Shown piece by piece: positions 1-64,000 of a stretch of 64,000 bases of DNA (positions within the stretch are counted from its first letter, which is position 1; every line of letters begins with the position of its first letter). The notes beneath the pieces were generated by a model. The model ran no database searches. It had not been told where the DNA came from and saw only the letters and a program-made list of their open reading frames with translations. The stretch is from NCBI GenBank assembly GCA_964291315.2, contig OZ219753.1, positions 2,592,001-2,656,000 on the forward strand. Reading direction: 5' to 3'. This stretch comes from Candidatus Poribacteria bacterium. Its GTDB lineage: Bacteria; Poribacteria; WGA-4E; WGA-3G. The translations under genes were made by a program, and so were the position numbers.

Positions 1-496
1 CTACCGAATCAATACTACACGCGTCCGTTCCGATGACCTTTATCCGCTTTTCAACCAGCAGTTCAGCAGCATCTTCGTTAAAACCGATCCACTCTCGATT
101 AAAGTTATCTTGATAGACGAATCTGTCCATACCTGTGCGCATGAAAACGATACTGCCCGGTGAAATCTCACCGTTTTCAGCTATCCACGTCTTAACATCT
201 TCGGCGGTCACAGCGTCTTTCAGTTTCTTGGTCTCCGAAAAATCCATTAATACGGTGTGTCCGGTCAATTTCTCTTTTGGAATTTCGGCGATGGTAAGTC
301 CCCCGGGGTACATAAGACAAGGGGCATCCATGTGCGTGGAGTAATGTCCAGACATGTCAACGCGACTTTCAAAGTATCCGTTTTTCTCCAATGTTGCTTG
401 ATCGTAGATTTTCGCAGGATCGATCGGCAATTCGCGTGGGCTATCTTCATCAACTACATAAGATAGATCCAACACATTTTTGAAGTCAAGGTGCAT
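1..496 (-). CDS. cyclase family (kynurenine formamidase-like) metal hydrolase, 3' end outside window
   Basis: Manual translation from ATG 496: MHLDFKNVLDLSYVVDEDSP...DMSGHYSTHMDAP, matching the HxGTHxDxP cyclase motif; not in ORF track because it is truncated. Confidence 0.85.
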   Translation of the reverse strand, partial: MHLDFKNVLDLSYVVDEDSPRELPIDPAKIYDQATLEKNGYFESRVDMSGHYSTHMDAPCLMYPGGLTIAEIPKEKLTGHTVLMDFSETKKLKDAVTAEDVKTWIAENGEISPGSIVFMRTGMDRFVYQDNFNREWIGFNEDAAELLVEKRIKVIGTDACSIDSV

Positions 497-588
497 TTTC
501 TCTGTTCCTTCCTACAAAGCTTTTAACCTTACAAGGCTATGTTATGTAGTATAACACATCTCCTTGAAATGTTCAAGTAAATCAGAAA

Positions 589-1356
589 TTAAACGTCATG
601 AAAGTAGTTCAGAACCACGTTATGCAAGACTCCATTTGTTGCTACAAGCGAGGCAGTATCTTTCGTAACAGGTTGTCCGTGTATATCGGTTGCTTTTCCC
701 CCGGCTTCCCGGACGATGACGGTGATAGCCGCAATGTCCCATATACTAATTGCTGCCTCAATGACAGCGTCCGCTCTTGCAGAGGCGACGAGGTGATACA
801 TATAGAAATCTCCGAATCCTCTTGAACGGGCAAAGTCCTTGATAAGGTTGTAAGCACCCGAGAAGGTTCCTTTCTCTATAAACCAGTTCAATCCGCCGTG
901 GCAGACCATTGCGTCTTCGGGTTGTGCGACATCAGAGACTTGGATAGGTGTGCCATTCAGAAATGCACCACCGCCGGATTCAGCATAGAGAAGTTCCCCT
1001 AAGAGAGGGGCATTCGAAACGCCAAGAATAAGTTCTTTGTCTTTCATCAAGGCAATCTGTGTGCCGAAGATCGGGATTTTTCTGATGTAATTCTTGGTTG
1101 CATCGATCGGATCGATGATCCAGAAATATGGCGATGTGCCTTCCTCTTTTCCATACTCCTCCCCCAGAAAACCGTGATCGGGGAAAGCCTGCTTAATGGT
1201 CTCACGGATGACTTTTTCCGCTCGCCGATCGGCGAGCGTAACTGGGGTTTCGTCATCTTTGAGCTCGACTTTCATATCATCGGTGTAGTAGGCGGTAATT
1301 ATTTCTTCTGCATTTTTGGCTGCTTCCAGCGCAACCGTTAAAAATTGACTAGGCAT
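589..1356 (-). CDS. inositol monophosphatase family protein (histidinol-phosphatase HisN-like)
   Basis: LGEE, WIIDPIDAT and WDIAA..VIVREAGG motifs; start placed at MPSQ (1356). Confidence 0.9.
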   Translation of the reverse strand: MPSQFLTVALEAAKNAEEIITAYYTDDMKVELKDDETPVTLADRRAEKVIRETIKQAFPDHGFLGEEYGKEEGTSPYFWIIDPIDATKNYIRKIPIFGTQIALMKDKELILGVSNAPLLGELLYAESGGGAFLNGTPIQVSDVAQPEDAMVCHGGLNWFIEKGTFSGAYNLIKDFARSRGFGDFYMYHLVASARADAVIEAAISIWDIAAITVIVREAGGKATDIHGQPVTKDTASLVATNGVLHNVVLNYFHDV

Positions 1357-1418
1357 AAATTTTCCTATCTGATTTTTTGTGGATAAGACGACACATTGAC
1401 ACATGCCGCGTGTTTAAT

Positions 1419-3230
1419 TTACCGAAGCGAAATTGCTGGGCAATAAATACGTTGCCATTTCCGTTGCCACCATGCGCCTTCTGAATGTTTCGTAGCAAAA
1501 TCAGTAAAGCGGTAATCGTAAAGCGTCGCGCGAACGTAGCGCGGCGGTGTGTCAGGAAACGGATTTTCTGCCAATAATCTTAATATAGCAGGTTCGCCTC
1601 GTAAGAGTGCCTCCATGAAACTAAGAAACCAACGCGTATTCTGGCAGTCTCCTTGAAGCGCAGCAAACCACATCTGCCAATCTAGACGGGGTTGGTGCGG
1701 GGCAACCCATTTTGGTGCGCTTTTGAAACTCCCCGGTTTCCATCGAAATTCATAGGTTTTCCATGTGATACGATCGTTGCTGCCTTCAACGATAATTTCT
1801 GGACGCGATTCAGTCATGTCTGCGAAGAGCCCATACGTATTCGCGCTCCGAAACGGTGTGATCCATGCGATATCTGGGATGCCTATTCCGCTGAGAAGTT
1901 GTCCACTGAACCGGATGCAGCTTATCAGCAAGAGAAACGTCGCCGTGACTGTCAGGCAGATTCGCCTGTAACGGTGAATTGGTTGTTTGAGTACATGGAT
2001 AGACAGCATGAACCGTTTGGATAGTACTACTTTCCACGTCACATCGTCAATGAGCAAGAGACACAGCGCAATCGTCAATAGATTGAAAAAGCAGTAGTTT
2101 CCTGTCAGAATGATTAGTGCTTGTAGTCCAGTGAGTCCGATACATCCAGCAGTTCGCAGCCGTCGCGGGGCAAAAATTAGAAATGGCACAACTAATTCAA
2201 CTGTGAGCATGCCAAGTACGGATATCTGCTGGAACCACTCGGGTAGCTGATGCGCATACCATCCTATCCAGGTTGGTAATGGCTGGGTTTCGTAATGAAA
2301 GTTGAGGGCAGTTAAGTTTCGCCATACTTCATCGCTGGTAAGTTTGACGAACCCGGAAGCGAACATCAATCGGAACAGCAGCCAACGTAGGAGCCACAAA
2401 AACGCTGCGGCGGGTTGGGGCGTACGGAAAAGTCTATCACGAATTTGAAGGGGCGCGAAAAAGATTGCTAAAAATCCTGTCTCTAAAAGCAGGACATCCC
2501 ATTGGAAGCTAAGAAATTCTTGTCCCGCTACCACAAGCGATAGATAGAAAAGCCACAGACCTGCTAAGGTGACAGTTGGAAAGAAGCCCGCGATCAAAGC
2601 TGCGGCAAAAAAAACGCCGGCTGCACACAAAAGGTGGAGAAAGAGGTCCGAAGGGTGCAACCACAGCAGTGTTGGAAAGGCGTAATACCCTTCCACGCCG
2701 AGGTGCTGGCGGATAAATGTCAAAAATTGATCTGTCGGTAAGATGCCGTTACTTCCGATGAGTCCATGAATTTGTACCCACAGTGAGAGGAACGCAATTA
2801 GATAGATACAGCCGAGTGCGCGTAGAAACAACCAGCGCGACAGACAGTGGGTTGTTCTTGTTGTATCTGTTCCCCAGAGCCAGCGTGTCATTGCAGAGAA
2901 CAACGGACGGTGTTGCGCAATCACGCGGTACAACGTTTCAAACACCTTCGCGCCCCCGGGCAGCTGATAGTAGCACCAGAGGAGCCAGCTGCTGTCCAAA
3001 GCACGCAGAACAGCTTCCGCGCCGCTGAGGACGGTTCCGTTCTTCAGAATCAACTGCACCGAACTTTCAAATGCGGAGATCGGGATCTCGCGGAATTGTG
3101 AGGCTACTTTTTGGTACGGAACGTAATCGACGCGATCCCCGGTGACATGTTGCCATCGGGTAATCCAGTATTGGCAGAAATCGCAGTCTTCATCATATAC
3201 AAGGAGCGGCTTGCTGCTTTGTTGGTGCAT
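1419..3230 (-). CDS. lipase maturation factor family membrane protein with N-terminal DCC thiol-disulfide domain
   Basis: YDEDCDFC (DxxCxxC) N-terminus; LMF motifs FQWDVLLLETGF, HYETQPLP, HQPRLDWQMWF; start at MHQQ because the longer ORF overlaps the upstream gene. Confidence 0.88.
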   Translation of the reverse strand: MHQQSSKPLLVYDEDCDFCQYWITRWQHVTGDRVDYVPYQKVASQFREIPISAFESSVQLILKNGTVLSGAEAVLRALDSSWLLWCYYQLPGGAKVFETLYRVIAQHRPLFSAMTRWLWGTDTTRTTHCLSRWLFLRALGCIYLIAFLSLWVQIHGLIGSNGILPTDQFLTFIRQHLGVEGYYAFPTLLWLHPSDLFLHLLCAAGVFFAAALIAGFFPTVTLAGLWLFYLSLVVAGQEFLSFQWDVLLLETGFLAIFFAPLQIRDRLFRTPQPAAAFLWLLRWLLFRLMFASGFVKLTSDEVWRNLTALNFHYETQPLPTWIGWYAHQLPEWFQQISVLGMLTVELVVPFLIFAPRRLRTAGCIGLTGLQALIILTGNYCFFNLLTIALCLLLIDDVTWKVVLSKRFMLSIHVLKQPIHRYRRICLTVTATFLLLISCIRFSGQLLSGIGIPDIAWITPFRSANTYGLFADMTESRPEIIVEGSNDRITWKTYEFRWKPGSFKSAPKWVAPHQPRLDWQMWFAALQGDCQNTRWFLSFMEALLRGEPAILRLLAENPFPDTPPRYVRATLYDYRFTDFATKHSEGAWWQRKWQRIYCPAISLR

Positions 3231-3291
3231 CAAAATTTTCTGTAAGGTCTGCCCGCTGTTCAAAGCTTGAAGAGGCGGGATCCGTGGAAAG

Positions 3292-4521
3292 TTAATTCCA
3301 TGCCTTGTGGATTTTGGCAATAGCCTCGACGATCTGATCCATCTCCGCAGCTGAACCGAGCAGGAGATTTTGGAAAAGCCAGACGCTTTCTTCACAGACC
3401 GATGCTGCGTTTGGACAAGGCAGCGCCCGGATGAGGCTCGGATATTTCTGCCTAACGTGCGCCATGCCGGGCTCCTCTGAAAGCGGGGAACGGTAGCCGA
3501 GAGAACATGGAACGCCTTCAGCAGATAATGCATCGACGAACTCCCGCCGAGACCGACCACCGAATCCCTCAGCGGTATACTTCAGGCAGTAGAGGTGGTA
3601 CCCGTGTTTGGTAACCCAAGGCGCAAGTTCTGGCGGCGTGATACCTTCAATCATTTCTAGAGCGTTCGAAAGATAAGCAGCATTCCGGTTGCGAGTGTCT
3701 GTCTGTGACTCTAAGCGTTCCAAACGCACCAGGAGTATCGCGGCGAGGTATTCTGATGGGCGATAGTTCCAGCCGAGCCGTGGATATTCCCATCTTGCAC
3801 CGCCGGGGGCCCGTCCGACATTCATAAAAGCAGAGACACGGTCGTGGATGTCTTTGTCATTGGTCGTGATCATCCCGCCTTCGCCAGAAGTCAGATTTTT
3901 CGAGGCTTGAAAACTAAATGCGCCGATATTACCCAGGGCACCGACCTTTTCGGTCTCATATTCTGCTGCGTGTGCTTGTGCGCAATCTTCGATAATTGCA
4001 AGGTTGTGCCGGTTGGCGATTTCTTGTAAGGCATCCATGTCCGCCGGATGACCCCCGAGATGGACAGGCAGGATCGCGCGTGTCTCCGGACGGATTGCCG
4101 CCTCTACTGCTGCAGGGTCAATTGTAAATGTTTCCGGTGAAATGTCTACAAATACCACTGTGCATCGGCGTTCCAATACCGCGCTTGCGGTTGCGACAAA
4201 TGTGTAGTTTGGTACGATAACTTCGCCCCCGTCACTGAACCCGTCGAGATCCAGAGCCCCTGCCAAGGCGGCACTAATAGAATCAGTGCCGTGCGGCATA
4301 AAGAGAGCGTAATTTGTCCGCGTGTACTGCGCGTATTGCTCTCCGAAACGCTCAATCATCGCGCCGCCGGAGCCTTCTTTACCGCTCAAATATACTTCTC
4401 GGAGCAACGGCTCGATCTTCGATTCCCACTCCTCGGTTGTATGGACGGGCCATGCGGGCCAAGGGTCAGTTTCTGTATTGCGGACAGGTATGCCCCCCGA
4501 AATTGCTAATTGGTTGGACAT
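3292..4521 (-). CDS. DegT/DnrJ/EryC1/StrS PLP-dependent aminotransferase
   Basis: IIEDCAQAH, FSFQASKNLTSGEGG. Confidence 0.92.
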   Translation of the reverse strand: MSNQLAISGGIPVRNTETDPWPAWPVHTTEEWESKIEPLLREVYLSGKEGSGGAMIERFGEQYAQYTRTNYALFMPHGTDSISAALAGALDLDGFSDGGEVIVPNYTFVATASAVLERRCTVVFVDISPETFTIDPAAVEAAIRPETRAILPVHLGGHPADMDALQEIANRHNLAIIEDCAQAHAAEYETEKVGALGNIGAFSFQASKNLTSGEGGMITTNDKDIHDRVSAFMNVGRAPGGARWEYPRLGWNYRPSEYLAAILLVRLERLESQTDTRNRNAAYLSNALEMIEGITPPELAPWVTKHGYHLYCLKYTAEGFGGRSRREFVDALSAEGVPCSLGYRSPLSEEPGMAHVRQKYPSLIRALPCPNAASVCEESVWLFQNLLLGSAAEMDQIVEAIAKIHKAWN

Positions 4522-4693
4522 GCAAATCTCCGATCTTCTATTTACCGGTCAATAATCTGTAGTTCCCCTAGCTAAGGACAACATCTTGCCTCACACGCCA
4601 TGTTTTTGCCCGATCGCTACCTGCCATGCTTACCCTTCAATCGTGTCAACCCAGGAATTCTTATTTCTCAATTCATGGTGGGGTTAACGTCTC

Positions 4694-5107
4694 CTATTTA
4701 TCTGAGTAGATCGGGTTTCCTGCTTGATCCACGTACACTACTTCCCAGCCCTTTGGGGCCACCCCGGTATTCAAAAGGTTCAACTTCTGTTTCTCCGAGA
4801 GTTTTGGACCCGTAACCGAGGTGATTTTCCCATTCTCGGATCGAGTTATGGCGCTCATGTGCCATATCTCAGCACGCGAGGCAGTTTTTAGCACATAAAT
4901 CCTACATGGAATATTGGGCAAGGCGTTTTCACCGATCATAATCCAGTTTTTGGCTGCAGGACTGACCTGATCCACTAAAACTTCAACGGTTTAGAGGGCG
5001 GTGGTATATTCATCTGTGTGTGCATCGAAGTTCAAGAGCTTATAACCCCCAATTAGCATAATTCCGAAGATAAGCAGACACAAAAGATTTTTTCTACTAA
5101 ATTTCAT
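4694..5107 (-). pseudogene. hypothetical exported protein with in-frame TAA
   Basis: RBS (GGAGCAGGAG) and ATG 5107, MKFSRKNLLCLLIFGIMLIGGY signal; TAA at 4991-4993 is in frame with ORF 4694..4975. Confidence 0.6.
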
Positions 5108-5221
5108 GGGTTTTCTCCTGCTCCTTGAAAGGGAAACTAAGCCTCTGTCTCATTCTGATAAAAGTGTTTATCAATATACTACGGAATTTACACGATAATC
5201 GAAAAAATAGCAACAAAAAAA

Positions 5222-5250
5222 TTGACAATTGAAAAATAAATATATACAAT
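5222..5250 (+). promoter_or_regulatory. sigma70-like promoter
   Basis: TTGACA-17-TACAAT upstream of the Cache gene. Confidence 0.6.
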
Positions 5251-5296
5251 TAAATCTGTATTAAATTTTTATGAGTTAGAAGGTGAGGAGTCGAAA

Positions 5297-6235
5297 ATGA
5301 AAAATTTCTTGTGTATACTGTTTATTATAGGACTTACGGCATTTTACGTTACAGGCTGTGAGAGATCTATGACAAAGGCGACGATGGATGTCGTTACAAC
5401 ACCTGAGAAGCCGACAGCAGATGATCCTGAAATGTTCACAGTTGCATTCGTACAAGAGGCGATCGACCTTTACAAGACAGAGGGGTACGACGCAATCGCG
5501 GCCTACTACAACGATCCCGCACACATTGACGGGCAATGGTATGTCTTCATCACCGATCCTGAGGATATGTTTATCGCGCATGCACCCAGACCTGATTTCG
5601 TAGGGACGGATCTTAAAGATATTGTGGGTCTCGATGGATCACCCCTCGGAACAGAGATCGCCAAAGCCACAGGCACAGGACTTTGGATTGAGTACCTGTG
5701 GCCCAATCCAGAAACGGGCAAATTAGAGCAGAAGCACGCCTGGGCAATCCGGCACGACGGCTACCTATTCGGCTCTGGATACTATCGAGCGTGGGGACCT
5801 GACCCCGCGGCACTTTCAAGGGCCCCCAAGGATAATCCAGAGGCGTTTACACAAGACATAGTTCTTGCAGCAATTGCCCATTATGAATTTCACGGGATCG
5901 AGAGTATAGTAGCCCACTATAACGATCCTGCACACGTTGATGGGCAATGGTATGTCTTCATCACCGATCCTGAGGATATGTTTATCGCGCATGCACCCAG
6001 ACCTGATTTCGTAGGGACGGATCTTAAAGATATTGTGGGTCTCGATGGATCACCCCTCGGAACAGAGATCGCCAAAGCCACAGGCACAGGACTCTGGATT
6101 GAGTACCTGTGGCCCAATCCAGAAACGAACGCAGATGAACATAAGCGCACGTGGGCAATCCGGCATGACGGCCACTTATTCGGCTCCGGATACTACGCCC
6201 CGGTCTCGGAGGATACCGAAATGATTCCAAACTAA
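5297..6235 (+). CDS. lipoprotein with two tandem single-Cache domains
   Basis: Lipobox VTGC; two copies of WYVFI...AHAP...G..LGTEI...GLWIEYLWPNP...K..W......FGSGYY; GAGGAG RBS. Confidence 0.85.
   Translation: MKNFLCILFIIGLTAFYVTGCERSMTKATMDVVTTPEKPTADDPEMFTVAFVQEAIDLYKTEGYDAIAAYYNDPAHIDGQWYVFITDPEDMFIAHAPRPDFVGTDLKDIVGLDGSPLGTEIAKATGTGLWIEYLWPNPETGKLEQKHAWAIRHDGYLFGSGYYRAWGPDPAALSRAPKDNPEAFTQDIVLAAIAHYEFHGIESIVAHYNDPAHVDGQWYVFITDPEDMFIAHAPRPDFVGTDLKDIVGLDGSPLGTEIAKATGTGLWIEYLWPNPETNADEHKRTWAIRHDGHLFGSGYYAPVSEDTEMIPN
5531..6127 (+). repeat. intragenic direct repeat 5531-5716 / 5942-6127
   Basis: 186-bp copies offset by 411 bp; I found only one (synonymous, CTT/CTC) mismatch. Confidence 0.92.
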
Positions 6236-6329
6236 ACATCACGGACGTGTTGCAGTAGCGAAATATAGTGTCAAATCTATGCATTCTAATACACGTTTGG
6301 GATATTGATAAACTTGCCTGTTTTTCGAA

Positions 6330-7406
6330 TCAGCTGCCGGCTGTGAGAGAATTAATCGCCTGCACTGCTATTTCCGTGTCTTGGAGTGAGGCGTTCGGTG
6401 CACGCGAAATCAAGTGAGTGATGACCTGTTGTTTTAATTCATCAAGCCTGCACCGATGCACAATGCCGTGCTCTTCCATATACCGATAGACCTCATGCCG
6501 TTTTGGAAGTTTCGCTTTCTCCTTCGAGAGCATGAGGACTATCACCGGATGGCCACTGTTCGAGGCTTCACAGACCATAGAGAAACTATCGGCTGTGACG
6601 ATAAGGAGGTCGCTTAAAGCGAGAATTGCGTGATAGGGATCCTCAATTTCTGAAGGCGTGTCGGGGACAACGAAGAGTGGACACCAATCTGTGTGTTGTA
6701 AGGTTGGCAATAGACTCACCACCACATCAGGCGGTGTTCGGCGGGATGTCGTCACCAATATTTGTGCGTTCGTCTCCTCAGCAACTGCTTCACAAATCTC
6801 AATCAGTTCTGCCGTGTTGGCTGTAGTGATGGTTTCGTGCCGATCTGTACCCCCGAGGAGTATACCGATACGTGGGCGGTCTGATAGGTCTAGTTCCTGC
6901 TTCAGGCGTTCCCGTGTGGCATCCAATATACCTGGCGAAATAGGAGTTGGTACACCAATCGTTTTACAGATATTGCTTTTACCCCTCGCCTTATACCTCG
7001 TTTTATCCCATGAAACCATCGGAAGAATTGCCAAATCGAAATAACGAGTGCCTATTGGTGATGGTCTCCGGCACGTGACTGTCTTAGCACTGAGAATTCT
7101 GCCGAGCAACAGATTGATGGCCGCCACAGACGAACCCGTTGAGAGGATAAGATCAGCCGTTTGGAGACGAATCAAGGCATTGTACGTATTCGGGGCGAGG
7201 CTCCATTCAAAGAGCAGGTGGATAAATGAGGTTCGGAGCGAGATGCCCCCGAAAATGCACATAAAGACCCGTAAAAAATGATCCCGCCACTTCTGCTTGA
7301 ATTCTACTTCAAACCACTCCGTTCGACATTCAGGCAGTTTTTGCACGATCCCCAAAGACTGCTTATAGTGTCCGGGTTTATTGTCGCTTAGAATCACAAT
7401 CTTCAT
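6330..7406 (-). CDS. ELM1/GtrOC1 family putative glycosyltransferase-fold protein
   Basis: LSDNKPGH..QS, LLGG, TTSRRTP, VTADSFSMVCEA. Confidence 0.85.
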   Translation of the reverse strand: MKIVILSDNKPGHYKQSLGIVQKLPECRTEWFEVEFKQKWRDHFLRVFMCIFGGISLRTSFIHLLFEWSLAPNTYNALIRLQTADLILSTGSSVAAINLLLGRILSAKTVTCRRPSPIGTRYFDLAILPMVSWDKTRYKARGKSNICKTIGVPTPISPGILDATRERLKQELDLSDRPRIGILLGGTDRHETITTANTAELIEICEAVAEETNAQILVTTSRRTPPDVVVSLLPTLQHTDWCPLFVVPDTPSEIEDPYHAILALSDLLIVTADSFSMVCEASNSGHPVIVLMLSKEKAKLPKRHEVYRYMEEHGIVHRCRLDELKQQVITHLISRAPNASLQDTEIAVQAINSLTAGS

Positions 7407-7553
7407 TCTGCTTTATGTATTTAACGGTCTCCTCACCGCCCCCTTCCTACAGCTAAGGGCCGGGAATCGGCGTTTCCATCCTACGACAAAACCGAATGCC
7501 GCTAATAAATTGTAAGCGCGGTATGAAACAGCGCTTTTTGATTGAATCTGCTA

Positions 7554-8852
7554 TCAGTCAGCAGTTTTATCGTTCAAGGCCTCCACGACAAGCTCCTCTA
7601 AGGCGTGCCCTCTCGCTTCAGCCGTGATTAAGTTGCCTTCCCGATCGATAAGCCACGGTGCCGGGATAGCGCGAATGCCGTACTGTTGCGCAATAGGCGA
7701 GGTCCTATTAAAAACCTGCCGCCAAGGGATGTCATTCTTTTCGAGATAATTCCGCAACTTTATTTCATCGCCGTCAAGGCTCACGCCGATGACCTCAAAT
7801 CCTTTCGCTTTATAGGTCTCGTAGACCTTTTTAATGTTCGGCATTTCGGCGATACACGGTGCGCACCACACCGCCCAAAAGTCGAGCAAAACAATTTTTC
7901 CGCGATAGTCTTGAAGTGAAATTGGATTTCCATCAAGATCGACGGCGTGGAAGTCTGGCACCGGTTTCCCTATCAAGTCGGCTGACGGATCCGCTTTACG
8001 GCGGTACGATTCAGCGAGCTCAAGATTACCTAGCTTGTTGTGTACGTAGGCCAGTCTTTCAAAGAGTGAGAGCTCGCCCGGATGCTGCTTCACAGCTTCC
8101 TCAAAAGTTTCAAGCATGTCGTCATAACGTCCCAGTGCGTCCAGCATGTCGCCCAGGAAAAAGTAATTCCAGATCTCAGTCTTCATCGTTGACTTGAAAC
8201 GTGCAACTAGGGCTTCTGCTGCCTGCTCATTTCCGACGTGAAGGTAGAGCGTAATGAGCTGTGGATAGAGCTGAAGAAAAAGCGGTTCAGTTGCGGCTCG
8301 CTCAAGTTTTTCTTCAAAAGCGCGAATGGCCGCTTCGTGACTACCGTAGATAGCTTCCGGTGCATCTTCCCAAACCATGGGGGATCTGAAAATCTTATAC
8401 GAAAAGCTCAAGTTTAGGCAATCAGAATCTCCACTTCCGTGATGTCGGCAACGAACAAACGGGATGCCATCGCCATATAACAAACGTTGTTGACTTTTAT
8501 GTTCTCGATACCCCGGGTGATACTCATACCCGTAACTCACCGGCATCTCTGGGTCTACATTCATATCCATGATTGTCTTTCCGCCCACTTTATCCGCTGG
8601 ACAGATCAAGATGTTTGCATCTGCCAAATGTTTCGGGTGAAGAGCGGAGAGCCATTCTGGAAAATCGTCGTGTTCTTTCTGGTAGGCTTGAATCGCCTCC
8701 CCAATGGCTGTCAGATTCTGTGTGCAACTCTCGATATTTTTCTGGTCCGGTTCTGCAGTCTTGGCTATGCTCGGCCTCCGTGGCGGCGGATGCGCATAAG
8801 CAGTAGTCATCACGAGACTCAAAACCGTTGCTACAGTCAAAATTGCTTTCAT
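7554..8852 (-). CDS. exported TlpA/redoxin protein with TPR region and pseudopilin/DUF1559-like N-domain
   Basis: Signal peptide MKAILT..; C-terminal LDFWAVWCAPC..EMP; TPR-like helices; RBS GGAG. Confidence 0.82.
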   Translation of the reverse strand: MKAILTVATVLSLVMTTAYAHPPPRRPSIAKTAEPDQKNIESCTQNLTAIGEAIQAYQKEHDDFPEWLSALHPKHLADANILICPADKVGGKTIMDMNVDPEMPVSYGYEYHPGYREHKSQQRLLYGDGIPFVRCRHHGSGDSDCLNLSFSYKIFRSPMVWEDAPEAIYGSHEAAIRAFEEKLERAATEPLFLQLYPQLITLYLHVGNEQAAEALVARFKSTMKTEIWNYFFLGDMLDALGRYDDMLETFEEAVKQHPGELSLFERLAYVHNKLGNLELAESYRRKADPSADLIGKPVPDFHAVDLDGNPISLQDYRGKIVLLDFWAVWCAPCIAEMPNIKKVYETYKAKGFEVIGVSLDGDEIKLRNYLEKNDIPWRQVFNRTSPIAQQYGIRAIPAPWLIDREGNLITAEARGHALEELVVEALNDKTAD

Positions 8853-8967
8853 TTCAAACGTCTCCTTCAGGTTGTTTGCCAAATCATTAAGTTCAATAGA
8901 GGTGAGGCTAGAAAAACCTTTCAATATATTAAAACACACACTTAAGGTGAAAAGGTTGCATATTTTT

Positions 8968-8995
8968 TTGACAACATTCGCACTGTGTGTATAAT
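8968..8995 (+). promoter_or_regulatory. sigma70-like promoter with no downstream protein gene
   Basis: TTGACA-16-TATAAT. Confidence 0.6.
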
Positions 8996-9145
8996 TATTA
9001 ACAATCTGTTAGTAGTCGTTCCGATTGCACACCGTAACAGGTGATGCTACGATGGTCTCTATTTTTATACACTCACCGCAGGCGAGTTCAGTGCAACGCG
9101 GAAGATGTTGATACGGAAGTAGGGGCTCTACTAAGCGTTGAAGAG

Positions 9146-9205
9146 GCACAGACTGACAGTCTATGCTACAAGTGCCACTGCACAGACTGATAGGTTATGC
9201 TAGAA
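9146..9205 (+). repeat. two copies of GCACAGACTGA..(T)ATGCTA REP-like element
   Basis: gcacagactgacagtctatgctac (internal palindrome AGACTG-A-CAGTCT) and degenerate gcacagactgataggttatgctag. Confidence 0.6.
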
Positions 9206-9418
9206 ACACTGAATCCGCAACCGAAACGCAGCCCCGAAGCCTCGCCGCGCCCGATACACCACATCATGACGGCATCAACTTGAGACTGCCGGAGTCAAAG
9301 CGATAGATTTCCACTATACCGAGAAATAGACAGATTTTTTGAAGTGTCCGAGGGCGATTCACAACTAAAGCGACATAGACAGAACCACCACTGAACTGAC
9401 GGCTGAAGAGCCTTTACC

Positions 9419-9447
9419 TTGACAGCCCACCGTTTTGTTGCTATAAT
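9419..9447 (+). promoter_or_regulatory. sigma70-like promoter of phyH
   Basis: TTGACA-17-TATAAT. Confidence 0.7.
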
Positions 9448-9503
9448 ATCTCTAGCAGCTACAGTGTTGACACACAAACGTTTTCTCAAGTAAGGACCGG
9501 CGC

Positions 9504-10367
9504 ATGCCAAGAATTGAACCTTTTACCGTCTCAAACGAACACTTGGATCAGCCCGAAGAACTCCGCGAACGAGCGCAGCGAGACGGCTACCTCTTTTTTC
9601 GAGGCTTGATTGACGCTAATGCCATCTACGCGCTACGGCGGGATTTCTTGGACATCTGCCAGCGGCACGGGTGGACACACGGCGGAGACGCATTAATGGA
9701 CGGCATCCGGAAGGGGCAACCCTATATGGAGGGCGATGCCGATTATTGGCCCGTCTTAGACGAATTTCAGAGCTTGGAATCGTTCCACACCTTCGCCCAT
9801 CATCCCGCGATTTTGGATATATGCGATAAACTCTTCGGTGAGAAGACACTCGTACATCCGCGAAATATTGGAAGAATCATGTTCCCCGAAAACACCAAAT
9901 ACACAACGCCTGCACATCAGGACTATATCCACATTCGCGGCACAGAAGAAACCTATACGGCGTGGATACCGCTCGGACCGTGTCCACTGACGTTAGGGGG
10001 TTTATCCGTATTGTCTGGGTCCCATCGAAATGGGATCTATCCGGTCAAACCCACACCCGGTGCAGGCGGGCTCGGTATTGATACTGCCCCCTTGGAAGCG
10101 GAAGGACTCTGCTGGGTCGCTGGCGATTACGAGGCCGGCGACGCGCTTTTTTTCCACAGCCACACCGTTCATAAGGCGCTCCCAAATCAGACATCGGACC
10201 GGATTCGACTCTCGGTGGACTACCGTTATCAAGGAGTCTCACAGCCGGTCACACAAGGCTCGCTATTGCCGCACTTCAATCGAATGGAATGGGCCGACAT
10301 CTACACAGATTGGAAATCAGAACAGTACCAATACTATTGGAACGCTCTCGATCTGAATACGGTTTGA
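9504..10367 (+). CDS. phytanoyl-CoA dioxygenase (PhyH) family 2OG-Fe(II) oxygenase
   Basis: DGYLF, AHQD, WIPL, GDALFFHSHTVH, R-x-S. Confidence 0.92.
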   Translation: MPRIEPFTVSNEHLDQPEELRERAQRDGYLFFRGLIDANAIYALRRDFLDICQRHGWTHGGDALMDGIRKGQPYMEGDADYWPVLDEFQSLESFHTFAHHPAILDICDKLFGEKTLVHPRNIGRIMFPENTKYTTPAHQDYIHIRGTEETYTAWIPLGPCPLTLGGLSVLSGSHRNGIYPVKPTPGAGGLGIDTAPLEAEGLCWVAGDYEAGDALFFHSHTVHKALPNQTSDRIRLSVDYRYQGVSQPVTQGSLLPHFNRMEWADIYTDWKSEQYQYYWNALDLNTV

Positions 10368-10423
10368 AAACTATCAGCACCCCGGTGTGTCTTTGACAGT
10401 TTCTCAAAGGAAATGGAAATCAA

Positions 10424-11518
10424 TTGACTAAGTTGCAACAGTCCCAGAAGTCTAACAAGTTTCTGTATTGCTTATTGATGCTTCTCGGCTGGAGCGGTTT
10501 CACTGTTTTTCCGGCTGCTGCGGAAAACTACACCGCGGACTTCCTGACAAATGGGGTCGGCGGGCGCGCACTCGGATTAGGGGGCGCATACGTCAGCATA
10601 GCAGACGATGTTACAGCCACCTATTGGAACCCCGCCGGCATCGCAGGTGTTCCCGATAACTACCAATTTTGTCTCATGCACGCCGCACGACGTTCCGGGT
10701 TAGGGGCATTTAACTATATCTCCGGCACGACTAAGATTCTGCCCAAACTCAATCTCGGGCTGTCATGGATGCGCGCAGGGGTTGACGATATTCCGATCTA
10801 TCCGCTCGTTCCAGCATTCGATCCAAATATCAGTGCAGATGAGCGGAAGAACCTTGCAAAAAATCGACCCCGCTCCACAGATTTTGACCCGGCAGGTTAC
10901 CTCAACGACAGTGAGAATGCTTACATTCTCACACTCGCGACGGGCTGGAGCGTCAGTCAGGCGTGGTGGAATAACTTTGGAAGGGACTCCTTGCCGCCTT
11001 CGTTGCTGATCGGGGCGAATGCTAAATGGATTTCACAACGCCTGAGCAGTGGGGACCTTGATACCTACAATTATGGGAGCCGCGGCTACGGGTTCGATCT
11101 CGGCCTACTCGCCCGTCTACCAGACCTGAACGCTATTTTTGGCTTAGAAAATATTGGCAGCTTCTCGTTTGGGTTGAACCTTCAAGATGTTTCGAAAACA
11201 ACACTAACGTGGAACACTGAATCCGCGCTTAAAGAATCTATCCCCGCGAATTGGAATATCGGCGCGGCGTATGCGAATTCCCGCATTTTCGGGCGAAATT
11301 TAATCCTCTCTTATCAGTGGCAGCGACGTTACGGTGGACAGACACACCTGGGGGCAGAGTATTATATCAGTAACCCCTTGGCATTACGCCTCGGCTACCG
11401 TGATGTCAGTATTACAGCAGGAATCGGCATCCACCTCCGCGAATTTCGTCTCGACTATGCCCTCCTCTTTGGCGACCTGATTAGCACACATTTCCTGAGT
11501 CTATTATGGAATTTCTAG
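10424..11518 (+). CDS. PorV/PorQ-like outer-membrane beta-barrel
   Basis: Signal peptide; FL.NGVGGRALGLGGAYVSIADD.TA.YWNPAG; C-terminal aromatic residue. Confidence 0.8.
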   Translation: MTKLQQSQKSNKFLYCLLMLLGWSGFTVFPAAAENYTADFLTNGVGGRALGLGGAYVSIADDVTATYWNPAGIAGVPDNYQFCLMHAARRSGLGAFNYISGTTKILPKLNLGLSWMRAGVDDIPIYPLVPAFDPNISADERKNLAKNRPRSTDFDPAGYLNDSENAYILTLATGWSVSQAWWNNFGRDSLPPSLLIGANAKWISQRLSSGDLDTYNYGSRGYGFDLGLLARLPDLNAIFGLENIGSFSFGLNLQDVSKTTLTWNTESALKESIPANWNIGAAYANSRIFGRNLILSYQWQRRYGGQTHLGAEYYISNPLALRLGYRDVSITAGIGIHLREFRLDYALLFGDLISTHFLSLLWNF

Positions 11519-11560
11519 CGCGAACTATACACCTCTGAACCCCGCTGAACCACCAATCTT

Positions 11561-12787
11561 TTACAAGCTGGGTTTCGAGAGATCGGGTTGATCCCGTAGC
11601 AAAATCAAGAGCGGCGCTATCAATACCGGAATCATCACCAAGCCGTCTAACACAATGGGCAGACCGAATTGGTCACCCAAGGTCCCAACGAATTTGTTCA
11701 AGATTCCACCAACCCCCCATGCCGCACCCATCATAAAACTGGAAGCGATATTTTCATGCCCGCGCAACATTATCTGTGCTAAGATAATGTTGACTGTTAT
11801 GGAACTTGAGAGAAGCACATTGCCCAAAAATAGGAGCAGAATGAAACTAAATCCATCTGTGTGTAGCGAGGCATAGAGCAGCGGCGGGGCACCAAGGAGG
11901 GACACCAGCAGCAGCACAAAGGTATTCACACGGGTTAGAAGCCATCCGCTCGACATAATCCCCATAGAACCTGCGAAGATGAAAAGTCCTATCACAAGCG
12001 ATCGGACTTGGTCAGCGTAGTTTTGGTCGTCTAAGTGGACAGATAAAAAGGTTTCTAGACCCGTAAGCGTAACCGTTCGGAAGGCTGCAATAATAAAGAG
12101 CACAACAAGAGGCAGCAGGCGCGGGGAAGCGACATGCCAAAAGGATTCTCGAGGGCTCGGTTCATCGCGTGGCGTTCCGGGGGTGGTAGCAGTCAGTGCC
12201 AATTCGTTATCAAATGCGAGTACCTTTGGCACCATCAGTGTGAGCAGTAGCCCCGGTATCATTTCCCAAACGAGGTAGTCTAACCCGAAGCGGTAAGGGA
12301 TAAACAGCAGCACCAGCGGACCGAGGGCCCGTCCAATGTTCCCGCCTGTAAGGAAAGTAGAGGTCCCCATCGCTCTCTGCCCCGAGGCGAGGGCTCCAGC
12401 ATAAGTCGTGGCTTGTGGATGGAAGGCAGCGACACCGGTGCCGCCGAGGGCTAAGAGGATATATACAGATGAAGCCGAGGGCGCGACCCATAAGAGGCTT
12501 AAACCGATGGCCGTCAGTCCAATGCCAAATGTCACAAAATGCACCGTCCGCACCCGATCCGACAACCATCCAAACATTACCTGGCCAAATGAGCTGAAGA
12601 CACTATAAATTGAGAGGAAGTTACCCGCTAAACTGTTTCGAGCCGCGGCTGTGCTGAACTTTCCCAAGAGGCGGGGCTGCAGATGTGACAGAAGCGTCGC
12701 GTAGGAGTCAAGAACGGTATGGCACAACGTCAGAAAGTAGAACTGTTTCCGAGAGGACGTTTTTGATGGAGACTGTTGGTTTTTCAT
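11561..12787 (-). CDS. MFS transporter (Fsr-like)
   Basis: GWLSDR, AAFHP, GGNIGRALGP; about 12 TM segments. Confidence 0.88.
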   Translation of the reverse strand: MKNQQSPSKTSSRKQFYFLTLCHTVLDSYATLLSHLQPRLLGKFSTAAARNSLAGNFLSIYSVFSSFGQVMFGWLSDRVRTVHFVTFGIGLTAIGLSLLWVAPSASSVYILLALGGTGVAAFHPQATTYAGALASGQRAMGTSTFLTGGNIGRALGPLVLLFIPYRFGLDYLVWEMIPGLLLTLMVPKVLAFDNELALTATTPGTPRDEPSPRESFWHVASPRLLPLVVLFIIAAFRTVTLTGLETFLSVHLDDQNYADQVRSLVIGLFIFAGSMGIMSSGWLLTRVNTFVLLLVSLLGAPPLLYASLHTDGFSFILLLFLGNVLLSSSITVNIILAQIMLRGHENIASSFMMGAAWGVGGILNKFVGTLGDQFGLPIVLDGLVMIPVLIAPLLILLRDQPDLSKPSL

Positions 12788-13116
12788 GAAGCCAAATGGA
12801 CACCGCGTTTCTATAAAAATTTGAAAGATTTAGACGGGGTCCATTATAGAATACACGCCTTTAAAAAGCAAATCCTTTTTTATCTACTATCTGTAGGTTA
12901 CCTTTCCCAACCGCGCGGTTTTCTGTTAGGAGGGTTCAGTATTTGGAAATGCCGACTTGTCTTCACTTATCTGTCGATAAAAACCAATAAAACCTAAAAT
13001 TGAATGCTCTTAATCAGCGACCAATATTCCGTTGATAATTGAAACTTCCGCCTATATTATGATACAATTCTTTACAATAGAAACAGTGCCCAAAATTCAC
13101 CATAGCGAGTGCGCCT

Positions 13117-14118
13117 TTGAACACAAAGCAATTACAGCAGGTTACCAAAATCGGACTGCCGACAGTATTGGCTTTTGTTATCGCATACCTGCTTTTAAAA
13201 CAAATTGACCTTCAACAGATACCGAAGACGCTGGGTCAGTTGTCAATACATGCCCTCTTAATCGGGTTCGCCTGTTATTGTCTGTTAGTTTTAGCGAAAG
13301 CCCTCCGTTTCCAAGCCTTACTCAACCTTGAGAGTCGTGCCCATCAAATTTTTCCAATCTTAGCGTTGCATACCTTCTGGAGCAATATTCTTCCGATGCG
13401 CACAGGGGATATCTCTTATGTCTACCTGATGCAACGGAGACAGAAGGTAGCGGCTACACAGGGAATAGCATCGCTTGTAGTGGCAAGCCTGATTGATCTC
13501 GTTCTGCTAATGGGGTTGGTAATTGCCACGGCTGGGCTCCTACGCACAGAATTAAGTGAGACTCTCTCTGGTAGAGTGCTTTACCTTCTACCTCTATTGG
13601 TAGGTGGAGGTTTAATCGCAATCATGGCCTTCGTGTATATTGCCCCGAAAACCTGCCTGAGATTTGCAAAACGATGTATGCACCCTCTAATGCTCCTCGA
13701 AATTCGCCCCAGTACATGGGTTGCCAACAAAGCGCTTGCAGTCCTGCGGCACCTCCTAGCGTTTCGATCGAATCGACGCTTTGTAGAAGTATGGACATAT
13801 TCTCTACTTTGCCTCGGCATCCGTTTTGGATTCCAATGCTACCTTGTTATAGAGATGGGAGTTAACATTCCGATGGCCAAGGTGCTATTCGCGCTGGCAT
13901 TTACGAACGTTTTCAACCTGCTCCCTGTCCAAACCATCGGTAATTTTGGTACCACTGAGTTTCCCTTTGTTTGGCTACTGCACCATTTCGGGATCCCTGT
14001 GAATGTTGCTACTATCACTGGATTTAGTTTGCACATTCTAATTTTGCTCTATTGTTTGCCCTTAGGGGTGTATGGATTTTTAACGAAGAGCAGGTTTACC
14101 AAGGCACATCCGAGTTAA
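13117..14118 (+). CDS. lysylphosphatidylglycerol synthase TM region (UPF0104 flippase-like) protein
   Basis: NILPMRTGD, NLLP...GNFGTTE; multiple TM segments. Confidence 0.8.
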   Translation: MNTKQLQQVTKIGLPTVLAFVIAYLLLKQIDLQQIPKTLGQLSIHALLIGFACYCLLVLAKALRFQALLNLESRAHQIFPILALHTFWSNILPMRTGDISYVYLMQRRQKVAATQGIASLVVASLIDLVLLMGLVIATAGLLRTELSETLSGRVLYLLPLLVGGGLIAIMAFVYIAPKTCLRFAKRCMHPLMLLEIRPSTWVANKALAVLRHLLAFRSNRRFVEVWTYSLLCLGIRFGFQCYLVIEMGVNIPMAKVLFALAFTNVFNLLPVQTIGNFGTTEFPFVWLLHHFGIPVNVATITGFSLHILILLYCLPLGVYGFLTKSRFTKAHPS

Positions 14119-14265
14119 CGTCGAGGGGACGCGAGGGTTCCCTATTGTAGCGCAACATAACAGCTGATTTTTCTGTTGACAACTTTTTGAAAACGTGTTT
14201 AAGTTTAAGCAGATAGGCGCGATTTCTAACGTCGGCGCTTGTCGGATAAAATGAGGAAGCATAAT

Positions 14266-15097
14266 ATGAGAATTATCGACCCGCCTCTTCACGTTTGGAA
14301 GAACGATTCTCGGTTTCCGTGGGCTCCAGAGACAACCACTCCACCGGAGGACGATGCCACAGCAGAAACGCTTTTGGAATTAATGGCAGCGAACGGCGTA
14401 GAAAAGACCGTTCTCGTTCAAGCCATTCACTACCGATGGGATAATCGTTACGCAGCGGCGGCGATGAAGAGATACCCTGATAAATTCATGGAGGTCTGTC
14501 GAGTCAACCTCGAAGACCCAGATGCCCCCGACCACCTCGGCCGCTGGACAGAGGAGCACGGATTTCATGGGGTCGGTCTGAGCCCGCCTGTGGGCCCTGA
14601 TGGCGATTGGTTCGCCGGAGCGTTGATGCCCCCACCCTTCCACCGCGCCGAATCACTTGCGGTGCCGTTGTTGATCCTCACCGGGGCCGACCGGCTCATG
14701 GACCTTGTGCCGCTTCTCGAACAATATCCGGGCCTCGATGTTGTGATTGATCACATGGCGGGGGTTCCCCGGATGTCCCTGAAAAGCATGAACTACTTCT
14801 CAACTTGGCACGCTTCCCTCGGGTGTATGTCAAGATAAGCCACACGTGGTCGATGTCGAAACCAATTTTCCGTGGGCCGATACACATGAGCAGGTCAAGG
14901 AGGTGTATCATGCTTTCGGGGGCGATCGGATGATGTGGGGCACGGATTGGCCGGTCTGTCTGAAACACACCACTTATGCGGAGACCTTAGCCGTCGTCCG
15001 CGCCGCAATGGATTTCTTTACATCTGAAGATCGGGAATGGGTGTTGGGCAAAACGACTCTACGGCTTTGGCAATTTCCGCCCCAACCTCATGAGTAG
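14266..15097 (+). pseudogene. amidohydrolase_2 family, frameshifted twice
   Basis: IDHM, VYVKISH (alternate frame) and RMMWGTDWP lie in three frames; shifts near 14760 (G run) and 14860 (A run). Confidence 0.85.
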
Positions 15098-15291
15098 AAG
15101 GCGAGGTTTCCGCGCCGCAAATGTAAAATTAGCTTGACTTTTTTTTTGTTTATGCTAAAATAGTAGTTTTAGGTTAAACAATAACGACTTCCATTACCGA
15201 CGCAACAAGGCAAAGCACCACACACGTCCGAAATCCCAAGGTTATTTTAAAAGTGAGATTTCAATACCTCCGTTTCACAAGGAGAAATATC

Positions 15292-15639
15292 ATGCTGTTT
15301 TGTCCACAATGCAACGCTGAATATAAGCCAGAAGTATCGATGTGTTCGGACTGTAACGTAGGTCTCGTGCCCGAATTAAGGCAAACCGAGGTTACGGAGT
15401 ATGGCGATTGGTACGCAGTTGAATCTGTACCAAACGAAGTGGCAGGAAATATCCTTCAAAACGTCTTAGAGAATGAAGGCATTCCTGTCTACTTACGTTG
15501 CCACGAAACCCCTAACTATGGCGGCGTGAAAGGTAATGCCGCAGCATCTGAATGGGGCGATCTCCTGGTGCCAATTGATTTACTGCCACAGGCACGAGAA
15601 GCCCTCGAAACGTATTTCAATTCACTACAAGAAGGATGA
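15292..15639 (+). CDS. DUF2007-like small protein with N-terminal zinc ribbon
   Basis: FCPQC...CSDC..L; LENEGIP; AAGGAG RBS. Confidence 0.78.
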   Translation: MLFCPQCNAEYKPEVSMCSDCNVGLVPELRQTEVTEYGDWYAVESVPNEVAGNILQNVLENEGIPVYLRCHETPNYGGVKGNAAASEWGDLLVPIDLLPQAREALETYFNSLQEG

Positions 15640-15658
15640 CTCTCACAGGCAGGGTGCC

Positions 15659-15871
15659 ATGGAAAAAGTGACGCAACTCTATCTCTTTAAAGAGGTAGAA
15701 TCTCATATGCGCATAACTGATAAGATTTATGTCCGAGCCTATCGAAAACAAGATGGCAGTTATGTCAGAAAATATTGGAGGAAACGGCCTACCCGAAGAA
15801 ACGAGAGTCGCAAACTGACGCCTACAGAAGTAAAACAGCTCTCTTTAATTAAAAAAGGGAGTAAAAATTGA
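15659..15871 (+). CDS. small basic hypothetical protein
   Basis: YVRAYRKQDGSYVRKYWR beta-hairpin-like motif; alternative start 15707 with AGAGGT RBS. Confidence 0.55.
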   Translation: MEKVTQLYLFKEVESHMRITDKIYVRAYRKQDGSYVRKYWRKRPTRRNESRKLTPTEVKQLSLIKKGSKN

Positions 15872-15942
15872 AAATCCACGTGAGAAGGAATCATGGCACC
15901 CTCCACGGTCTAACATACAGACGCTTCTTCTCGGGAGATGTT

Positions 15943-17115
15943 ATGCTCTATCTTTTCCGATGCCTGCAAGTATTCCGTGTTTCTGCCTGTTGCTTGCAGG
16001 CGTTCACTGTTCTACTCTTTTTTATAGCGAGTTCCACACTTTTTAGCGATGTCTACCGTATCAAAAAAGGAGACACCCTCCTCATTGCCGTGGTCGGGCA
16101 ACCCGAGTATACGCATTCCGTGCAAGTTCGTGGAGACGGCAAAATCAACTATTTCGGCGGCGACTTTGATGTTGCCGGACAGACAGTGACAAATGTGAAC
16201 CAGTTGATTCGCGAGTTTCTCGTCACAGATGATCATGTCAGTAACCCTGTCGTGATGGTATCCCCGGTCTTGCAAGAGAACGGTGTTTTCGTCGGAGGCG
16301 CGGTACAGACACCGGGACGTTATCTCATTTCGCCGGAAACCGACATCGGTTTATACCGTGCCATCGCGCTAGCCGGGGGCATGACGGAGAACGCCGACCG
16401 TCAAGGCGTACAACTCATCCGGACCGACGATACACAAAAGGTGGAAACCTACGACCTCTCCACGACTCGTGTTTTTCAAAACGTCCGCGTTGGTGTGAAC
16501 GATCTTATATTCGTCATGCCGTTGAGCGTCGTTGAAGTCCAAGGGCAGGTACAGACTCCTGGCAAGCTGTTTGTTCGTGGAGAGATCGGCATTGAACAAG
16601 CCCTCGCCCGCGCAGGCGGACCCACGCAGGAGGCAGACCTCGCGGCACTGGTAAAAGTCGCAAAAGACGGTAAACTGTCCGAGTTTAAGCGATCGGAACG
16701 GTTTTGGCAATCCGATGAAAGCAAGACGGTTTACGCTACGTTGTCGGATGGCGATGTGCTGTTTGTTCCGAATGTATTCAAAGCCGAGTTAATCTACGTG
16801 ACAGGTTATGTGCGTAATCCGGGCGCACAGCGTGTCCGTGGTCCGTTGCGTCCTTCACAGGCCGTCGCGCTTGGCGGGGGGTTTGACGTTTCAGCGAACC
16901 GTAAGACAGGGCTCATTCACCGGCGTGATGGTAGGGCAATAGAGGTAGGCTTAACATCTGATGCTGCCGAAGACGCGACCGGGCAACAGCCCCTGATCTA
17001 TCCGGGAGATATTTTGGAGATCAAGAAGAAGTTTGAGGTGAATTGGAATCTTGTCACTACATTCGCCTCCATTGCTATTGCTAGTATAGGTATTGTAATC
17101 CAATTGACGAGGTAG
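15943..17115 (+). CDS. polysaccharide export/SLBB-domain protein (Wza-like)
   Basis: YRIKKGD.L, DGKI, three V.G.V..PG SLBB repeats. Confidence 0.85.
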   Translation: MLYLFRCLQVFRVSACCLQAFTVLLFFIASSTLFSDVYRIKKGDTLLIAVVGQPEYTHSVQVRGDGKINYFGGDFDVAGQTVTNVNQLIREFLVTDDHVSNPVVMVSPVLQENGVFVGGAVQTPGRYLISPETDIGLYRAIALAGGMTENADRQGVQLIRTDDTQKVETYDLSTTRVFQNVRVGVNDLIFVMPLSVVEVQGQVQTPGKLFVRGEIGIEQALARAGGPTQEADLAALVKVAKDGKLSEFKRSERFWQSDESKTVYATLSDGDVLFVPNVFKAELIYVTGYVRNPGAQRVRGPLRPSQAVALGGGFDVSANRKTGLIHRRDGRAIEVGLTSDAAEDATGQQPLIYPGDILEIKKKFEVNWNLVTTFASIAIASIGIVIQLTR

Positions 17116-17188
17116 CGAGGTAGATGGCAAATCGGTTTGGTGTAAGAGCTCGCCTTGTCCCATAAACGAAATTTGAATAGTTAACATT

Positions 17189-20100
17189 ATGCCCCATCTC
17201 AACATCAGAACCACTCACAAGCCGATCAGACAATACTACGCCGAACTTGAAAAATACGCACAACTCGGTGAGCAAAACGAAGGCATCGTCCGTGCAGCCT
17301 TCCAACACCTGCTCCAACACTACTGCCACCAAGCCAAACTTACACTGCTCTGCGAAAAAACACACTACACATCCGAGAAAAAACGCATAATACCAGACGG
17401 GGAAGTCGTGGACACCTACGGACTACCGCACGGCTACTGGGAGGCAAAAGATACACACGATGACCTGCTCCTCGAGGCTGCCAAGAAGTTTGACGCAGGC
17501 TACCCGTCCAAGAATATCGTCGTGCAGTCGCCCACACGTGCCCTGCTCTATCAGGACGGGCAGCTGCAGCTCGATGCTGACATCACTGATCCGCGCAACC
17601 TCGTCCAGGTGCTCCAAACCTTCTTCACTTATCAGGAGGCAAACATCGCCGCGTGGCACACCGCTGTCGCTGATTTCAAGGCAGCCGTGCCCGCACTCGG
17701 AGCGAAGTTAGCAGCTCTCATCAAAACAGAACGTCAAAACAACGCACACTTTCGAGAAGCGTTCACCGATTTTCACCAGCAGTGCTGTGCCTGCATTGAC
17801 CCGAGTCTCTCTGTTGCTGCTGTGGAGGAGATGCTGATCCAACATCTCCTCACCGAACGGATCTTCGCGACAGTCTTCAAGAACCGGGATTTCACCCGCC
17901 GCAACATTATCGCCAGGGACATAGAGACGGTGATTGACGTGCTGACAGAGCATGCCCTCAACCGCGACCAATTTCTTCAGAGTTTAGACCCGTTCTACGC
18001 GGCGATAGAGAGCACCGCTGCGACCCTCACAGCGTTCTCACAGAAGCAGCACTTCCTCAACACCGTCTATGAGCAGTTCTTTCAAGGGTTCTCCGTCAAG
18101 GTTGCTGACACGCACGGCATCGTCTACACGTCGCAGCCGATCGTGGATTTCATGGTCAACAGCGTGCAACATCTATTAGAGACCGAGTTTGATCGCTCGC
18201 TATCGGATAGCGGCGTGCATATCATAGACCCGTTTGTCGGCACGGGCAACTTCATCGTGCGTTTGATGCAGGTCCTGGATCCGATCTCTCTGGAGCGAAA
18301 ATACACCGCCGATCCGCCTGAACTGCAATGTAACGAGGTGATGCTTTTGCCGTATTACATTGCGAGTCTGAACATTGAGCAGCAGTTTTACACTGCGATG
18401 CGCCGGTATTCGGCTTATGAGGGCATCTGTCTCGTAGATACGTTTGAGGTATCGGAGGCTCGGCAGATAGCGTTGTTCGCGCCTGCGAACACGGAGCGGG
18501 TTGAGAGGCAGAAGCGGACCCCGATGTTCGTAGTGATCGGCAATCCGCCCTATAACGCTGGGCAGAAGCGTGAGAGCGACAACAACAAGAATAGGAGGCA
18601 TCCGATCGTAGATGCGAGAGTTGCGGAGACGTATGTCAAAGACTCTGCAGCACAGAACCCCAATAAGCTCTACGATCCGTATGTGAAGGCGATCCGGTGG
18701 GCCTCGGATAGGATTGGATCGGAGGGCATCGTGGCATTGGTAACGAATAACAGCTTTTTGGATGGCATCGCGTTTGATGGGGTGCGGAAGCACCTTGCGG
18801 CAGACTTCGATGTAATTTACGTGCTCGACTTAGGCGGGGATGTGCAGCGCGGATTAAAGGTCTCAAGTGCCAACGTGTTCGGGATCCGCGTAGGGGTGAG
18901 TATCAATCTATTCGTGAAAAACAGAGATAGGTCATCAGAGCAGCCGCGTATCTTTTATTATCGCACGGATGAGTTATGGGATAAAGATCAGAAGTTTGCG
19001 TTTCTGAATAGCAGTCAGCATGTGGGCGGTGTTGCGTGGCAGTCCATTGAACCCGATGCGCGGCATGCATGGCTGACCGAAGGTCTGGACTCGGCGTTTG
19101 ACACCTTCACGCCGATGGGGACTAAGGCAGCAAAAGCCTCTGCGGGAAAGACAGTGGGTGTGCTTTTCAAGACCTACAGTCTCGGTATCAGTACTAGTCG
19201 TGATGCGTGGACCTATAATTTCAACCGAGACGCGCTCACTGAAAATATAAGCAGGATGATTGAAACTTACAACGCAGAGGTGGCGCGTTGGACACAACGA
19301 ACAAATAGAGAGGTGAACGTTGATAATTTTGTAGTCTATGATGATACAAAAATCAAGTGGAGTTCGACGTTAAAGCAGAAACTACAGAGCGGTCAGATCA
19401 CAGCATTTACAGATGCGAAAATCCGTTCCAGCCTTTATCGCCCCTTTACGAAATCCAACCTCTACTTTGACCGAATGATGAACGAAAGGGTAAGAGAATT
19501 TCCGTTTATTTTTCCGAAACCACAAGTAGAAACGGAAAATAGGGCCATTTGCGTCAGCTGCCCGGGCACAAAATCACCTTTCCGTACGCTAATGGTTGAT
19601 GCAATTCCAGATATCCATATTACAGGCGATACCCAATGTTTCCCTTTCTATATCTACGACGAAGACGGGAGCAACCGCCGCGAAAATATCACTGACTGGG
19701 CATTGGCACATTTCCGATCTCACTATAAAGACGATAGCATCAGCAAATGGGATATCTTCCACTATACCTATGGGCTCCTGCATCATCCAGACTACCAAAA
19801 GAAATACGAGGCGAACCTCAAGCGCGATCTGCCGCACATTCCCTTCGCCACAGATTTCTGGGCGGTCGCTACCGCAGGCGCACAACTCGCAGAGCTCCAC
19901 GCTAACTACGAATCTCAACCCGAATACGAACATCTCAGGTTGATTCAGAACCCCGAGGTGCCGCTCAACTGGCGCGTGGAGAAGATGAAACTCTCCAAAG
20001 ACAGAACACAGTTGACATATAACGACTTCTTGACACTTGCCGACATCCCGCCCGAAGTGTTTGCGTATCGGTTAGGCACTCGTTCGGCGTTGGAGTGGGT

Positions 20101-20260
20101 GATAGATCAGTATCGCGCCAAAAGGGACAAGTGGAGTGGGCTGGTCAGCGATCCGAATTGTGCGGAGGCGCCGCGCTATATTGTGGAGTTAATTGGCAAG
20201 GTAATTACGGTGAGTTTAGAGACGGTGGCAATCGTTGAGAAGCTGCCACCGATAGCGTAG
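17189..20260 (+). CDS. single-chain RM enzyme: PD-(D/E)xK nuclease + N6-adenine MTase + type ISP-like C-terminal specificity region
   Basis: IPDG...WEAK; DPFVGTG; GNPPY; YRPF, TQCFP, SALEWVIDQY. Confidence 0.88.
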   Translation: MPHLNIRTTHKPIRQYYAELEKYAQLGEQNEGIVRAAFQHLLQHYCHQAKLTLLCEKTHYTSEKKRIIPDGEVVDTYGLPHGYWEAKDTHDDLLLEAAKKFDAGYPSKNIVVQSPTRALLYQDGQLQLDADITDPRNLVQVLQTFFTYQEANIAAWHTAVADFKAAVPALGAKLAALIKTERQNNAHFREAFTDFHQQCCACIDPSLSVAAVEEMLIQHLLTERIFATVFKNRDFTRRNIIARDIETVIDVLTEHALNRDQFLQSLDPFYAAIESTAATLTAFSQKQHFLNTVYEQFFQGFSVKVADTHGIVYTSQPIVDFMVNSVQHLLETEFDRSLSDSGVHIIDPFVGTGNFIVRLMQVLDPISLERKYTADPPELQCNEVMLLPYYIASLNIEQQFYTAMRRYSAYEGICLVDTFEVSEARQIALFAPANTERVERQKRTPMFVVIGNPPYNAGQKRESDNNKNRRHPIVDARVAETYVKDSAAQNPNKLYDPYVKAIRWASDRIGSEGIVALVTNNSFLDGIAFDGVRKHLAADFDVIYVLDLGGDVQRGLKVSSANVFGIRVGVSINLFVKNRDRSSEQPRIFYYRTDELWDKDQKFAFLNSSQHVGGVAWQSIEPDARHAWLTEGLDSAFDTFTPMGTKAAKASAGKTVGVLFKTYSLGISTSRDAWTYNFNRDALTENISRMIETYNAEVARWTQRTNREVNVDNFVVYDDTKIKWSSTLKQKLQSGQITAFTDAKIRSSLYRPFTKSNLYFDRMMNERVREFPFIFPKPQVETENRAICVSCPGTKSPFRTLMVDAIPDIHITGDTQCFPFYIYDEDGSNRRENITDWALAHFRSHYKDDSISKWDIFHYTYGLLHHPDYQKKYEANLKRDLPHIPFATDFWAVATAGAQLAELHANYESQPEYEHLRLIQNPEVPLNWRVEKMKLSKDRTQLTYNDFLTLADIPPEVFAYRLGTRSALEWVIDQYRAKRDKWSGLVSDPNCAEAPRYIVELIGKVITVSLETVAIVEKLPPIA

Positions 20261-20525
20261 GCAGCATTCGGAAAGCCCCCCCGCGGAAGATAGGAAATTC
20301 ATAAATAGCTCGGGGTTGGCAAAGCTTTTCTGCGAAACCGTTCCTGATAGAAATTTATACTGACGCGCAACTGCAAGCCCTCCATCTACCAAAAACTAGC
20401 ATCTTAATCCACACTTGACATCTATTCGTCCAATGTAGTATCATAGAGAATATAGTTGCAATGAGACTGTTTTTTCCGGGATCCTCAAATACAACATGCT
20501 GACGGCGGGAAAGGAGTTTTCATAC

Positions 20526-21260
20526 ATGACCGGTGAAGAAAAATTCAAAGTAGACCTTGAGGGATATCTTGTTATCAAAAACGTTTTGAACAAGGATGAA
20601 GTCGATGAAATGAACGAGATTATTGATAGCGGAGACCGCAAAGGCCCACCGAGCCTTTGGGGTGAACCCTTTAAGAAATTGATTGATCATCCGAAAATCC
20701 TGCCCTATCTTATCGAACTGCTAGGCCCGAACGTTCGGCTAGACCACGATTACGCCATCTTCATGGAAAAAGGGCAAGGCGGCGGGGGACTTCACGGCGG
20801 GGAGGACGGCGGACGCGCCGGCGGACATGTAGGAGACCACTGGTACAAATATCGAGACGGACACATCCGAAACGGGCTCTCTGTCATCACCTATAACTTA
20901 GCAGATGCACCCGATAGCGCAGGCGGGTTCGCTTGTATTCCAGCAAGCCACAAATCTAACTTCCCTACCCAGATACCGAAAGATGTCCGACATTTTGAGC
21001 GGACTACACACTATGTCGTGCAACCGCCTCTCAAGGCCGGAGATGTACTGTTTTTCACTGAGGCGCTCATCCACGGGACGATGCCGTGGACAGCCGATCA
21101 TGAACGCCGTTCACTCCTCTACAAATATAGTCCCGGGCACTCGGCATGGTCGGGAAACTACTATGACATCAGTAAATACCACGGGTTAACAGAACAACAG
21201 AAACGGATGTTGATGCCACCATCAATTGGCAAGCGTCCTCTTGTTATCGAGCCTAATTAA
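20526..21260 (+). CDS. PhyH family dioxygenase
   Basis: DLEGYLV, LHGG, PASHKS, GDVLFFTEALIHG, RRS; AAGGAG RBS. Confidence 0.9.
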   Translation: MTGEEKFKVDLEGYLVIKNVLNKDEVDEMNEIIDSGDRKGPPSLWGEPFKKLIDHPKILPYLIELLGPNVRLDHDYAIFMEKGQGGGGLHGGEDGGRAGGHVGDHWYKYRDGHIRNGLSVITYNLADAPDSAGGFACIPASHKSNFPTQIPKDVRHFERTTHYVVQPPLKAGDVLFFTEALIHGTMPWTADHERRSLLYKYSPGHSAWSGNYYDISKYHGLTEQQKRMLMPPSIGKRPLVIEPN

Positions 21261-21372
21261 GGTTGATAGCCGGCCGTCGATAGCTGATAACTAAACGATA
21301 GGAGAGAACACAAGCCTCTACCGGTTTCAGAAAAAAGATGAATAATAGGATAAACGGAGGACTATAAACGAA

Positions 21373-22551
21373 ATGTCGAAGGTTCGACTCACTGGAAAAC
21401 AGAGCGACTTCCTTAAAATCGTCGTTGCCGCAGCGGGACGCGGCGACCTTGAAACCACCCGCCAGCTACTGAACGCTAATCCCGCTTGGATACACACCAT
21501 CGGCTCACACGGCCGGACAATGCTGTGGGAAGCAGCATACCGCGGAAAATTGGAAATGGTGGAATTTCTCCTCCAGCGCGGGGCCGACATCAACCTGCCG
21601 GGATGCCATTTGAGCAAGCACGGAGTGGAGATAACGCCCTATTGTGTAGCACGCCACGAAGGCCGAGACCGCGTGGCAGACGCTCTGCTTCGACACGGCG
21701 CAACGATAGATATCCACACTGCTGCCTATCTCGGAGACTACGACGCTCTCCGTTCGCACCTCGATAACGATCCTTCTCTCGTCAATAGCACCTACCTTCA
21801 ATCTGTGATGCTACCTGCGGGGGAACCTCATACCCTTGAATACCGAAACGCCCCGTGGGCAACTCCGATCTGTTACGCGGTCGTCGGCGGTAACACAGCC
21901 ATCGTTGAACTGCTTATCTCACGCGGTGCAACTATCAAGGCACACAGCGAACTCTTATTGGATTATGCCGTCTCGGAGGACAACGTAGAGATCACCAAGC
22001 TGCTCCTCAAAAACGGTGCCGACCCAAGGGGAGCCCCTCGTATCTTAGACGACAATTCAGAAATGCGCGCCCTGCTCAAGGCACATGGGGTTCCCCCTAA
22101 AGACATAAACGCCCAAAACCATATGGGCTGGCCCCCACTGGTTTATGCATGCCGCGGCGACAAAGGCGAACATCCAGAAGAGGTACAACGACTTTTAGCA
22201 CTCGGTGCCGATATCAACGTACGGAATCACAAAGGGAAAGCTGCATTACACTGCGCAGCAAAGGCGGGGTTTCTGAAAGTCGTCATCCTGCTGATCAAAA
22301 AAGGAGCGACTATCGATGCCGCGGATGCCAACGGCGAAACACCGCTGTTCGATGCTATCCGATCCACAATAAAAAACAGTGGAAAACAACGGGACACTGT
22401 GGAAACGTTACTTATCAAAGGGGCAGATCCGACCTTTAAAAACCGGAAAGGCCTGACCCCGCTGCAAGTCGCCAAGCAGATGCACAGAACAGATGCAGAA
22501 AAAATTGCCGCACTCTTACAATCTTACACTGATGTTTCACTGTTTAGTTGA
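21373..22551 (+). CDS. ankyrin repeat protein
   Basis: Multiple G.T.L..A...G....V..LL..GADIN repeats. Confidence 0.93.
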   Translation: MSKVRLTGKQSDFLKIVVAAAGRGDLETTRQLLNANPAWIHTIGSHGRTMLWEAAYRGKLEMVEFLLQRGADINLPGCHLSKHGVEITPYCVARHEGRDRVADALLRHGATIDIHTAAYLGDYDALRSHLDNDPSLVNSTYLQSVMLPAGEPHTLEYRNAPWATPICYAVVGGNTAIVELLISRGATIKAHSELLLDYAVSEDNVEITKLLLKNGADPRGAPRILDDNSEMRALLKAHGVPPKDINAQNHMGWPPLVYACRGDKGEHPEEVQRLLALGADINVRNHKGKAALHCAAKAGFLKVVILLIKKGATIDAADANGETPLFDAIRSTIKNSGKQRDTVETLLIKGADPTFKNRKGLTPLQVAKQMHRTDAEKIAALLQSYTDVSLFS

Positions 22552-22660
22552 CATACTCCGGCAGCAAAAGCACAAAGGATTCCGTTGAAAGTGACCCCCG
22601 TGCTTTTGGGTGAGGATACGTTCTTTGTCTGCTTGTCACCTATGTTTCTCTTTACCGGCT

Positions 22661-23428
22661 TCAGTTCCGATCTGACATTTTAAGGGCGTAAACCTCTTCT
22701 AAAAATGTGTCGTAATCAATAGAACCGCTGCCTCCCATTTTTTCAACAATCGGACCAGCCACCGTGCGCCCCAGCGCTAAACGACGGAGTCTGGAGAGTT
22801 CTGCCCGCCGGACGAGGTACTCCCGTATGACTTGCATTTCAGTTTCAGTCACCAATTCAGGCTGTATCCAAGTGGCATAAATAAATTTTTGAGAGGAAAC
22901 GTTTACAGCCGGTATATCTGCTTGCAGACGTGCATCGCTAAACGGCAGGCTTGTGCGTCCAGTTTTAACGACAAGCGTCCCGGCAGCGAGATCGCCTAAT
23001 CGCTGCCAGTTCTTATTTATCAGCATAGCACATAGACCTACACCATAGAAAAACGGGAGAAAATCCGCAACTCGAACTAGATTACGAATCGCAGACTCAG
23101 TGAAACCGATGGAGTAACCCTCCTCTTTGATAACCCGTAATCCGAGGACGCGTTTGCCGAATGATTGACCGTTTGTAGTTGTCTCTAAGACGATATAGTA
23201 GCCCCAAAAAAGGGCAAAAATAGCAACTCCACCTATAGCGCCAAGCCACTTGCCGAGAACATCACCGAGCTCGGTGATAAACCGTCTGTTGACATAATAC
23301 CCAATCAGCGAAATTAGCACGAGTAATAGGGTGTCAATGATAGCGGCATAAAAACGCGACCCGATACCTGCTTTCTGGAAATTAATATCAATTTGTTCCG
23401 GTGTTTCTATAGATAATTGTTCATGCAT
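22661..23428 (-). CDS. RDD family membrane protein
   Basis: ETPE, R..A.IID, GQS.GK...GLRV, QRLGDLAAGT.VV. Confidence 0.92.
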   Translation of the reverse strand: MHEQLSIETPEQIDINFQKAGIGSRFYAAIIDTLLLVLISLIGYYVNRRFITELGDVLGKWLGAIGGVAIFALFWGYYIVLETTTNGQSFGKRVLGLRVIKEEGYSIGFTESAIRNLVRVADFLPFFYGVGLCAMLINKNWQRLGDLAAGTLVVKTGRTSLPFSDARLQADIPAVNVSSQKFIYATWIQPELVTETEMQVIREYLVRRAELSRLRRLALGRTVAGPIVEKMGGSGSIDYDTFLEEVYALKMSDRN

Positions 23429-23695
23429 GTGTCGGAATCTCTTTCTCTCTTAGGGTTTCTTGGTTTTTTCAGATAAATCGTGAGCGGAAGGCCGCTCCAA
23501 CAGCAGAGAGTCACGATTTGGAGGACCCTACATAAGAACTCAACGGCTTCGTAAAGATATTGATTTTTCGGACAAAACGGTGTTTAATTAGTATGCAGGT
23601 GGCGACCATCGGTTATCAGTCATTCGTTGTGAGAAAAAATATGGATCGAAATAAAAAATATTGTTTCCTTCTATGTGCGTGAATGCACATTCGCT

Positions 23696-24637
23696 ATGAT
23701 GACCCCCATAGAATTCATTACGAAAAAACAGAAGACCTGGACGGAACTTGAAGAATTGTTAGGCAATTCACGCAATGCAAGTTTAAGTCAACTCAATCGG
23801 CTTGGATATCTATACCGGCGCATCACATCTGATTTAGCAGTCGCCAGGCGCGATTTTCCACAGGACCGGTGTGTCTCATATCTTAACGTCTTGGCATCAC
23901 GCGCCCATTCTAGAATCTATCAGACCTCTCCTTTCACGCGCGGCACGCTCTGGCGGTTTCTTCATCTCGGTTTCCCGGCACTGTTCCGCGAGAATCTCAA
24001 TTTTATCGGCACAGCGTTCCTGATGTTCACTATCGCGTTCGGGGCAGCGTATTGGATCGCTTTGACCCTCCCCGTACTTGCAGAACAAATTGTCCCGGAA
24101 GACACTGTAACCCATATCAAGCAGTTAGACCAACAGGCGTGGAACAGTACATCAGCAGAAAACCGAAATCTATTTGCCTCTTTCGTAATGACGAACAACA
24201 TTCGGGTCGCGTTTTTTGCCTTCGCTGGCGGCATCTTGTTCATGGCCGGCACGGTCTATATTTTAGTCACCAACGGTATCCTTATCGGTGCAGTTGCTGG
24301 ATTATGCCACGCCAACGGGATCGCGTTAACCCTCTGGTCATTTGTGTCACCACACGGTTATATTGAATTGACTACTATTTTCATTGCCGGCGGTGCCGGA
24401 CTAAAATTGGGATATTCACTCATCGCCCCCTCGCTATTTACGCGGAAGCGCGCTTTGGCGAACGCTGCGAGAACCTCTATTCAGCTCCTCGGCGGATGCG
24501 TTGTCTTACTAGTTGTTGCCGGGACTATTGAAGGCTTTGTGTCGCCCTCTGGTCTATCAGACCTCTTCAAGATCGGTTTCGGAGCTGTGACAGGAATCTT
24601 ACTCTTCACCTATTTCTTTGCGATGAAAGCGCGGTAG
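23696..24637 (+). CDS. stage II sporulation protein M (SpoIIM/DUF95) family membrane protein
   Basis: LYR...SDLA.AR, NNIRV, NG, PHG.IEL, IEGFVSP. Confidence 0.9.
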   Translation: MMTPIEFITKKQKTWTELEELLGNSRNASLSQLNRLGYLYRRITSDLAVARRDFPQDRCVSYLNVLASRAHSRIYQTSPFTRGTLWRFLHLGFPALFRENLNFIGTAFLMFTIAFGAAYWIALTLPVLAEQIVPEDTVTHIKQLDQQAWNSTSAENRNLFASFVMTNNIRVAFFAFAGGILFMAGTVYILVTNGILIGAVAGLCHANGIALTLWSFVSPHGYIELTTIFIAGGAGLKLGYSLIAPSLFTRKRALANAARTSIQLLGGCVVLLVVAGTIEGFVSPSGLSDLFKIGFGAVTGILLFTYFFAMKAR

Positions 24638-24749
24638 AACCCGACAATAGTTGTAGACTTTGGAATTAATCGAACGCTCGGACCTGATGAGGGGGAACCT
24701 CGTGTTTTCGGTTAATTGAAACGTCACTCTTTTTATCATCACTGAACAT

Positions 24750-26090
24750 TCAAATTTTGGACATCGCCTTAAGTTCCAAATACTTATTCACCACCGCCAT
24801 TGTCAATTGGTGCGCCGGTACATCAATTGTAATAACCCCTTGACGACGCAAGATCTCTAATGTCGCCTGCTTTTCCTGCAGTAACCGCGCAGCGATCGTT
24901 TTCTGATAGACCGATCTGGAATCTGTGAACTTCTGATCAGTCAGCTCCACAATGCTGGAATCTGTCAACGTCACACAAACGACGAGGTGATGCTTAGAGA
25001 GCCGAAGAACGTAAGATGCTATCCCGGTCGCAGAATCACTGTCAAGGATGTCAGTAAAAAGGATGATAAGCGCACGTTTGCGCTGTTTCGATGCAAGATA
25101 TTTAAACGCGGTTTCGAAATCCGGTTCAACCGGATGAACAGGCAGGGCGTAGATCGTTTCGAGCATCGTGAGAAACTGCTTCTTGCCTGGCTTTGGTGGG
25201 AGGTACTGATGCACTGTATCCGCAAAAGCGATTAACCCGACCTTATCTCCTTTGAGCGTTGAGACGTAGGCAGCCATCAATGTCGTATTAATGGCATAAT
25301 CCAACTTAAGCATCGTCTTTTGTGATGATTCCCCTGGAACCTCAAAAAGGATCGGCGATGCCATGAGTCTCCCAGTATCCAACATAATAACGATATCTTG
25401 GCTTCGCTCAGTCTCGAATTCTTGGACGATCGGTTTGCGATGCCTTGCAGTGGCTTTCCAATCTACACGCCGGAAGTCATCGTCTGGAGAATACTCGCGC
25501 AACCGTTCCATTTCCGTGCCTTCTCCGAATTGTCGAGAATTTTTAAGACCCATTTGATGCAGCATGCCCCGTTTGACGAGGATCTCATATTGTCGGACTG
25601 CTTGTAGGTTCGGATAGACTTTCACCTCTATTCCAGCTGCAACCCGCCGCTGGCGGACAACAAGCCCTAAGATCCCCCAACACCGCAGATGGATGTCTGA
25701 AAACCGGTAGATCCCGCGTCTCAACGGCGTGAGGCGATAGGGAATATCAACGCGGTCTCTCGGGAGAACATGACAATCGTGAATAACCTTTTCGAACAGA
25801 AACTCGTCTGGAAAATCGTCCTTGAGATGGAGTCTGAGTCGATGGCGTGAGCGGTTCACAACCTGCAGGGTCACAAGGTTCTCCGCCCCTAACGAAAACT
25901 TGGAATTCATCACGCGATGCCCTTCAACCCTTGTAAATACTGGATTCGTAATGTAATCTATGATCCCGACGGCGAAAAGCAGCACGGCATAAGCCGCGGC
26001 GAGAAATAAAAGATTCTGTGAAAAGCTGCTCAGCGCAACCGGAACGGCTATAGGTAGTAGAAAAATGAGGAAACGTTTGCTGATATGCAT
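24750..26090 (-). CDS. DUF58 / vWA-like MoxR partner
   Basis: LREY.PDDDFRRVDWKATAR, LDTGRLM, GDKVGL. Confidence 0.92.
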   Translation of the reverse strand: MHISKRFLIFLLPIAVPVALSSFSQNLLFLAAAYAVLLFAVGIIDYITNPVFTRVEGHRVMNSKFSLGAENLVTLQVVNRSRHRLRLHLKDDFPDEFLFEKVIHDCHVLPRDRVDIPYRLTPLRRGIYRFSDIHLRCWGILGLVVRQRRVAAGIEVKVYPNLQAVRQYEILVKRGMLHQMGLKNSRQFGEGTEMERLREYSPDDDFRRVDWKATARHRKPIVQEFETERSQDIVIMLDTGRLMASPILFEVPGESSQKTMLKLDYAINTTLMAAYVSTLKGDKVGLIAFADTVHQYLPPKPGKKQFLTMLETIYALPVHPVEPDFETAFKYLASKQRKRALIILFTDILDSDSATGIASYVLRLSKHHLVVCVTLTDSSIVELTDQKFTDSRSVYQKTIAARLLQEKQATLEILRRQGVITIDVPAHQLTMAVVNKYLELKAMSKI

Positions 26091-26098
26091 TTATCTAT

Positions 26099-27052
26099 CT
26101 AACGTGGAATTTCCACCTCGGCGAGCAGCCGATCAATTATATCATCTGGAGTCAATCCCTCAATTTCAGCGTCCGGCTTCAGGATAATACGATGCCGATA
26201 GACATGGGGTGCTAAGAACTTAACATCGTCAGGTAGAATATAGTCCCGTCCTTGAAGTGCGGCATACGTCTTACTTACCAATAAAAGCGCTATCGAGGCA
26301 CGTGGACTCGCTCCTAAAACAAGATCAGTGGAGTCCCGCGACACCTCCGCCAAACCGACGATATATCTAAAAATAGAATCTTCTACTGTGACAGCTTGGA
26401 TTGCTTCTTGACACGCTTGGAGAGTTGGGCCGTCAACCACACTCTCAATCCCGATTTCTTCCAAGCGTGTTGCATTAAAACCGTGATGATAGTTCATCAA
26501 AATTTGCATTTCGACTTCTGGGACCGGATAATCCACACGTAATTTGAACAGAAACCGATCCAGCTGTGCCTCTGGAAGCGGATAGGTGCCTTCATATTCA
26601 ATTGGATTTTGTGTTGCCATGACCATAAAAGGAGGCTGCAGTTCATGCCGGACACCATCGATACTTACCTGACGTTCCTCCATACATTCGAGGAGCGCGG
26701 ATTGCGTCTTCGCCGGGGCACGGTTGATCTCATCCGCGAGCAGCACGTTCGTGAAAACAGGACCGCGTTTGAGGTTAAAACGGTTGGTTGTCAGATCGTA
26801 GACACTGGTTCCAACAATATCTGACGGCATCAGGTCAGGCGTAAACTGCGCACGGCTGAATTGTCCAGAAACTATCATTGCTAAGGTCTTTGCAACGAGC
26901 GTTTTTGCGGTACCGGGGACCCCCTCTAAGAGGACATGTCCGCCCGAAAACAGACTGACAACAATAAGTTTAAAGAGTTCTGTTTGTCCAACGATAATTT
27001 TTTCTGCTTCCTGTTTCATTTTTTCAAAAACTGTTTGCACAAGGTTCGTCAT
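26099..27052 (-). CDS. moxR: MoxR family AAA+ ATPase
   Basis: [41 protein letters not shown]. Confidence 0.95.
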
Positions 27053-27083
27053 AATATAAGTGCACCTTTTCACGACAATGAAA

Positions 27084-28220
27084 TTAGAAATCCCGGTGTG
27101 TAGCCGCTTTTCGTCTGTGAGTATTCGCAGCCTCAGAGTAGGTCTCAACTCGTTTCGCGATGCCAAGCAGTTGTGCCTCCGATATACTGCTAGCAGGATC
27201 CAGATCCATCAGGAGTTTCGTCAATTGGTCATCCTTGTCAAGAGCGCCGCGACGCGCCAACTCCACCAAAAAATCCTGCGTATTTAACTTAGGATTGACG
27301 CGCCAGCGTCTACCGAGATCTGCCCTGAATTCGTCACGAATATGTTTTAAAACGCCCATGCGTGTGTTTCCCTTCTGATAGAGTGCGGTCATCGCATGGA
27401 CATACTCAGAACTCATACGTCTACTGCGATCCTGCACATCTAACGGCTTTCCGAACCTCCGTCCTCGAAGAAGGGAAAAAATAAAGATCATCAAAGAAAT
27501 ATAGACAAATCCCAAGCCGATCCTTGTATTGAATACGAGTGCCGTAAATGGGTCTAGAGGTTTTGAGTCAACTGTGTAGTACCCCGTTTCAGCAAGCCCG
27601 ACCCGCGCATTAGCCGGGAACGTAGACATCAGATTATAAAGAAGCGTTCTGTTACCCTCATACTGTAGTCCATTTTTGCTGAACAGATACGTTGAGGCGA
27701 TGAAAAACGCACGGCCCTGTCCCTCCCGCAGTGTGACAACCACAGCATCGTTTTCTGTACCGTAAAGCTTCGCTACCTTGCGCTCCAAAGGTTCAATAGC
27801 AAAATCTGTAGAGGTGTGAATCTTATTGACTGGGTGTCTCGAAAAGAAGGGTTTGGCTGGAAGCCTTCGTGAGAATTCCAATAGACGCGGCAGTCTACGC
27901 AGCTCTAAGCCGTACGCTGAGAAGAGCGCGTCCGCTACCCGACTAGCGCCAACCACAATTAAGGTGCCACCGGTATTGACAAAGTCTCGGATCTCTCTGA
28001 TTTCTGTTTCAGTGGGTGACTTACTAAGCCCCGACACGAACAACACATCGTACCTATCTAGGCGTGCCGGAAATACCGGCGATATTTCTGTGACGCGGAA
28101 GTTCAGTTTGAGTAAAACACGATAAAGCAGGCTTCTATCTGCATGCAAATCGCACGAAAGCAAGCAAGATATCATCGCAATTAAAATTATACTGAAAACA
28201 GCGATTCGGAGAATTCGCAT
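27084..28220 (-). CDS. DUF4350 domain protein
   Basis: FV..GGTL, C-terminal TM followed by RRFGKP, EYVHAM..LY; position next to moxR. Confidence 0.75.
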
Positions 28221-28232
28221 CTTTTATTTACG

Positions 28233-28874
28233 TTATCTTTGCGTCATCGCATAGACTTTTTGTAATAACTTGCGGTAACTCGCGACGGTTTCCGCATCAC
28301 AAGGTTTGTGTCCGTACCATACCTCATCAAAAACGGCGATTGCGGGGCCAAGCATCGCTTGTAAGTCTGTATCCACTTGCACTCGGCGAAGATACTCACG
28401 GTTCGTCAAACTTTTATCATAAGGGAGCTTACCCCGCTCCTGCAGGTGCAGAATGACAGAGAGATATAGGAATCGGAGTGCACAGCGAAAATCCGCCGAT
28501 GCCTCCGCTGTCTTGGCGTGGGCAAGTGCTGCTTTTTCTGTCTCTACACGTTCTTGTGGAGTCTCTGATATATCCTCGGACGTTTCAGCAATAAAATTCG
28601 CACGGATCTGACGGACAAAAAAGGCAATCACAAATCCGAGGGCAACGGCTGCAAGTGGAAACAAAAGATACCTCAGATCAGCGTCCCATGTCCGCCTCGG
28701 CTCAAGGAATGTCGATAAGGCCTCTCGGTATTTTTCGTAAGAGACCTCCATCTCTGTGTCTTGTGCATCTAATTCTTCACGGAACGTTTGTTCTTCGCCT
28801 GCAATTGCCAAAAGCTGAGAAAGCACAGCAAAACAGAGAACAGTCCCAACACAAACCCTTTTTTTGATAGTCAT
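28233..28874 (-). CDS. DUF4129 domain protein
   Basis: ALR.LY, TNREY, FDEVWYG; ATGA overlap with upstream gene. Confidence 0.8.
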   Translation of the reverse strand: MTIKKRVCVGTVLCFAVLSQLLAIAGEEQTFREELDAQDTEMEVSYEKYREALSTFLEPRRTWDADLRYLLFPLAAVALGFVIAFFVRQIRANFIAETSEDISETPQERVETEKAALAHAKTAEASADFRCALRFLYLSVILHLQERGKLPYDKSLTNREYLRRVQVDTDLQAMLGPAIAVFDEVWYGHKPCDAETVASYRKLLQKVYAMTQR

Positions 28875-29968
28875 ACCGTCTCTCTTGCAGCATCCACCCG
28901 CCTGAAGTAAAGGTGTGTGGTTAAAATTGCCCATATCGGCGCTAAAAAGGTGGCAATAAGCCCTTTAACGATAAGAATGGCAACTGTAGGAGCTACACCC
29001 AATACCTGAGGCAATGCTACCTCAAGATCAACACCGATGAAAAGTGACAAGAATTTTAGTGAGGAGAGCGCTGTACGAATAGGTGCAAGCTCAGGAACAA
29101 ACATGGAAAACACCAACAAAGCCACGCCGAGCAAAACAGCGATAAGAACCGAGGTTATCCAGCTTGTCAGGAGATAGATTCCGAGAAATCGGAATTTTAT
29201 ACCGTTAACCAACGTGTAGCTCCGGCGAAAAATGCCGATAACGGAGTTATCTTCAAGAATGAGACACGGGTTGTAAAGGCTTAACATCACCATAACATAG
29301 ATAATGTAGATATGGTGAACAAACATCATAACAAGGTATAATTCAAACCGGTAACTCCAAACACGCGGGACTGCAAGCTCGAAAATTAATATGAGAAAAC
29401 TGCTGACAGACATAGCTAGCATGAAAAGCAGTGCCGCGATGAAAACTGTAAGCGCCTTGCGTCCAGTGTGCCCCCACATTTCACGAGCCGTTGGCGGCGG
29501 CAATTCTGCATTATCTGAAGTCTGCGAAGCACTTGATATACGGGCAACGGCAAGTGAGAGCGGACAGAATGCGAAGAAAAAAAGGAAGAGGAAGGCTACA
29601 TTATCCAGGATTTTAAACTTAAATCCCCATTCCCATGTACCCCCCTCGCTATCAGTTGCGCTGAAATACGGAAAAGGCATGAACCCCCAATCTACACCAG
29701 ATGGAGAATATGTACCCGATATTGTTGATATTATCCCACTGCGCGTATTGATACTGCTGGTAGCTGTGTGAAGATTGGGCTGGCTGGGTATATGGACGGT
29801 ATTGTGCACCTGCTTTTCAGTTTGCGTGGCGATGCGGAAAAATTGTGCAATATCCAATGAGATTGCAAGGATAGCGACCGGTAACATGATACGCCAGAAT
29901 AACTGCCAGTGAGCGCAATATAATTTGATAATTGTTCTCGGAAGTTTGGTGCATCGGTTATCAGTCAT
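28871..29968 (-). CDS. multi-pass membrane protein, paralog 3 (GDPD-membrane-domain-like)
   Basis: LED.S....FRRS..LV.G, T.LYF.R motifs shared with neighbours. Confidence 0.7.
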   Translation of the reverse strand: MTDNRCTKLPRTIIKLYCAHWQLFWRIMLPVAILAISLDIAQFFRIATQTEKQVHNTVHIPSQPNLHTATSSINTRSGIISTISGTYSPSGVDWGFMPFPYFSATDSEGGTWEWGFKFKILDNVAFLFLFFFAFCPLSLAVARISSASQTSDNAELPPPTAREMWGHTGRKALTVFIAALLFMLAMSVSSFLILIFELAVPRVWSYRFELYLVMMFVHHIYIIYVMVMLSLYNPCLILEDNSVIGIFRRSYTLVNGIKFRFLGIYLLTSWITSVLIAVLLGVALLVFSMFVPELAPIRTALSSLKFLSLFIGVDLEVALPQVLGVAPTVAILIVKGLIATFLAPIWAILTTHLYFRRVDAARETV

Positions 29969-30014
29969 TGTGAGCCTCCATGATATTTTGCTTAAAGAAT
30001 AGAGGAGTGAGTTT

Positions 30015-30887
30015 TTAATCCGGTGCCCGCATTTCAATATCAAACGCTTCTTTCCGAATGCGGAGATCGAAGTAGAGGAGCATAAAACCGATGATCCCGA
30101 TCGGCATCGTGAAGGTTCCAATGCCCAACATGACAAAACGCTGTATTGTGTAGGAAAACCATCCCATGTCGTCAAGACTGGGAGCAACGATACGACGAAG
30201 CGAATCCAACAGTGATGTAGCATCCCCGATTTCAATAATTCCTGCCAACGTAAGAACGAATTCGACGAAAATGTAAAGGATAACCGTTATCATGCCGGAG
30301 ATTAGATAAATGGCTACTGTAATTCCGGAAACTCGCCACCAGCTCCCTTCAACCAGTTCGCTGCTGCGTCCCAATGAATTCCAAGCGTTGGTCTCCTCAA
30401 GGAGTACTGGGAAACTATACAGGGACCACCGAATCGAGAAATAGATAGCAAAAGGAATTCCAAAAACTGTAATAAACAGGCCTAGGCACCCCAAAAGCCA
30501 TAAGATATTACTACCGAGATAGGGCCAAAAACGACGGGCTGCCTGCCGGAAGGCATCTCGCGGGGTAATTGCTTTCCGTAAGTAGATGTGCGTACTTGCA
30601 TATGTCAGTCCGGCATTTACCAAAAGAACAACGACAACTGTAGCCAGGGTAAAAACACCTAAGACTACAATACTTACACCTGCTTCCGCATTTAGAAGGT
30701 AAGCAAAGACTATATCCATACCGTATTCTAAAACGAGATAAACTGCTGCAATTGCCAACAATAAACGAAAGTGATCGCGATAGATAACGAATATCCCGTC
30801 GAGAATATCCGTAAAACCCATGGGTTGCAGGGACGGCGTATCGGTTCTAGTATCATTCGGATGTACTAATTCACTTTTTTCTTGCAT
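30015..30887 (-). CDS. multi-pass membrane protein, paralog 2 (GDPD-membrane-domain-like)
   Basis: LQPMGFTDILDG.F..YR; RSSELVEGSWWRV; LLYFDLRIRKEAFDIE. Confidence 0.8.
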   Translation of the reverse strand: MQEKSELVHPNDTRTDTPSLQPMGFTDILDGIFVIYRDHFRLLLAIAAVYLVLEYGMDIVFAYLLNAEAGVSIVVLGVFTLATVVVVLLVNAGLTYASTHIYLRKAITPRDAFRQAARRFWPYLGSNILWLLGCLGLFITVFGIPFAIYFSIRWSLYSFPVLLEETNAWNSLGRSSELVEGSWWRVSGITVAIYLISGMITVILYIFVEFVLTLAGIIEIGDATSLLDSLRRIVAPSLDDMGWFSYTIQRFVMLGIGTFTMPIGIIGFMLLYFDLRIRKEAFDIEMRAPD

Positions 30888-30934
30888 GACTACTCCACCT
30901 TTGGAAAAATGGATTGATGTATCTGCCTATTTTA

Positions 30935-31825
30935 TCATATCTTGTATTTAGTGGCAAGGTTCCGCGAGAGATTCTTCCTTATCTCATCAATATCAAACCG
31001 TTCTCTCTGAATACGCTGGTTTAGGTATAAGAGCGTGACACCGATCACCCAAATTGGGAAGCTAATAACAGAAATCGCCAAGTGGATACCTGTCATAAGT
31101 ATATATAAGCCTAAATTATTATTGGCAAGTAAAACAGCAGAGAAGTCACCAATTATCGCCCATTTAATGATGTCTATCAGGTTTCCTTCACTAGCGACTC
31201 CGCTTGAGACGAGAATAATACCGACAGAAATTTCAAATACAGCATGGATTGCAACACTAATCAGGTAAACAGCGAGTAACATTCCACACACCTGCCACCA
31301 CCTGCCGCTAACGAGCTCGCTGCTCCGTCTCAAGGCATCGCGCACCGAGATGCTCTCAAGCAGCAGCGTTTCAACGAAGAAAGCCCAACGCACCGCAAAA
31401 TAGACTGCCAATGGAATACCAATTATTGTAATACTTAAAGCAGTGATCACCAATAACCACAGCATAGCACATGCCAGTAGCGGAAAAAACTGTTTCCCAA
31501 CGTGTTCTAAAGCAGAACGTGTCGTCATCGGTTCTTCTGAGTAGTGCAAGGCGGTCGCAACAACTATTCCGCCTATACTGACCAAAAAAAGAAGGAGATT
31601 GTTAATAATAGCTACTGCAAGGGCAATCGAATCTTGAGGCATGAAATCTAACAACACTCGGAGGATAAGGGCAGCAAAGATATTAATCGCAGCTATCTGT
31701 GCAAAGACTCGGAAGTATCGCCGATAGAGACTGAAGCTTCCGTCAAGAATATCTGTGAATCCCATCGATTGAAGTGTCCCTATTTCGCTATTTCCCGATT
31801 TTGATGTTTTAGCTGGTGGTAACAT
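30935..31825 (-). CDS. multi-pass membrane protein, paralog 1 (GDPD-membrane-domain-like)
   Basis: LQSMGFTDILDGSFSLYR; RRSSELVSGRWW; LLYLNQRIQRERFDI. Confidence 0.8.
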   Translation of the reverse strand: MLPPAKTSKSGNSEIGTLQSMGFTDILDGSFSLYRRYFRVFAQIAAINIFAALILRVLLDFMPQDSIALAVAIINNLLLFLVSIGGIVVATALHYSEEPMTTRSALEHVGKQFFPLLACAMLWLLVITALSITIIGIPLAVYFAVRWAFFVETLLLESISVRDALRRSSELVSGRWWQVCGMLLAVYLISVAIHAVFEISVGIILVSSGVASEGNLIDIIKWAIIGDFSAVLLANNNLGLYILMTGIHLAISVISFPIWVIGVTLLYLNQRIQRERFDIDEIRKNLSRNLATKYKI

Positions 31826-32025
31826 ATGTTCTCCATTTCACCGGAAATATTGGAACTTGCTAAATCATTATACAATATAGGTTAATCCGTGTCAACGCCC
31901 CGAAAAGTGGCGATGTCTATCTCAAAATCGCCGCAATCCGAGAATAGCAGCCGTTATGCGTTGCGTTGTGCAGATAGGTGTGCTATACTCTACCTATTAC
32001 AAGATTCAGCCGGCGGGAAATAAGG

Positions 32026-32937
32026 ATGCAGGACAATTGCAGTACATGGCAAGATAGATGTACCTATTGGATAGTGGCTGTCTTCGGATGGTGGTGCCGC
32101 TGTCTCCCGAAGAGATGGGCAATGCATCTAGGGAGCGGCGTAGGCATGCTGTATTATCATTTTGCCAAAAAACGACGTGAGATTGCACAAGGTAACTTAC
32201 AGGTGGCGTTTAACACATACTTCACGCCATCGCAGTGCAGGGAAATTTGCAAGGCCAGTTTTATCAACGTCGGAAAAACTTGTGTTGAGTTCCTGCGGTC
32301 CCCCAAACTCAACACTGAAAATATTTGGCGGGAGGTTACTGTGGAAGGCACGGTAAACCTCTATACGGCGCTGGCGAAAGGAAAAGGGGCCATTGTGTTT
32401 CTGTCGCATTTTGGAAACTGGGAACTCCTTTCACTAGTATACGGCGCGCTAATCCCGGAGCGCGCCAAAGCGATCGCTTTCCCGTTGAAAAACAAGCTGA
32501 TCAATGCCTACGTTTGGAGGCGTCGCGAACAGATGAGTTTGAAACTGATTCCTCGAAATCAAGCTATTCGAGAGACCCTCCGCGCCCTGAAAAATAACCA
32601 AGCAGTCGGGGTCTTTGCCGATCAGAATGCGGGACCAGAAGGTGTATTTGTCGATTTTTTGGGGACACCCGCATCAGCAGCTCGAGCACCGGTTGTGTTA
32701 GCACGCAAAACGGGCGCACCGCTCCTTTTTTCATTGAGCATACGTCAACCAGATGACCGACACCACGTCTATATTTCAAGACCGATTTATGTCAAAACCT
32801 CTGGCGATTCTGAACAAGATGTTGCGGTCTACACAGCGCAGATGCTCAAGCAATTGGAAACATATATCCATAAGTATCCAGAACAGTGGCTGTGGCTTCA
32901 CAATCGATGGAAAACGCGACCGCAGGATAGCGGCTAG
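32026..32937 (+). CDS. lipid A late acyltransferase (LpxL/HtrB family)
   Basis: HFGNWE, ADQ, PEQWLWLHNRWK. Confidence 0.9.
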   Translation: MQDNCSTWQDRCTYWIVAVFGWWCRCLPKRWAMHLGSGVGMLYYHFAKKRREIAQGNLQVAFNTYFTPSQCREICKASFINVGKTCVEFLRSPKLNTENIWREVTVEGTVNLYTALAKGKGAIVFLSHFGNWELLSLVYGALIPERAKAIAFPLKNKLINAYVWRRREQMSLKLIPRNQAIRETLRALKNNQAVGVFADQNAGPEGVFVDFLGTPASAARAPVVLARKTGAPLLFSLSIRQPDDRHHVYISRPIYVKTSGDSEQDVAVYTAQMLKQLETYIHKYPEQWLWLHNRWKTRPQDSG

Positions 32938-33119
32938 AGGGCAAGAGTTGGGATTAAGAACCGTCCTATGCTAAGCGGTCGGAATTTGGAACCTCTCGTA
33001 CTAATAAACAACCTATAAAAAATATATTTGCATTGATATTGAACACATGTTAAAATAATCAGAAACTTCGAAAACTCTGACACGTACACATCAGACTTTG
33101 AACCCCAGAGGAAATACTC

Positions 33120-34670
33120 ATGAAAAGATACACTTTGTCCTTTATCGTTTTAGTCATAGCTATCGGTATCCCGTTCCTGATCATTAATCCGAGTGAAAGA
33201 AGCGCGATAAGCGGGAATGAACGTGTTACCCCGGAGATGCTAAACGAAACCATCAGAGACGTTATACGGACTGCTGAAAGAAACTACTATAAACCGATCG
33301 AGGATAGCAATGAGATGTTCCGCGGTTCCATTAAAGGCGCACTTGCGTCTCTCGAAGATCCCTACACATATTACGTTTCGCGTCGGGAGCAGCAGCGTGC
33401 TATCGAAAATCTGTACAATGCCACATTTGGAGGACTTGGCATCCATCTCTACTACGATCACCGAGGGTTTATCAAGATTTCCAAACCGATCCCCAGCACT
33501 CCTGCTGCGCTTGCTAACCTCCAAGCCGGGGATTATATTACCAAAGTCAACGGTCAGCGGATCCACCTGAGTGAAAAAACGGGCATGACAATTGCTGATG
33601 TGGTTGATTTGCTCAGAGGCGAACTAGAAACTGATGTGACGATCACCATACAACGCAAATTTCTTGAACCCTTCGATGTGACACTGACGCGTGGCAAAAT
33701 TCCAATCAGCAGTGTCAAGTCAACAATGCTCGATGGAGACATCGGCTATATCCAAATCACTGGATTCATCGGGAGCAGGCGCGAAGATGGGACAGAAGGT
33801 GAATTTACTGAAGCCCTCGAATTGCATAAAGAGGCAGGTATGAAAGCACTTATTTTGGATTTACGGAACAACCAAGGCGGTTTGCTAAATGCTGCATACC
33901 ATATCGCAGACGCTTTTATTGATGAAGGTGTCATCGTTTCTACAAAAGGAAATAGAAAAGAATTTAATGAGGAATACCGTGCAACGTCCGAGCTTTTGTG
34001 TCCACGGGACATACCGCTCATTATTCTTGTTAATCAATATAGCGCGAGCGCCTCTGAAATTGTGGCGGGTGCGATTAAGGATACACGGCGTGGCATTCTT
34101 GTCGGACAGAAAACTTACGGTAAAGGTGTGGTTCAGAAACGTTACCCACTGCCAGATGGTGGTTCAATGTCTCTTACTGTCTCTACCTATTACACCCCAA
34201 ACGGCACCTCAATTAACAACGTAGGCATCACACCGCAAGTTCCTGTTAAACCTGAGGAACTCGACGAGGTAGAACAGCTAATGCTCAGAAAGGTGGATTC
34301 AAGCGATACCCTCGGAAACTTTGTCGCTAAATGGATTGATGACCAGTACAAAAGTCCGGGGGAAATGCCCAAAGATTTCTCGATGCTCGAAGTTGAGCTG
34401 CCAAAATTACAGAAGACGCTTGAAAAAGAACGAATCTTCGTCAGTCTGCGATGGTTGAAACAACGTGCAGAGAAGGTTTTTAACCTTCATGTCGGGATTG
34501 AACAAGTCGTTAATCTAGCATATGATTGGCAGTTACAAGAGGCAATCCACATTATTAAAGCTGGCGAAGTTGGAAAATACCTTGAGCCGATACTAGAGGA
34601 AAAGTCGGAACTACCCTCAACAACACAAACCACTCCACTTGTAGAACAAGAACCGATAGCTGAGGAATAA
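33120..34670 (+). CDS. S41 carboxyl-terminal processing protease with PDZ
   Basis: DPYT, FGGLG, LDLRNNQGG, SASASEI, GKGVVQ, YYTPNG. Confidence 0.93.
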   Translation: MKRYTLSFIVLVIAIGIPFLIINPSERSAISGNERVTPEMLNETIRDVIRTAERNYYKPIEDSNEMFRGSIKGALASLEDPYTYYVSRREQQRAIENLYNATFGGLGIHLYYDHRGFIKISKPIPSTPAALANLQAGDYITKVNGQRIHLSEKTGMTIADVVDLLRGELETDVTITIQRKFLEPFDVTLTRGKIPISSVKSTMLDGDIGYIQITGFIGSRREDGTEGEFTEALELHKEAGMKALILDLRNNQGGLLNAAYHIADAFIDEGVIVSTKGNRKEFNEEYRATSELLCPRDIPLIILVNQYSASASEIVAGAIKDTRRGILVGQKTYGKGVVQKRYPLPDGGSMSLTVSTYYTPNGTSINNVGITPQVPVKPEELDEVEQLMLRKVDSSDTLGNFVAKWIDDQYKSPGEMPKDFSMLEVELPKLQKTLEKERIFVSLRWLKQRAEKVFNLHVGIEQVVNLAYDWQLQEAIHIIKAGEVGKYLEPILEEKSELPSTTQTTPLVEQEPIAEE

Positions 34671-34691
34671 CCAATCTCAACATGAGTTCAG

Positions 34692-36623
34692 ATGGATGCC
34701 AAAACTGCAAACCGCCCCGATGTCATTACCACAAAAGCCATCATTATCGGCCTCATTCTAGTCGTTGTTAACGCCTATTGGGTTGGCATAGCCAGCGAGC
34801 TATGGTATGCGGTTTATACACTCGTCTCACCGTTTTCTAACGCAGTCTTCACGCTAGTCGTGCTTCTTGCCCTCAACGTCCTGTTTCGCAAGTTCTCACC
34901 ACGTCTCGCTCTTACCGCTGCAGAATTACTGCTCATCTACGTTATGGTAACGATGGTGTCCACGATCTCTGGACACGCGATGATGGCGATTCTGATGGGG
35001 ACGCTTGCCCACCCGTTTTGGTTCGCAACCCCTGAAAATGAATGGGCACAACTATTCCTGCATCACATTCCGCCATGGCTGACCGTTTACGAATTCGAGG
35101 GGTTAGCAGGCTATTACGAAGGTGAATCCAGTATCTATTGGGCAGAACATCTCCGTATCTGGGTGCGACCGGCGCTTATCTGGTCCGGTTTTATCTTTTT
35201 ACTCTATGGATCCCTCCTCTGCTTAGGACTACTCCTCCGCAAGCAGTGGATGGAGCGCGAAAAACTGAGCTTCCCACTAACGCAGCTGCCGCTGCAAATG
35301 ACGACGAACCGCAACTTCTTTCGCTCGCGCGCGCTCTGGTTGGGATTTGGTCTTGCCGCACTGCTTCGGGTAATAGCCGGACTGCACGATATTTTCCCTG
35401 CAATTCCAGCGATGCCACCGAATTACCGGCTCGACCAACACTTCACGGAACGCCCTTGGAATGCGATCGGCTACGTCTCGATGTCATTTAACCTTGCGAT
35501 TGTCGGGTTGACCTATTTTATGCCGTTAGACTTGGCATTTTCAACGTGGTTTTTCTTCTGGCTCACCCGAGCAGAGCGGGTGATCGCGAGCATGGTTGGT
35601 GTTACAAATATCAGTGTCCTGCATCTCAACGATCGCGCCTCTGGCGCTTGGGTAGGGATCGCGGTGCTGACGATCTGGATGAGCCGGCGGCATTTTGCTC
35701 GTTTCTTCCGACACACTCTCGGGCGCGAACGTGGCGACGATAGTACCGAACCTTTCTCTTACCGAACCGTAGCGATCTTGACAGTAGTGAGTGTAGGACT
35801 TGTCTTTGCCTTTTGTTATATTGCAGGCATGTCATTGTGGGCGATCGCTGTGTTTTACGCGCTATTTGTTGCGTTCGCTGTAGCGATAGGGCGTGTGCGC
35901 GCCGAACTCGGGCCCCCTTACCACGAAGTTATCGGTATCAATCCGCGGCAAATGATGGTAAGCATATTTGGAACACGGCACTTGGGGTCAGCGAACCTAA
36001 CTATAATGACGTTTCTCTATGCATTCAATCGATGCAATCGTTCCCATCCGATGCCGAATCAGATTGAGTCGCTCCGTATTGGGGATAGAGCCGGTATGCC
36101 GGGGAAAACCTTACTTCTGGGAATGGCACTTGCTATTGGAGTTGGAGCGTTAGCAACTTTCTGGACGTACCTACAAGTGGCGTATCGCTACGGCGTGTTG
36201 GCGCGGTGTCAAGGTTTCGTCGGGCGTTTTGGATGGGAGAGTTTTAATCCGCTTCAGAGCTGGCTGCAGCATCCACTAGAACCCGACATCAGCGCTATCA
36301 CATTCATGTGTGGGGGCTTTACGTTTGTATTCCTTCTTCAGTTTTTAAGGACACGCTTGTTGTGGTGGACGCTCCATCCATCAGGTTATGTCCTTTCAGG
36401 AGCGTCATGGGGCGGACTCATCTACTTCTGGTTCCCAGTCATGGTGAGCTGGTTCCTTAAGTTCTTGATTCTCCGCTTCTGGGGGTGGCAGATGTATCGG
36501 AAAGCAATTCCGTTTTTCCTCGGTTTGGTCTTAGGAGACTACATTCCGAGAAGCATTCTGAGTCTCACCAGTTTTGCGTTAAACCTTTGGATGCCTTCTT
36601 CCGGAGCAGGACATACACTTTAG
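34692..36623 (+). CDS. DUF6785/DUF6784-like large membrane protein (putative transporter)
   Basis: ELL.IY.M, RKQW..REKLSFPL.QLP, RVRAELGPP, WW.LHP.GY, PFFLGLVLGD. Confidence 0.72.
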   Translation: MDAKTANRPDVITTKAIIIGLILVVVNAYWVGIASELWYAVYTLVSPFSNAVFTLVVLLALNVLFRKFSPRLALTAAELLLIYVMVTMVSTISGHAMMAILMGTLAHPFWFATPENEWAQLFLHHIPPWLTVYEFEGLAGYYEGESSIYWAEHLRIWVRPALIWSGFIFLLYGSLLCLGLLLRKQWMEREKLSFPLTQLPLQMTTNRNFFRSRALWLGFGLAALLRVIAGLHDIFPAIPAMPPNYRLDQHFTERPWNAIGYVSMSFNLAIVGLTYFMPLDLAFSTWFFFWLTRAERVIASMVGVTNISVLHLNDRASGAWVGIAVLTIWMSRRHFARFFRHTLGRERGDDSTEPFSYRTVAILTVVSVGLVFAFCYIAGMSLWAIAVFYALFVAFAVAIGRVRAELGPPYHEVIGINPRQMMVSIFGTRHLGSANLTIMTFLYAFNRCNRSHPMPNQIESLRIGDRAGMPGKTLLLGMALAIGVGALATFWTYLQVAYRYGVLARCQGFVGRFGWESFNPLQSWLQHPLEPDISAITFMCGGFTFVFLLQFLRTRLLWWTLHPSGYVLSGASWGGLIYFWFPVMVSWFLKFLILRFWGWQMYRKAIPFFLGLVLGDYIPRSILSLTSFALNLWMPSSGAGHTL

Positions 36624-36775
36624 TATGAGGTCTTAATCCCCTGCAGTTAGCAGTCGGTAGAGGCACAATAAATTGCCTGCGTTGAAGCTACGGAACTGAT
36701 CAACTATCGGAGCATCGCTGTTATTTTTCGTTGGTCAGGTTCACCTCGCGCTTTTCAGTGAATGGAGATTAGAGT

Positions 36776-37809
36776 TTGACACCACTGCTTAAAGTTGAAT
36801 CCATTACAAAGTGCTTTGCTGCTACCCCTGTCGTTAAAGATTTGGGTTTCGCAGTTTATCCAGGGGAAATCTTCGCGCTGCTAGGACCAAGTGGTTGTGG
36901 AAAAACGACCACACTCCGCATAATAGCAGGCTTTGAAAGGGCGGACACTGGGACTATCTCTATGGGAAAACGTCCCCTCGTAAACAGCACGCTTCACGTC
37001 CCACCTGAATCGCGCGGCATCGGTTTTGTGTTCCAAGACTATGCCCTTTTCCCACACATGAACGTTCTCGACAACGTAGCCTTCGGCCTCCGAAATGTGC
37101 CCAAAAAAAAGAGGCGTGAACGGGTCTTTGAGATACTGGATATGGTCGGTTTGAGGAATCTACATGCACGGTTACCGCACCGCCTCTCGGGCGGCGAGCA
37201 ACAGCGGGTTGCGCTTGCACGCTCCATCATCGCCCGTCCGAAGCTCTTGCTTTTAGACGAACCTTTTTCGAGCCTCGATCCGGGACTGCGCCAAGCAACT
37301 AGAGATGAAGTCAAGGCACTCTTGAAAGCTGAGGGTATTAGCGCGGTGTTCGTTACCCACACGCAAGAAGAGGCGTTGAGTTTTGCCGAGCGCTTAGGGG
37401 TAATGAAGAACGGCACGGTTGAACAGATTGGCACGCCTGAAACTGTATATCAGCACCCGAAAACAGCTTACGTTGCTGATTTCCTCGGACAGACGAACTT
37501 CATCAACGCTTATGTGAAAAATGGGATCGCTGAAACGCCATTTGGACAGTAGAAGTGGAGGGAACCGCTACTGGGAAGATGCTGTTATCTATCCGCCCTG
37601 AACACTTAAAAATGATAACTCCTAATGCCGAAAATAGCGGCTCAAAAGAGGGACGTGTTGTTGGACAGGCGTTTAAGGGACACTATTTTACGTATCAGGT
37701 TGAAGTAGAAGGACAATCCTACTTCGTTCAGACAGACTCCCGTTGCTCATTCCAGGTTGATGATACTGTGCAGCTGAGAACGATTTCCGCGGTAGCGGTT
37801 GACAGGTAG
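36776..37809 (+). pseudogene. FbpC/PotA-type ABC ATPase with TOBE domain, frameshifted near 37548
   Basis: GPSGCGKT, LSGGEQQR, LDEP, VTH; the C-terminal SIRPE/TOBE part continues in another frame (37555..37809). Confidence 0.8.
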
Positions 37810-37885
37810 CTATCAGCGGTTACAAATCGCACCGATCCAATCCAAGTTAGAGACGAGCGTTAGAAGTTGGATTTAGTGCTTATGT

Positions 37886-40006
37886 CTACAGCATACTCCG
37901 AATTTCGTTAATCCCCTGGATCATACGCCTCAATGCGTCAGCCAGTTTGTCGAGCTCCGCTTGCACTGCTAAATCATCTCCATGCTCTAAGGCATCTATA
38001 ACACCTGGAAAAACGACCGCGGCGTAGCCCGTATTTAGCCCAGGAGCGTAGATGAGGTGCTTAAACCACGGACGCAAGGGCAATCCTGCCTCAGTTGTCA
38101 AGCTTCGTTCCAACTGATACAACCGCTGATTTATCTCCATCACTGTAGAGAGATCCCCGGCAGCAAGGTAGCCGTAGAGCTCTTGATTTAGCAACCCGGC
38201 TGCTTGCTGCCATTCCGTCAGAAGTCTATCTAACGCTGCGACATCTTTAGCGATCTTGTTTTTTGAACCAGAGTTTTGCAAGAATTTTAAGGGAGTCATC
38301 AGGGCCGTTGCATAAGTTTCATAGTCAAACGGCAAGACATCGGCGTTAGCAAGCTGCAGCGCAAGTGTTCCCCAAATCTTTGCCATTGCTGCTTGGTACT
38401 GAAACGTTGGGTCTCCGAAGTTTTCCATCCAGTAAAAGTTGTCTTGCATAGCGTGATAGACACCGTAGGGGCCACCGAATCCCATACTGACCGAGGAGAT
38501 ACCGGCATGTCCAATAAAAGGCGAGTGATCCGAACCGCTTCCGAGGTTCCCCACTTGTGGGATCTCCGTGCCTTGTCTCATTCTCCAACTTTCGTAAACG
38601 GGTTTCAGCGTCCGGGGGTCAATGACTTTTTGTGTTACCTCGCGAATTAATTCCTGCAGCGATGGTATCGCGCTTACATAGAACTCCTTACCAGTTGCTG
38701 CGATGTCCACGTTCAAGTACACAACGGCTTTCTGCTGGAGCGTCGATTTCAACTCCTCAACCCATTCACTTGAGCCCAAGACACCGAATTCCTCAGCGTC
38801 CCATGCGGCGAAAACGATACTCCGCTTTGGACGCATGCCGGCTTTGGCGAGTTTTCCTAAGGATTGTGCGACTTCTAATAGTGCAGCCGTGCCGCTTCCT
38901 GGATCCGCGGCACCATAAATCCAAGCATCGTGATGGTTGCCTAATATAACCCACTGGTCTGGATATTCTGTGCCTTCTAAGGTAGCGATGACGTTGTAAA
39001 TTGGACGGATGCTGTGATCACAACGGACTTTGAGGCGCACTTCTGCTGGTCCCGGGCCGATGTGATACGCAAAGGGTAAACCGCCTTGCCATTCCGCGGG
39101 GACGTTGGGGCCCGCGAGCGCCTTCAGAAGTGGTTCTGCGTCTCTATAGGCGAGTGGGACGACAGGGATCTTGGGCAGATCTGTGGCATCCGCAATCGTG
39201 ATTCTCTCGGCGTCTGCTGTCGCTGCCCATCCCGGTGTGAGCGGATCACTGGCGTGCTGGAAGATGTATTTGACCGTTCCACGTTGTATCGCATCAGCGG
39301 AACGCCATGGCCCCTGGGGATAAACATCTCCACGCATATAGCCGTCATCGGCGGGATCAGAGTAAAGAATCAAGCCAACAGCACCGTTATCGCCAGCGAC
39401 TTTGGCTTTCACACCGCGATAGCTGCCTCCATACCGCGCAATACAGATTTTCCTGTTTACTGAGATACCTCGGGCACTGAGAATTTGATAATCCTCAGGT
39501 AACCCTCTGTTGACATAGACGAGCTCAGCGGTTACATCGCCATCGGGTGAATAAGCGTTATATCCGGCAACGATGTCGGTTTCATAAGAGTCTTTATCCC
39601 ACTCCCAACTTGCCTCTTTGCCAAAAGCGACATACTCGTTAGGCGAAACCAGCTCGACATGCACCTCAAGTGGATACGGAAGGTAGACTTTATATTCATA
39701 CATCTCCACCTTCAAACCGTAGCTCTCAAACGTGTCACGAAGATACCTTGCCACCTTCTGGCTATTCTCAGTTCCTGCAAGGTGCGGTTCTTCACTGAGA
39801 TGCCGTAATTTATACCGGCATCCCTCAGCTGAAATCTGTTCTCGGAAAGCGTTCTCATATTGTTCTTGTGTAATCGCGTTTTCCGCTGTGAAACCGCGCA
39901 CCCCGGAAACGTCATTGGGAAAAAATGTAAATACAACAAGGTAACCAGAAACACAGACAATGAGTCTCCACGTCTGCTTTCGAAAATAAAAAATATCTAT
40001 TAGCAT
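37886..40006 (-). CDS. M28 glutamate carboxypeptidase II-like peptidase (PA and TFR-dimer domains)
   Basis: PHLAG, GNHHDAW, DPGSG, WDAEEFG..GSSEW, GSGSDH, YH, WFKHLIYAP. Confidence 0.92.
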   Translation of the reverse strand: MLIDIFYFRKQTWRLIVCVSGYLVVFTFFPNDVSGVRGFTAENAITQEQYENAFREQISAEGCRYKLRHLSEEPHLAGTENSQKVARYLRDTFESYGLKVEMYEYKVYLPYPLEVHVELVSPNEYVAFGKEASWEWDKDSYETDIVAGYNAYSPDGDVTAELVYVNRGLPEDYQILSARGISVNRKICIARYGGSYRGVKAKVAGDNGAVGLILYSDPADDGYMRGDVYPQGPWRSADAIQRGTVKYIFQHASDPLTPGWAATADAERITIADATDLPKIPVVPLAYRDAEPLLKALAGPNVPAEWQGGLPFAYHIGPGPAEVRLKVRCDHSIRPIYNVIATLEGTEYPDQWVILGNHHDAWIYGAADPGSGTAALLEVAQSLGKLAKAGMRPKRSIVFAAWDAEEFGVLGSSEWVEELKSTLQQKAVVYLNVDIAATGKEFYVSAIPSLQELIREVTQKVIDPRTLKPVYESWRMRQGTEIPQVGNLGSGSDHSPFIGHAGISSVSMGFGGPYGVYHAMQDNFYWMENFGDPTFQYQAAMAKIWGTLALQLANADVLPFDYETYATALMTPLKFLQNSGSKNKIAKDVAALDRLLTEWQQAAGLLNQELYGYLAAGDLSTVMEINQRLYQLERSLTTEAGLPLRPWFKHLIYAPGLNTGYAAVVFPGVIDALEHGDDLAVQAELDKLADALRRMIQGINEIRSML

Positions 40007-40150
40007 TGTAATTAGTTATTACCCTCTTCTCTGTTTGTGTAGATCATAACATATTTCGCGGATACCTTCATTATATTTTACGAGGGTAGTTAGCAAGTCA
40101 ACATCCATTTTGGGTTAATGTTGAATCGCCAACTACGCAAAATCAAAGTT

Positions 40151-40224
40151 TGTGTAAAGAATCAATGGAATCTGTGCAAAGAATTAATCGGACAATTGAT
40201 TTTATCGCCACTATATGTTAAAAT
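40151..40224 (+). promoter_or_regulatory. phoB promoter with upstream direct repeat
   Basis: TTGATT-17-TAAAAT (40196-40224); TGTG(T/C)AAAGAAT repeated at 40151 and 40173. Confidence 0.5.
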
Positions 40225-40263
40225 ATAGTTAAGAGCTAAGGATTGACTACATAGGAGATTTAA

Positions 40264-40956
40264 ATGACTGCTAGGATTTTAATTGTAGAAGATGAAACGG
40301 ATATCGTAGACCTGCTGCAGTATAATTTACAAGAGGCTGGATTTGAAACGGACTACGTTCGGAACGGGGCGGATGCCCTGCATCGTGCTGTTGAAAAATC
40401 ACCAGACCTCATCTTGTTAGATCTAATGCTTCCAGAGGTAGATGGCCTTATTGTTTGTCGTCTATTGAAAAACGACCCAAGGACTAAAAACATCCCGATT
40501 GTTATGGTAACCGCTAAAGCTGAAGAGCGGGACCGTATCGCAGGTCTAGAACTAGGTGTGGACGACTACATCACTAAGCCGTTCAGTCCAAAAGAGGTAG
40601 TCCTACGGGTTTCAGCCGTGTTGCGCCGCATCCACACCGGCGAGCAGACAAAGGAGACCAAGCAGATCCAAAGGCACGGATTAACCATTGATCTTGATAA
40701 ACATCAAGTCCTGACCGAAACAGGGCCGATTGACCTCACTGCTACCGAGTTTAAACTTATCACACTTTTTGCACGTTCACCCGGACGTGTCTTTACCCGA
40801 GATATTCTAATGGATGTGATATGGGGCGAGGAATATTACGGCATCGATAGGACCGTAGACACACACGTCAGCAGGCTTCGCCGCAAGCTCGGTCAATTCG
40901 GGAATCATGTAGAGACGGTGCACGGCGTTGGATATCGGTTTAAAGAGGGGATCTGA
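40264..40956 (+). CDS. phoB: OmpR/PhoB family response regulator, probably PhoB
   Basis: VEDE, LDLMLP, KPF, LTATEF, RTVDTHVSRLR, TVHGVGY; linked to pst/phoU. Confidence 0.8.
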   Translation: MTARILIVEDETDIVDLLQYNLQEAGFETDYVRNGADALHRAVEKSPDLILLDLMLPEVDGLIVCRLLKNDPRTKNIPIVMVTAKAEERDRIAGLELGVDDYITKPFSPKEVVLRVSAVLRRIHTGEQTKETKQIQRHGLTIDLDKHQVLTETGPIDLTATEFKLITLFARSPGRVFTRDILMDVIWGEEYYGIDRTVDTHVSRLRRKLGQFGNHVETVHGVGYRFKEGI

Positions 40957-41003
40957 CCTCAATCTCTGATCTTATTGTTCATGTTCATCATAGAGGTACT
41001 ATC

Positions 41004-42095
41004 TTGAGATTTCCTGGAGCAAAATTGTTAAAAACACGGGTATTTAAAAGATATTCCGAAAAGGTTGGACTGCCACCCGGAACCCTTGTTTATGTCGGAG
41101 AAGAAGACACAGAACCTGTTCGGATTACGGTTACTGATTATAATGATACATATTTTCATAAAGAAGAGGTTCAAACGATCCAGGAATGTTTACATTTCAC
41201 ATCATCCGAAACCGTCACGTGGATTCACATCGAGGGAATTCATGAAACAGAAATCATTGAAGAGATTGGAGAGCACTTCGAGGTCAATCACCTAGTCCTT
41301 GAGGACTTGATGAGTCCAACCCAACTTCCCAAAATAGAGGTATATGAAGGTTATGTTTTTATTATTCTCAAAAGCCTCTACTATGAACCCACAGCCTTAG
41401 GCGTTTCCAGAGAACAGATCGGACTTATTATCGGTAAGAATTTTGTGGTATCTCTCCAAGAAACTTCTACGGGCCTCTTCACATCAGTTCAAAATAGGAT
41501 CCAAAAGGCCCAGGGCAGAATCCGGAAGATGCATTCTGACTACCTCGCGTATGCTTTGATAGACGTTATTGTTGACTACTATTTTATGGCCTTGGAACAA
41601 CTCAGCGAGGCAATCCTAGTGGTGGAAGAAGAAGCCATCGCGGACCCTACACCAGAAGTTCTAGAAAAAATCAATATCTTGAGAAAAGAGTGCCTTCTTC
41701 TACGTAGACCGCTGCTCCCATTCCGTAACGTGGTTAATGAGATTTTAGCAGCTGAGATTCCGCTGCTTGGAAAAGAGACATATCTGTATTTTCGCGATGT
41801 TTATGATCACCTGATTCAGGTGATCCATACATTAGAGATGCTTCGGAGTACAGTCTCAGGACTATTTGATACCTATACCTCGGCGGTTAGTCATCGAATG
41901 AATGAGGTTATGAAGGTTCTGACTATTGTTGCTACATTTTTTATTCCGTTGACCTTCATTGCCGGTATTTACGGAATGAATTTCAAATCTATGCCAGAAC
42001 TTGAAATGCCATGGGGATATCCTGCTATCTTGTTAGTCATGGTGGGCATCAGCATCTTTATGTTCATCTATTTTAAACTCAAAAAATGGTTCTGA
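41004..42095 (+). CDS. corA: magnesium/cobalt transporter CorA
   Basis: GLPPGT, YFRDVYDH, MNEVMKVLT, YGMNF, MPEL. Confidence 0.95.
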   Translation: MRFPGAKLLKTRVFKRYSEKVGLPPGTLVYVGEEDTEPVRITVTDYNDTYFHKEEVQTIQECLHFTSSETVTWIHIEGIHETEIIEEIGEHFEVNHLVLEDLMSPTQLPKIEVYEGYVFIILKSLYYEPTALGVSREQIGLIIGKNFVVSLQETSTGLFTSVQNRIQKAQGRIRKMHSDYLAYALIDVIVDYYFMALEQLSEAILVVEEEAIADPTPEVLEKINILRKECLLLRRPLLPFRNVVNEILAAEIPLLGKETYLYFRDVYDHLIQVIHTLEMLRSTVSGLFDTYTSAVSHRMNEVMKVLTIVATFFIPLTFIAGIYGMNFKSMPELEMPWGYPAILLVMVGISIFMFIYFKLKKWF

Positions 42096-42386
42096 ATTTC
42101 TTTAAATCAACCGAAACTTTATCAGAGTCAACAAGTAAAACGAGAAAACCTATAAAGATGTGAGTACTGCATACCGAATGCATCTGATTTAGTCTAACCA
42201 ACCTGTAATACCTATCCGCGAACCGATTGGCAACGGATAATAGTGAACCACTGGCAGAAAAGTAATACTATAAGTATACGGCAACTTTGCGGGTTACGCT
42301 ATAGCTGTCGGACAAAGTGCTTAGAGCACGGGTACCAACATTATTGACGATAGTTGTATCTGACAAATACCAGAAAGGGGAATACA

Positions 42387-43286
42387 ATGTTTGCAGATGT
42401 CATAGCAAGTTTGGAAAACTTCATAAGTTCTATAGTTAACTCGCCCTTCAGAGGCATCATTTTAAGTGTTTTCACAATCTCGACTTTACTTATTATCAAG
42501 CCAATTTCAGGGTACTTTGTCAAAAGGTACGTCTACCAAAACGCTCAAGTGGAATCAAAAGCCCAAAACTTCATGGCGGTCTGGGGGTATACCTGGACGG
42601 CGATCATCGCTATCTTTGGAATTATTAGTCTCAGTGGCTCGTTGAAAACGCTGGGTATCTCAGCAGGATTTCTGGGGATGGTTTTGGGCTAGTCCTTGCA
42701 GGCACCGGTTACAGGGATCGCGGCCTGGTTGATGCTTATTTTAAAACGGCCCTTCAAGATTGGAGATCGTGTCATTATTGCCGGTGTCACAGGCGACGTT
42801 ATGGATATTACCTTAACGCACGTCATCTTGAACCAAGTTGGATGAACTGTCTCTAGCGAGGAACGTTCGGGGCGCGGCATCCTCATCCCGAATGCAATTC
42901 TTTTTGGCCAGACAATTACCAACTACACCTTAGAAGAGGAGTATATTTTGGTTGAGGGGCCCGTACGGATTACCTTTAAATCAGATTGGGCGGAAGCAGA
43001 ACGAATTCTGTTGAGGGCGGCACAAGAGGTTACAGCCGACATTATCAAAGAGATCGGAGAGGAGCCTTTTATTCGCGCGGAACTCTTTGACGCAGGAGTA
43101 ATGATGCGACTGCGCTACAAAACGCGCCTAGTAGATCGAGCAAAAAGTCTGAGTGATATTGTCAAAATTATCTTTCATGAATTCTCAAAGAATAAAAACG
43201 TTGCGTTCTGTTACGCACACTCAGAAATCATCTATTCATGGAAAGATCAAACCGCCCTGCTGGGGAATCTACGTGAGGTCCAATGA
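42387..43286 (+). pseudogene. MscS mechanosensitive channel with two in-frame stops
   Basis: Single frame with TAG 42690-42692 and TGA 42843-42845; RPFKIGDRV, IPN motifs. Confidence 0.85.
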
Positions 43287-44182
43287 TGTTGTGGGACATC
43301 TGGAACGCTCTTCTAAATTTCAAATATATTTCTATGGTCTGGATGGTCTTGGCGGTCATCAGTGCTATTATCGTCTATTTCCGCCTGACCATCCAAATGC
43401 GGAAGTTTACGGACGGCAGTGCCTATAGAAGCAAGAACGTCGATAGATTCTTCGTTATCTGGTGCTACGTCTTCATGTTTTCGATAGGTGGACTGATCGC
43501 CTTTCTCTTTTCAGATGTCTTCGGCTTGATGGGGTTGTCTTTAACCTTTATTATGACTCTCACGGGTTGGGGGATCCGAAATCCCGTTACAAACTTAGCA
43601 GCATGGTTACTAATTATTCTTAAGAGACCTTATCATATTGGAGATCGTGTCATCTTAAATACAATTATTGGCGATGTAGTGAACATCTCGGTTATGCATA
43701 CACAGTTAGAGCAAGTTGGAGGCACGATCGGCGGTGAAGAAAAGTCAGGTCGGAGTGTCCTGATTCCCAACCAACATCTTTTCAATTGGAACGTAATTAA
43801 CTACACACGGAACGGAAAATACATTCTCGATGAGATAATCCTTCGATTGACATATCGTTCCAATATAGCTCGCGCCGAACAAATTCTTCGTGAACAAGCA
43901 ACAGAAGTGACAAGAGACATATGTACTGAGACAGGTGAAACCCCTTATGTGTTATTTGAGTTCATTCCATCTGGAGTCGTCGGCAAGCTAAGATACCGTG
44001 TTATTGCTGCAAAACGGTAGCAAACCTCAACATTAATCGTGGAACGGATCTCCAAAGCATTTCTGGGCGAGGAGCGGATTGAGTTCGCCTACATGAAAAG
44101 TGAAGAACTATTAAGACCCAAGGAGGCACTATCGATGCCTCCACAATACCTATGTACCCAACAGCTTGATGAACACCATTAG
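43283..44182 (+). pseudogene. MscS mechanosensitive channel with in-frame TAG
   Basis: RPYHIGDRV, IPN; TAG 44018-44020 followed by an in-frame tail that aligns with the paralog C-terminus. Confidence 0.75.
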
Positions 44183-44199
44183 CAGAGAAAGAACGTAAG

Positions 44200-45372
44200 A
44201 TGAACGAATGGATTCAACGATTAGCAGCTCTATTTGAAACTCCTATTATTCCATCAGATACTCCCGTAAAAGCCTGGCAAATTGTCGTGTTAATTTCGAC
44301 TTTGACGGTTTCCTTCGCACTTGCTGGACTTTTACGTGGATGGTTCCGCAGCATGTTTCATCGGCTCCGAATTTCACAAAACATCGAAGGCCGACTGCTT
44401 GCATTTCTCTTCCTCACTGTTATGGTTGTGGGAACTATTTTGGGATTACGGTTTGCAGGCATAGGAACAGGAATACTTACCAAATTCTTTCACTATCCGT
44501 TGACAAACCTCTTTCAGCCAGCTGCTGCCGACACAGCAGGCGGCGAGACAAACAACCTAACCTTAGCACGTCTGTTCTATGCGTTCGTGATTGTTTTCGG
44601 GATGTTCATTCTGTCGAAGTACGCACAATGGGCGCTACGGAAACAAGTGTTACAAGCGTTTCAAATTGCAGCGCATACCCAATTTGTCCTCCTCCGCTTT
44701 CTTCATTTCAGTCTTATCAGCCTGGGTGTTATTATCAGCCTGAGCGCTATCGGGGTAAGTTTCACGAGTCTTGCATTGATCTTCGGTGGGCTGAGTATCG
44801 GCATCGGTTTCGGTTTACAAAATATTGCATCCAATCTAATCTCAGGGTTTATTCTCATCTTTGAACGCCCTATCAAAATCGGGGACCTTGTCGAGATTAT
44901 GGACATTAATATTTTCGGTAGAGTTAGCAGTATCAACCTTCGTTCAACGATCATCGTCTCACTTGACGAGAAAGAGATTATCGTTCCCAATTCTCAATTG
45001 ATTACAGAATCCGTTCATAACCTCACACACGCAAATAACTTTTTCCGACTCAATGTCGATGTAGGAGTTTCCTACGGTTCGGACGTAGATCTCGTTAAGA
45101 GAGTGCTCCTTGAAGCAGCACACGAACATCCGCAAGTCATTAAAGAACCGAGATCTACTATGGAGAGCGTCACCGCCCCATTTGTTCGTTTCGTGAATTT
45201 CGGAGAGTCGTCCTTAAATTTCCGTCTATTGGTGTGGATTCCAGACTCTTTTCAGCGTTTTGATATTGCCAGTGACCTTCATTTCATGATCTGGCACAAA
45301 TTTCAAGCGTACGATATTAAAATCCCATTCCCACAACGCGATGTCCATTTTTATTCAACAGAAAACAGGTAA
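44200..45372 (+). CDS. MscS mechanosensitive channel, intact
   Basis: GIGFGLQNIASN.ISG, ERPIKIGD, IVPNS, FGESS, IPFPQRD. Confidence 0.93.
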   Translation: MNEWIQRLAALFETPIIPSDTPVKAWQIVVLISTLTVSFALAGLLRGWFRSMFHRLRISQNIEGRLLAFLFLTVMVVGTILGLRFAGIGTGILTKFFHYPLTNLFQPAAADTAGGETNNLTLARLFYAFVIVFGMFILSKYAQWALRKQVLQAFQIAAHTQFVLLRFLHFSLISLGVIISLSAIGVSFTSLALIFGGLSIGIGFGLQNIASNLISGFILIFERPIKIGDLVEIMDINIFGRVSSINLRSTIIVSLDEKEIIVPNSQLITESVHNLTHANNFFRLNVDVGVSYGSDVDLVKRVLLEAAHEHPQVIKEPRSTMESVTAPFVRFVNFGESSLNFRLLVWIPDSFQRFDIASDLHFMIWHKFQAYDIKIPFPQRDVHFYSTENR

Positions 45373-45495
45373 TGCTTGGTGATTAGCAGCCAGCTCACGA
45401 CTGCCAACAAGAGTTGTCTCGAAAGTGCGTTTCTATAGGAAGGCGATCAGGAAGCACTTAGATTAGGAAATCCATCCCCGAACTGCTGAATGGGT

Positions 45496-46137
45496 CTAAG
45501 AATGCCGGATGATGTTGCCCTTGACGAGATAGTAGACCTCTTCGCTGATGTTTACTGCAAGGTCCCCCACCCGTTCGAGATGCCGGAAGAGAAGAAGGAT
45601 GCTGATACCCGGTGGGACGAGTTTTGGATGTTCAGTTAGAATGGCCAAGAGTTCATAGAGCATCTTTTCATAGATATCATTAACCTCGTTGTCACGTTCT
45701 CGGACCTCTAAAGCGAGTTCAGCGTTACGATTGACGAGCGCGTCCAGTACATCTTTTACCATGGTCTGAATCACTTGTGCTACATACGGCAGATCCACGA
45801 AGGGTTTAACGGGCGGATACTCCAACAATTCAAGACTCCGTTTCGCAATAGCAACGCTCTTATCGGCAAGCCTTTCAATGTTGATACTAATCTTCATTGC
45901 CATCGTCAGAAAGCGGAGCTCAAAGGCGACTGGTTGATAGAGTGCGATCAGTTGGATACAGGATGACTCGATCTCGTTTTCAAACTGATCAATCTGATCG
46001 TCCGTATTAATCACCGTCTGTGCTAACGTCTCGTCTCGCGTTAAAACCGATTCAATGGCTTGACGTAGCATTTGCTCGGAAAGCCCCGCCATTTCCAAAA
46101 GTTTATGTTGAAGTTCTCTGATTTCGTTTGCTAACAT
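45496..46137 (-). CDS. phoU: phosphate signalling protein PhoU
   Basis: D..ID, YQPVAFELR, ER.AD, ERVGD..VNI.E. Confidence 0.93.
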   Translation of the reverse strand: MLANEIRELQHKLLEMAGLSEQMLRQAIESVLTRDETLAQTVINTDDQIDQFENEIESSCIQLIALYQPVAFELRFLTMAMKISINIERLADKSVAIAKRSLELLEYPPVKPFVDLPYVAQVIQTMVKDVLDALVNRNAELALEVRERDNEVNDIYEKMLYELLAILTEHPKLVPPGISILLLFRHLERVGDLAVNISEEVYYLVKGNIIRHS

Positions 46138-46166
46138 TTTTCAATTATCTGCTTCTGTGGTCTCGC

Positions 46167-46946
46167 TTATCCCATTCTGCCTGTTACGTACTGTTCGGTT
46201 CTGCTATCTCGTGGGTTGGTAAAAATTTTCTCCGTGGCCCCAAATTCAATCAATTCACCACCGTAGAGGAACCCGGCAACATCAGAGACGCGCGCAGCTT
46301 GTCTTCTTTTGTTAGTCGCAAAAATAAGTGTACAATCGTTTGCCAGCTCCCGCACAAGTGTCTCAATCTTAACAGTCTCAATAGGATCGAGCTCACCACA
46401 CGGCTCATCAAATATCAAAACTTCTGGTTCAGCGGTCAAAGCGCGTGCAATACAGAGCAGTTGTTGTTGTCCAGTGGACAACTGTTCAGCGGTTTCGTCC
46501 AAGATGTCCCTGACATCATTCCATAGCCCGGTCCTTCGGAGACTTTTCTCAACGACGCTATTCAACGCCGAGTCCCGCCTCACACCGGAAATTCGAGCCG
46601 CGTATGTCACATTTTCTTGTATAGAGCCTTGAAATAGAATCGGTTTTCGAAACACCATCCCGATTTTTTTTCGAACAGTTGTGGCATCCTGATCGACATA
46701 CAAAGATCTGCCCTTGAAAAGGATTTCCCCGGTGAACCTGAAATTCGGTGTAAAGTCGTTGAGTCGATTGAAACATCGGATGAGTGTGCTTTTGCCGCAG
46801 TTGGTGGGGCCCATAAGTGCGGTTACTCGTTTCCGTTGAATTTCAAAAGAGAGATTTCCGAGAATTTGCTTATCGGCATACCAGATATTTAGGTTACGAA
46901 CAGTGAGAATAGATTTCTTTTTTGCAGTCATCATAGCTGCTAACAT
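46167..46946 (-). CDS. divergent PstB-like ABC ATPase (copy 3)
   Basis: GPTNCGKST, LSTGQQQ, IFTNPRD.RTEQYVTGRMG; lacks Q-loop Gln and H-loop His. Confidence 0.8.
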   Translation of the reverse strand: MLAAMMTAKKKSILTVRNLNIWYADKQILGNLSFEIQRKRVTALMGPTNCGKSTLIRCFNRLNDFTPNFRFTGEILFKGRSLYVDQDATTVRKKIGMVFRKPILFQGSIQENVTYAARISGVRRDSALNSVVEKSLRRTGLWNDVRDILDETAEQLSTGQQQLLCIARALTAEPEVLIFDEPCGELDPIETVKIETLVRELANDCTLIFATNKRRQAARVSDVAGFLYGGELIEFGATEKIFTNPRDSRTEQYVTGRMG

Positions 46947-46973
46947 GTATAGAAGAAAAACGAAGGCCGTGTG

Positions 46974-47804
46974 TCATGCCAAAACAGAGGAATGTCTCTC
47001 AGCAAGGAAGCTTGAGAAAATACTCAATAGTAATGCGCAGCCTAAAAACAACACAAATTTGTCCAACATCTGTCCACATTGCGCGGGACGACTCCATATA
47101 TAGATACCGACGAACAACGCCGCGGCAGCAAGCGCACAAGACATTGCACGACATCCGCCTGAAAGTATCCCCGGGAGTGAAAGCGGCACGATATGCCCCA
47201 TTAACACTTGTCGTTGGTTAGCGCCGAGTGCATAAGCAGCTTCACGAATCGGTATCGGCACAGACCAGAGCGCCGCTTGTGTCGTCTTAATCGTCCTTGG
47301 CATCACTAACAAAATAAAGGTCAGTGTTGCGATGTAAAACAGGGACGTATCCCCTCGAAAAGTGCTTGTCTTTAAGGAAGAAGTGTCTAAACCTCCAAGG
47401 GCCAGAGGCACCTCAATCCCTGTGAAAACGCCACTATAGGGCAGAAAGATTGCGGCTGCTAAAAGTCCATATAAGATCGAAGGGACACTGCTTAAAATGC
47501 TGACATGACTCTCTATGAAACGCCGAACCCAGCTAGTTTCTCGAAGCCACTCCTCCACGTAAAAAGCACAGAGCACCGCAAACACAATTGCCAAAAAACT
47601 GATGTAGAGAAAAAAATAGAGATCGTTGAGCGGATTCGATGGCGGCTCCGACTCACGGACTACTGACGATAGTTGCACATCAGAGACGGGTAGTTTTGAC
47701 AGGACGTACCATATTGGAATGAACATCGCTCCCAATATAACGAGAGCTATACCCCGCAAAGCAAATTTTTGCCTCGGGTTTGAACGCATCATTAAGGTGT
47801 TCAT
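46974..47804 (-). CDS. divergent PstA-like permease (copy 2)
   Basis: SVPSILYGL, REAAYALGA EAA motif; GETAP motif absent. Confidence 0.75.
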   Translation of the reverse strand: MNTLMMRSNPRQKFALRGIALVILGAMFIPIWYVLSKLPVSDVQLSSVVRESEPPSNPLNDLYFFLYISFLAIVFAVLCAFYVEEWLRETSWVRRFIESHVSILSSVPSILYGLLAAAIFLPYSGVFTGIEVPLALGGLDTSSLKTSTFRGDTSLFYIATLTFILLVMPRTIKTTQAALWSVPIPIREAAYALGANQRQVLMGHIVPLSLPGILSGGCRAMSCALAAAALFVGIYIWSRPAQCGQMLDKFVLFLGCALLLSIFSSFLAERHSSVLA

Positions 47805-47921
47805 AGTATCGGTCCCCTTATCAGATCTCATCTGTCAGTTATTAGTACCCACAAGAAGTATTTATAGTAGTTGTGTACGACTGACATAGCAAATGTTGAT
47901 CCTAAGAGACGAGGACTTCCG

Positions 47922-48707
47922 TTATCCGTATCGCATCTGTACATAATCCGCTGTTTTGGGGTGTTGTGGTGTCTGAAAAAGTGCTTGTGTCTCCTCGTGC
48001 TCAATAAGTTCCCCAAGAAACATAAAGATACACTCTTTGCTCACGCGTCGCGCTTGTGCCATGTTATGGGTCACAATTAAAAATGTGTATATCCCGGCAA
48101 GGGCTTCCATCAATTCTTCAACAGCCCGTGTCCCTTTAGCATCCAATGCTGAACACGGTTCATCCATCAGGATAATTTTCGGTTTCAGCGGTAACAGACG
48201 GGCGATACAGAGTTTCTGTTGTTGTTCAAGCTGAAGTGAGGTAGCACGCGCCTTCAATTTATCTTTCAAATCGTCCCACAAGAAAACGGAGGTCAGCGCT
48301 TCTTCAACAATTTGGTCTGATTCCGTTCGTACCAGACTCCGCAAAGGGGAGTGAATCCGCAAACCGAATAAGACATTCTCATAAACCGAGATCGGCAACG
48401 GATTCGGGCGCTGGAAGACCATGCCGACTGCTTTTCTGAGCTCTGGTAAAGAGACATCTGGATCGTAGATATTTTTACCGAGAACCTCAATTTTCCCGAC
48501 TGTGGTGACATTACCGTAACGCTCATTGACACGGTTAAAACAGCGGAGTAGGGTTGACTTGCCACACCCTGAAGGCCCAATAAGAGAAGTTATCTGACCA
48601 TCACGGATTTTCAGGTTGACATCAATAAGCGCTTGAAAATCTTCATACCAGAGATTGAGGTTTTCGGTTTGAACGCTATAATTTAAGGACATAATTTGTG
48701 TACTCAA
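47922..48707 (-). CDS. pstB: phosphate ABC transporter ATPase PstB (copy 2)
   Basis: GPSGCGKST, GMVFQRPNP, MDEPCSALD, VTHN; signature altered to LQLEQQQ. Confidence 0.9.
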   Translation of the reverse strand: MSTQIMSLNYSVQTENLNLWYEDFQALIDVNLKIRDGQITSLIGPSGCGKSTLLRCFNRVNERYGNVTTVGKIEVLGKNIYDPDVSLPELRKAVGMVFQRPNPLPISVYENVLFGLRIHSPLRSLVRTESDQIVEEALTSVFLWDDLKDKLKARATSLQLEQQQKLCIARLLPLKPKIILMDEPCSALDAKGTRAVEELMEALAGIYTFLIVTHNMAQARRVSKECIFMFLGELIEHEETQALFQTPQHPKTADYVQMRYG

Positions 48708-48779
48708 TTTCTCAACGTGTGTCTCTAGATCAGTTATAAGGTGTCTAAGTACTTGTGGACTGTGCCCTAAAAAACCAGT

Positions 48780-49565
48780 TTACCCGAAATTTCCATTGAT
48801 GTAATCATAAGTGGAACGGTTTGTCGGATTGGTGGAAAAGATTACATCTGTTCTATCAATCTCAACGAGATCACCGTTGAGCATAAAGGCGGTTCGGTCT
48901 GCTAAGCGTTTTGCCTGTTGAACGAGGTTGGTAACGAGAAGAATCGTCATTTCTGTACGTAAGGTTTTCAATACCTCTTCAATGCGCATCGTTGTAACCG
49001 GATCAATAGCAATAGAAAATTCATCAAGGCAGAGAATCTCCGGTTGATGTGAAAGGGCACGCGCGATTGTGAGGCGTTGTTGTTGACCGCCCGACAGCTT
49101 CGTACCGAGCGTATCTAGCCTGTCCTTGACTTCATCCCACAAGGCTGCTTGCTGCAGGCAGCGTTCGACGATCTCATCCAATTCCGATTTTGAGCGAATC
49201 CCTGCTGTCCGCGGCGCGAAGGCGACGTTATCGTAGATCGAAAGCGGAAGGCCTACGGGCAAAGGGAGCACCATACCGATGCGGCGGCGCAACCCATACA
49301 CATCGCTAATTGTGCTAATGTTTGCACCGTCGAGCTTTACAGAGCCTCCTACGGTCGTTTCTGCTGTCAATTCCAACGTTCTGTTGATAACTCTTAAGAG
49401 CGTGGTTTTACCGGACTGTGCAGGACCGATGATACCGAGAATTTCATTCTTATAAACATTAAAAGAGATGCCGTTCAGAGCATGTTTATCCCCGTAACGC
49501 ACCGTCAAGTTGTTAATTTCAATTAGAGGTTCGTTTCGTGCCCCGTTACTGCGATTCATGTTCAT
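48780..49565 (-). CDS. pstB: phosphate ABC transporter ATPase PstB (copy 1)
   Basis: GPAQSGKTT, ALWDEVKDRL, LSGGQQQR, YINGNFG. Confidence 0.88.
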   Translation of the reverse strand: MNMNRSNGARNEPLIEINNLTVRYGDKHALNGISFNVYKNEILGIIGPAQSGKTTLLRVINRTLELTAETTVGGSVKLDGANISTISDVYGLRRRIGMVLPLPVGLPLSIYDNVAFAPRTAGIRSKSELDEIVERCLQQAALWDEVKDRLDTLGTKLSGGQQQRLTIARALSHQPEILCLDEFSIAIDPVTTMRIEEVLKTLRTEMTILLVTNLVQQAKRLADRTAFMLNGDLVEIDRTDVIFSTNPTNRSTYDYINGNFG

Positions 49566-49570
49566 ACTTC

Positions 49571-50326
49571 TTATTCACTTTTCGGATTGCTAGATGCCGT
49601 AGTCCGATTTTCCTCTTTAGCTTCTTCTCCTATTTCGCGCTCCACACGTGCCTCGGTCAAAGCCGAGGCTAACAAACCAGAGGGAATTGCGATAAGTCCG
49701 ACACCAACAAGCGTGACAAGCGCAGTGAAAACCTTCCCACCCGCAGTTTCTGGGTAGACATCGCCATAACCGACGGTCGTCAATGTCACGACAGCCCACC
49801 ACATTGAATCGAGGATAGATCCGAAGGCTTCAGGTTGGCTATCTTTTTCAAAATAGTGGATCCCACATGCAGCGAGATAGACAAGCATCAGCGATAAAAT
49901 AACGAGCGCTAAGAGCTCCTGCTGGATACCCCGGAGCGCCGCTGCGAGCCGGTCCACTGCGAGAATAAAACGTGTCGCCTTGAAAATTCTGAAAACCCGT
50001 AAGAATCGGAGTACACGTAGCACACGAAACCCCGGGACAAGGAACAGAGAAGGCAAAATCGAAAGTAAATCAATTATGCCGTAGAAGCTAAGAACGAAGT
50101 CCCGTTTTTTGGTTTCAATGTAGACGCGAAGAGCATATTCTATTGAAAATAGAACAAAAAACACCCAGTCGAGCAGAATAAAAAGTGTCGCATATTCCGC
50201 TAACTCCCACACATGGCTATCGGCTTCGAGCACAAAGGTGACAGCGGAGGCAAGAATTAGAAACTGGATGACGGCGGTAAATATGTTACCTTCAATAATA
50301 TCGCGTAATTTCTCTTTTTTCGCCAT
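49571..50326 (-). CDS. 6TM voltage-gated potassium channel (ion transporter)
   Basis: S4 RVLRVLRFLRVFRIFK; WWAVVTLTTVGYGD selectivity filter. Confidence 0.92.
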   Translation of the reverse strand: MAKKEKLRDIIEGNIFTAVIQFLILASAVTFVLEADSHVWELAEYATLFILLDWVFFVLFSIEYALRVYIETKKRDFVLSFYGIIDLLSILPSLFLVPGFRVLRVLRFLRVFRIFKATRFILAVDRLAAALRGIQQELLALVILSLMLVYLAACGIHYFEKDSQPEAFGSILDSMWWAVVTLTTVGYGDVYPETAGGKVFTALVTLVGVGLIAIPSGLLASALTEARVEREIGEEAKEENRTTASSNPKSE

Positions 50327-50368
50327 GAACGTCTCTTTCTATCAGGAGTAGCGTTCACGACACTACCT

Positions 50369-51286
50369 CTACCACTTCTTCCGGGTTCTAAGATAAACCC
50401 TCAGCACAATCGCAGCCGCGTTGACAAGTAGGACACTCCCTACAAGTGCTATTGCAGTCCCGTAGGGAATTCCTTCGCTAACATCCGGTACCTGTGTTGA
50501 AATTGTAAAAAGATGTAGAGATAATGCCATGCATTGTTCCGTTATATTATAGGCGAAAATATCTCCTTCTGCAATAGCTTTATAGAAGACTGCCCCGGTG
50601 AACATGATAGGGGCCGTTTCGCCAGCTGCACGCGATACTTGTAAAATAACGCCTGTCAGGATCCCACTAATTGAATTCGGGAGCACAATACGGCGAATCG
50701 TTTGCCAGCGCGTAGCACCAAGGTTCCAGCAGGCCTCTCTAAACGACATCGGCACCGCTTTAAGCGCCTCTGTGGTGCTAGCGATAATAACTGGAAGTGT
50801 CATGATTGCCAGTGTAAGCGAGGCCGCGAGTATCGACTCACCTAACCTTGCAAAAAGTACAAAGGCACCAACTCCAAACAAGGCATGAACAATACTCGGC
50901 ACTCCCGCAAGATTGACAACGGCCAAATTTGTGATACGTGTAAACCAATTTTCACGAGCATACTCGTTGAGATAGACTGCTGCGAATACACCGATGGGGG
51001 CTGACACCAATAGCGAGACCACTACCAAATAGATTGTCCCAAGAAAGGGGGCCCAAAGTCCACCTGCACGCATGTTGTCCTTCGGGTTCGTAAACAAAAA
51101 TTCCAAAGAGAGGACAGGCAGCGCCTTGTAGAGCAGGTAGCCGATAATGAGAAGCAACGGGATAATCATCAGGCTTGTTATTACAAGTAGAAGCACCCGT
51201 ACCCCATTTTCTATTTTCCGTTTTTGTCGAGCAACCGCTGTTTCCGTAAACATGGCGTGTGACGATGCCTGCGCGTCAGTGTTCAT
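50369..51286 (-). CDS. pstA: phosphate ABC permease PstA
   Basis: YLNEY, NLAGVPSIV, SRAAGETAP. Confidence 0.93.
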   Translation of the reverse strand: MNTDAQASSHAMFTETAVARQKRKIENGVRVLLLVITSLMIIPLLLIIGYLLYKALPVLSLEFLFTNPKDNMRAGGLWAPFLGTIYLVVVSLLVSAPIGVFAAVYLNEYARENWFTRITNLAVVNLAGVPSIVHALFGVGAFVLFARLGESILAASLTLAIMTLPVIIASTTEALKAVPMSFREACWNLGATRWQTIRRIVLPNSISGILTGVILQVSRAAGETAPIMFTGAVFYKAIAEGDIFAYNITEQCMALSLHLFTISTQVPDVSEGIPYGTAIALVGSVLLVNAAAIVLRVYLRTRKKW

Positions 51287-51329
51287 ACGTCTCTACCTAC
51301 TTTTACAAAGACTCCTGTGTTATATTCCA

Positions 51330-52235
51330 CTATTCTTGACGGATTCCTTTGATAGCTAAATCAGCAATGAGATTCACAGCAAACGTGATAGTAAAAAGGA
51401 GAATACCGATAATAAAAAGGACTTGATAGTGTTCACCACCTCTAGCGACTTCCCCTAATTCTGCAGCGATTGTTGCTGTCAATGTACGGATCCAAGAGAG
51501 GGGCCCTGACGGAATGTTAACGGAATGCCCGGTCGCCATCAGGACAGCCATCGTTTCGCCGATAGAACGTGCTGCACCGAGCAGCACTGCTGCCAACAAT
51601 CCATTTTTCGCAGCAGGTAGAAGCACGCGGTAGACCACCTGCCATCGAGTTGCTCCGAGCGCCTCTGCCGCTTCCCGGTAGGAGTCAGGTACAGCTTTGA
51701 GGGCATCTTCAGCTATGGACACAATAATAGGAACGCTCATCAAAGCGAGCATGATGCTCCCATTTAGCATGGTTAAGCCGATGGGGGCGTTGAACACAGC
51801 AATAATCAGCTGATTCATCAGCGTCAACCCGATGAAACCCCACACAACCGAAGGGATAGCAGCAAGCAATTCAATGATAATTTTAAACATCTCTCTGAAC
51901 TTTGGACTACAGAATTCCGAGACAAAGATGGCTGCGCCTAGGCCAAAAGGAACTGCAAGACACATGGCTAAAACCGTAACGCTAAAAGTGCCTACAATTA
52001 AAGCGAAAGCCCCATATCGTTTGTTGTTCAGAGAAGTTGGTTGCCATTCTACACTTGTCAGAAACTCTTTCAAATCTAAACCGTTGAAGAGAAAACCTGC
52101 GCCCTCTCGAAATACAAAGAAAAAGATACCGAATACAAAGATAATCGAACTAATACCACAGAGACGGATAAATAATTCGATGGCTGTTTCAGAGAACGAC
52201 AGATCCGCAGTGCTTTTTTTGCGTAGAAAATTCAT
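51330..52235 (-). CDS. pstC: phosphate ABC permease PstC
   Basis: ELLAAIPSVVWG, REAAEALGA, RSIGETMAVLM. Confidence 0.93.
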   Translation of the reverse strand: MNFLRKKSTADLSFSETAIELFIRLCGISSIIFVFGIFFFVFREGAGFLFNGLDLKEFLTSVEWQPTSLNNKRYGAFALIVGTFSVTVLAMCLAVPFGLGAAIFVSEFCSPKFREMFKIIIELLAAIPSVVWGFIGLTLMNQLIIAVFNAPIGLTMLNGSIMLALMSVPIIVSIAEDALKAVPDSYREAAEALGATRWQVVYRVLLPAAKNGLLAAVLLGAARSIGETMAVLMATGHSVNIPSGPLSWIRTLTATIAAELGEVARGGEHYQVLFIIGILLFTITFAVNLIADLAIKGIRQE

Positions 52236-52241
52236 GTGTTT

Positions 52242-53171
52242 TTACGAGCTCTCTAACGGTACAAAACCGAGTTTCTCAACAATTGCCTGACCCGCTGCGG
52301 ATAGAATCCAATCAAGATATACTTTAATTTCGCCTATAGGTTCACCGAGGGAATACATGTATAGCGGACGAGCAATAGGGTAGGTCTTTGCAAGAACGTT
52401 TTCAAGGGTTGGCGGGTAATAAGGCGAATCCTCATCAACAGCAACCGCTAACATTTTAACGTGTGAGGTTGCATATCCCATTCCGCTGTAACCCATCGCG
52501 CACGGCGTTCTTCCAATTACCTCTACCACATCTTTTGAACCGTGCAAATCTAATGAGCCGATGCGAAAATCTCTGTTTTTCCCTAGAAGCGCCTCGCGAA
52601 AATAGAAGTAGGTGCCAGAATTAGACTGCCGACTGATGCGAATAATTTTGTCACTCGGACAGCGGCTATGTTTGATACCGAGCTGACTCCACCGGGTTAT
52701 CGTGCCTTTCTCACCATAAATTTCTGCAAGTTGTGGGATCGTGATTTTATCAAACGGCACATCGGGATGCACATAAACCGCAAGGGCATCGTAACCGACA
52801 ATAAATTCCTGTGGAACTTTACCCGTGTTTTGCTCCGCCTGCTCTAATTCTTTCGGTTTAATCTGGCGACTACAGTTGGCAATATCTACGGTTCCGTTGA
52901 TGAGCGCGGCAACGCCTGTGCCAGAACCACCACCTGATACTTCTACTGAAGCCCCGCTAGTCACACCGCTGTACATCTCCGCCCATGCTTGCGCGAGGTT
53001 CACCATTGTGTCCGAACCTTTGTTTTTGATGATGACATACGAAACCTCGCTACTTGCCTCATCTCCACTATCTTTGCCAGAACAACCGTTGATAACAAAT
53101 ACACACGCCAAAACGAGTATAATTTTTATGATTAGGTAACTGAACCAACTATCCCGCCGCATCCGCATCAA
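52242..53171 (-). CDS. pstS: phosphate-binding lipoprotein PstS
   Basis: Lipobox INGC; GSDT, GGGSGTG, SR, SGT..YF, YPIARPL. Confidence 0.93.
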   Translation of the reverse strand: MMRMRRDSWFSYLIIKIILVLACVFVINGCSGKDSGDEASSEVSYVIIKNKGSDTMVNLAQAWAEMYSGVTSGASVEVSGGGSGTGVAALINGTVDIANCSRQIKPKELEQAEQNTGKVPQEFIVGYDALAVYVHPDVPFDKITIPQLAEIYGEKGTITRWSQLGIKHSRCPSDKIIRISRQSNSGTYFYFREALLGKNRDFRIGSLDLHGSKDVVEVIGRTPCAMGYSGMGYATSHVKMLAVAVDEDSPYYPPTLENVLAKTYPIARPLYMYSLGEPIGEIKVYLDWILSAAGQAIVEKLGFVPLESS

Positions 53172-53200
53172 TTTGCCTCTCTTGAAAGATTTTGAATTAA

Positions 53201-53234
53201 ATTATAACACCCAATTGTTACGAAAATAAGACAA
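53201..53234 (-). promoter_or_regulatory. Pho-box-like site plus -10 element upstream of pstS
   Basis: Minus strand TTGTCTTATTTTCGTAAC-10 bp-TATAAT; 13/18 match to the E. coli Pho box with canonical spacing. Confidence 0.7.
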
Positions 53235-53355
53235 AATTCGGAATTTTTGTAATTCGCTATCACAATCTGAAAAAAGGATGCCCAAAGTCCTTACCTGCTA
53301 ATGAAAAATAAACGAGTGAGCAGAAGAGGAAAAGAGGTCGAGAATTCTCTGATTT

Positions 53356-53384
53356 TTGACAATCAAACAGCTGCATGTTATAAT
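53356..53384 (+). promoter_or_regulatory. sigma70-like promoter of RM gene
   Basis: TTGACA-17-TATAAT with extended TG. Confidence 0.7.
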
Positions 53385-53567
53385 AATGTTATTAACAAAT
53401 AAGAAGGTGCCGACAGCAGAACGCGGGGCATGCATTATCCCACTCAAATTGTAAATCTCATCAGCAGATAGCTTGGGTTTAGAAACGCTTTTTTACAAAA
53501 CCGAAAATCTCGACCGCCAGTTTGATGAATATCGCGCTTCAGGAAAATAATAGGACTGACATCTAAG

Positions 53568-56500
53568 ATGAACAAAGAAAAAGATGAAGAAAGAAAAACC
53601 ATTCGCACAGCCCTAGCGGCAATGGCCACAGGCGACCTGCTAGAAACGTCAAAGGCACTGCTTGCAACGCTCGGATACCGCAGCGAACGTACGCTCGAAC
53701 TCTCCGGAACGGTAGACGATTTCATTCAGGAATTTCCAGCGCCCACCCCTAATACTAAAACCGAACAAGCCCTCCGAGAAGACGCCTCATCCGTCAAACT
53801 TCTCTTCCAATTCACAAGCGACGAAGTCTCCGATGCCCTGCAGCAGACACTCTTTGAACCCGAGGACTTCGAGAAGGGGGATGTGCAGAGCTTCCTTTTC
53901 TACGCCGTTGACCTGAAAAAGAAGGCCTATTCCCGCACAGAATATGCTCAGTTGACACGCGAGATCAATAAACGTCTGATCGCACCGAGCGTCGTCTTCT
54001 TCCGGGTTGAAGACCATCTGACAGTTGGCTTCACCAATCGCCGTCCGAGCAAAACGGACGCGGCCCGGGATGTGTTAGGACACGTCACACTGATTAAGGA
54101 CATCCGGCTGAATGGACCGCATCGTGGACATGTGGACATTCTCTGCGATCTCTCCCTAGAGGCGTGTGTAGCATGGATGACTGCCAAGAGGCAAACGGAG
54201 AACTTTGAAGGGTTGCTCGCCGCGTGGCTAGCGATGCTGGATACCGAGGCACTCAACAAAGCGTTCTATCGGAGGCTCTTTGCGTGGTTTCAATGGGCAG
54301 TAGCGGAGGCAAAGTTCCCAACAGACGAGGCGCGGATCTTGAATCCCGAGGAACACGTCATCCGTCTGATCACACGGCTTCTGTTCATCTGGTTCTTGAA
54401 GGAAAAGAGGCTTGTTGCTGAGGCGTTCTTCAACGAGGTAGAGATGCAAGAGGCGCTAACAGAGGAGGCCATGACAAGCGGCGACGCTTACTATCGCGTG
54501 GTGCTGCAAAATCTCTGCTTCGCCACATTGAACACAGAGATAGGCAAGCGCGGGTTTAGCAGCAAGAATAACACGGGACATCGGAACTTTTCAAGGTACC
54601 GGTACAAGGATCAGATGCAATGCCCGGATCAGTTGCTAGATCTCTTTGCGGAAACTCCTTTTATCAACGGCGGTTTGTTCGAGTGCCTCGATAGCGAGGC
54701 AGCAGTACGTGACGGGGGGTACCGGATAGATTGCTTCTCTGATACGGATTACAACAAGGTGAGTCTTCCGGACGTTCTCTTCTTTGACGCGGAGAGAGGC
54801 TTGCTCTCGCTGTTTCAGGCGTATAAGTTCACAGTTGAGGAGAACACACCGATAGAGCAGGAGGTGGCGTTGGATCCCGAGCTGCTGGGCCGGGTTTTTG
54901 AAAACCTGCTCGCTGCCTACACGCCCGAGACAGGTGCGACCGTCCGGAAGCAAACAGGCTCGTATTACACGCCGCGCCCGATTGTAGACTATATGGTGGT
55001 AGAGTCGTTAGTTGCTGCACTCTCTGCGAAATGTAGTCCTACTGATAAGGATGTGGAGCTTTGGAAGGAACGGCTGCACTATCTCTTAGACTACGCGCAG
55101 GCGTTTGAGGACGCGTCTGAATGGTTTGACGATGTTGAGACGGCTAATGTCGTGCATGCGATTTCAGATCTAAAAATATTGGATCCCGCGGTGGGATCAG
55201 GGGCTTTTCCAATGGGAATGCTGCATAGGTTGACGCTTGCACTCCGGCGACTTGACCCCGACAACAGTCGATGGGAAAAACTGCAGAAGCAACGGGCTGC
55301 GCAGCGAGCCGAGGCGGCGTTTGAGACGCAGGATGACCAGACACGGCGTGAGGAACTTGTTGACATCGACGAGACTTTTAAACGTTACCGAGATTCAGAC
55401 TTCGGACGGAAGCTATACTTAATTCAGAATAGCCTCTTCGGTGTAGATATACAGCCCGTGGCATGTCAGATAGCGAAGCTCCGTTTCTTTATCTCACTTG
55501 CAATTGAACAGGAACTAGTGCAAGGCGCGGCTAACTTCGGCATCAAGCCGTTGCCGAATTTGGAGACGCGCTTCCTTGCTGCGAATACGTTGATAGGACT
55601 TCACGGGGATCCGACCCTCATGAGCGAAAAGGCGCTAGATTTAGAGCGTGCCCTGAGCGAGAATCGAGAGCGTCATTTTCACGCCACCACTCGTCGGCAA
55701 AAGCTAGCTTGCAAACGCAGAGATGCGGAGTTGCGAGGTGAATTAGCGGTGGAGCTGAAGAATATCGGCATGCCTGCGGATGCCGCGGAAAAGATCGCAC
55801 ATTGGGATCCGTATGACCAGAATGCTGCTGCGAACTGGTTTGACCCCGAATGGATGTTTGGGGTTGCCGAGGGGTTCGATGTGGTAATTGGCAACCCGCC
55901 GTATGCTAAAAGCGAGCATGTGTCCGAAAACTATCGCGAAAAACTGAAAACTCACTACGGTTGGGTTGGCGATTTATATGACCATTTCATCTTTGCCGGC
56001 TTTGCCTTTGTCTCTGATGAGGGACTTTTTTCTTACATCGCCAATGATAGTTTCGTGACCTTTTCAACAAAAAGGAGGATTCGAGACCTATTTTTGGAAA
56101 ATCAATTAATTCGCCTTGTTAAAGCCCCCGCAAATACTTTTGAAGCCCAAATATATACTGCTATTTTTATTTTGTTGAAACAAAACGCAAGCGATCCACA
56201 TAGCTACATGAGCGGCGAAATGAATTTTCCCGATTTCCAATACCGTTCAAATGGGGCGGTAGATTATACGACGATTCGCAAAATTCCAGATCATAAATTC
56301 CTGCTTAGTGGGAAAAATAACTGGGTATTGAGACTCTTTAATTTTGAAAATGTTGAAAAATTCTGTTCCGTTTTGGATACTGGAATCCACTCAGGAAATG
56401 TCAGACCCAAGATCTTCTTTAAGGAAAACAACGGTAGAAGGCATCGTCTTTTACAAGGCAAGCAGATTGAAAGGTACGCCCTTCAGTGGGATTCCCCGAA

Positions 56501-57062
56501 AGCAAAATATATGTTTTGCGATGTTAACTATGAGCCTCTTCCAATTCCCGGTATTGGCCGAGGCGGAAACCCGAGCAAACGAAACGAATACTGGCATTTT
56601 TGTGGCGATATTGCAAACCACCATCAACCTGAACGATTACTCATGCGTCAAACCGAGGACGATCTGATTGTTGCTTATCATAGTGAGGCGGAGCATGGAC
56701 ATTTTTATACCGATAATACTTTATTTACTATTCTTCCCAAACCTCCAAAAACTAATCTGAAGTACCTCTTAGCAATTCTCAATAGTCGATTGTTGAATTT
56801 CGTATATCATTTTATTTCGCAAGAAAAAGGTAAAAGTCAAGCAGCAGTGAAGATTAAAGTTCTCCAGAAATTGCCAATCGTTGTGCCAATAGAAAACGAA
56901 CAACACCCAATCGTTGATTTGGTGGATCAAATCCTTGATGCCAAACGCACTGATCCAAACGTAGACACGGTTGAAATAGAAGAAGAGATTGACAAACAGG
57001 TATACGCCCTATACGGTTTAACCGAAGATGAGATTAGGATTGTGGAGGAAATAACAGAATAA
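53568..57062 (+). CDS. type IIG-like (Eco57I family) restriction-modification methyltransferase with TaqI-like C-terminal TRD
   Basis: NGGLF, GSYYTP, LDPAVGSGAF, GVDI, GNPPY, YLLAILNS. Confidence 0.9.
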   Translation: MNKEKDEERKTIRTALAAMATGDLLETSKALLATLGYRSERTLELSGTVDDFIQEFPAPTPNTKTEQALREDASSVKLLFQFTSDEVSDALQQTLFEPEDFEKGDVQSFLFYAVDLKKKAYSRTEYAQLTREINKRLIAPSVVFFRVEDHLTVGFTNRRPSKTDAARDVLGHVTLIKDIRLNGPHRGHVDILCDLSLEACVAWMTAKRQTENFEGLLAAWLAMLDTEALNKAFYRRLFAWFQWAVAEAKFPTDEARILNPEEHVIRLITRLLFIWFLKEKRLVAEAFFNEVEMQEALTEEAMTSGDAYYRVVLQNLCFATLNTEIGKRGFSSKNNTGHRNFSRYRYKDQMQCPDQLLDLFAETPFINGGLFECLDSEAAVRDGGYRIDCFSDTDYNKVSLPDVLFFDAERGLLSLFQAYKFTVEENTPIEQEVALDPELLGRVFENLLAAYTPETGATVRKQTGSYYTPRPIVDYMVVESLVAALSAKCSPTDKDVELWKERLHYLLDYAQAFEDASEWFDDVETANVVHAISDLKILDPAVGSGAFPMGMLHRLTLALRRLDPDNSRWEKLQKQRAAQRAEAAFETQDDQTRREELVDIDETFKRYRDSDFGRKLYLIQNSLFGVDIQPVACQIAKLRFFISLAIEQELVQGAANFGIKPLPNLETRFLAANTLIGLHGDPTLMSEKALDLERALSENRERHFHATTRRQKLACKRRDAELRGELAVELKNIGMPADAAEKIAHWDPYDQNAAANWFDPEWMFGVAEGFDVVIGNPPYAKSEHVSENYREKLKTHYGWVGDLYDHFIFAGFAFVSDEGLFSYIANDSFVTFSTKRRIRDLFLENQLIRLVKAPANTFEAQIYTAIFILLKQNASDPHSYMSGEMNFPDFQYRSNGAVDYTTIRKIPDHKFLLSGKNNWVLRLFNFENVEKFCSVLDTGIHSGNVRPKIFFKENNGRRHRLLQGKQIERYALQWDSPKAKYMFCDVNYEPLPIPGIGRGGNPSKRNEYWHFCGDIANHHQPERLLMRQTEDDLIVAYHSEAEHGHFYTDNTLFTILPKPPKTNLKYLLAILNSRLLNFVYHFISQEKGKSQAAVKIKVLQKLPIVVPIENEQHPIVDLVDQILDAKRTDPNVDTVEIEEEIDKQVYALYGLTEDEIRIVEEITE

Positions 57063-57130
57063 ACCCTACGAATCACTATAGATAGAGCAAAAGAGGCATC
57101 TCCGAATTTGGAACGCCTTTCTACAGCGGC

Positions 57131-58531
57131 CTATTCAGCAATATACCCTGTTCTGTCTGTGTTCCCGCCATATTTCAACGCGTAAACCAGTAGATTCGAC
57201 ATAAACCGATAGACATCCGTGGAGCGCCGAAGTCGTAACATCGTGCGGCTCTCAATCTCCGCGGTCTCCATCGCACACATGTAGTCCTTACGGTTATAGA
57301 CAACGGCTAACCGATTGTCAATAATAATCCCTTTCTGAAAACGGAACTGTGTCGGTTGTGCGTTGTTTTCATTTCCCCAGAACACATCGCCCCCCGTTGG
57401 CGGTTTCGGCAGCTTGTAGTATATATTATAGAGTTCATGGTCATGCGGTAGAATATCTAGCGGGTATTCTGGAAAGATCTGCTGAAGTTCGTCAGCTACG
57501 ACATGTGCAAACAAGCCGTTGAAACCGCAATCGTCAAAGAAAAGCATGCCCCCTTTCTCAACAATATATTTCCGAAGTGCGACGCGTTCCTGGGACGTAA
57601 ACCGCAGCTGCAAAGGGCCATCTCTTGCGAGTCCTCGTCCGACAGTGATGTCTTTATCGTGTCCTGTCATAATGATGAGAGGGGCATCCATGATTTGCGA
57701 GTCAGTGAGAGGTAAGGCACCGCCTTTGAAATTCATATCTGCCCGGATAGAAGTGTGGTCTCTCAACCATCTGATAAGTGCTGGAATCGCAGTTGGATCT
57801 TGCCACCAATCCGAGAGTGAATGTTTGAGTCGGATGAGCCGGATATGCCCACGAATCTCGTTTCCAGCTCCTTTGAGAATACCGCCCAATTGCCCTTTAG
57901 GGAGCTTCACTAGTTCCTTTAAGGCGATATCAAACCGATCGTCTAACGCGGCTGTTGGGACTGATCCGTCGAGAAATTTGGAGAGTCTGCTGTTGCTTGT
58001 GCTAGTAGCGGCTTTCTGTGGCGTCGGCAACACACTTTTTTTAAGGATCGGTGCTTCTCTTACAGACGTGCCAGCGATATCCGCGGATGCAGAGCTTGGC
58101 TTCTCAGCTCCGGGCAGCGTGGGAGATACCGCACCCCCTGTGGAGGTTAGGATATCCGGGTCAACATTCAAGAACGGAATTTGCTTTACGCCTGTTTTCT
58201 TCTCCACCGGCAGCGGCGTTAAATTGGACCCGTACTTCGGGAGGTCAGCCGCGGCAGTCGTTTCCACATAAGGAATAGGGTGGGTGGTTCTGACATTGCG
58301 GCGGGTCGGACGAATGGACGAAGCTGTTCTTGGAGCCGAGAGCGTGACGAATGCCCCTTCAAAAGTATCTTGGTTCAATTCCCTCCGCCCTGAGAACAAC
58401 AACGCAGCAAGAACGACAAAGAGCAGATGCAGTCCAATTGAAGCGATAACTGCGATCCATTTATGTCGCGAGTTCTCGTTCTTCAAAGGAACAGGTTGGG
58501 TGGGCAGGCCTTCAAAAAGTTTTTGTCTCAT
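57131..58531 (-). CDS. membrane-anchored DUF4159-like protein
   Basis: N-terminal SIGLH TM (TonB-like anchor), Pro/Ser/Thr linker, DWWQDP, MTGH, GG.LFFDDC, HE.Y..YY. Confidence 0.75.
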   Translation of the reverse strand: MRQKLFEGLPTQPVPLKNENSRHKWIAVIASIGLHLLFVVLAALLFSGRRELNQDTFEGAFVTLSAPRTASSIRPTRRNVRTTHPIPYVETTAAADLPKYGSNLTPLPVEKKTGVKQIPFLNVDPDILTSTGGAVSPTLPGAEKPSSASADIAGTSVREAPILKKSVLPTPQKAATSTSNSRLSKFLDGSVPTAALDDRFDIALKELVKLPKGQLGGILKGAGNEIRGHIRLIRLKHSLSDWWQDPTAIPALIRWLRDHTSIRADMNFKGGALPLTDSQIMDAPLIIMTGHDKDITVGRGLARDGPLQLRFTSQERVALRKYIVEKGGMLFFDDCGFNGLFAHVVADELQQIFPEYPLDILPHDHELYNIYYKLPKPPTGGDVFWGNENNAQPTQFRFQKGIIIDNRLAVVYNRKDYMCAMETAEIESRTMLRLRRSTDVYRFMSNLLVYALKYGGNTDRTGYIAE

Positions 58532-58539
58532 GGCAATTT

Positions 58540-59109
58540 TTATAGATGTCGCTGAATATGTAGATAGCTCTGGGCATCCAATTCCCGATAATCTTGAATA
58601 TCATACCGATTCCCCCGTACATCCGTCACGAAAAGCCGCGCTGGGGGAACCTGCTTAATGTTCTGATTCAACCCGCGTACCAAGAAAGTTATACGCCCGC
58701 GCTCGGTTTCAACCTCCCACTCATGGATCCCGAATTGCTCCTTCACGCGATACACCTTCTGAATTGTGGGCGTGAAGTAGCGTTTATCGAGTTCATCTCG
58801 GAGGATCTTCAGACTTTCCGAATCTAGTTCCGCCGGGTTAACGAGGATCCCGATCTCCGTATCCTCATCCGCGGCGAGAGAGATGTACTGGTCCGGATTG
58901 CTGAGTGGCATAAGCCTCCGCACTATCACACGTAGATAGCATGCCTCTTTTCGAATTTCCAGGCGCGCCGTACCAACTTCAGACCGCGTGAACGTTAGTG
59001 TCGTTGGGTCTAGATAACGTGGTGTAAAATCATCTGGCTCGGAGAGCGCCGAATTGATTGTAGGTGCTGTCGCAACAGTTTCCTCTTTGACTACATTTTT
59101 GTTTTGCAT
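58540..59109 (-). CDS. DUF1854 domain protein
   Basis: R..P.SNP..YIS, EIG, RYF.P.I, W.VETERG, D..GNRY.I. Confidence 0.82.
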   Translation of the reverse strand: MQNKNVVKEETVATAPTINSALSEPDDFTPRYLDPTTLTFTRSEVGTARLEIRKEACYLRVIVRRLMPLSNPDQYISLAADEDTEIGILVNPAELDSESLKILRDELDKRYFTPTIQKVYRVKEQFGIHEWEVETERGRITFLVRGLNQNIKQVPPARLFVTDVRGNRYDIQDYRELDAQSYLHIQRHL

Positions 59110-59111
59110 CT

Positions 59112-61432
59112 CTATCTCCCTACAGTTTGTGCTTCTGCCCGGATGTTAGCGGCTTCGCGTTGCGTTTCGACGAGTTTGTAGTAGATACCCTTTTTCTCCA
59201 TAAGTTCCTCATGAGAGCCGGACTCGACACCCTTCCCCTTTTCAATCACAAAAAGCCGGTCGGCATTTCTGAGCGTCGAAAGCCGGTGGGCGATCGCAAA
59301 CGTTGTCCGATTCTGCACTAATCTATCAATCGCTTGTTGTATCTTCTTCTCTGTCTCCACGTCCACAGACGAGGTGGCTTCGTCGAGGATTAAGATACGC
59401 GGGTTGTGTAAAATAGCGCGCGCGATAGAGATACGTTGTCGTTCGCCACCAGACAACCGTCCCCCGCGTTCACCCACCTCAGAGTCGTAACCGTCCGGGA
59501 ATTTCACGATAAATTCGTGGGCGTTCGCGGCTTTCGCTGCCGTGATAATATCCTCCATCGTTGCCCTGGGATGCGCGTAAGCGATGTTCTCAGCGATAGT
59601 TCCACTGAAGAGATACGGTTCTTGCAACACAACCCCAATCTGTCGGCGCAGATCTTTCAGATCAATCTTCTTGATGTCTTCGCCATCAATTTCCAAACGT
59701 CCCGAGTCGGGCGTATAGAACCGACAAATCAGATTGATCAACGTAGATTTCCCTGCCCCGGAGTGCCCAACAAGTCCGATCATCTCCCCGGGTTTCACAT
59801 GCAGATTAATATCCCGAAGCACCGGTTTATGTGAGTCATAGCCAAACGTCATATTGTGGAATTTGACTTCTCCGGTGATGTTAGGCATCGTTTTCAACGT
59901 TCCGTCGTCCAACTGCTCTGGTTGCGAGTCTATGACCTCAAAGAGGCGTTCAGCCGCGGTCATCGAACGGGATGCCCAATTGATGAGTGGGCTGATATAG
60001 CGGAGCGGTTCATAGAACATCGCAAGGTATGCGTGAAAAGCCATCAGAGTGCCGAGCGTCATTGTCCCGCTGATAATGTTGAGCCCGCCGACGTACCAAA
60101 CGATGAGAGTCCCCAGCTGGATTGCGAACATCAGAGGCGGGTAATAGGTAGCCCAGATTAATTCAGCATCCGTCTCGTAATCCCGAGCGTCAACGTTCGC
60201 CTCAGTGAACCGGCTGACCTCACCGCGTTGCTGTCCAAAGGCACGAACGACTCGGATCCCAGATACCGAGTCGTTGACGACATCAAACAACTTTGAACGC
60301 CGCCGCCATGCTCGATGCCAAAGACTGCGCACCTTTTTCCAGAACCAGCCCGCCCCGAACACAATTATCGGAATCGGGATTAAGATGAAACACGCCAATT
60401 GCCAATTCATCCAGAAAAGCATTCCCCCAATCCCAAAGAAGAGCAACAGCTCCACCGCGAGAAACGACAATCCTTCTAGCATAAAGTCTTGAAGTCGTTC
60501 ACTATCCTCTGTGATATGTGAAATGACCGTTCCTGTTTTACGTTTATCAAAAAACGGATAGACAGGTTGTGTAGATGTTGATAAACGTGTGCCCGGATGT
60601 TTGCTGCAACTCGGAACGTCAGCCAAGCCCCGAAACGCAAGCGGAGAATTGTGAAAACCCCCTGGATGATCTGTGTCATTAACAACGCGCCTACAGCAAT
60701 CGTCAATGCCAGCGCTGGTTGTTGAATGGCGCGGAAAACACTTCCCAATCCTGTTTCTGATGTCCCTTGTGCAGCAGCGGTAGCGTCGTTCAAGAGTAGA
60801 ATATCATCAATTAGAACACGAGAAAAATACGGGGGTACAAGCGAAATGAGCGTCCCCGCAATCACGAATAACATGAACAGGATCGCCCGACCGCGATAAG
60901 GATGTATGTAAGTTAGGATCCGTAGCATCACTTTGTGTTTTTTAGTACAGGCTGGACAGGGCGAAAATTCATCAGGTAACGGTAAACCACACGATTGACA
61001 GAACTGTTCCGCCGGTTTATAGTCCCATATCGGGGCCTCATCCCGTTTCCCGTTTCGGAACTCAATCTCGTCACCGATAAACCGGGCAACAAAACCGAAC
61101 TTCGAGGCACACCCATTTGAGTAGCGAATGAGATCTATTGTCCCGTTCTCTGTTTCAAGCACTAAAATCCCTGCATCTACAACGATCTCCGCACGGATCC
61201 CTAAAACGCTCTTGTATGGAGCGTAGTGCAGCACCTCACCTTCCGCTTTTACGGTAAAAATTGCTGCGTCTGTCAGCACAAACCACTCTTCGCCGTAGCT
61301 ACCGGACGTATCTATGTCACTTTGAACAGCAAATCGGATCTGTTCTGGATCGATATCTAATTTTTTCAGGGTCTCTTGAACTAAACCGGGTATTGGGTCA
61401 AGCGTACCCGTTGGTGTTTCTGTAGTTGACAT
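59112..61432 (-). pseudogene. fused ABC exporter (N-terminal extension with Zn ribbon + TMD + NBD), split by a 1-nt deletion near 60550
   Basis: CQSCG..CPAC; GHSGAGKST, LSGGERQR, LDEATSSVD, IAHRLST; ORFs join if the T6 run at 60549-60554 is T7 (possible read error). Confidence 0.8.
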
Positions 61433-61437
61433 TCCTT

Positions 61438-61686
61438 CTATCTACCTCCGTTCTTGCTTCCCAGGCGTGCGTCCGGATACTTCCAAGGTTTCTTGCGGTT
61501 AATAGACTTCCAACGCTTGGAATTAACACGTTGAACCGCATATATTTTTCGACCACACCTGCATCGCAAATCGTGGACATGCCCAGTGGAGCAGGTCTTT
61601 CTCACAACAAAGTCAATACTTTCTTGATGGACGCGGTAACCGCACCTACATGAATAACAAACCAAGTACATCACGAATATCTCCAT
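61438..61686 (-). CDS. small Cys/His-rich basic protein
   Basis: CYSCRCG, CSTGHVH, CRCG; GGAG RBS; stop 5 bp before the ABC start. Confidence 0.6.
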   Translation of the reverse strand: MEIFVMYLVCYSCRCGYRVHQESIDFVVRKTCSTGHVHDLRCRCGRKIYAVQRVNSKRWKSINRKKPWKYPDARLGSKNGGR

Positions 61687-61884
61687 CTACTATGTCTCCG
61701 CTCTTTAAACCCATTTCCCGCAATTTAATTCAAAATATATTATATATAGCGAATCGCCGCCCATTACCCGTTAATAGATAATCCGTAAGATACAAAATAG
61801 TAAACCTAACTTTCTGTCTCCTTTTAAGATTCTTTCTATTATACCACATCTAGCGATACCCGCAAGCTGGAAGAGAAAAAAGAT

Positions 61885-61935
61885 TTGACACTTGGCAGTG
61901 TTGATGTATAATATTATTAGAAGAAACATTTCTAA
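61885..61935 (+). promoter_or_regulatory. katG promoter and candidate operator
   Basis: TTGACA-16-TATAAT, then inverted repeat TTAGAA-N7-TTCTAA at 61917-61935. Confidence 0.6.
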
Positions 61936-61942
61936 AGTATAG

Positions 61943-64000
<2,058 letters not shown>

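Follow-up and report, generated by a model that had tools for sequence, protein, structure and literature searches.

Organisms that accumulate polyphosphate take up K+ and Mg2+ with phosphate as counter-ions, and classic work on E. coli is said to have found that phosphate uptake both requires, and goes along with, the uptake of K+. Among pst operons, which encode phosphate importers, some carry two pstB genes, for example pstBA and pstBB of B. subtilis. Voltage-gated K+ channels of prokaryotes have been studied chiefly as structural models and, to our knowledge, their cellular role is a long-standing question; the B. subtilis channel YugO reportedly releases K+ as a signal in biofilms. In the literature searched, no operon partner of the Pst kind is described for any Kv channel.

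Here we describe a locus of Candidatus Poribacteria in which a gene for a complete Kv-type channel lies within a pst operon, and document that the channel is a fixed member of that operon throughout one bacterial family. The locus occupies part of a 64,000-nucleotide stretch of DNA (the window) from a genome of 4.4 Mb that is 95.2% complete. A first-pass annotation, made from the letters of the window, had read the pst genes and a neighbouring set of ion-channel genes as a single PhoB-controlled module that coordinates phosphate import with counter-ion supply and osmotic release, possibly for polyphosphate storage. We trace the channel and its neighbours through related genomes, define the composite structure of the operon, and weigh several explanations for the association of the channel with phosphate import.

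Results

A nine-gene pst unit on the minus strand

The minus-strand unit comprises nine genes in the order pstS-pstC-pstA-Kv-pstB1-pstB2-perm3-pstB3-phoU, a composition that had escaped the first-pass annotation. The phosphate-binding protein PstS (52242..53171; TIGR02136, 213.7 bits, cut-off 206.6; also PF12849), the permeases PstC (51330..52235; TIGR02138, 269 bits, cut-off 196.45) and PstA (50369..51286; TIGR00974, 254.6 bits, cut-off 193.45), and PhoU (45496..46137; TIGR02135, 198 bits, cut-off 130.25) each score above the NCBIfam equivalog cut-off. The ATPases PstB1 (48780..49565) and PstB2 (47922..48707) and the ATPase-like PstB3 (46167..46946) fall short of the TIGR00972 cut-off of 343.2, at 287.9, 310.7 and 302.8 bits respectively, although PstB is the best-matching family for all three paralogues. 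Between PstB2 and PstB3 is encoded a PstA-derived membrane protein, perm3 (46974..47831; TIGR00974, 87.8 bits, cut-off 193.45). As the first-pass annotation reported, a K+ channel bearing the TVGYGD filter and an S4 sensor is inserted among these genes (Kv; 49571..50326), 42 bp past the pstA stop and 5 bp before the pstB1 start.

Upstream of pstS, on the same strand, a predicted promoter (53201..53236) consists of a 24-bp operator (53213-53236) at the -35 position, a 3-bp interval and an extended -10: TGTTATAAT. Of 74 upstream regions, 65 contain the operator core, whose alignment columns are nearly invariant. A position weight matrix, over-fitted in being built from one orthologous site, scored 44.8 bits at its own site and 21.8 bits at the runner-up in the 4.4-Mb genome, an intragenic position; the conserved operator occurs once in the genome. 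Within the unit all intergenic gaps measure 5-90 bp, and terminator-like matches were no commoner than in shuffled sequences (14 versus 12.5). The best explanation of these features would be a single nine-gene operon with one conserved promoter, in which the operator replaces the -35 region; the nine genes are presumably co-transcribed and placed under PhoB control.

Sequence and predicted fold of the channel

The Kv protein has 251 residues and six transmembrane helices. Matches to PF00520 (114.7 bits, cut-off 25) and PF07885 (66.9 bits) identify a voltage sensor, S1-S4, followed by a pore, S5-P-S6. Its S4 segment, RVLRVLRFLRVFRIFK, places five Arg and one Lys at one per third position, and the selectivity filter stands in the context TLTTVGYGD. 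In an alignment of 37 sequences the charge-transfer centre (F60 and E63 of S2, D86 of S3) and R104 of S4 are invariant, as are the S4 charges and the filter, including G186, Y187 and G188. The protein has no cytoplasmic domain. An AlphaFold2 model (pLDDT 89.1) resembles the transmembrane region of human Kv4.2 (7UKF; Foldseek TM-score 0.76, E 4e-10), and the fold also agrees with that of Kv1.2 (2A79; 97 bits), KvAP scoring 68-71 bits (1ORQ/2A0L/6UWM). Among named proteins, those most similar to it (43-50% identity) are bacterial "ion transporter" proteins. The best NCBIfam match, to a model of a hyperpolarisation-activated archaeal channel, is weak (61.5 bits, cut-off 300) and says nothing on gating polarity. 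Both the channel and the pst components are small and expressible.

Conservation of the channel within the operon

A synteny search established that the linkage of the channel to pstA and pstB is not unique to this assembly. The order pstA-Kv-pstB1 was found at 79 of 80 Poribacteria loci and the full nine-gene order at 76; the order also holds at 18 of the 19 loci of the genus and at all four loci (4/4) from three other genera of the same family. Of 112 family genomes, from six genera, 111 have an orthologue of Kv, and the sole exception coincides with a contig break. Sister lineages carry the same pstSCA-B1-B2 operon and lack the channel (4/4 loci), and homologues of Kv in other phyla showed no pst neighbours (0/78 loci). 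The arrangement is confined to one poribacterial family, and the linkage is well above chance expectation.

Several measures describe the maintenance of the gene at this position. Flanks of the operon have been repeatedly reshuffled while Kv kept its place; its ORF spans 234-278 codons' worth of protein (aa) at 79 of 80 loci, and the gap to pstB1 has a median of 5 bp across loci. Estimates of dN/dS, rough because dS is near saturation (0.8-1.4), were about 0.11 for Kv, 0.10 for pstS, 0.10 for pstB3 and 0.20 for perm3. At 24 of 80 loci the Kv site has gained another K-channel paralogue, which consists of the pore only.

The channel is expressed in the sponge host alongside the pst genes, according to a published metatranscriptome table for the single amplified genome SAG 3G (contig_87.88, one of the loci analysed here). 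Mean FPKM values there are 306.9 for Kv, 176.5 for pstA, 128.8 and 166.6 for two pstB genes, 94.8 for phoU and 54.1 for pstS. Replicate values for Kv (37.5, 673.9, 209.1) do not parallel those of pstA (214.6, 91.1, 223.7); since read counts were low (17-268), Kv may yet have a separate promoter. For the symbiosis with sponges, the locus points to phosphate acquisition as a specially elaborated trait of this host-associated family.

Composite origin of the operon

Comparison of motifs and paralogues indicates that the operon is composite, joining a pstSCA-pstB1-pstB2 unit, which carries Kv, to what looks like the remains of an older pst operon (perm3, PstB3 and PhoU). PstB1 has a canonical LSGGQ signature, lacks the Q-loop Gln and has Asn for the H-loop His, its H-loop reading VTNL in 79 of 80 sequences. 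In PstB2 the Walker A and B motifs, Q-loop and H-loop are canonical and the signature is degenerate (LQLEQ; 78/78 sequences). These defects are complementary, and a PstB1/PstB2 pair would be expected to have a consensus ATP site and a degenerate one. PstB3 is closest to the lone PstB of older-type operons; its H-loop His is replaced by Asn ([VA]TNK in 76 of 77 sequences) and its Q-loop Gln is mostly gone. The fast-evolving perm3 aligns with PstA in the coupling-helix (EAA) region, which is kept, and has lost the PstA pathway motifs; it clusters with the PstA of older-type operons (SH-aLRT 99, from a quick tree with a long branch). From these residue states, perm3, PstB3 and PhoU probably constitute a non-transporting signalling arm.

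The convergent plus-strand unit

On the plus strand, a gene for a PhoB-like OmpR-family response regulator (40264..40956) precedes corA (41004..42095) by 47 bp, the spacing first noted. PhoB is the best family for the regulator, at 254.7 bits with TIGR02154, its best NCBIfam match, and below the cut-off of 296.2; the genome holds no close paralogue of it. The Mg2+/Co2+ channel CorA scores 280.6 bits with TIGR00383 (cut-off 200.75) and contains YGMNF, which includes the GMN motif. All three genes that follow are mscS-like, as had been proposed, but only mscS_c is intact (44200..45372; MscK C-terminal-like; PF00924, 78.3 bits; PF21082, 56.2 bits). The small-MscS pseudogene mscS_a (42354..43286) is a single frame interrupted twice, by an in-frame TAG at 42690 and by TGA at 42843; contigs from three other runs (X2-X4) have G instead of T at 42843, and those of X3 and X4 an 11-nt deletion at 42673. 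In mscS_b (43283..44182; small MscS, PF00924, 52.8 bits), a premature TAG at 44018 is followed, on read-through translation, by 59 more homologous codons. The plus- and minus-strand units converge as previously described, mscS_c ending at 45372 and phoU at 45496; because the unit is convergent, corA and the mscS genes are not co-transcribed with pst.

No histidine kinase is encoded in the window: a Pfam scan of 50 of its ORFs yielded zero HisKA or HATPase_c domains, and a tblastn search of the window with the genome's PhoR-like kinase gave no match. That kinase, the best PhoR candidate elsewhere in the genome, lies on another contig and has a HAMP-PAS-HisKA-HATPase_c architecture, but at 289.2 bits remains below the cut-off of 334.2.

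Conservation of this neighbourhood is uneven. The MscK-like mscS_c lies <=320 bp past phoU at 64 of 74 loci with room, and a gene for an SLC12-like K-Cl cotransporter lies by the pst operon at 61 of 77 loci, that of the present genome being 1.2 Mb distant. A corA orthologue occurs in 53 of 112 family genomes and is missing from 59; it lies <=25 kb from Kv in 35 of the 38 decidable genomes, and phoB is directly upstream of it at 12 of 28 loci with room. In other poribacterial lineages and sister genera, phoB and the pst operon converge at 7 of the 15 loci examined. Ion-transport genes do tend to adjoin the pst operon, and the wider phosphate "island" is partly supported. A PhoB-controlled module spanning both units is not supported: corA is patchy, and the matrix search found no pstS-type operator before phoB, corA or mscS, the best plus-strand site of the window scoring -4.2 bits. 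Tandem repeats of 22 bp mark the phoB promoter, which has only a TTTTGT core in common with the pstS promoter.

Polyphosphate and potassium

None of 41 genomes of the genus yielded a PPK1 (PF02503), and PPX (PF02541) and Pit (PF01384) had no match in the 95.2%-complete genome, which encodes one copy of PPK2. Since PPK1, PPX and Pit went unmatched, the suggested storage of polyphosphate appears doubtful, the single PPK2 being the one element of the anticipated ppk/ppx set to be recovered. In a published electron-microscopy account, poribacterial granules are low in electron density and are interpreted as carbon stores. The genome also encodes a second K-channel-like gene and the K+ transporter TrkH, and owing to the latter its K+ supply is independent of Kv.

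Discussion

We tentatively prefer, at somewhat short of an even chance, the explanation that a K+ conductance is made together with Pst, so as to balance charge and provide a counter-ion. The operon would be switched on at low phosphate, presumably by PhoR/PhoB, so that importer and channel are made together. Pst would import phosphate anions without a co-transported cation, leaving extra negative charge inside; a Kv tetramer could detect the resulting voltage shift and let K+ move down its electrochemical gradient, a flow that would offset the charge and supply a counter-ion for the phosphate stored up. PstB1 and PstB2, paired as an asymmetric heterodimer, may drive import from a single consensus ATP site. 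The perm3-PstB3-PhoU relic of the older Pst, having kept a docking helix and nucleotide binding and lost catalytic and pathway residues, might signal toward PhoR. With this explanation we infer the direction of K+ flow, the polarity of gating and what perm3 and PstB3 do. A stronger form, in which Kv is a working partner of Pst, a voltage-gated K+ shunt needed for fast electroneutral phosphate accumulation, and perm3-PstB3-PhoU is purely a phosphate-signalling device, is possible but on balance unlikely; if true, it would give a first physiological role for a bacterial Kv channel.

The single origin of the arrangement could also reflect a chance insertion, in the family ancestor, of a channel serving general K+ or membrane-potential homeostasis, whose removal would now disrupt pst expression. 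The channel-free sister operons, the homologues elsewhere that are never pst-linked, replicate expression that does not parallel pstA, and the alternative K+ routes through TrkH and the second channel-like gene all fit such a history; yet the position persisted through reshuffling of the flanks, spacing to pstB1 is tight, purifying selection on Kv equals that on pstS, and the pore-only duplicate arose at the very same site, and we regard mere hitch-hiking as rather improbable. Quite improbable, in our judgement, is the original proposal of Pst, Kv, CorA and MscS united under PhoB for counter-ion import, turgor venting and polyphosphate storage. The recurrence of mscS_c and the cotransporter by the operon, the proximity of corA to Kv, the loci at which phoB adjoins corA or converges on pst, the PPK2 gene and the shared TTTTGT core speak for it; against it stand the genomes that lack corA, two broken mscS genes of three, the distant cotransporter, the convergent corA/mscS unit, the plus-strand genes' want of the pstS-type operator, the missing polyphosphate enzymes and Pit, and granules read as carbon stores. 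We give least credence to a role in signalling, whereby the voltage sensor informs Pst, PhoU and PhoR of the energy state, or K+ is released as a signal through a channel opened by phosphate starvation, on the pattern reported for YugO. The operon does already hold a probably non-transporting arm (perm3, PhoU and a PstB3 that has lost catalytic residues), and the symbionts are described in published work as living at high density within the host; the sequence indicates no contact site, however, and Kv has no cytoplasmic domain.

With a complete Kv locked into a well-understood operon in more than 100 species-level genomes, charge or counter-ion balance for ATP-driven anion import becomes a testable hypothesis. 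The locus would further exemplify the merging of two pst operons, of which one kept transport, with an asymmetric ATPase pair, and the other decayed into an apparent signalling module, a history that bears on phosphate sensing by Pst, PhoU and PhoR.

Like polyphosphate-accumulating organisms, these bacteria set cation channels beside a phosphate importer; unlike them, they have a patchy corA and no PPK1, PPX or Pit was found. The channel shares with KvAP, Kv1.2 and Kv4.2 its six transmembrane helices, S4 gating charges, charge-transfer centre and TVGYGD filter, and differs from prokaryotic and eucaryotic Kv channels in being minimal, with neither a T1 nor any other cytoplasmic domain. In common with the E. 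coli-type pstSCAB-phoU operon and Pho regulon are the order of binding protein, two permeases, ATPase and PhoU, a regulator site at -35 ahead of a good -10, and a PhoB-like regulator nearby; the poribacterial locus departs from that type in its phoB without an adjoining phoR, its K+ channel between pstA and pstB, its three PstB proteins and its extra, degenerate PstA. With the two-pstB operons of the B. subtilis kind it shares a tandem pair, here with complementary defects in PstB1 and PstB2, but in Poribacteria the channel gene parts that pair from pstA, and a third PstB, devoid of the H-loop His, follows it.

Gene content of the phosphate-transport region

Genes were mapped with Pfam and NCBIfam in the window (C4:2592001-2656000), part of a four-contig, 95.2% complete genome of 4.4 Mb (G000); in marine sponges Poribacteria are common symbionts, according to PMC5087111 and a published abstract. 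The minus strand carries, in order, pstS (52242-53171), pstC (51330-52235), pstA (50369-51286), a Kv-type channel gene (Kv; 49571-50326), pstB1 (48780-49565), pstB2 (47922-48707), a divergent PstA-like permease gene, perm3 (46974-47831), pstB3 (46167-46946) and phoU (45496-46137). The first-pass annotation, made from sequence alone, had overlooked the three PstB paralogues and the third permease; its account of the channel holds. The protein has 251 residues, a TVGYGD filter and an S4 segment bearing five Arg and one Lys in register, and its gene starts 42 bp after pstA and ends 5 bp before pstB1. On the plus strand lie a PhoB-like response regulator gene (40264-40956), corA (41004-42095), which does start 47 bp after phoB, and three MscS-family frames, mscS_a (42354-43286), mscS_b (43283-44020, its tail reaching 44182) and mscS_c (44200-45372). 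As had been described, the units are convergent, their facing ends lying at 45372 and 45496.

Conservation of the channel within the pst operon

The association of Kv with pst genes is not a peculiarity of this assembly. The order pstC-pstA-Kv-pstB1-pstB2 occurs in 18 of 19 same-genus loci, the nineteenth having no pstA in the 1.5 kb of flank examined. When 80 Poribacteria loci with 10-kb flanks were compared, 79 had pstA-Kv-pstB1 and 76 had the complete set of nine genes in order; contig ends truncate two of the four exceptions (L044, L048), and the other two continue into unrelated genes (L041, L091). Orthologues of Kv (E <= 1e-60) were found in 111 of 112 family genomes, representing six genera, and in the sole remaining genome a contig end beside pstB1 truncates Kv. 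The ORF spans 234-278 residues in 79 of the 80 loci, with a median gap to pstB1 of 5 bp. Pairwise NG86 estimates of dN/dS from 11 close loci (10 for perm3), rough because dS is 0.8-1.4, were 0.11 for Kv, 0.10 for pstS and pstB3, 0.20 for perm3, and 0.02-0.08 for pstC, pstA, pstB1, pstB2 and phoU. Kv homologues in a sister family (about 30% identity) had pst neighbours in none of six loci, and none of 78 non-poribacterial loci from many phyla, containing Kv relatives of 33-57% identity, had pstS, pstC, pstA or phoU within 6 kb. The Kv-pst link is conserved in the window's family and absent from the loci compared outside it. Directly upstream of homologous Kv genes in three unrelated bacteria (L140, L149 and L160; Pontiella, Brumimicrobium and Saprospirales) lies an MscS-family gene.

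Features and affinities of the channel protein

Among solved structures Kv scores best against Kv1.2 and Kv4.2 (about 97 bits), above KvAP (68-71 bits), and an AlphaFold2 model (pLDDT 89.1) matched the transmembrane region of Kv4.2 with a TM-score of 0.76. Invariant in 37 Kv sequences are the S2 Phe and Glu, the S3 Asp, one S4 Arg, GYG and one S6 Pro. An exhaustive profile search retrieved one poribacterial cluster representative (67% identity), followed by many short channels of 43-50% identity, those bearing names coming from Pseudomonadota, Verrucomicrobiales and Salipiger. The higher scores of Kv1.2 and Kv4.2 over KvAP had raised a eukaryotic origin, which we rejected; since the nearest relatives are these short bacterial channels, sequence comparison assigns the gene to bacteria. 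Complex prediction for PstC, PstA and Kv, from alignments of 27 rows each, returned no answer (score 0.00) and is evidence neither way.

A pore-only (S5-P-S6) K-channel paralogue of 106-125 residues, overlapping the Kv stop codon, intervenes between Kv and pstB1 in 24 of the 80 loci (for example L053, L055, L071, L076, L085, L090 and L093, at about 10660-11110 in each). Some loci preserve an intact filter in it (TTIGYGDVYP), whereas others have a degenerate one; no such paralogue occurs in the window.

Altered ATPases and a composite operon

The three PstB proteins differ in their catalytic motifs. PstB1 retains Walker A and B and LSGGQ, has VTNL as its H-loop in 79 of 80 sequences, and lacks the Q-loop Gln at its usual place (MVLPLP in 64/80, MVQPLP in 15/80). 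PstB2 keeps Walker A and B, the Q-loop and the H-loop, with a signature of LQLEQ in all 78 sequences. From these motif states, a PstB1/PstB2 dimer would pair a consensus ATP site with a degenerate one. In PstB3 the signature is LSxGQ, the H-loop His is replaced by Asn in 76 of 77, and the Q-loop Gln is replaced in most (by Arg in 50 of 70 sequences listed); perm3, PstB3 and PhoU may have lost transport, with a signalling role possible.

Two types of pst operon elsewhere in the phylum suggest how this arrangement was assembled. The first, an ordinary pstS-C-A-B-phoU, was found in seven loci from distant poribacterial lineages, with a convergent phoB behind it in three; its PstB is most like the window's pstB3 product in 6/7 loci, and its PhoU is 53-65% identical to that of the window in three lineages of the window's own order. 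The second, pstS-C-A-pstB1-pstB2 without a channel, was seen in sister families, at four loci representing three genera, with a distant phoU-like gene ahead of pstS in three of the four and a PstA 73-77% identical to the window's. Four loci represent three other genera of the window's family; in each of them Kv lies within an operon of the second type, and perm3-pstB3-phoU comes after it. A quick tree placed perm3 with first-type PstA (SH-aLRT 99), a placement to be read with care because of the quick method and a long stem branch (1.85). In alignment, the perm3 coupling-helix region is nearly that of first-type PstA (REAAYALGA), and two PstA segments, SRAIGETAP and an N-terminal one, are missing from perm3; in one genus it is shortened to about 205 residues. 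These comparisons identify the window's pst operon as a composite of two pst operons.

The convergent unit and its variable neighbourhood

The three mscS genes reported earlier are present as frames, but the first two carry premature stops: mscS_a has TAG at 42690 and TGA at 42843, both in frame, and mscS_b has TAG at 44018 with 59 homologous codons downstream. Because both TAG and TGA occur, recoding is unlikely, and an alternative genetic code was rejected. The stops were checked on contigs from four runs, all of one study; those of the three other runs (X2-X4) have G in place of T at 42843, and X3 and X4 lack 11 nt at 42673.

Where the flank is long enough to tell, mscS_c lies within 320 bp after phoU in 64 of 74 loci. 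Orthologues of corA were found in 53 of 112 family genomes, and phoB is directly upstream of corA in only 12 of 28 loci with room. By hand comparison of coordinates, corA lies within 25 kb of Kv in 35 of 38 same-contig cases and far from it in three, 15 more being undecidable. Behind mscS_c on the same strand are an SLC12-like (K-Cl cotransporter family) gene, upstream of mscS_c, in 61 of 77 loci (804 aa; TIGR00930 322 bits, cut-off 953; for example L093:16215-18629, minus strand) and, in 51 of 77, a gene for an uncharacterised 290-aa protein. In the window's genome the SLC12-like gene is at C4:1383084-1385312, 1.2 Mb from the pst-Kv operon. Near pst there is therefore an ion-transport neighbourhood, with mscS_c, SLC12-like and corA genes. 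Its make-up varies, it converges on the pst operon without belonging to it, and in this genome part of it has decayed. The G+C content of the phoB-corA-mscS stretch (40000-46000) is 0.42-0.45, below most of the window (about 0.47-0.53).

Regulation and expression

Of 74 loci, 65 have the same core upstream of pstS, TTTTGTCTTATTTTCGTAACAATT, with TGYTATAAT after a 3-bp spacer. A position-weight matrix of this conserved operator, at the -35 position, found one site genome-wide (44.8 bits; the runner-up, 21.8 bits, is inside a gene) and no match before phoB, corA or mscS. At phoB the promoter region carries separate 22-bp tandem repeats, and relatives have a TTGACA-17-TAAAAT promoter there. As the pstS and phoB promoters share only a TTTTGT core, and the genome has no clusters of the AATTTTTGTAA half-site, common control of both units by PhoB is no more than plausible. 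No kinase accompanies phoB, as had been noted: HisKA/HATPase_c was found in none of 50 window ORFs scanned, and tblastn with the genome's PhoR-like kinase gave no match in the window. That kinase, the best candidate for a PhoR elsewhere in the genome, is a 607-aa HAMP-PAS-HisKA-HATPase_c protein on contig C3.

Expression in the host is documented for locus L034 (contig_87.88 of SAG 3G) by mean FPKM values from three sponge metatranscriptomes (PMC5087111, supplementary file 1): pstS 54.1, pstC 77.8, pstA 176.5, Kv (annotated 'Ion transport protein') 306.9 (sd 329), two pstB genes 128.8 and 166.6, the third permease 65.7, the third pstB 77.9, phoU 94.8 and mscS 62.6. All ten genes are expressed, at low counts, and the replicate pattern of Kv is, at such counts, unlike that of pstA. 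The word 'phosphate' is absent from the main text of that paper.

Other genes of the window

An ABC exporter appears split (59112-61432, minus strand), its ABC_membrane domain divided over overlapping ORFs (60476-61432 and 59112-60626), and the genome is at the small end of the genus range (4.3-6.7 Mb); with the mscS nonsense codons, these hint at gene decay. Two large single-chain restriction-modification enzymes are encoded on the plus strand, one Type ISP-like (17189-20260) and one Eco57I/TaqI_C-like (53568-57062), the start of the latter gene lying some 400 bp upstream of the pstS promoter, on the opposite strand. Eukaryote-like domains occur in an ankyrin-repeat protein (21373-22551, plus), a lipase-maturation-factor (LMF1) protein with a DCC1-like domain (1419-3560, minus) and an ELM1 (mitochondrial fission) family protein (6330-7406, minus). 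A DUF6785/DUF6784 membrane protein (34692-36623, plus) and the ABC ATPase that follows (36776-37552, plus) may form an uncharacterised transporter pair.

Possible roles of the channel

We favour, tentatively, a role for Kv in phosphate import itself. Import brings negative charge into the cell; a K+ conductance co-expressed with Pst would cancel that charge, the same K+ flow would provide the counter-ion for the imported phosphate, and the voltage sensor would confine the flow to periods in which import changes the membrane potential. That Kv is a neutral hitch-hiker, or a gene of general K+ homeostasis, seems unlikely beside its retention in the operon and its dN/dS; for K+ transport the genome also has TrkH, and Kup and KdpA were not found in it. 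The first-pass annotation proposed instead a PhoB-controlled polyphosphate island, which would account for the nearby ion-transport genes and which we consider improbable: PPK1 was found in none of 41 genus genomes, and Ppx/GppA and PHO4/Pit were not found in the window's genome. One PPK2 is present there. Bipolar granules of low electron density are interpreted in PMC5087111 as carbon reserves. A signalling role for Kv, in an operon whose distal genes may themselves signal, appears slightly less probable still.

In the literature searched, which took in a minority of subscription-journal papers, no pst operon, poribacterial or other, was found to be described with a K+ channel gene within it.

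Follow-up and report, generated by a model that had tools for sequence, protein, structure and literature searches.

Among the closest described counterparts of the phosphate-uptake operon discussed here is the E. coli PstSCAB2 transporter with PhoU (9k3s, 9k3x, 9k3y). It is built from a binding protein, two permeases and an ATPase of the PstB family, the last being a homodimer with two consensus ATP sites. The homodimer, which an earlier note on this DNA had taken as its background, is correct for E. coli, but heterodimeric PstB pairs with intact motifs are already known from Firmicutes, as PMC12096839 describes. There, two adjacent pstB genes lie in one pst operon: a heterodimer has been modelled for B. 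subtilis PstBA/PstBB (PMC11466899), and E. faecalis PstB1/PstB2 are reported to have unequal roles, one essential and the other accessory (PMC12096839). As for signalling, PMC4423584 describes E. coli PhoU as binding PstB and PhoR, and PMC5775613 describes PstB mutants that do not transport and still signal.

In the reviews PMC3971661 and PMC7756269, asymmetry through a degenerate site is presented as a hallmark of exporters. TM287/288, TAP1/2, CFTR, BmrCD, PatAB and Rv1273c/72c carry catalytic and signature changes in separate subunits; according to the same reviews, the two altered elements meet in one composite site, and the other site alone hydrolyses. In TM287/288, the catalytic Glu has been changed to Asp (PMC3971661). 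These exporters are type IV systems with fused TMD-NBD halves, whereas Pst, a type I importer that depends on a binding protein, has free NBDs. Among importers, sequence has suggested one degenerate ATP site in RbsA and NupO (PMC11466899), whose NBDs are fused in one polypeptide, whose second Walker A has no Lys, and which belong to another family with another substrate. A literature search returned no account of a Pst importer, natural and widespread, that has a single intact site; a search on LQLEQ gave nothing on ABC proteins, and one on Poribacteria, pst and phosphate gave nothing relevant by titles and abstract openings.

The window analysed, a 64,000-nucleotide stretch of contig OZ219753.1 from a Candidatus Poribacteria sponge symbiont, contains a phosphate-uptake operon with the minus-strand order pstS-pstC-pstA-(Kv-like channel)-B1-B2-PstAx-B3-phoU. 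These genes and a regulator gene are the following.

52242..53171, minus strand: pstS, phosphate-binding lipoprotein (TIGR02136, 213.7 bits, above the cut-off of 206.6; PBP_like_2)
51330..52235, minus strand: pstC permease (TIGR02138, 269 bits, over the cut-off)
50369..51286, minus strand: pstA permease (TIGR00974, 254.6 bits, over the cut-off; aligned to 9k3x_A)
49571..50326, minus strand: gene for a Kv-like six-helix K+ channel, between pstA and B1 (Pfam Ion_trans, 5.2e-33; Ion_trans_2)
48780..49565, minus strand: B1, PstB paralogue (TIGR00972 and motif alignment)
47922..48707, minus strand: B2, PstB paralogue (TIGR00972 and motif alignment)
46974..47831, minus strand: PstAx, decayed PstA-type permease (TIGR00974, 87.8 bits, below the cut-off of 193.45)
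46167..46946, minus strand: B3, PstB paralogue (TIGR00972, motifs and phylogeny)
45496..46137, minus strand: phoU (TIGR02135, 198 bits, over the cut-off)
40264..40956, plus strand: PhoB-like response regulator of the OmpR family (TIGR02154 PhoB is its best NCBIfam match, 254.7 bits, below 296.2)

The earlier note had placed three PstB open reading frames at these positions on the minus strand, and all three hold up. The PstB equivalog TIGR00972 is the top-scoring family for B1, B2 and B3 alike (287.9, 310.7 and 302.8 bits), each below the cut-off of 343.2, and the three share the operon with pstS, pstC and pstA, here and in related loci. In a profile search, the symbiont's own genome gave no TIGR00972 match above this cut-off. 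One further gene that had scored as a possible fourth PstB (C1, 232.6 bits) was rejected as a GlnQ-like ATPase beside an amino-acid permease. The cassette PstA is like that of E. coli in retaining the pore motif (SRAAGETAP) and Arg at the R220 position. The channel gene, whose translation has a TVGYGD filter and an Arg-rich S4, is found in 44/45 genus-level loci. Scanning positions 45200-53700 gave 17 promoter-like sites, where shuffled sequence had 11.7 +/- 4.1, and 10 terminator-like sites, where it had 8.6 +/- 2.3, with no convincing promoter or terminator between genes. The operon DNA occurs in four sequencing runs, all from one study, and no RNA run is listed. The PhoB-like regulator, about 4.5 kb past phoU, is given for context only; the genome also has a PhoR-like kinase (289 bits, below the cut-off of 334).

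How, then, do the three ATPases compare with a canonical PstB? In an alignment of the three copies, and in one of B2 with E. coli PstB (9k3x), B2 has every catalytic motif intact (GPSGCGKST, MVFQRP, ILMDEP, SALD, VTH), and the signature alone is altered, to LQLEQ. In B1 the signature LSGGQ is intact and the catalytic side is lost: Walker A reads GPAQSGKTT, the Q-loop MVLPLP (Gln to Pro), Walker B LDEF, the D-loop IAID and the H-loop VTN (His to Asn), with the A-loop Tyr, the Walker A Lys and the Walker B Asp-Glu retained. In B3 the catalytic side and the signature are both degraded (GPTNCGKST, MVFRKP with Gln to Arg, LSTGQ, FDEP, GELD, and ATN with His to Asn). The Gly at the fourth position of Walker A has become Gln in B1 and Asn in B3, and the D-loops of both are changed. 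None of the three has the complete ABC motif set (Walker A GPSGCGKST, Q-loop Gln, LSGGQ, Walker B DE, H-loop His), which is found in the canonical PstBs of sister genera. B1 and B2 are 36% identical; B2 aligns with E. coli PstB over the full length (E 1.2e-69), and its orthologues mostly start 5-7 residues inside the TTG start of the window's open reading frame. The motif states that the earlier note had read in B1 and B2 were borne out by these alignments. For B3, to which it had attributed a loss pattern like that of B1 with a near-intact signature, the Q-loop Arg and the H-loop Asn stand, but LSTGQ counts as degraded: the first signature Gly is replaced in 46/46 orthologues, by T, I, N, R or F.

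The B1 and B2 states are near-invariant across Poribacteria and at least six other phyla, the orthologues coming from MAG records of Poribacteria, KSB1/Zhuqueibacter, Verrucomicrobiota, Desulfobacterota, Myxococcota, Acidobacteriota, Bacteroidota and Calditrichota. Among 78 B1 orthologues, the Q-loop Pro, the H-loop Asn and the two signature glycines are each present in 78/78, and LSGGQQ is invariant; position 4 of Walker A is Gln in 77 and Lys in one, and every other diagnostic position is constant in all 78. The 81 B2 orthologues agree in 81/81 at every diagnostic position: all keep the Q-loop Gln and the H-loop His, and in all the signature has L-E in place of G-G, with Glu or Asp for the second Gly. 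A deeper sister lineage, found in metagenomes, has the same complementary split, and 29/30 of its signature-defective copies again carry Glu or Asp at the second signature Gly. Judged from these alignments, this residue is a conserved derived state and not plain decay, so the degenerate site may have some further role.

The losses also travel together, which is what the earlier note had proposed to look for in related tandem pairs. In the first set of 80 B2-type genes, 74 have a B1 directly upstream, three have it farther upstream in the same locus (one of these three loci carries an IS605 TnpB insertion), and three lie at contig ends, so that B1 shares the locus in 77/77 cases with visible context. 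In the sister lineage, 24/30 signature-defective copies adjoin an upstream copy that lacks the Q-loop Gln and H-loop His and keeps the signature, and the remaining six are at contig ends. With both sets pooled, 101/101 signature-defective copies with visible upstream DNA have a catalytic-defective partner in the locus, a count that overstates the number of independent events because the sequences are related; neither set holds an exception where the context can be seen. None of the 49 fully intact relatives, on the other hand, adjoins another PstB; both flanks can be seen in 38 of these, and the other 11 lie at contig ends. In four related Poribacteria genomes, of which two are 99% complete, B1 and B2 are the only PstB-like genes. 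The complementary pattern of B1 and B2 is far beyond chance.

The main tree (IQ-TREE, 72 rows, motif columns removed, sister lineage included) places the upstream, B1-type copies in one clade (100/99) and the downstream, B2-type copies in another (99/88), which indicates essentially one origin for the complementary pair. Across the 41 genome pairs whose dS is below 1, B1 has an omega of 0.061, B2 of 0.049 and PstA of 0.038. B1 and B2 are under strong purifying selection, and the value near 1 that would have spoken against the earlier note's proposal is far away.

What do these observations amount to? The reading that we favour, with a probability of about 0.7 as a whole, is that the operon fuses two phosphate-transport systems. 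Its first part is very probable on the comparative evidence: pstS-pstC-pstA-B1-B2 would be a horizontally spread Pst cassette, powered by an obligate B1:B2 heterodimer with a single hydrolytic site. Co-variation, conservation across phyla and purifying selection all support the obligate asymmetric pair that the earlier note had proposed, and the sequences give good support to a B1:B2 heterodimer that combines a consensus site with a degenerate one. Because ABC dimers have an established head-to-tail geometry, as reviewed in PMC3971661, the catalytic changes of B1 and the signature change of B2 should fall in one composite site. The Walker A, Walker B, Q-loop and H-loop of B2 would face the LSGGQ of B1 and form the single consensus hydrolytic site, and the crippled catalytic side of B1 would face the LQLEQ of B2 as the degenerate site. 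The latter probably binds nucleotide without turnover, since B1 keeps the A-loop Tyr, the Walker A Lys and the Walker B Asp-Glu; the catalytic Glu kept in Walker B makes some residual hydrolysis there possible. Each cycle of phosphate import would then use up one ATP, and the degenerate site would act as a hinge or latch, as in exporters of the TM287/288 type.

Set against the described systems, B1 and B2 resemble the degenerate-site exporters in that two NBD polypeptides are encoded together, with the catalytic losses in one and the signature loss in the other. Unlike TM287/288, however, B1 keeps its catalytic Glu and has lost the Q-loop Gln and the H-loop His. Unlike RbsA and NupO, B1 and B2 are separate genes and each has the Walker A Lys. 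Where E. coli has two consensus sites in a homodimer, two diverged subunits here would form one consensus and one degenerate site, and where the Firmicutes pairs have intact motifs, B1 and B2 have complementary losses.

The second part of the favoured reading concerns PstAx, B3 and phoU. In the 72-row tree, B3 shares a clade (99/96) with canonical PstBs from sister Poribacteria, and its nearest relative is the PstB of an intact pstSCAB-phoU operon in sister genera, with 54-56% identity. On this tree, B3 is not a relative of B1 and traces back by a separate line to the canonical PstB of its own lineage. A 59-row tree without the sister lineage had joined B3 to B1 (89/79), as though it were a B1 duplicate; this idea was rejected, for the grouping vanished in the 72-row tree, in which the added sister lineage broke the long branches and the motif columns were left out. 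In the Verrucomicrobiota, one locus (L135) has a B1/B2 cassette and, behind it, the whole of a canonical operon. PstAx, between B2 and B3, matches Pfam BPD_transp_1 (51.7 bits), and its AF2 model (pLDDT 64.9) has E. coli PstC and PstA as top fold matches. It falls outside the PstA type, being below the TIGR00974 cut-off and having neither GETAP nor the Arg: the pore motif is absent in 46/46, and the R220-position residue is Cys in the window copy. The EAA coupling motif (REAAYALGA) is kept, nearly invariant among orthologues. The phoU gene lies 29 nt past B3 and is the sole PhoU match in its genome; with an omega of 0.07, it is present in 45/45 genus-level loci, as are B3 and PstAx.

Taken together with the first part, these findings suggest, tentatively and at somewhat less than even odds, that PstAx-B3-phoU is the rump of the lineage's canonical pstSCAB-phoU operon, with pstS and pstC gone, retained for PhoU signalling or control of the transporter. 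PstAx lacks the pore motif and keeps the NBD-coupling helix; in B3 the motifs for hydrolysis and part of the signature are gone, and the nucleotide-binding residues remain. The pair would have given up transport and would now serve PhoU as a membrane anchor or sensor partner, either in Pho signalling or in regulating the transporter. B3 itself is probably a signalling or regulatory remnant. As expected for a PhoU-PstB-PhoR complex, phoU adjoins a PstB, namely B3; a predicted B3-PhoU complex scored 0.18 against a mark of 0.32, a value that speaks neither for nor against contact between the two.

Could PstAx and B3 still transport? They might form an alternative half-transporter, standing in for PstA and B1 beside PstC and B2 in altered transport or pure sensing. 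The permease fold of a type I importer and the NBD-docking EAA helix of PstAx fit this, as does the joint retention of PstAx and B3 in 45/45 loci, but the absence of GETAP from every orthologue, and in 13/46 also of the Arg that gives E. coli phosphate specificity according to PMC12976172, makes it improbable. We give about the same low weight to the opposite view, that both genes are functionless relics heading for loss and B1:B2 alone matters. By their omega values (about 0.11 for B3 and 0.24 for PstAx, against 0.05 and 0.04), the rates of evolution exceed those of the functional counterparts by a factor of two to six, key motifs are gone, and the PstAx reading frame varies from 190 to 350 aa. 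Against decay, both frames are open in the window as well as in each of the 45 related loci, and omega is well below 1 for both; B3 is still under purifying selection. Among its orthologues the Walker A Lys and the Walker B Asp-Glu are kept in 46/46, and PstAx conserves its EAA motif.

Slightly less probable again is the swappable partner of the earlier note, in which B2 would dimerise with B1 or B3 and give two importer variants with one competent site each. B3 does sit in the same operon, is under purifying selection and has converged on a B1-like catalytic side, with the Walker A Gly4 replaced, the Q-loop Gln mostly lost and an H-loop Asn. Its first signature Gly is gone throughout, however, which would leave a B2:B3 dimer without any site of full consensus, and while LSGGQQ is invariant in B1, the B3 replacement drifts, which means that the B3 signature is not maintained as a catalytic complement. 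B3 is also always accompanied by its own decayed permease, and its ancestor was probably a homodimeric canonical PstB. The note's idea of a signalling variant is not supported as a swappable B3 importer and survives, altered, as the reading of B3, PstAx and PhoU given above. Least probable by a clear step is a working B2 homodimer with B1 in an accessory or regulatory role, as has been proposed for PstB1 of E. faecalis, where one paralogue is essential and the other accessory (PMC12096839). Both sites would have a signature without either glycine, and the signature and catalytic defects are never found apart where context is visible. The B1 signature, moreover, is invariant although the catalytic residues of B1 are gone, which can be understood only if this signature completes the site of another subunit.

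Carried to its furthest point, the two-part reading would describe an old, multi-phylum class of importer with one catalytic ATP site and a latch, joined in this Poribacteria lineage by a dead PstA'/PstB' platform for PhoU; in this broad form we consider it rather unlikely. In the latch site, conserved and non-hydrolytic, a signature of the form L-x-x-Glu-Gln would face a Walker A with Gln, Asn, Lys or Arg. The ancestral transporter of this lineage, displaced but not lost, would have been reduced to a PstA'/PstB' pseudo-transporter with no catalytic activity, surviving only to dock PhoU and serve it in sensing, and transport and phosphate signalling would be split into two complexes encoded in one operon.

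The present database label for these proteins is merely 'phosphate ABC transporter ATP-binding protein', and with one uniform label metabolic reconstructions are unable to separate working pairs, single subunits and relics. Arguments over how many ATP molecules a type I importer uses per cycle have relied mainly on engineered mutants of HisP and MalK. A single-site Pst importer, if true, would be a ready-made test system for single-site coupling in importers. How phosphate status can be signalled by the Pst complex and PhoU without dependence on transport has also long been an open question. If B3, PstAx and PhoU do form a signalling-only complex, the separation-of-function experiment would already have been done by nature.

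Nine closely packed genes of a pst operon span positions 45496-53171 of the window, and their family matches are listed here together with omega (dN/dS).

The nine genes of the operon, all on the minus strand; omega by Nei-Gojobori from 41 genome pairs with dS of 0.02-1.0 in all nine genes
52242-53171, minus: pstS, over its NCBIfam cut-off; omega 0.113
51330-52235, minus: pstC, over its NCBIfam cut-off; omega 0.069
50369-51286, minus: pstA, over its NCBIfam cut-off; omega 0.038
49571-50326, minus: Kv-like K+ channel of the voltage-gated type, 251 aa (Ion_trans 5.2e-33, TVGYGD filter, Arg-rich S4); omega about 0.12-0.128
48780-49565, minus: B1, PstB paralogue, best family TIGR00972 at 287.9 bits; omega 0.061
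47922-48707, minus: B2, PstB paralogue, best family TIGR00972 at 310.7 bits; omega 0.049
46974-47831, minus: PstAx, PstA-like permease, 87.8 bits (cut-off 193.45); omega 0.242
46167-46946, minus: B3, PstB paralogue, best family TIGR00972 at 302.8 bits; omega 0.110
45496-46137, minus: phoU, over its NCBIfam cut-off; omega 0.071

None of the nine genes behaves as a pseudogene: omega is far from 1 for B1 and B2, while B3 and PstAx are under relaxed yet persisting constraint, and a bigger, more saturated set of pairs gives the identical ranking. The PstB family TIGR00972 has a cut-off of 343.2 bits, and no protein in the whole source genome (95% complete) reaches it, B1, B2 and B3 all falling below. 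The next-best match in the genome was rejected as a PstB, being a GlnQ-like ATPase that adjoins an amino-acid permease. Divergent from the operon and upstream of pstS is an ORF of 1164 aa (53568-57062, plus) with Eco57I methylase, N6_Mtase and TaqI_C specificity domains, which resembles a type IIG restriction-modification enzyme. Other flanking genes encode two MscS-type mechanosensitive channels (43283-44020 and 44200-45372, plus), a CorA Mg2+ transporter (41004-42095, plus) and an M28 peptidase with a transferrin-receptor-like domain (37886-40006, minus); the short ORFs 42354-42692 and 42948-43286 have no Pfam match.

How do the three PstB copies differ? Read from the three-copy alignment and from B2 aligned to E. 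coli PstB of structure 9k3x, B2 has GPSGCGKST, MVFQRP, ILMDEP, SALD and VTH, and LQLEQ at the position of the E. coli LSGGQ. B1 has LSGGQ, together with GPAQSGKTT, MVLPLP, LDEF, IAID and VTN, and B3 has GPTNCGKST, MVFRKP, LSTGQ, GELD and ATN. Both alignments bear out every motif that the earlier note had read in the three copies. The changes in Walker A and the D-loop are additional to that note, as is the decayed permease that separates B2 from B3. The complementary pattern is real and strongly conserved.

Among 41 related genomes, B2 is 87-91% identical in 24/24 genomes belonging to the genus and 72-77% identical in three further genera within the order; the remaining genera have only a canonical PstB, 45-48% identical to B2. 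Twenty extracted regions show three layouts: the complete nine-gene operon in all ten loci of the genus, pstSCA-B1-B2 only (the cassette) in the other B2-bearing genera, and, everywhere else, a standard pstSCAB-phoU whose PstB has every motif intact. When one genome was scanned per species, 80 loci were recovered, and B1, B2, PstAx, B3 and phoU are all present in the 45 that are genus-like Poribacteria. The other 35 belong to Poribacteria outside this group or to MAGs that carry the labels KSB1, Zhuqueibacter, Verrucomicrobiota, Desulfobacterota, Myxococcales, Acidobacteriota, Cytophagia, Calditrichaceae and, once, 'Heliobacteriaceae'. The K+ channel gene between pstA and B1 is found in 44/45 genus-level loci; cassettes of other lineages lack it. 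Outside this genus, a gene for a 375-aa PhoU-LMWPc fusion usually stands ahead of the cassette (L051:2076-3203, plus; also before pstS in most of L106-L140). The fusion has two PhoU domains and a low-molecular-weight phosphatase/ArsC-like domain (Pfam PhoU 8.5e-32, LMWPc 1.2e-9).

The losses co-vary in these tandem pairs. In B2 (n=81) each catalytic residue is kept in 81/81 and the signature Gly-Gly is Leu-Glu in 81/81. All 78 copies of B1 have the Q-loop Pro, the H-loop Asn, the signature GG, the Walker A Lys and the Walker B Asp-Glu; the A-loop Tyr is present in 77, and Walker A position 4 is Gln in 77 and Lys in one. B1 is immediately upstream of B2 in 74/80 loci, and farther upstream in the same locus in 3/80; in the last 3/80 B2 lies at a contig end. 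B1 is thus present in 77/77 B2 loci with visible context. The only loci with a non-adjacent pair are L102, L109 and L103; longer gaps occur in the first two, and in L103 (4434-6848) B1 and B2 are separated by inserted genes for an IS605-family OrfB/TnpB (6.6e-31) and for a TPR protein.

The same complementarity extends to a deeper sister lineage. When B1 was used as the query against 1.84 billion cluster representatives, the best 150 matches, some of which share only 44-52% identity with B1 or B2, were made up of 102 PstBs with all motifs intact, 15 with the Q-loop and H-loop lost and the signature retained, nine with the reverse pattern (catalytic motifs retained, signature lost), 18 incomplete and six others. 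A scan of metagenomes with a signature-defective representative, P0161, gave 80 further loci (L142-L221). Here 24 of 30 signature-defective copies have an adjacent upstream copy that has lost the Q- and H-loops and keeps LSGGQQ, and six lie at contig ends; no exception to the pairing was found among the 30. Among 49 relatives with every motif intact, 38 stand without a neighbouring PstB and the other 11 lie at contig ends. Within this lineage the defective signature takes several forms (LSAEQ, LTEEQ, LSPEQ, LPLDQ and others), and its fourth position, the second Gly, is Glu or Asp in 29/30, which points to a selected state rather than random decay. Walker A position 4 of the partner varies (G, K, R, N, S, H), and a side-chain contact between it and the acidic residue across the degenerate site is possible.

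An IQ-TREE phylogeny of 72 sequences, from which all motif columns had been removed, places the upstream copies in a single clade (100/99) with B1 nested within (100/100), and the downstream copies in a second clade (99/88) with B2 nested within (100/100). The topology, with which FastTree on the same rows agrees, indicates that the asymmetric pair arose essentially once and then spread as a cassette. The B3 clade (100/99) falls, at 99/96, with canonical PstBs from sister Poribacteria. In a 59-row tree that did not include the sister lineage, B3 had come out next to B1 (89/79); the 72-row tree overturned this grouping, which is attributed to long branches and convergent motif changes. On this topology the likeness of B3 to B1 is independent.

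In an ABC transporter, each ATP site combines the Walker A, Walker B, Q-loop and H-loop of one NBD with the signature of the other (PMC3971661). A B1:B2 dimer would thus have one consensus site, made of the intact catalytic side of B2 and the invariant LSGGQ of B1, and one degenerate site, made of the crippled catalytic side of B1 and the LQLEQ of B2. That the B1 signature is invariant despite the lost catalytic residues is hard to explain unless it completes the B2 site. The degenerate site would probably still bind nucleotide and serve as a hinge, like that of TM287/288-type exporters, because B1 keeps the adenine-stacking Tyr, the Walker A Lys and the Walker B Asp-Glu. In four related genomes, two of them closed and 99% complete, the only PstB-family matches per cassette are B2 (~320 bits) and B1 (~280 bits), the next being a GlnQ-like protein; judged by gene content, the pair must be the Pst ATPase there. 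The asymmetric heterodimer proposed in the earlier note is well supported by this comparative evidence: conservation, co-variation and the sole PstBs of four genomes.

The further proposal, that B3 could be swapped in for B1, is unlikely given its separate descent and its signature, whose first Gly is substituted in 46/46 copies (I 20, T 13, N 9, R 3, F 1). The Q-loop position of B3 drifts (R 28, Q 6, plus six further residues); Asn or Lys occupies Walker A position 4 in all 46 copies, and the H-loop has Asn in 44 of them. Loss of the hydrolysis motifs and of part of the signature fits a homodimeric ATPase ceasing hydrolysis, not a specialised complement, and B3 would not be a spare B1. The EAA motif that couples to the NBD persists in PstAx as REAAYALGA, resembling canonical PstA from the sister genera; the GETAP motif of PstAx is lost in 46/46. 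The Arg equivalent to E. coli PstA R220, which is reported to be one of the two determinants of phosphate specificity (PMC12976172), is lost in 13/46, among them the window copy, which has Cys. AF2 models PstAx with modest confidence (pLDDT 64.9), and the folds that the model matches best are those of E. coli PstC and PstA (E 5.6e-7, TM ~0.5). In L135, a Verrucomicrobiota MAG, a full canonical operon, pstS-pstC-pstA-pstB-phoU, whose PstB motifs are intact, comes directly after the B1/B2 cassette (~3400-12500), a plausible model of the ancestor of the fused Poribacteria operon.

Why, then, are PstAx, B3 and PhoU kept? The copy adjoining B3 is the single PhoU of the source genome, from which the PhoU-LMWPc gene is absent; a PhoB-like regulator lies at 40264-40956 and a PhoR-like kinase on a different contig. 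In E. coli, PhoU contacts PstB and PhoR (PMC4423584), and PstB mutants without transport still signal (PMC5775613). Together with the motif losses, these points favour a signalling or regulatory role, to which we would give slightly less than even odds.

Tandem pstB genes are likewise known from Firmicutes, yet their motifs are intact there (PMC12096839). Exporters are described as often having degenerate ATP sites (PMC3971661, PMC7756269), and among importers the literature consulted mentions only the fused-NBD RbsA and NupO (PMC11466899). The literature searched, which takes in few subscription journals, yielded no account of PstB pairs whose defects complement each other, and databases name these proteins merely phosphate ABC transporter ATP-binding protein. 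The system would represent a degenerate-site ABC heterodimer inside a type I phosphate importer, with a retained pseudo-transporter beside PhoU as its unusual accompaniment.
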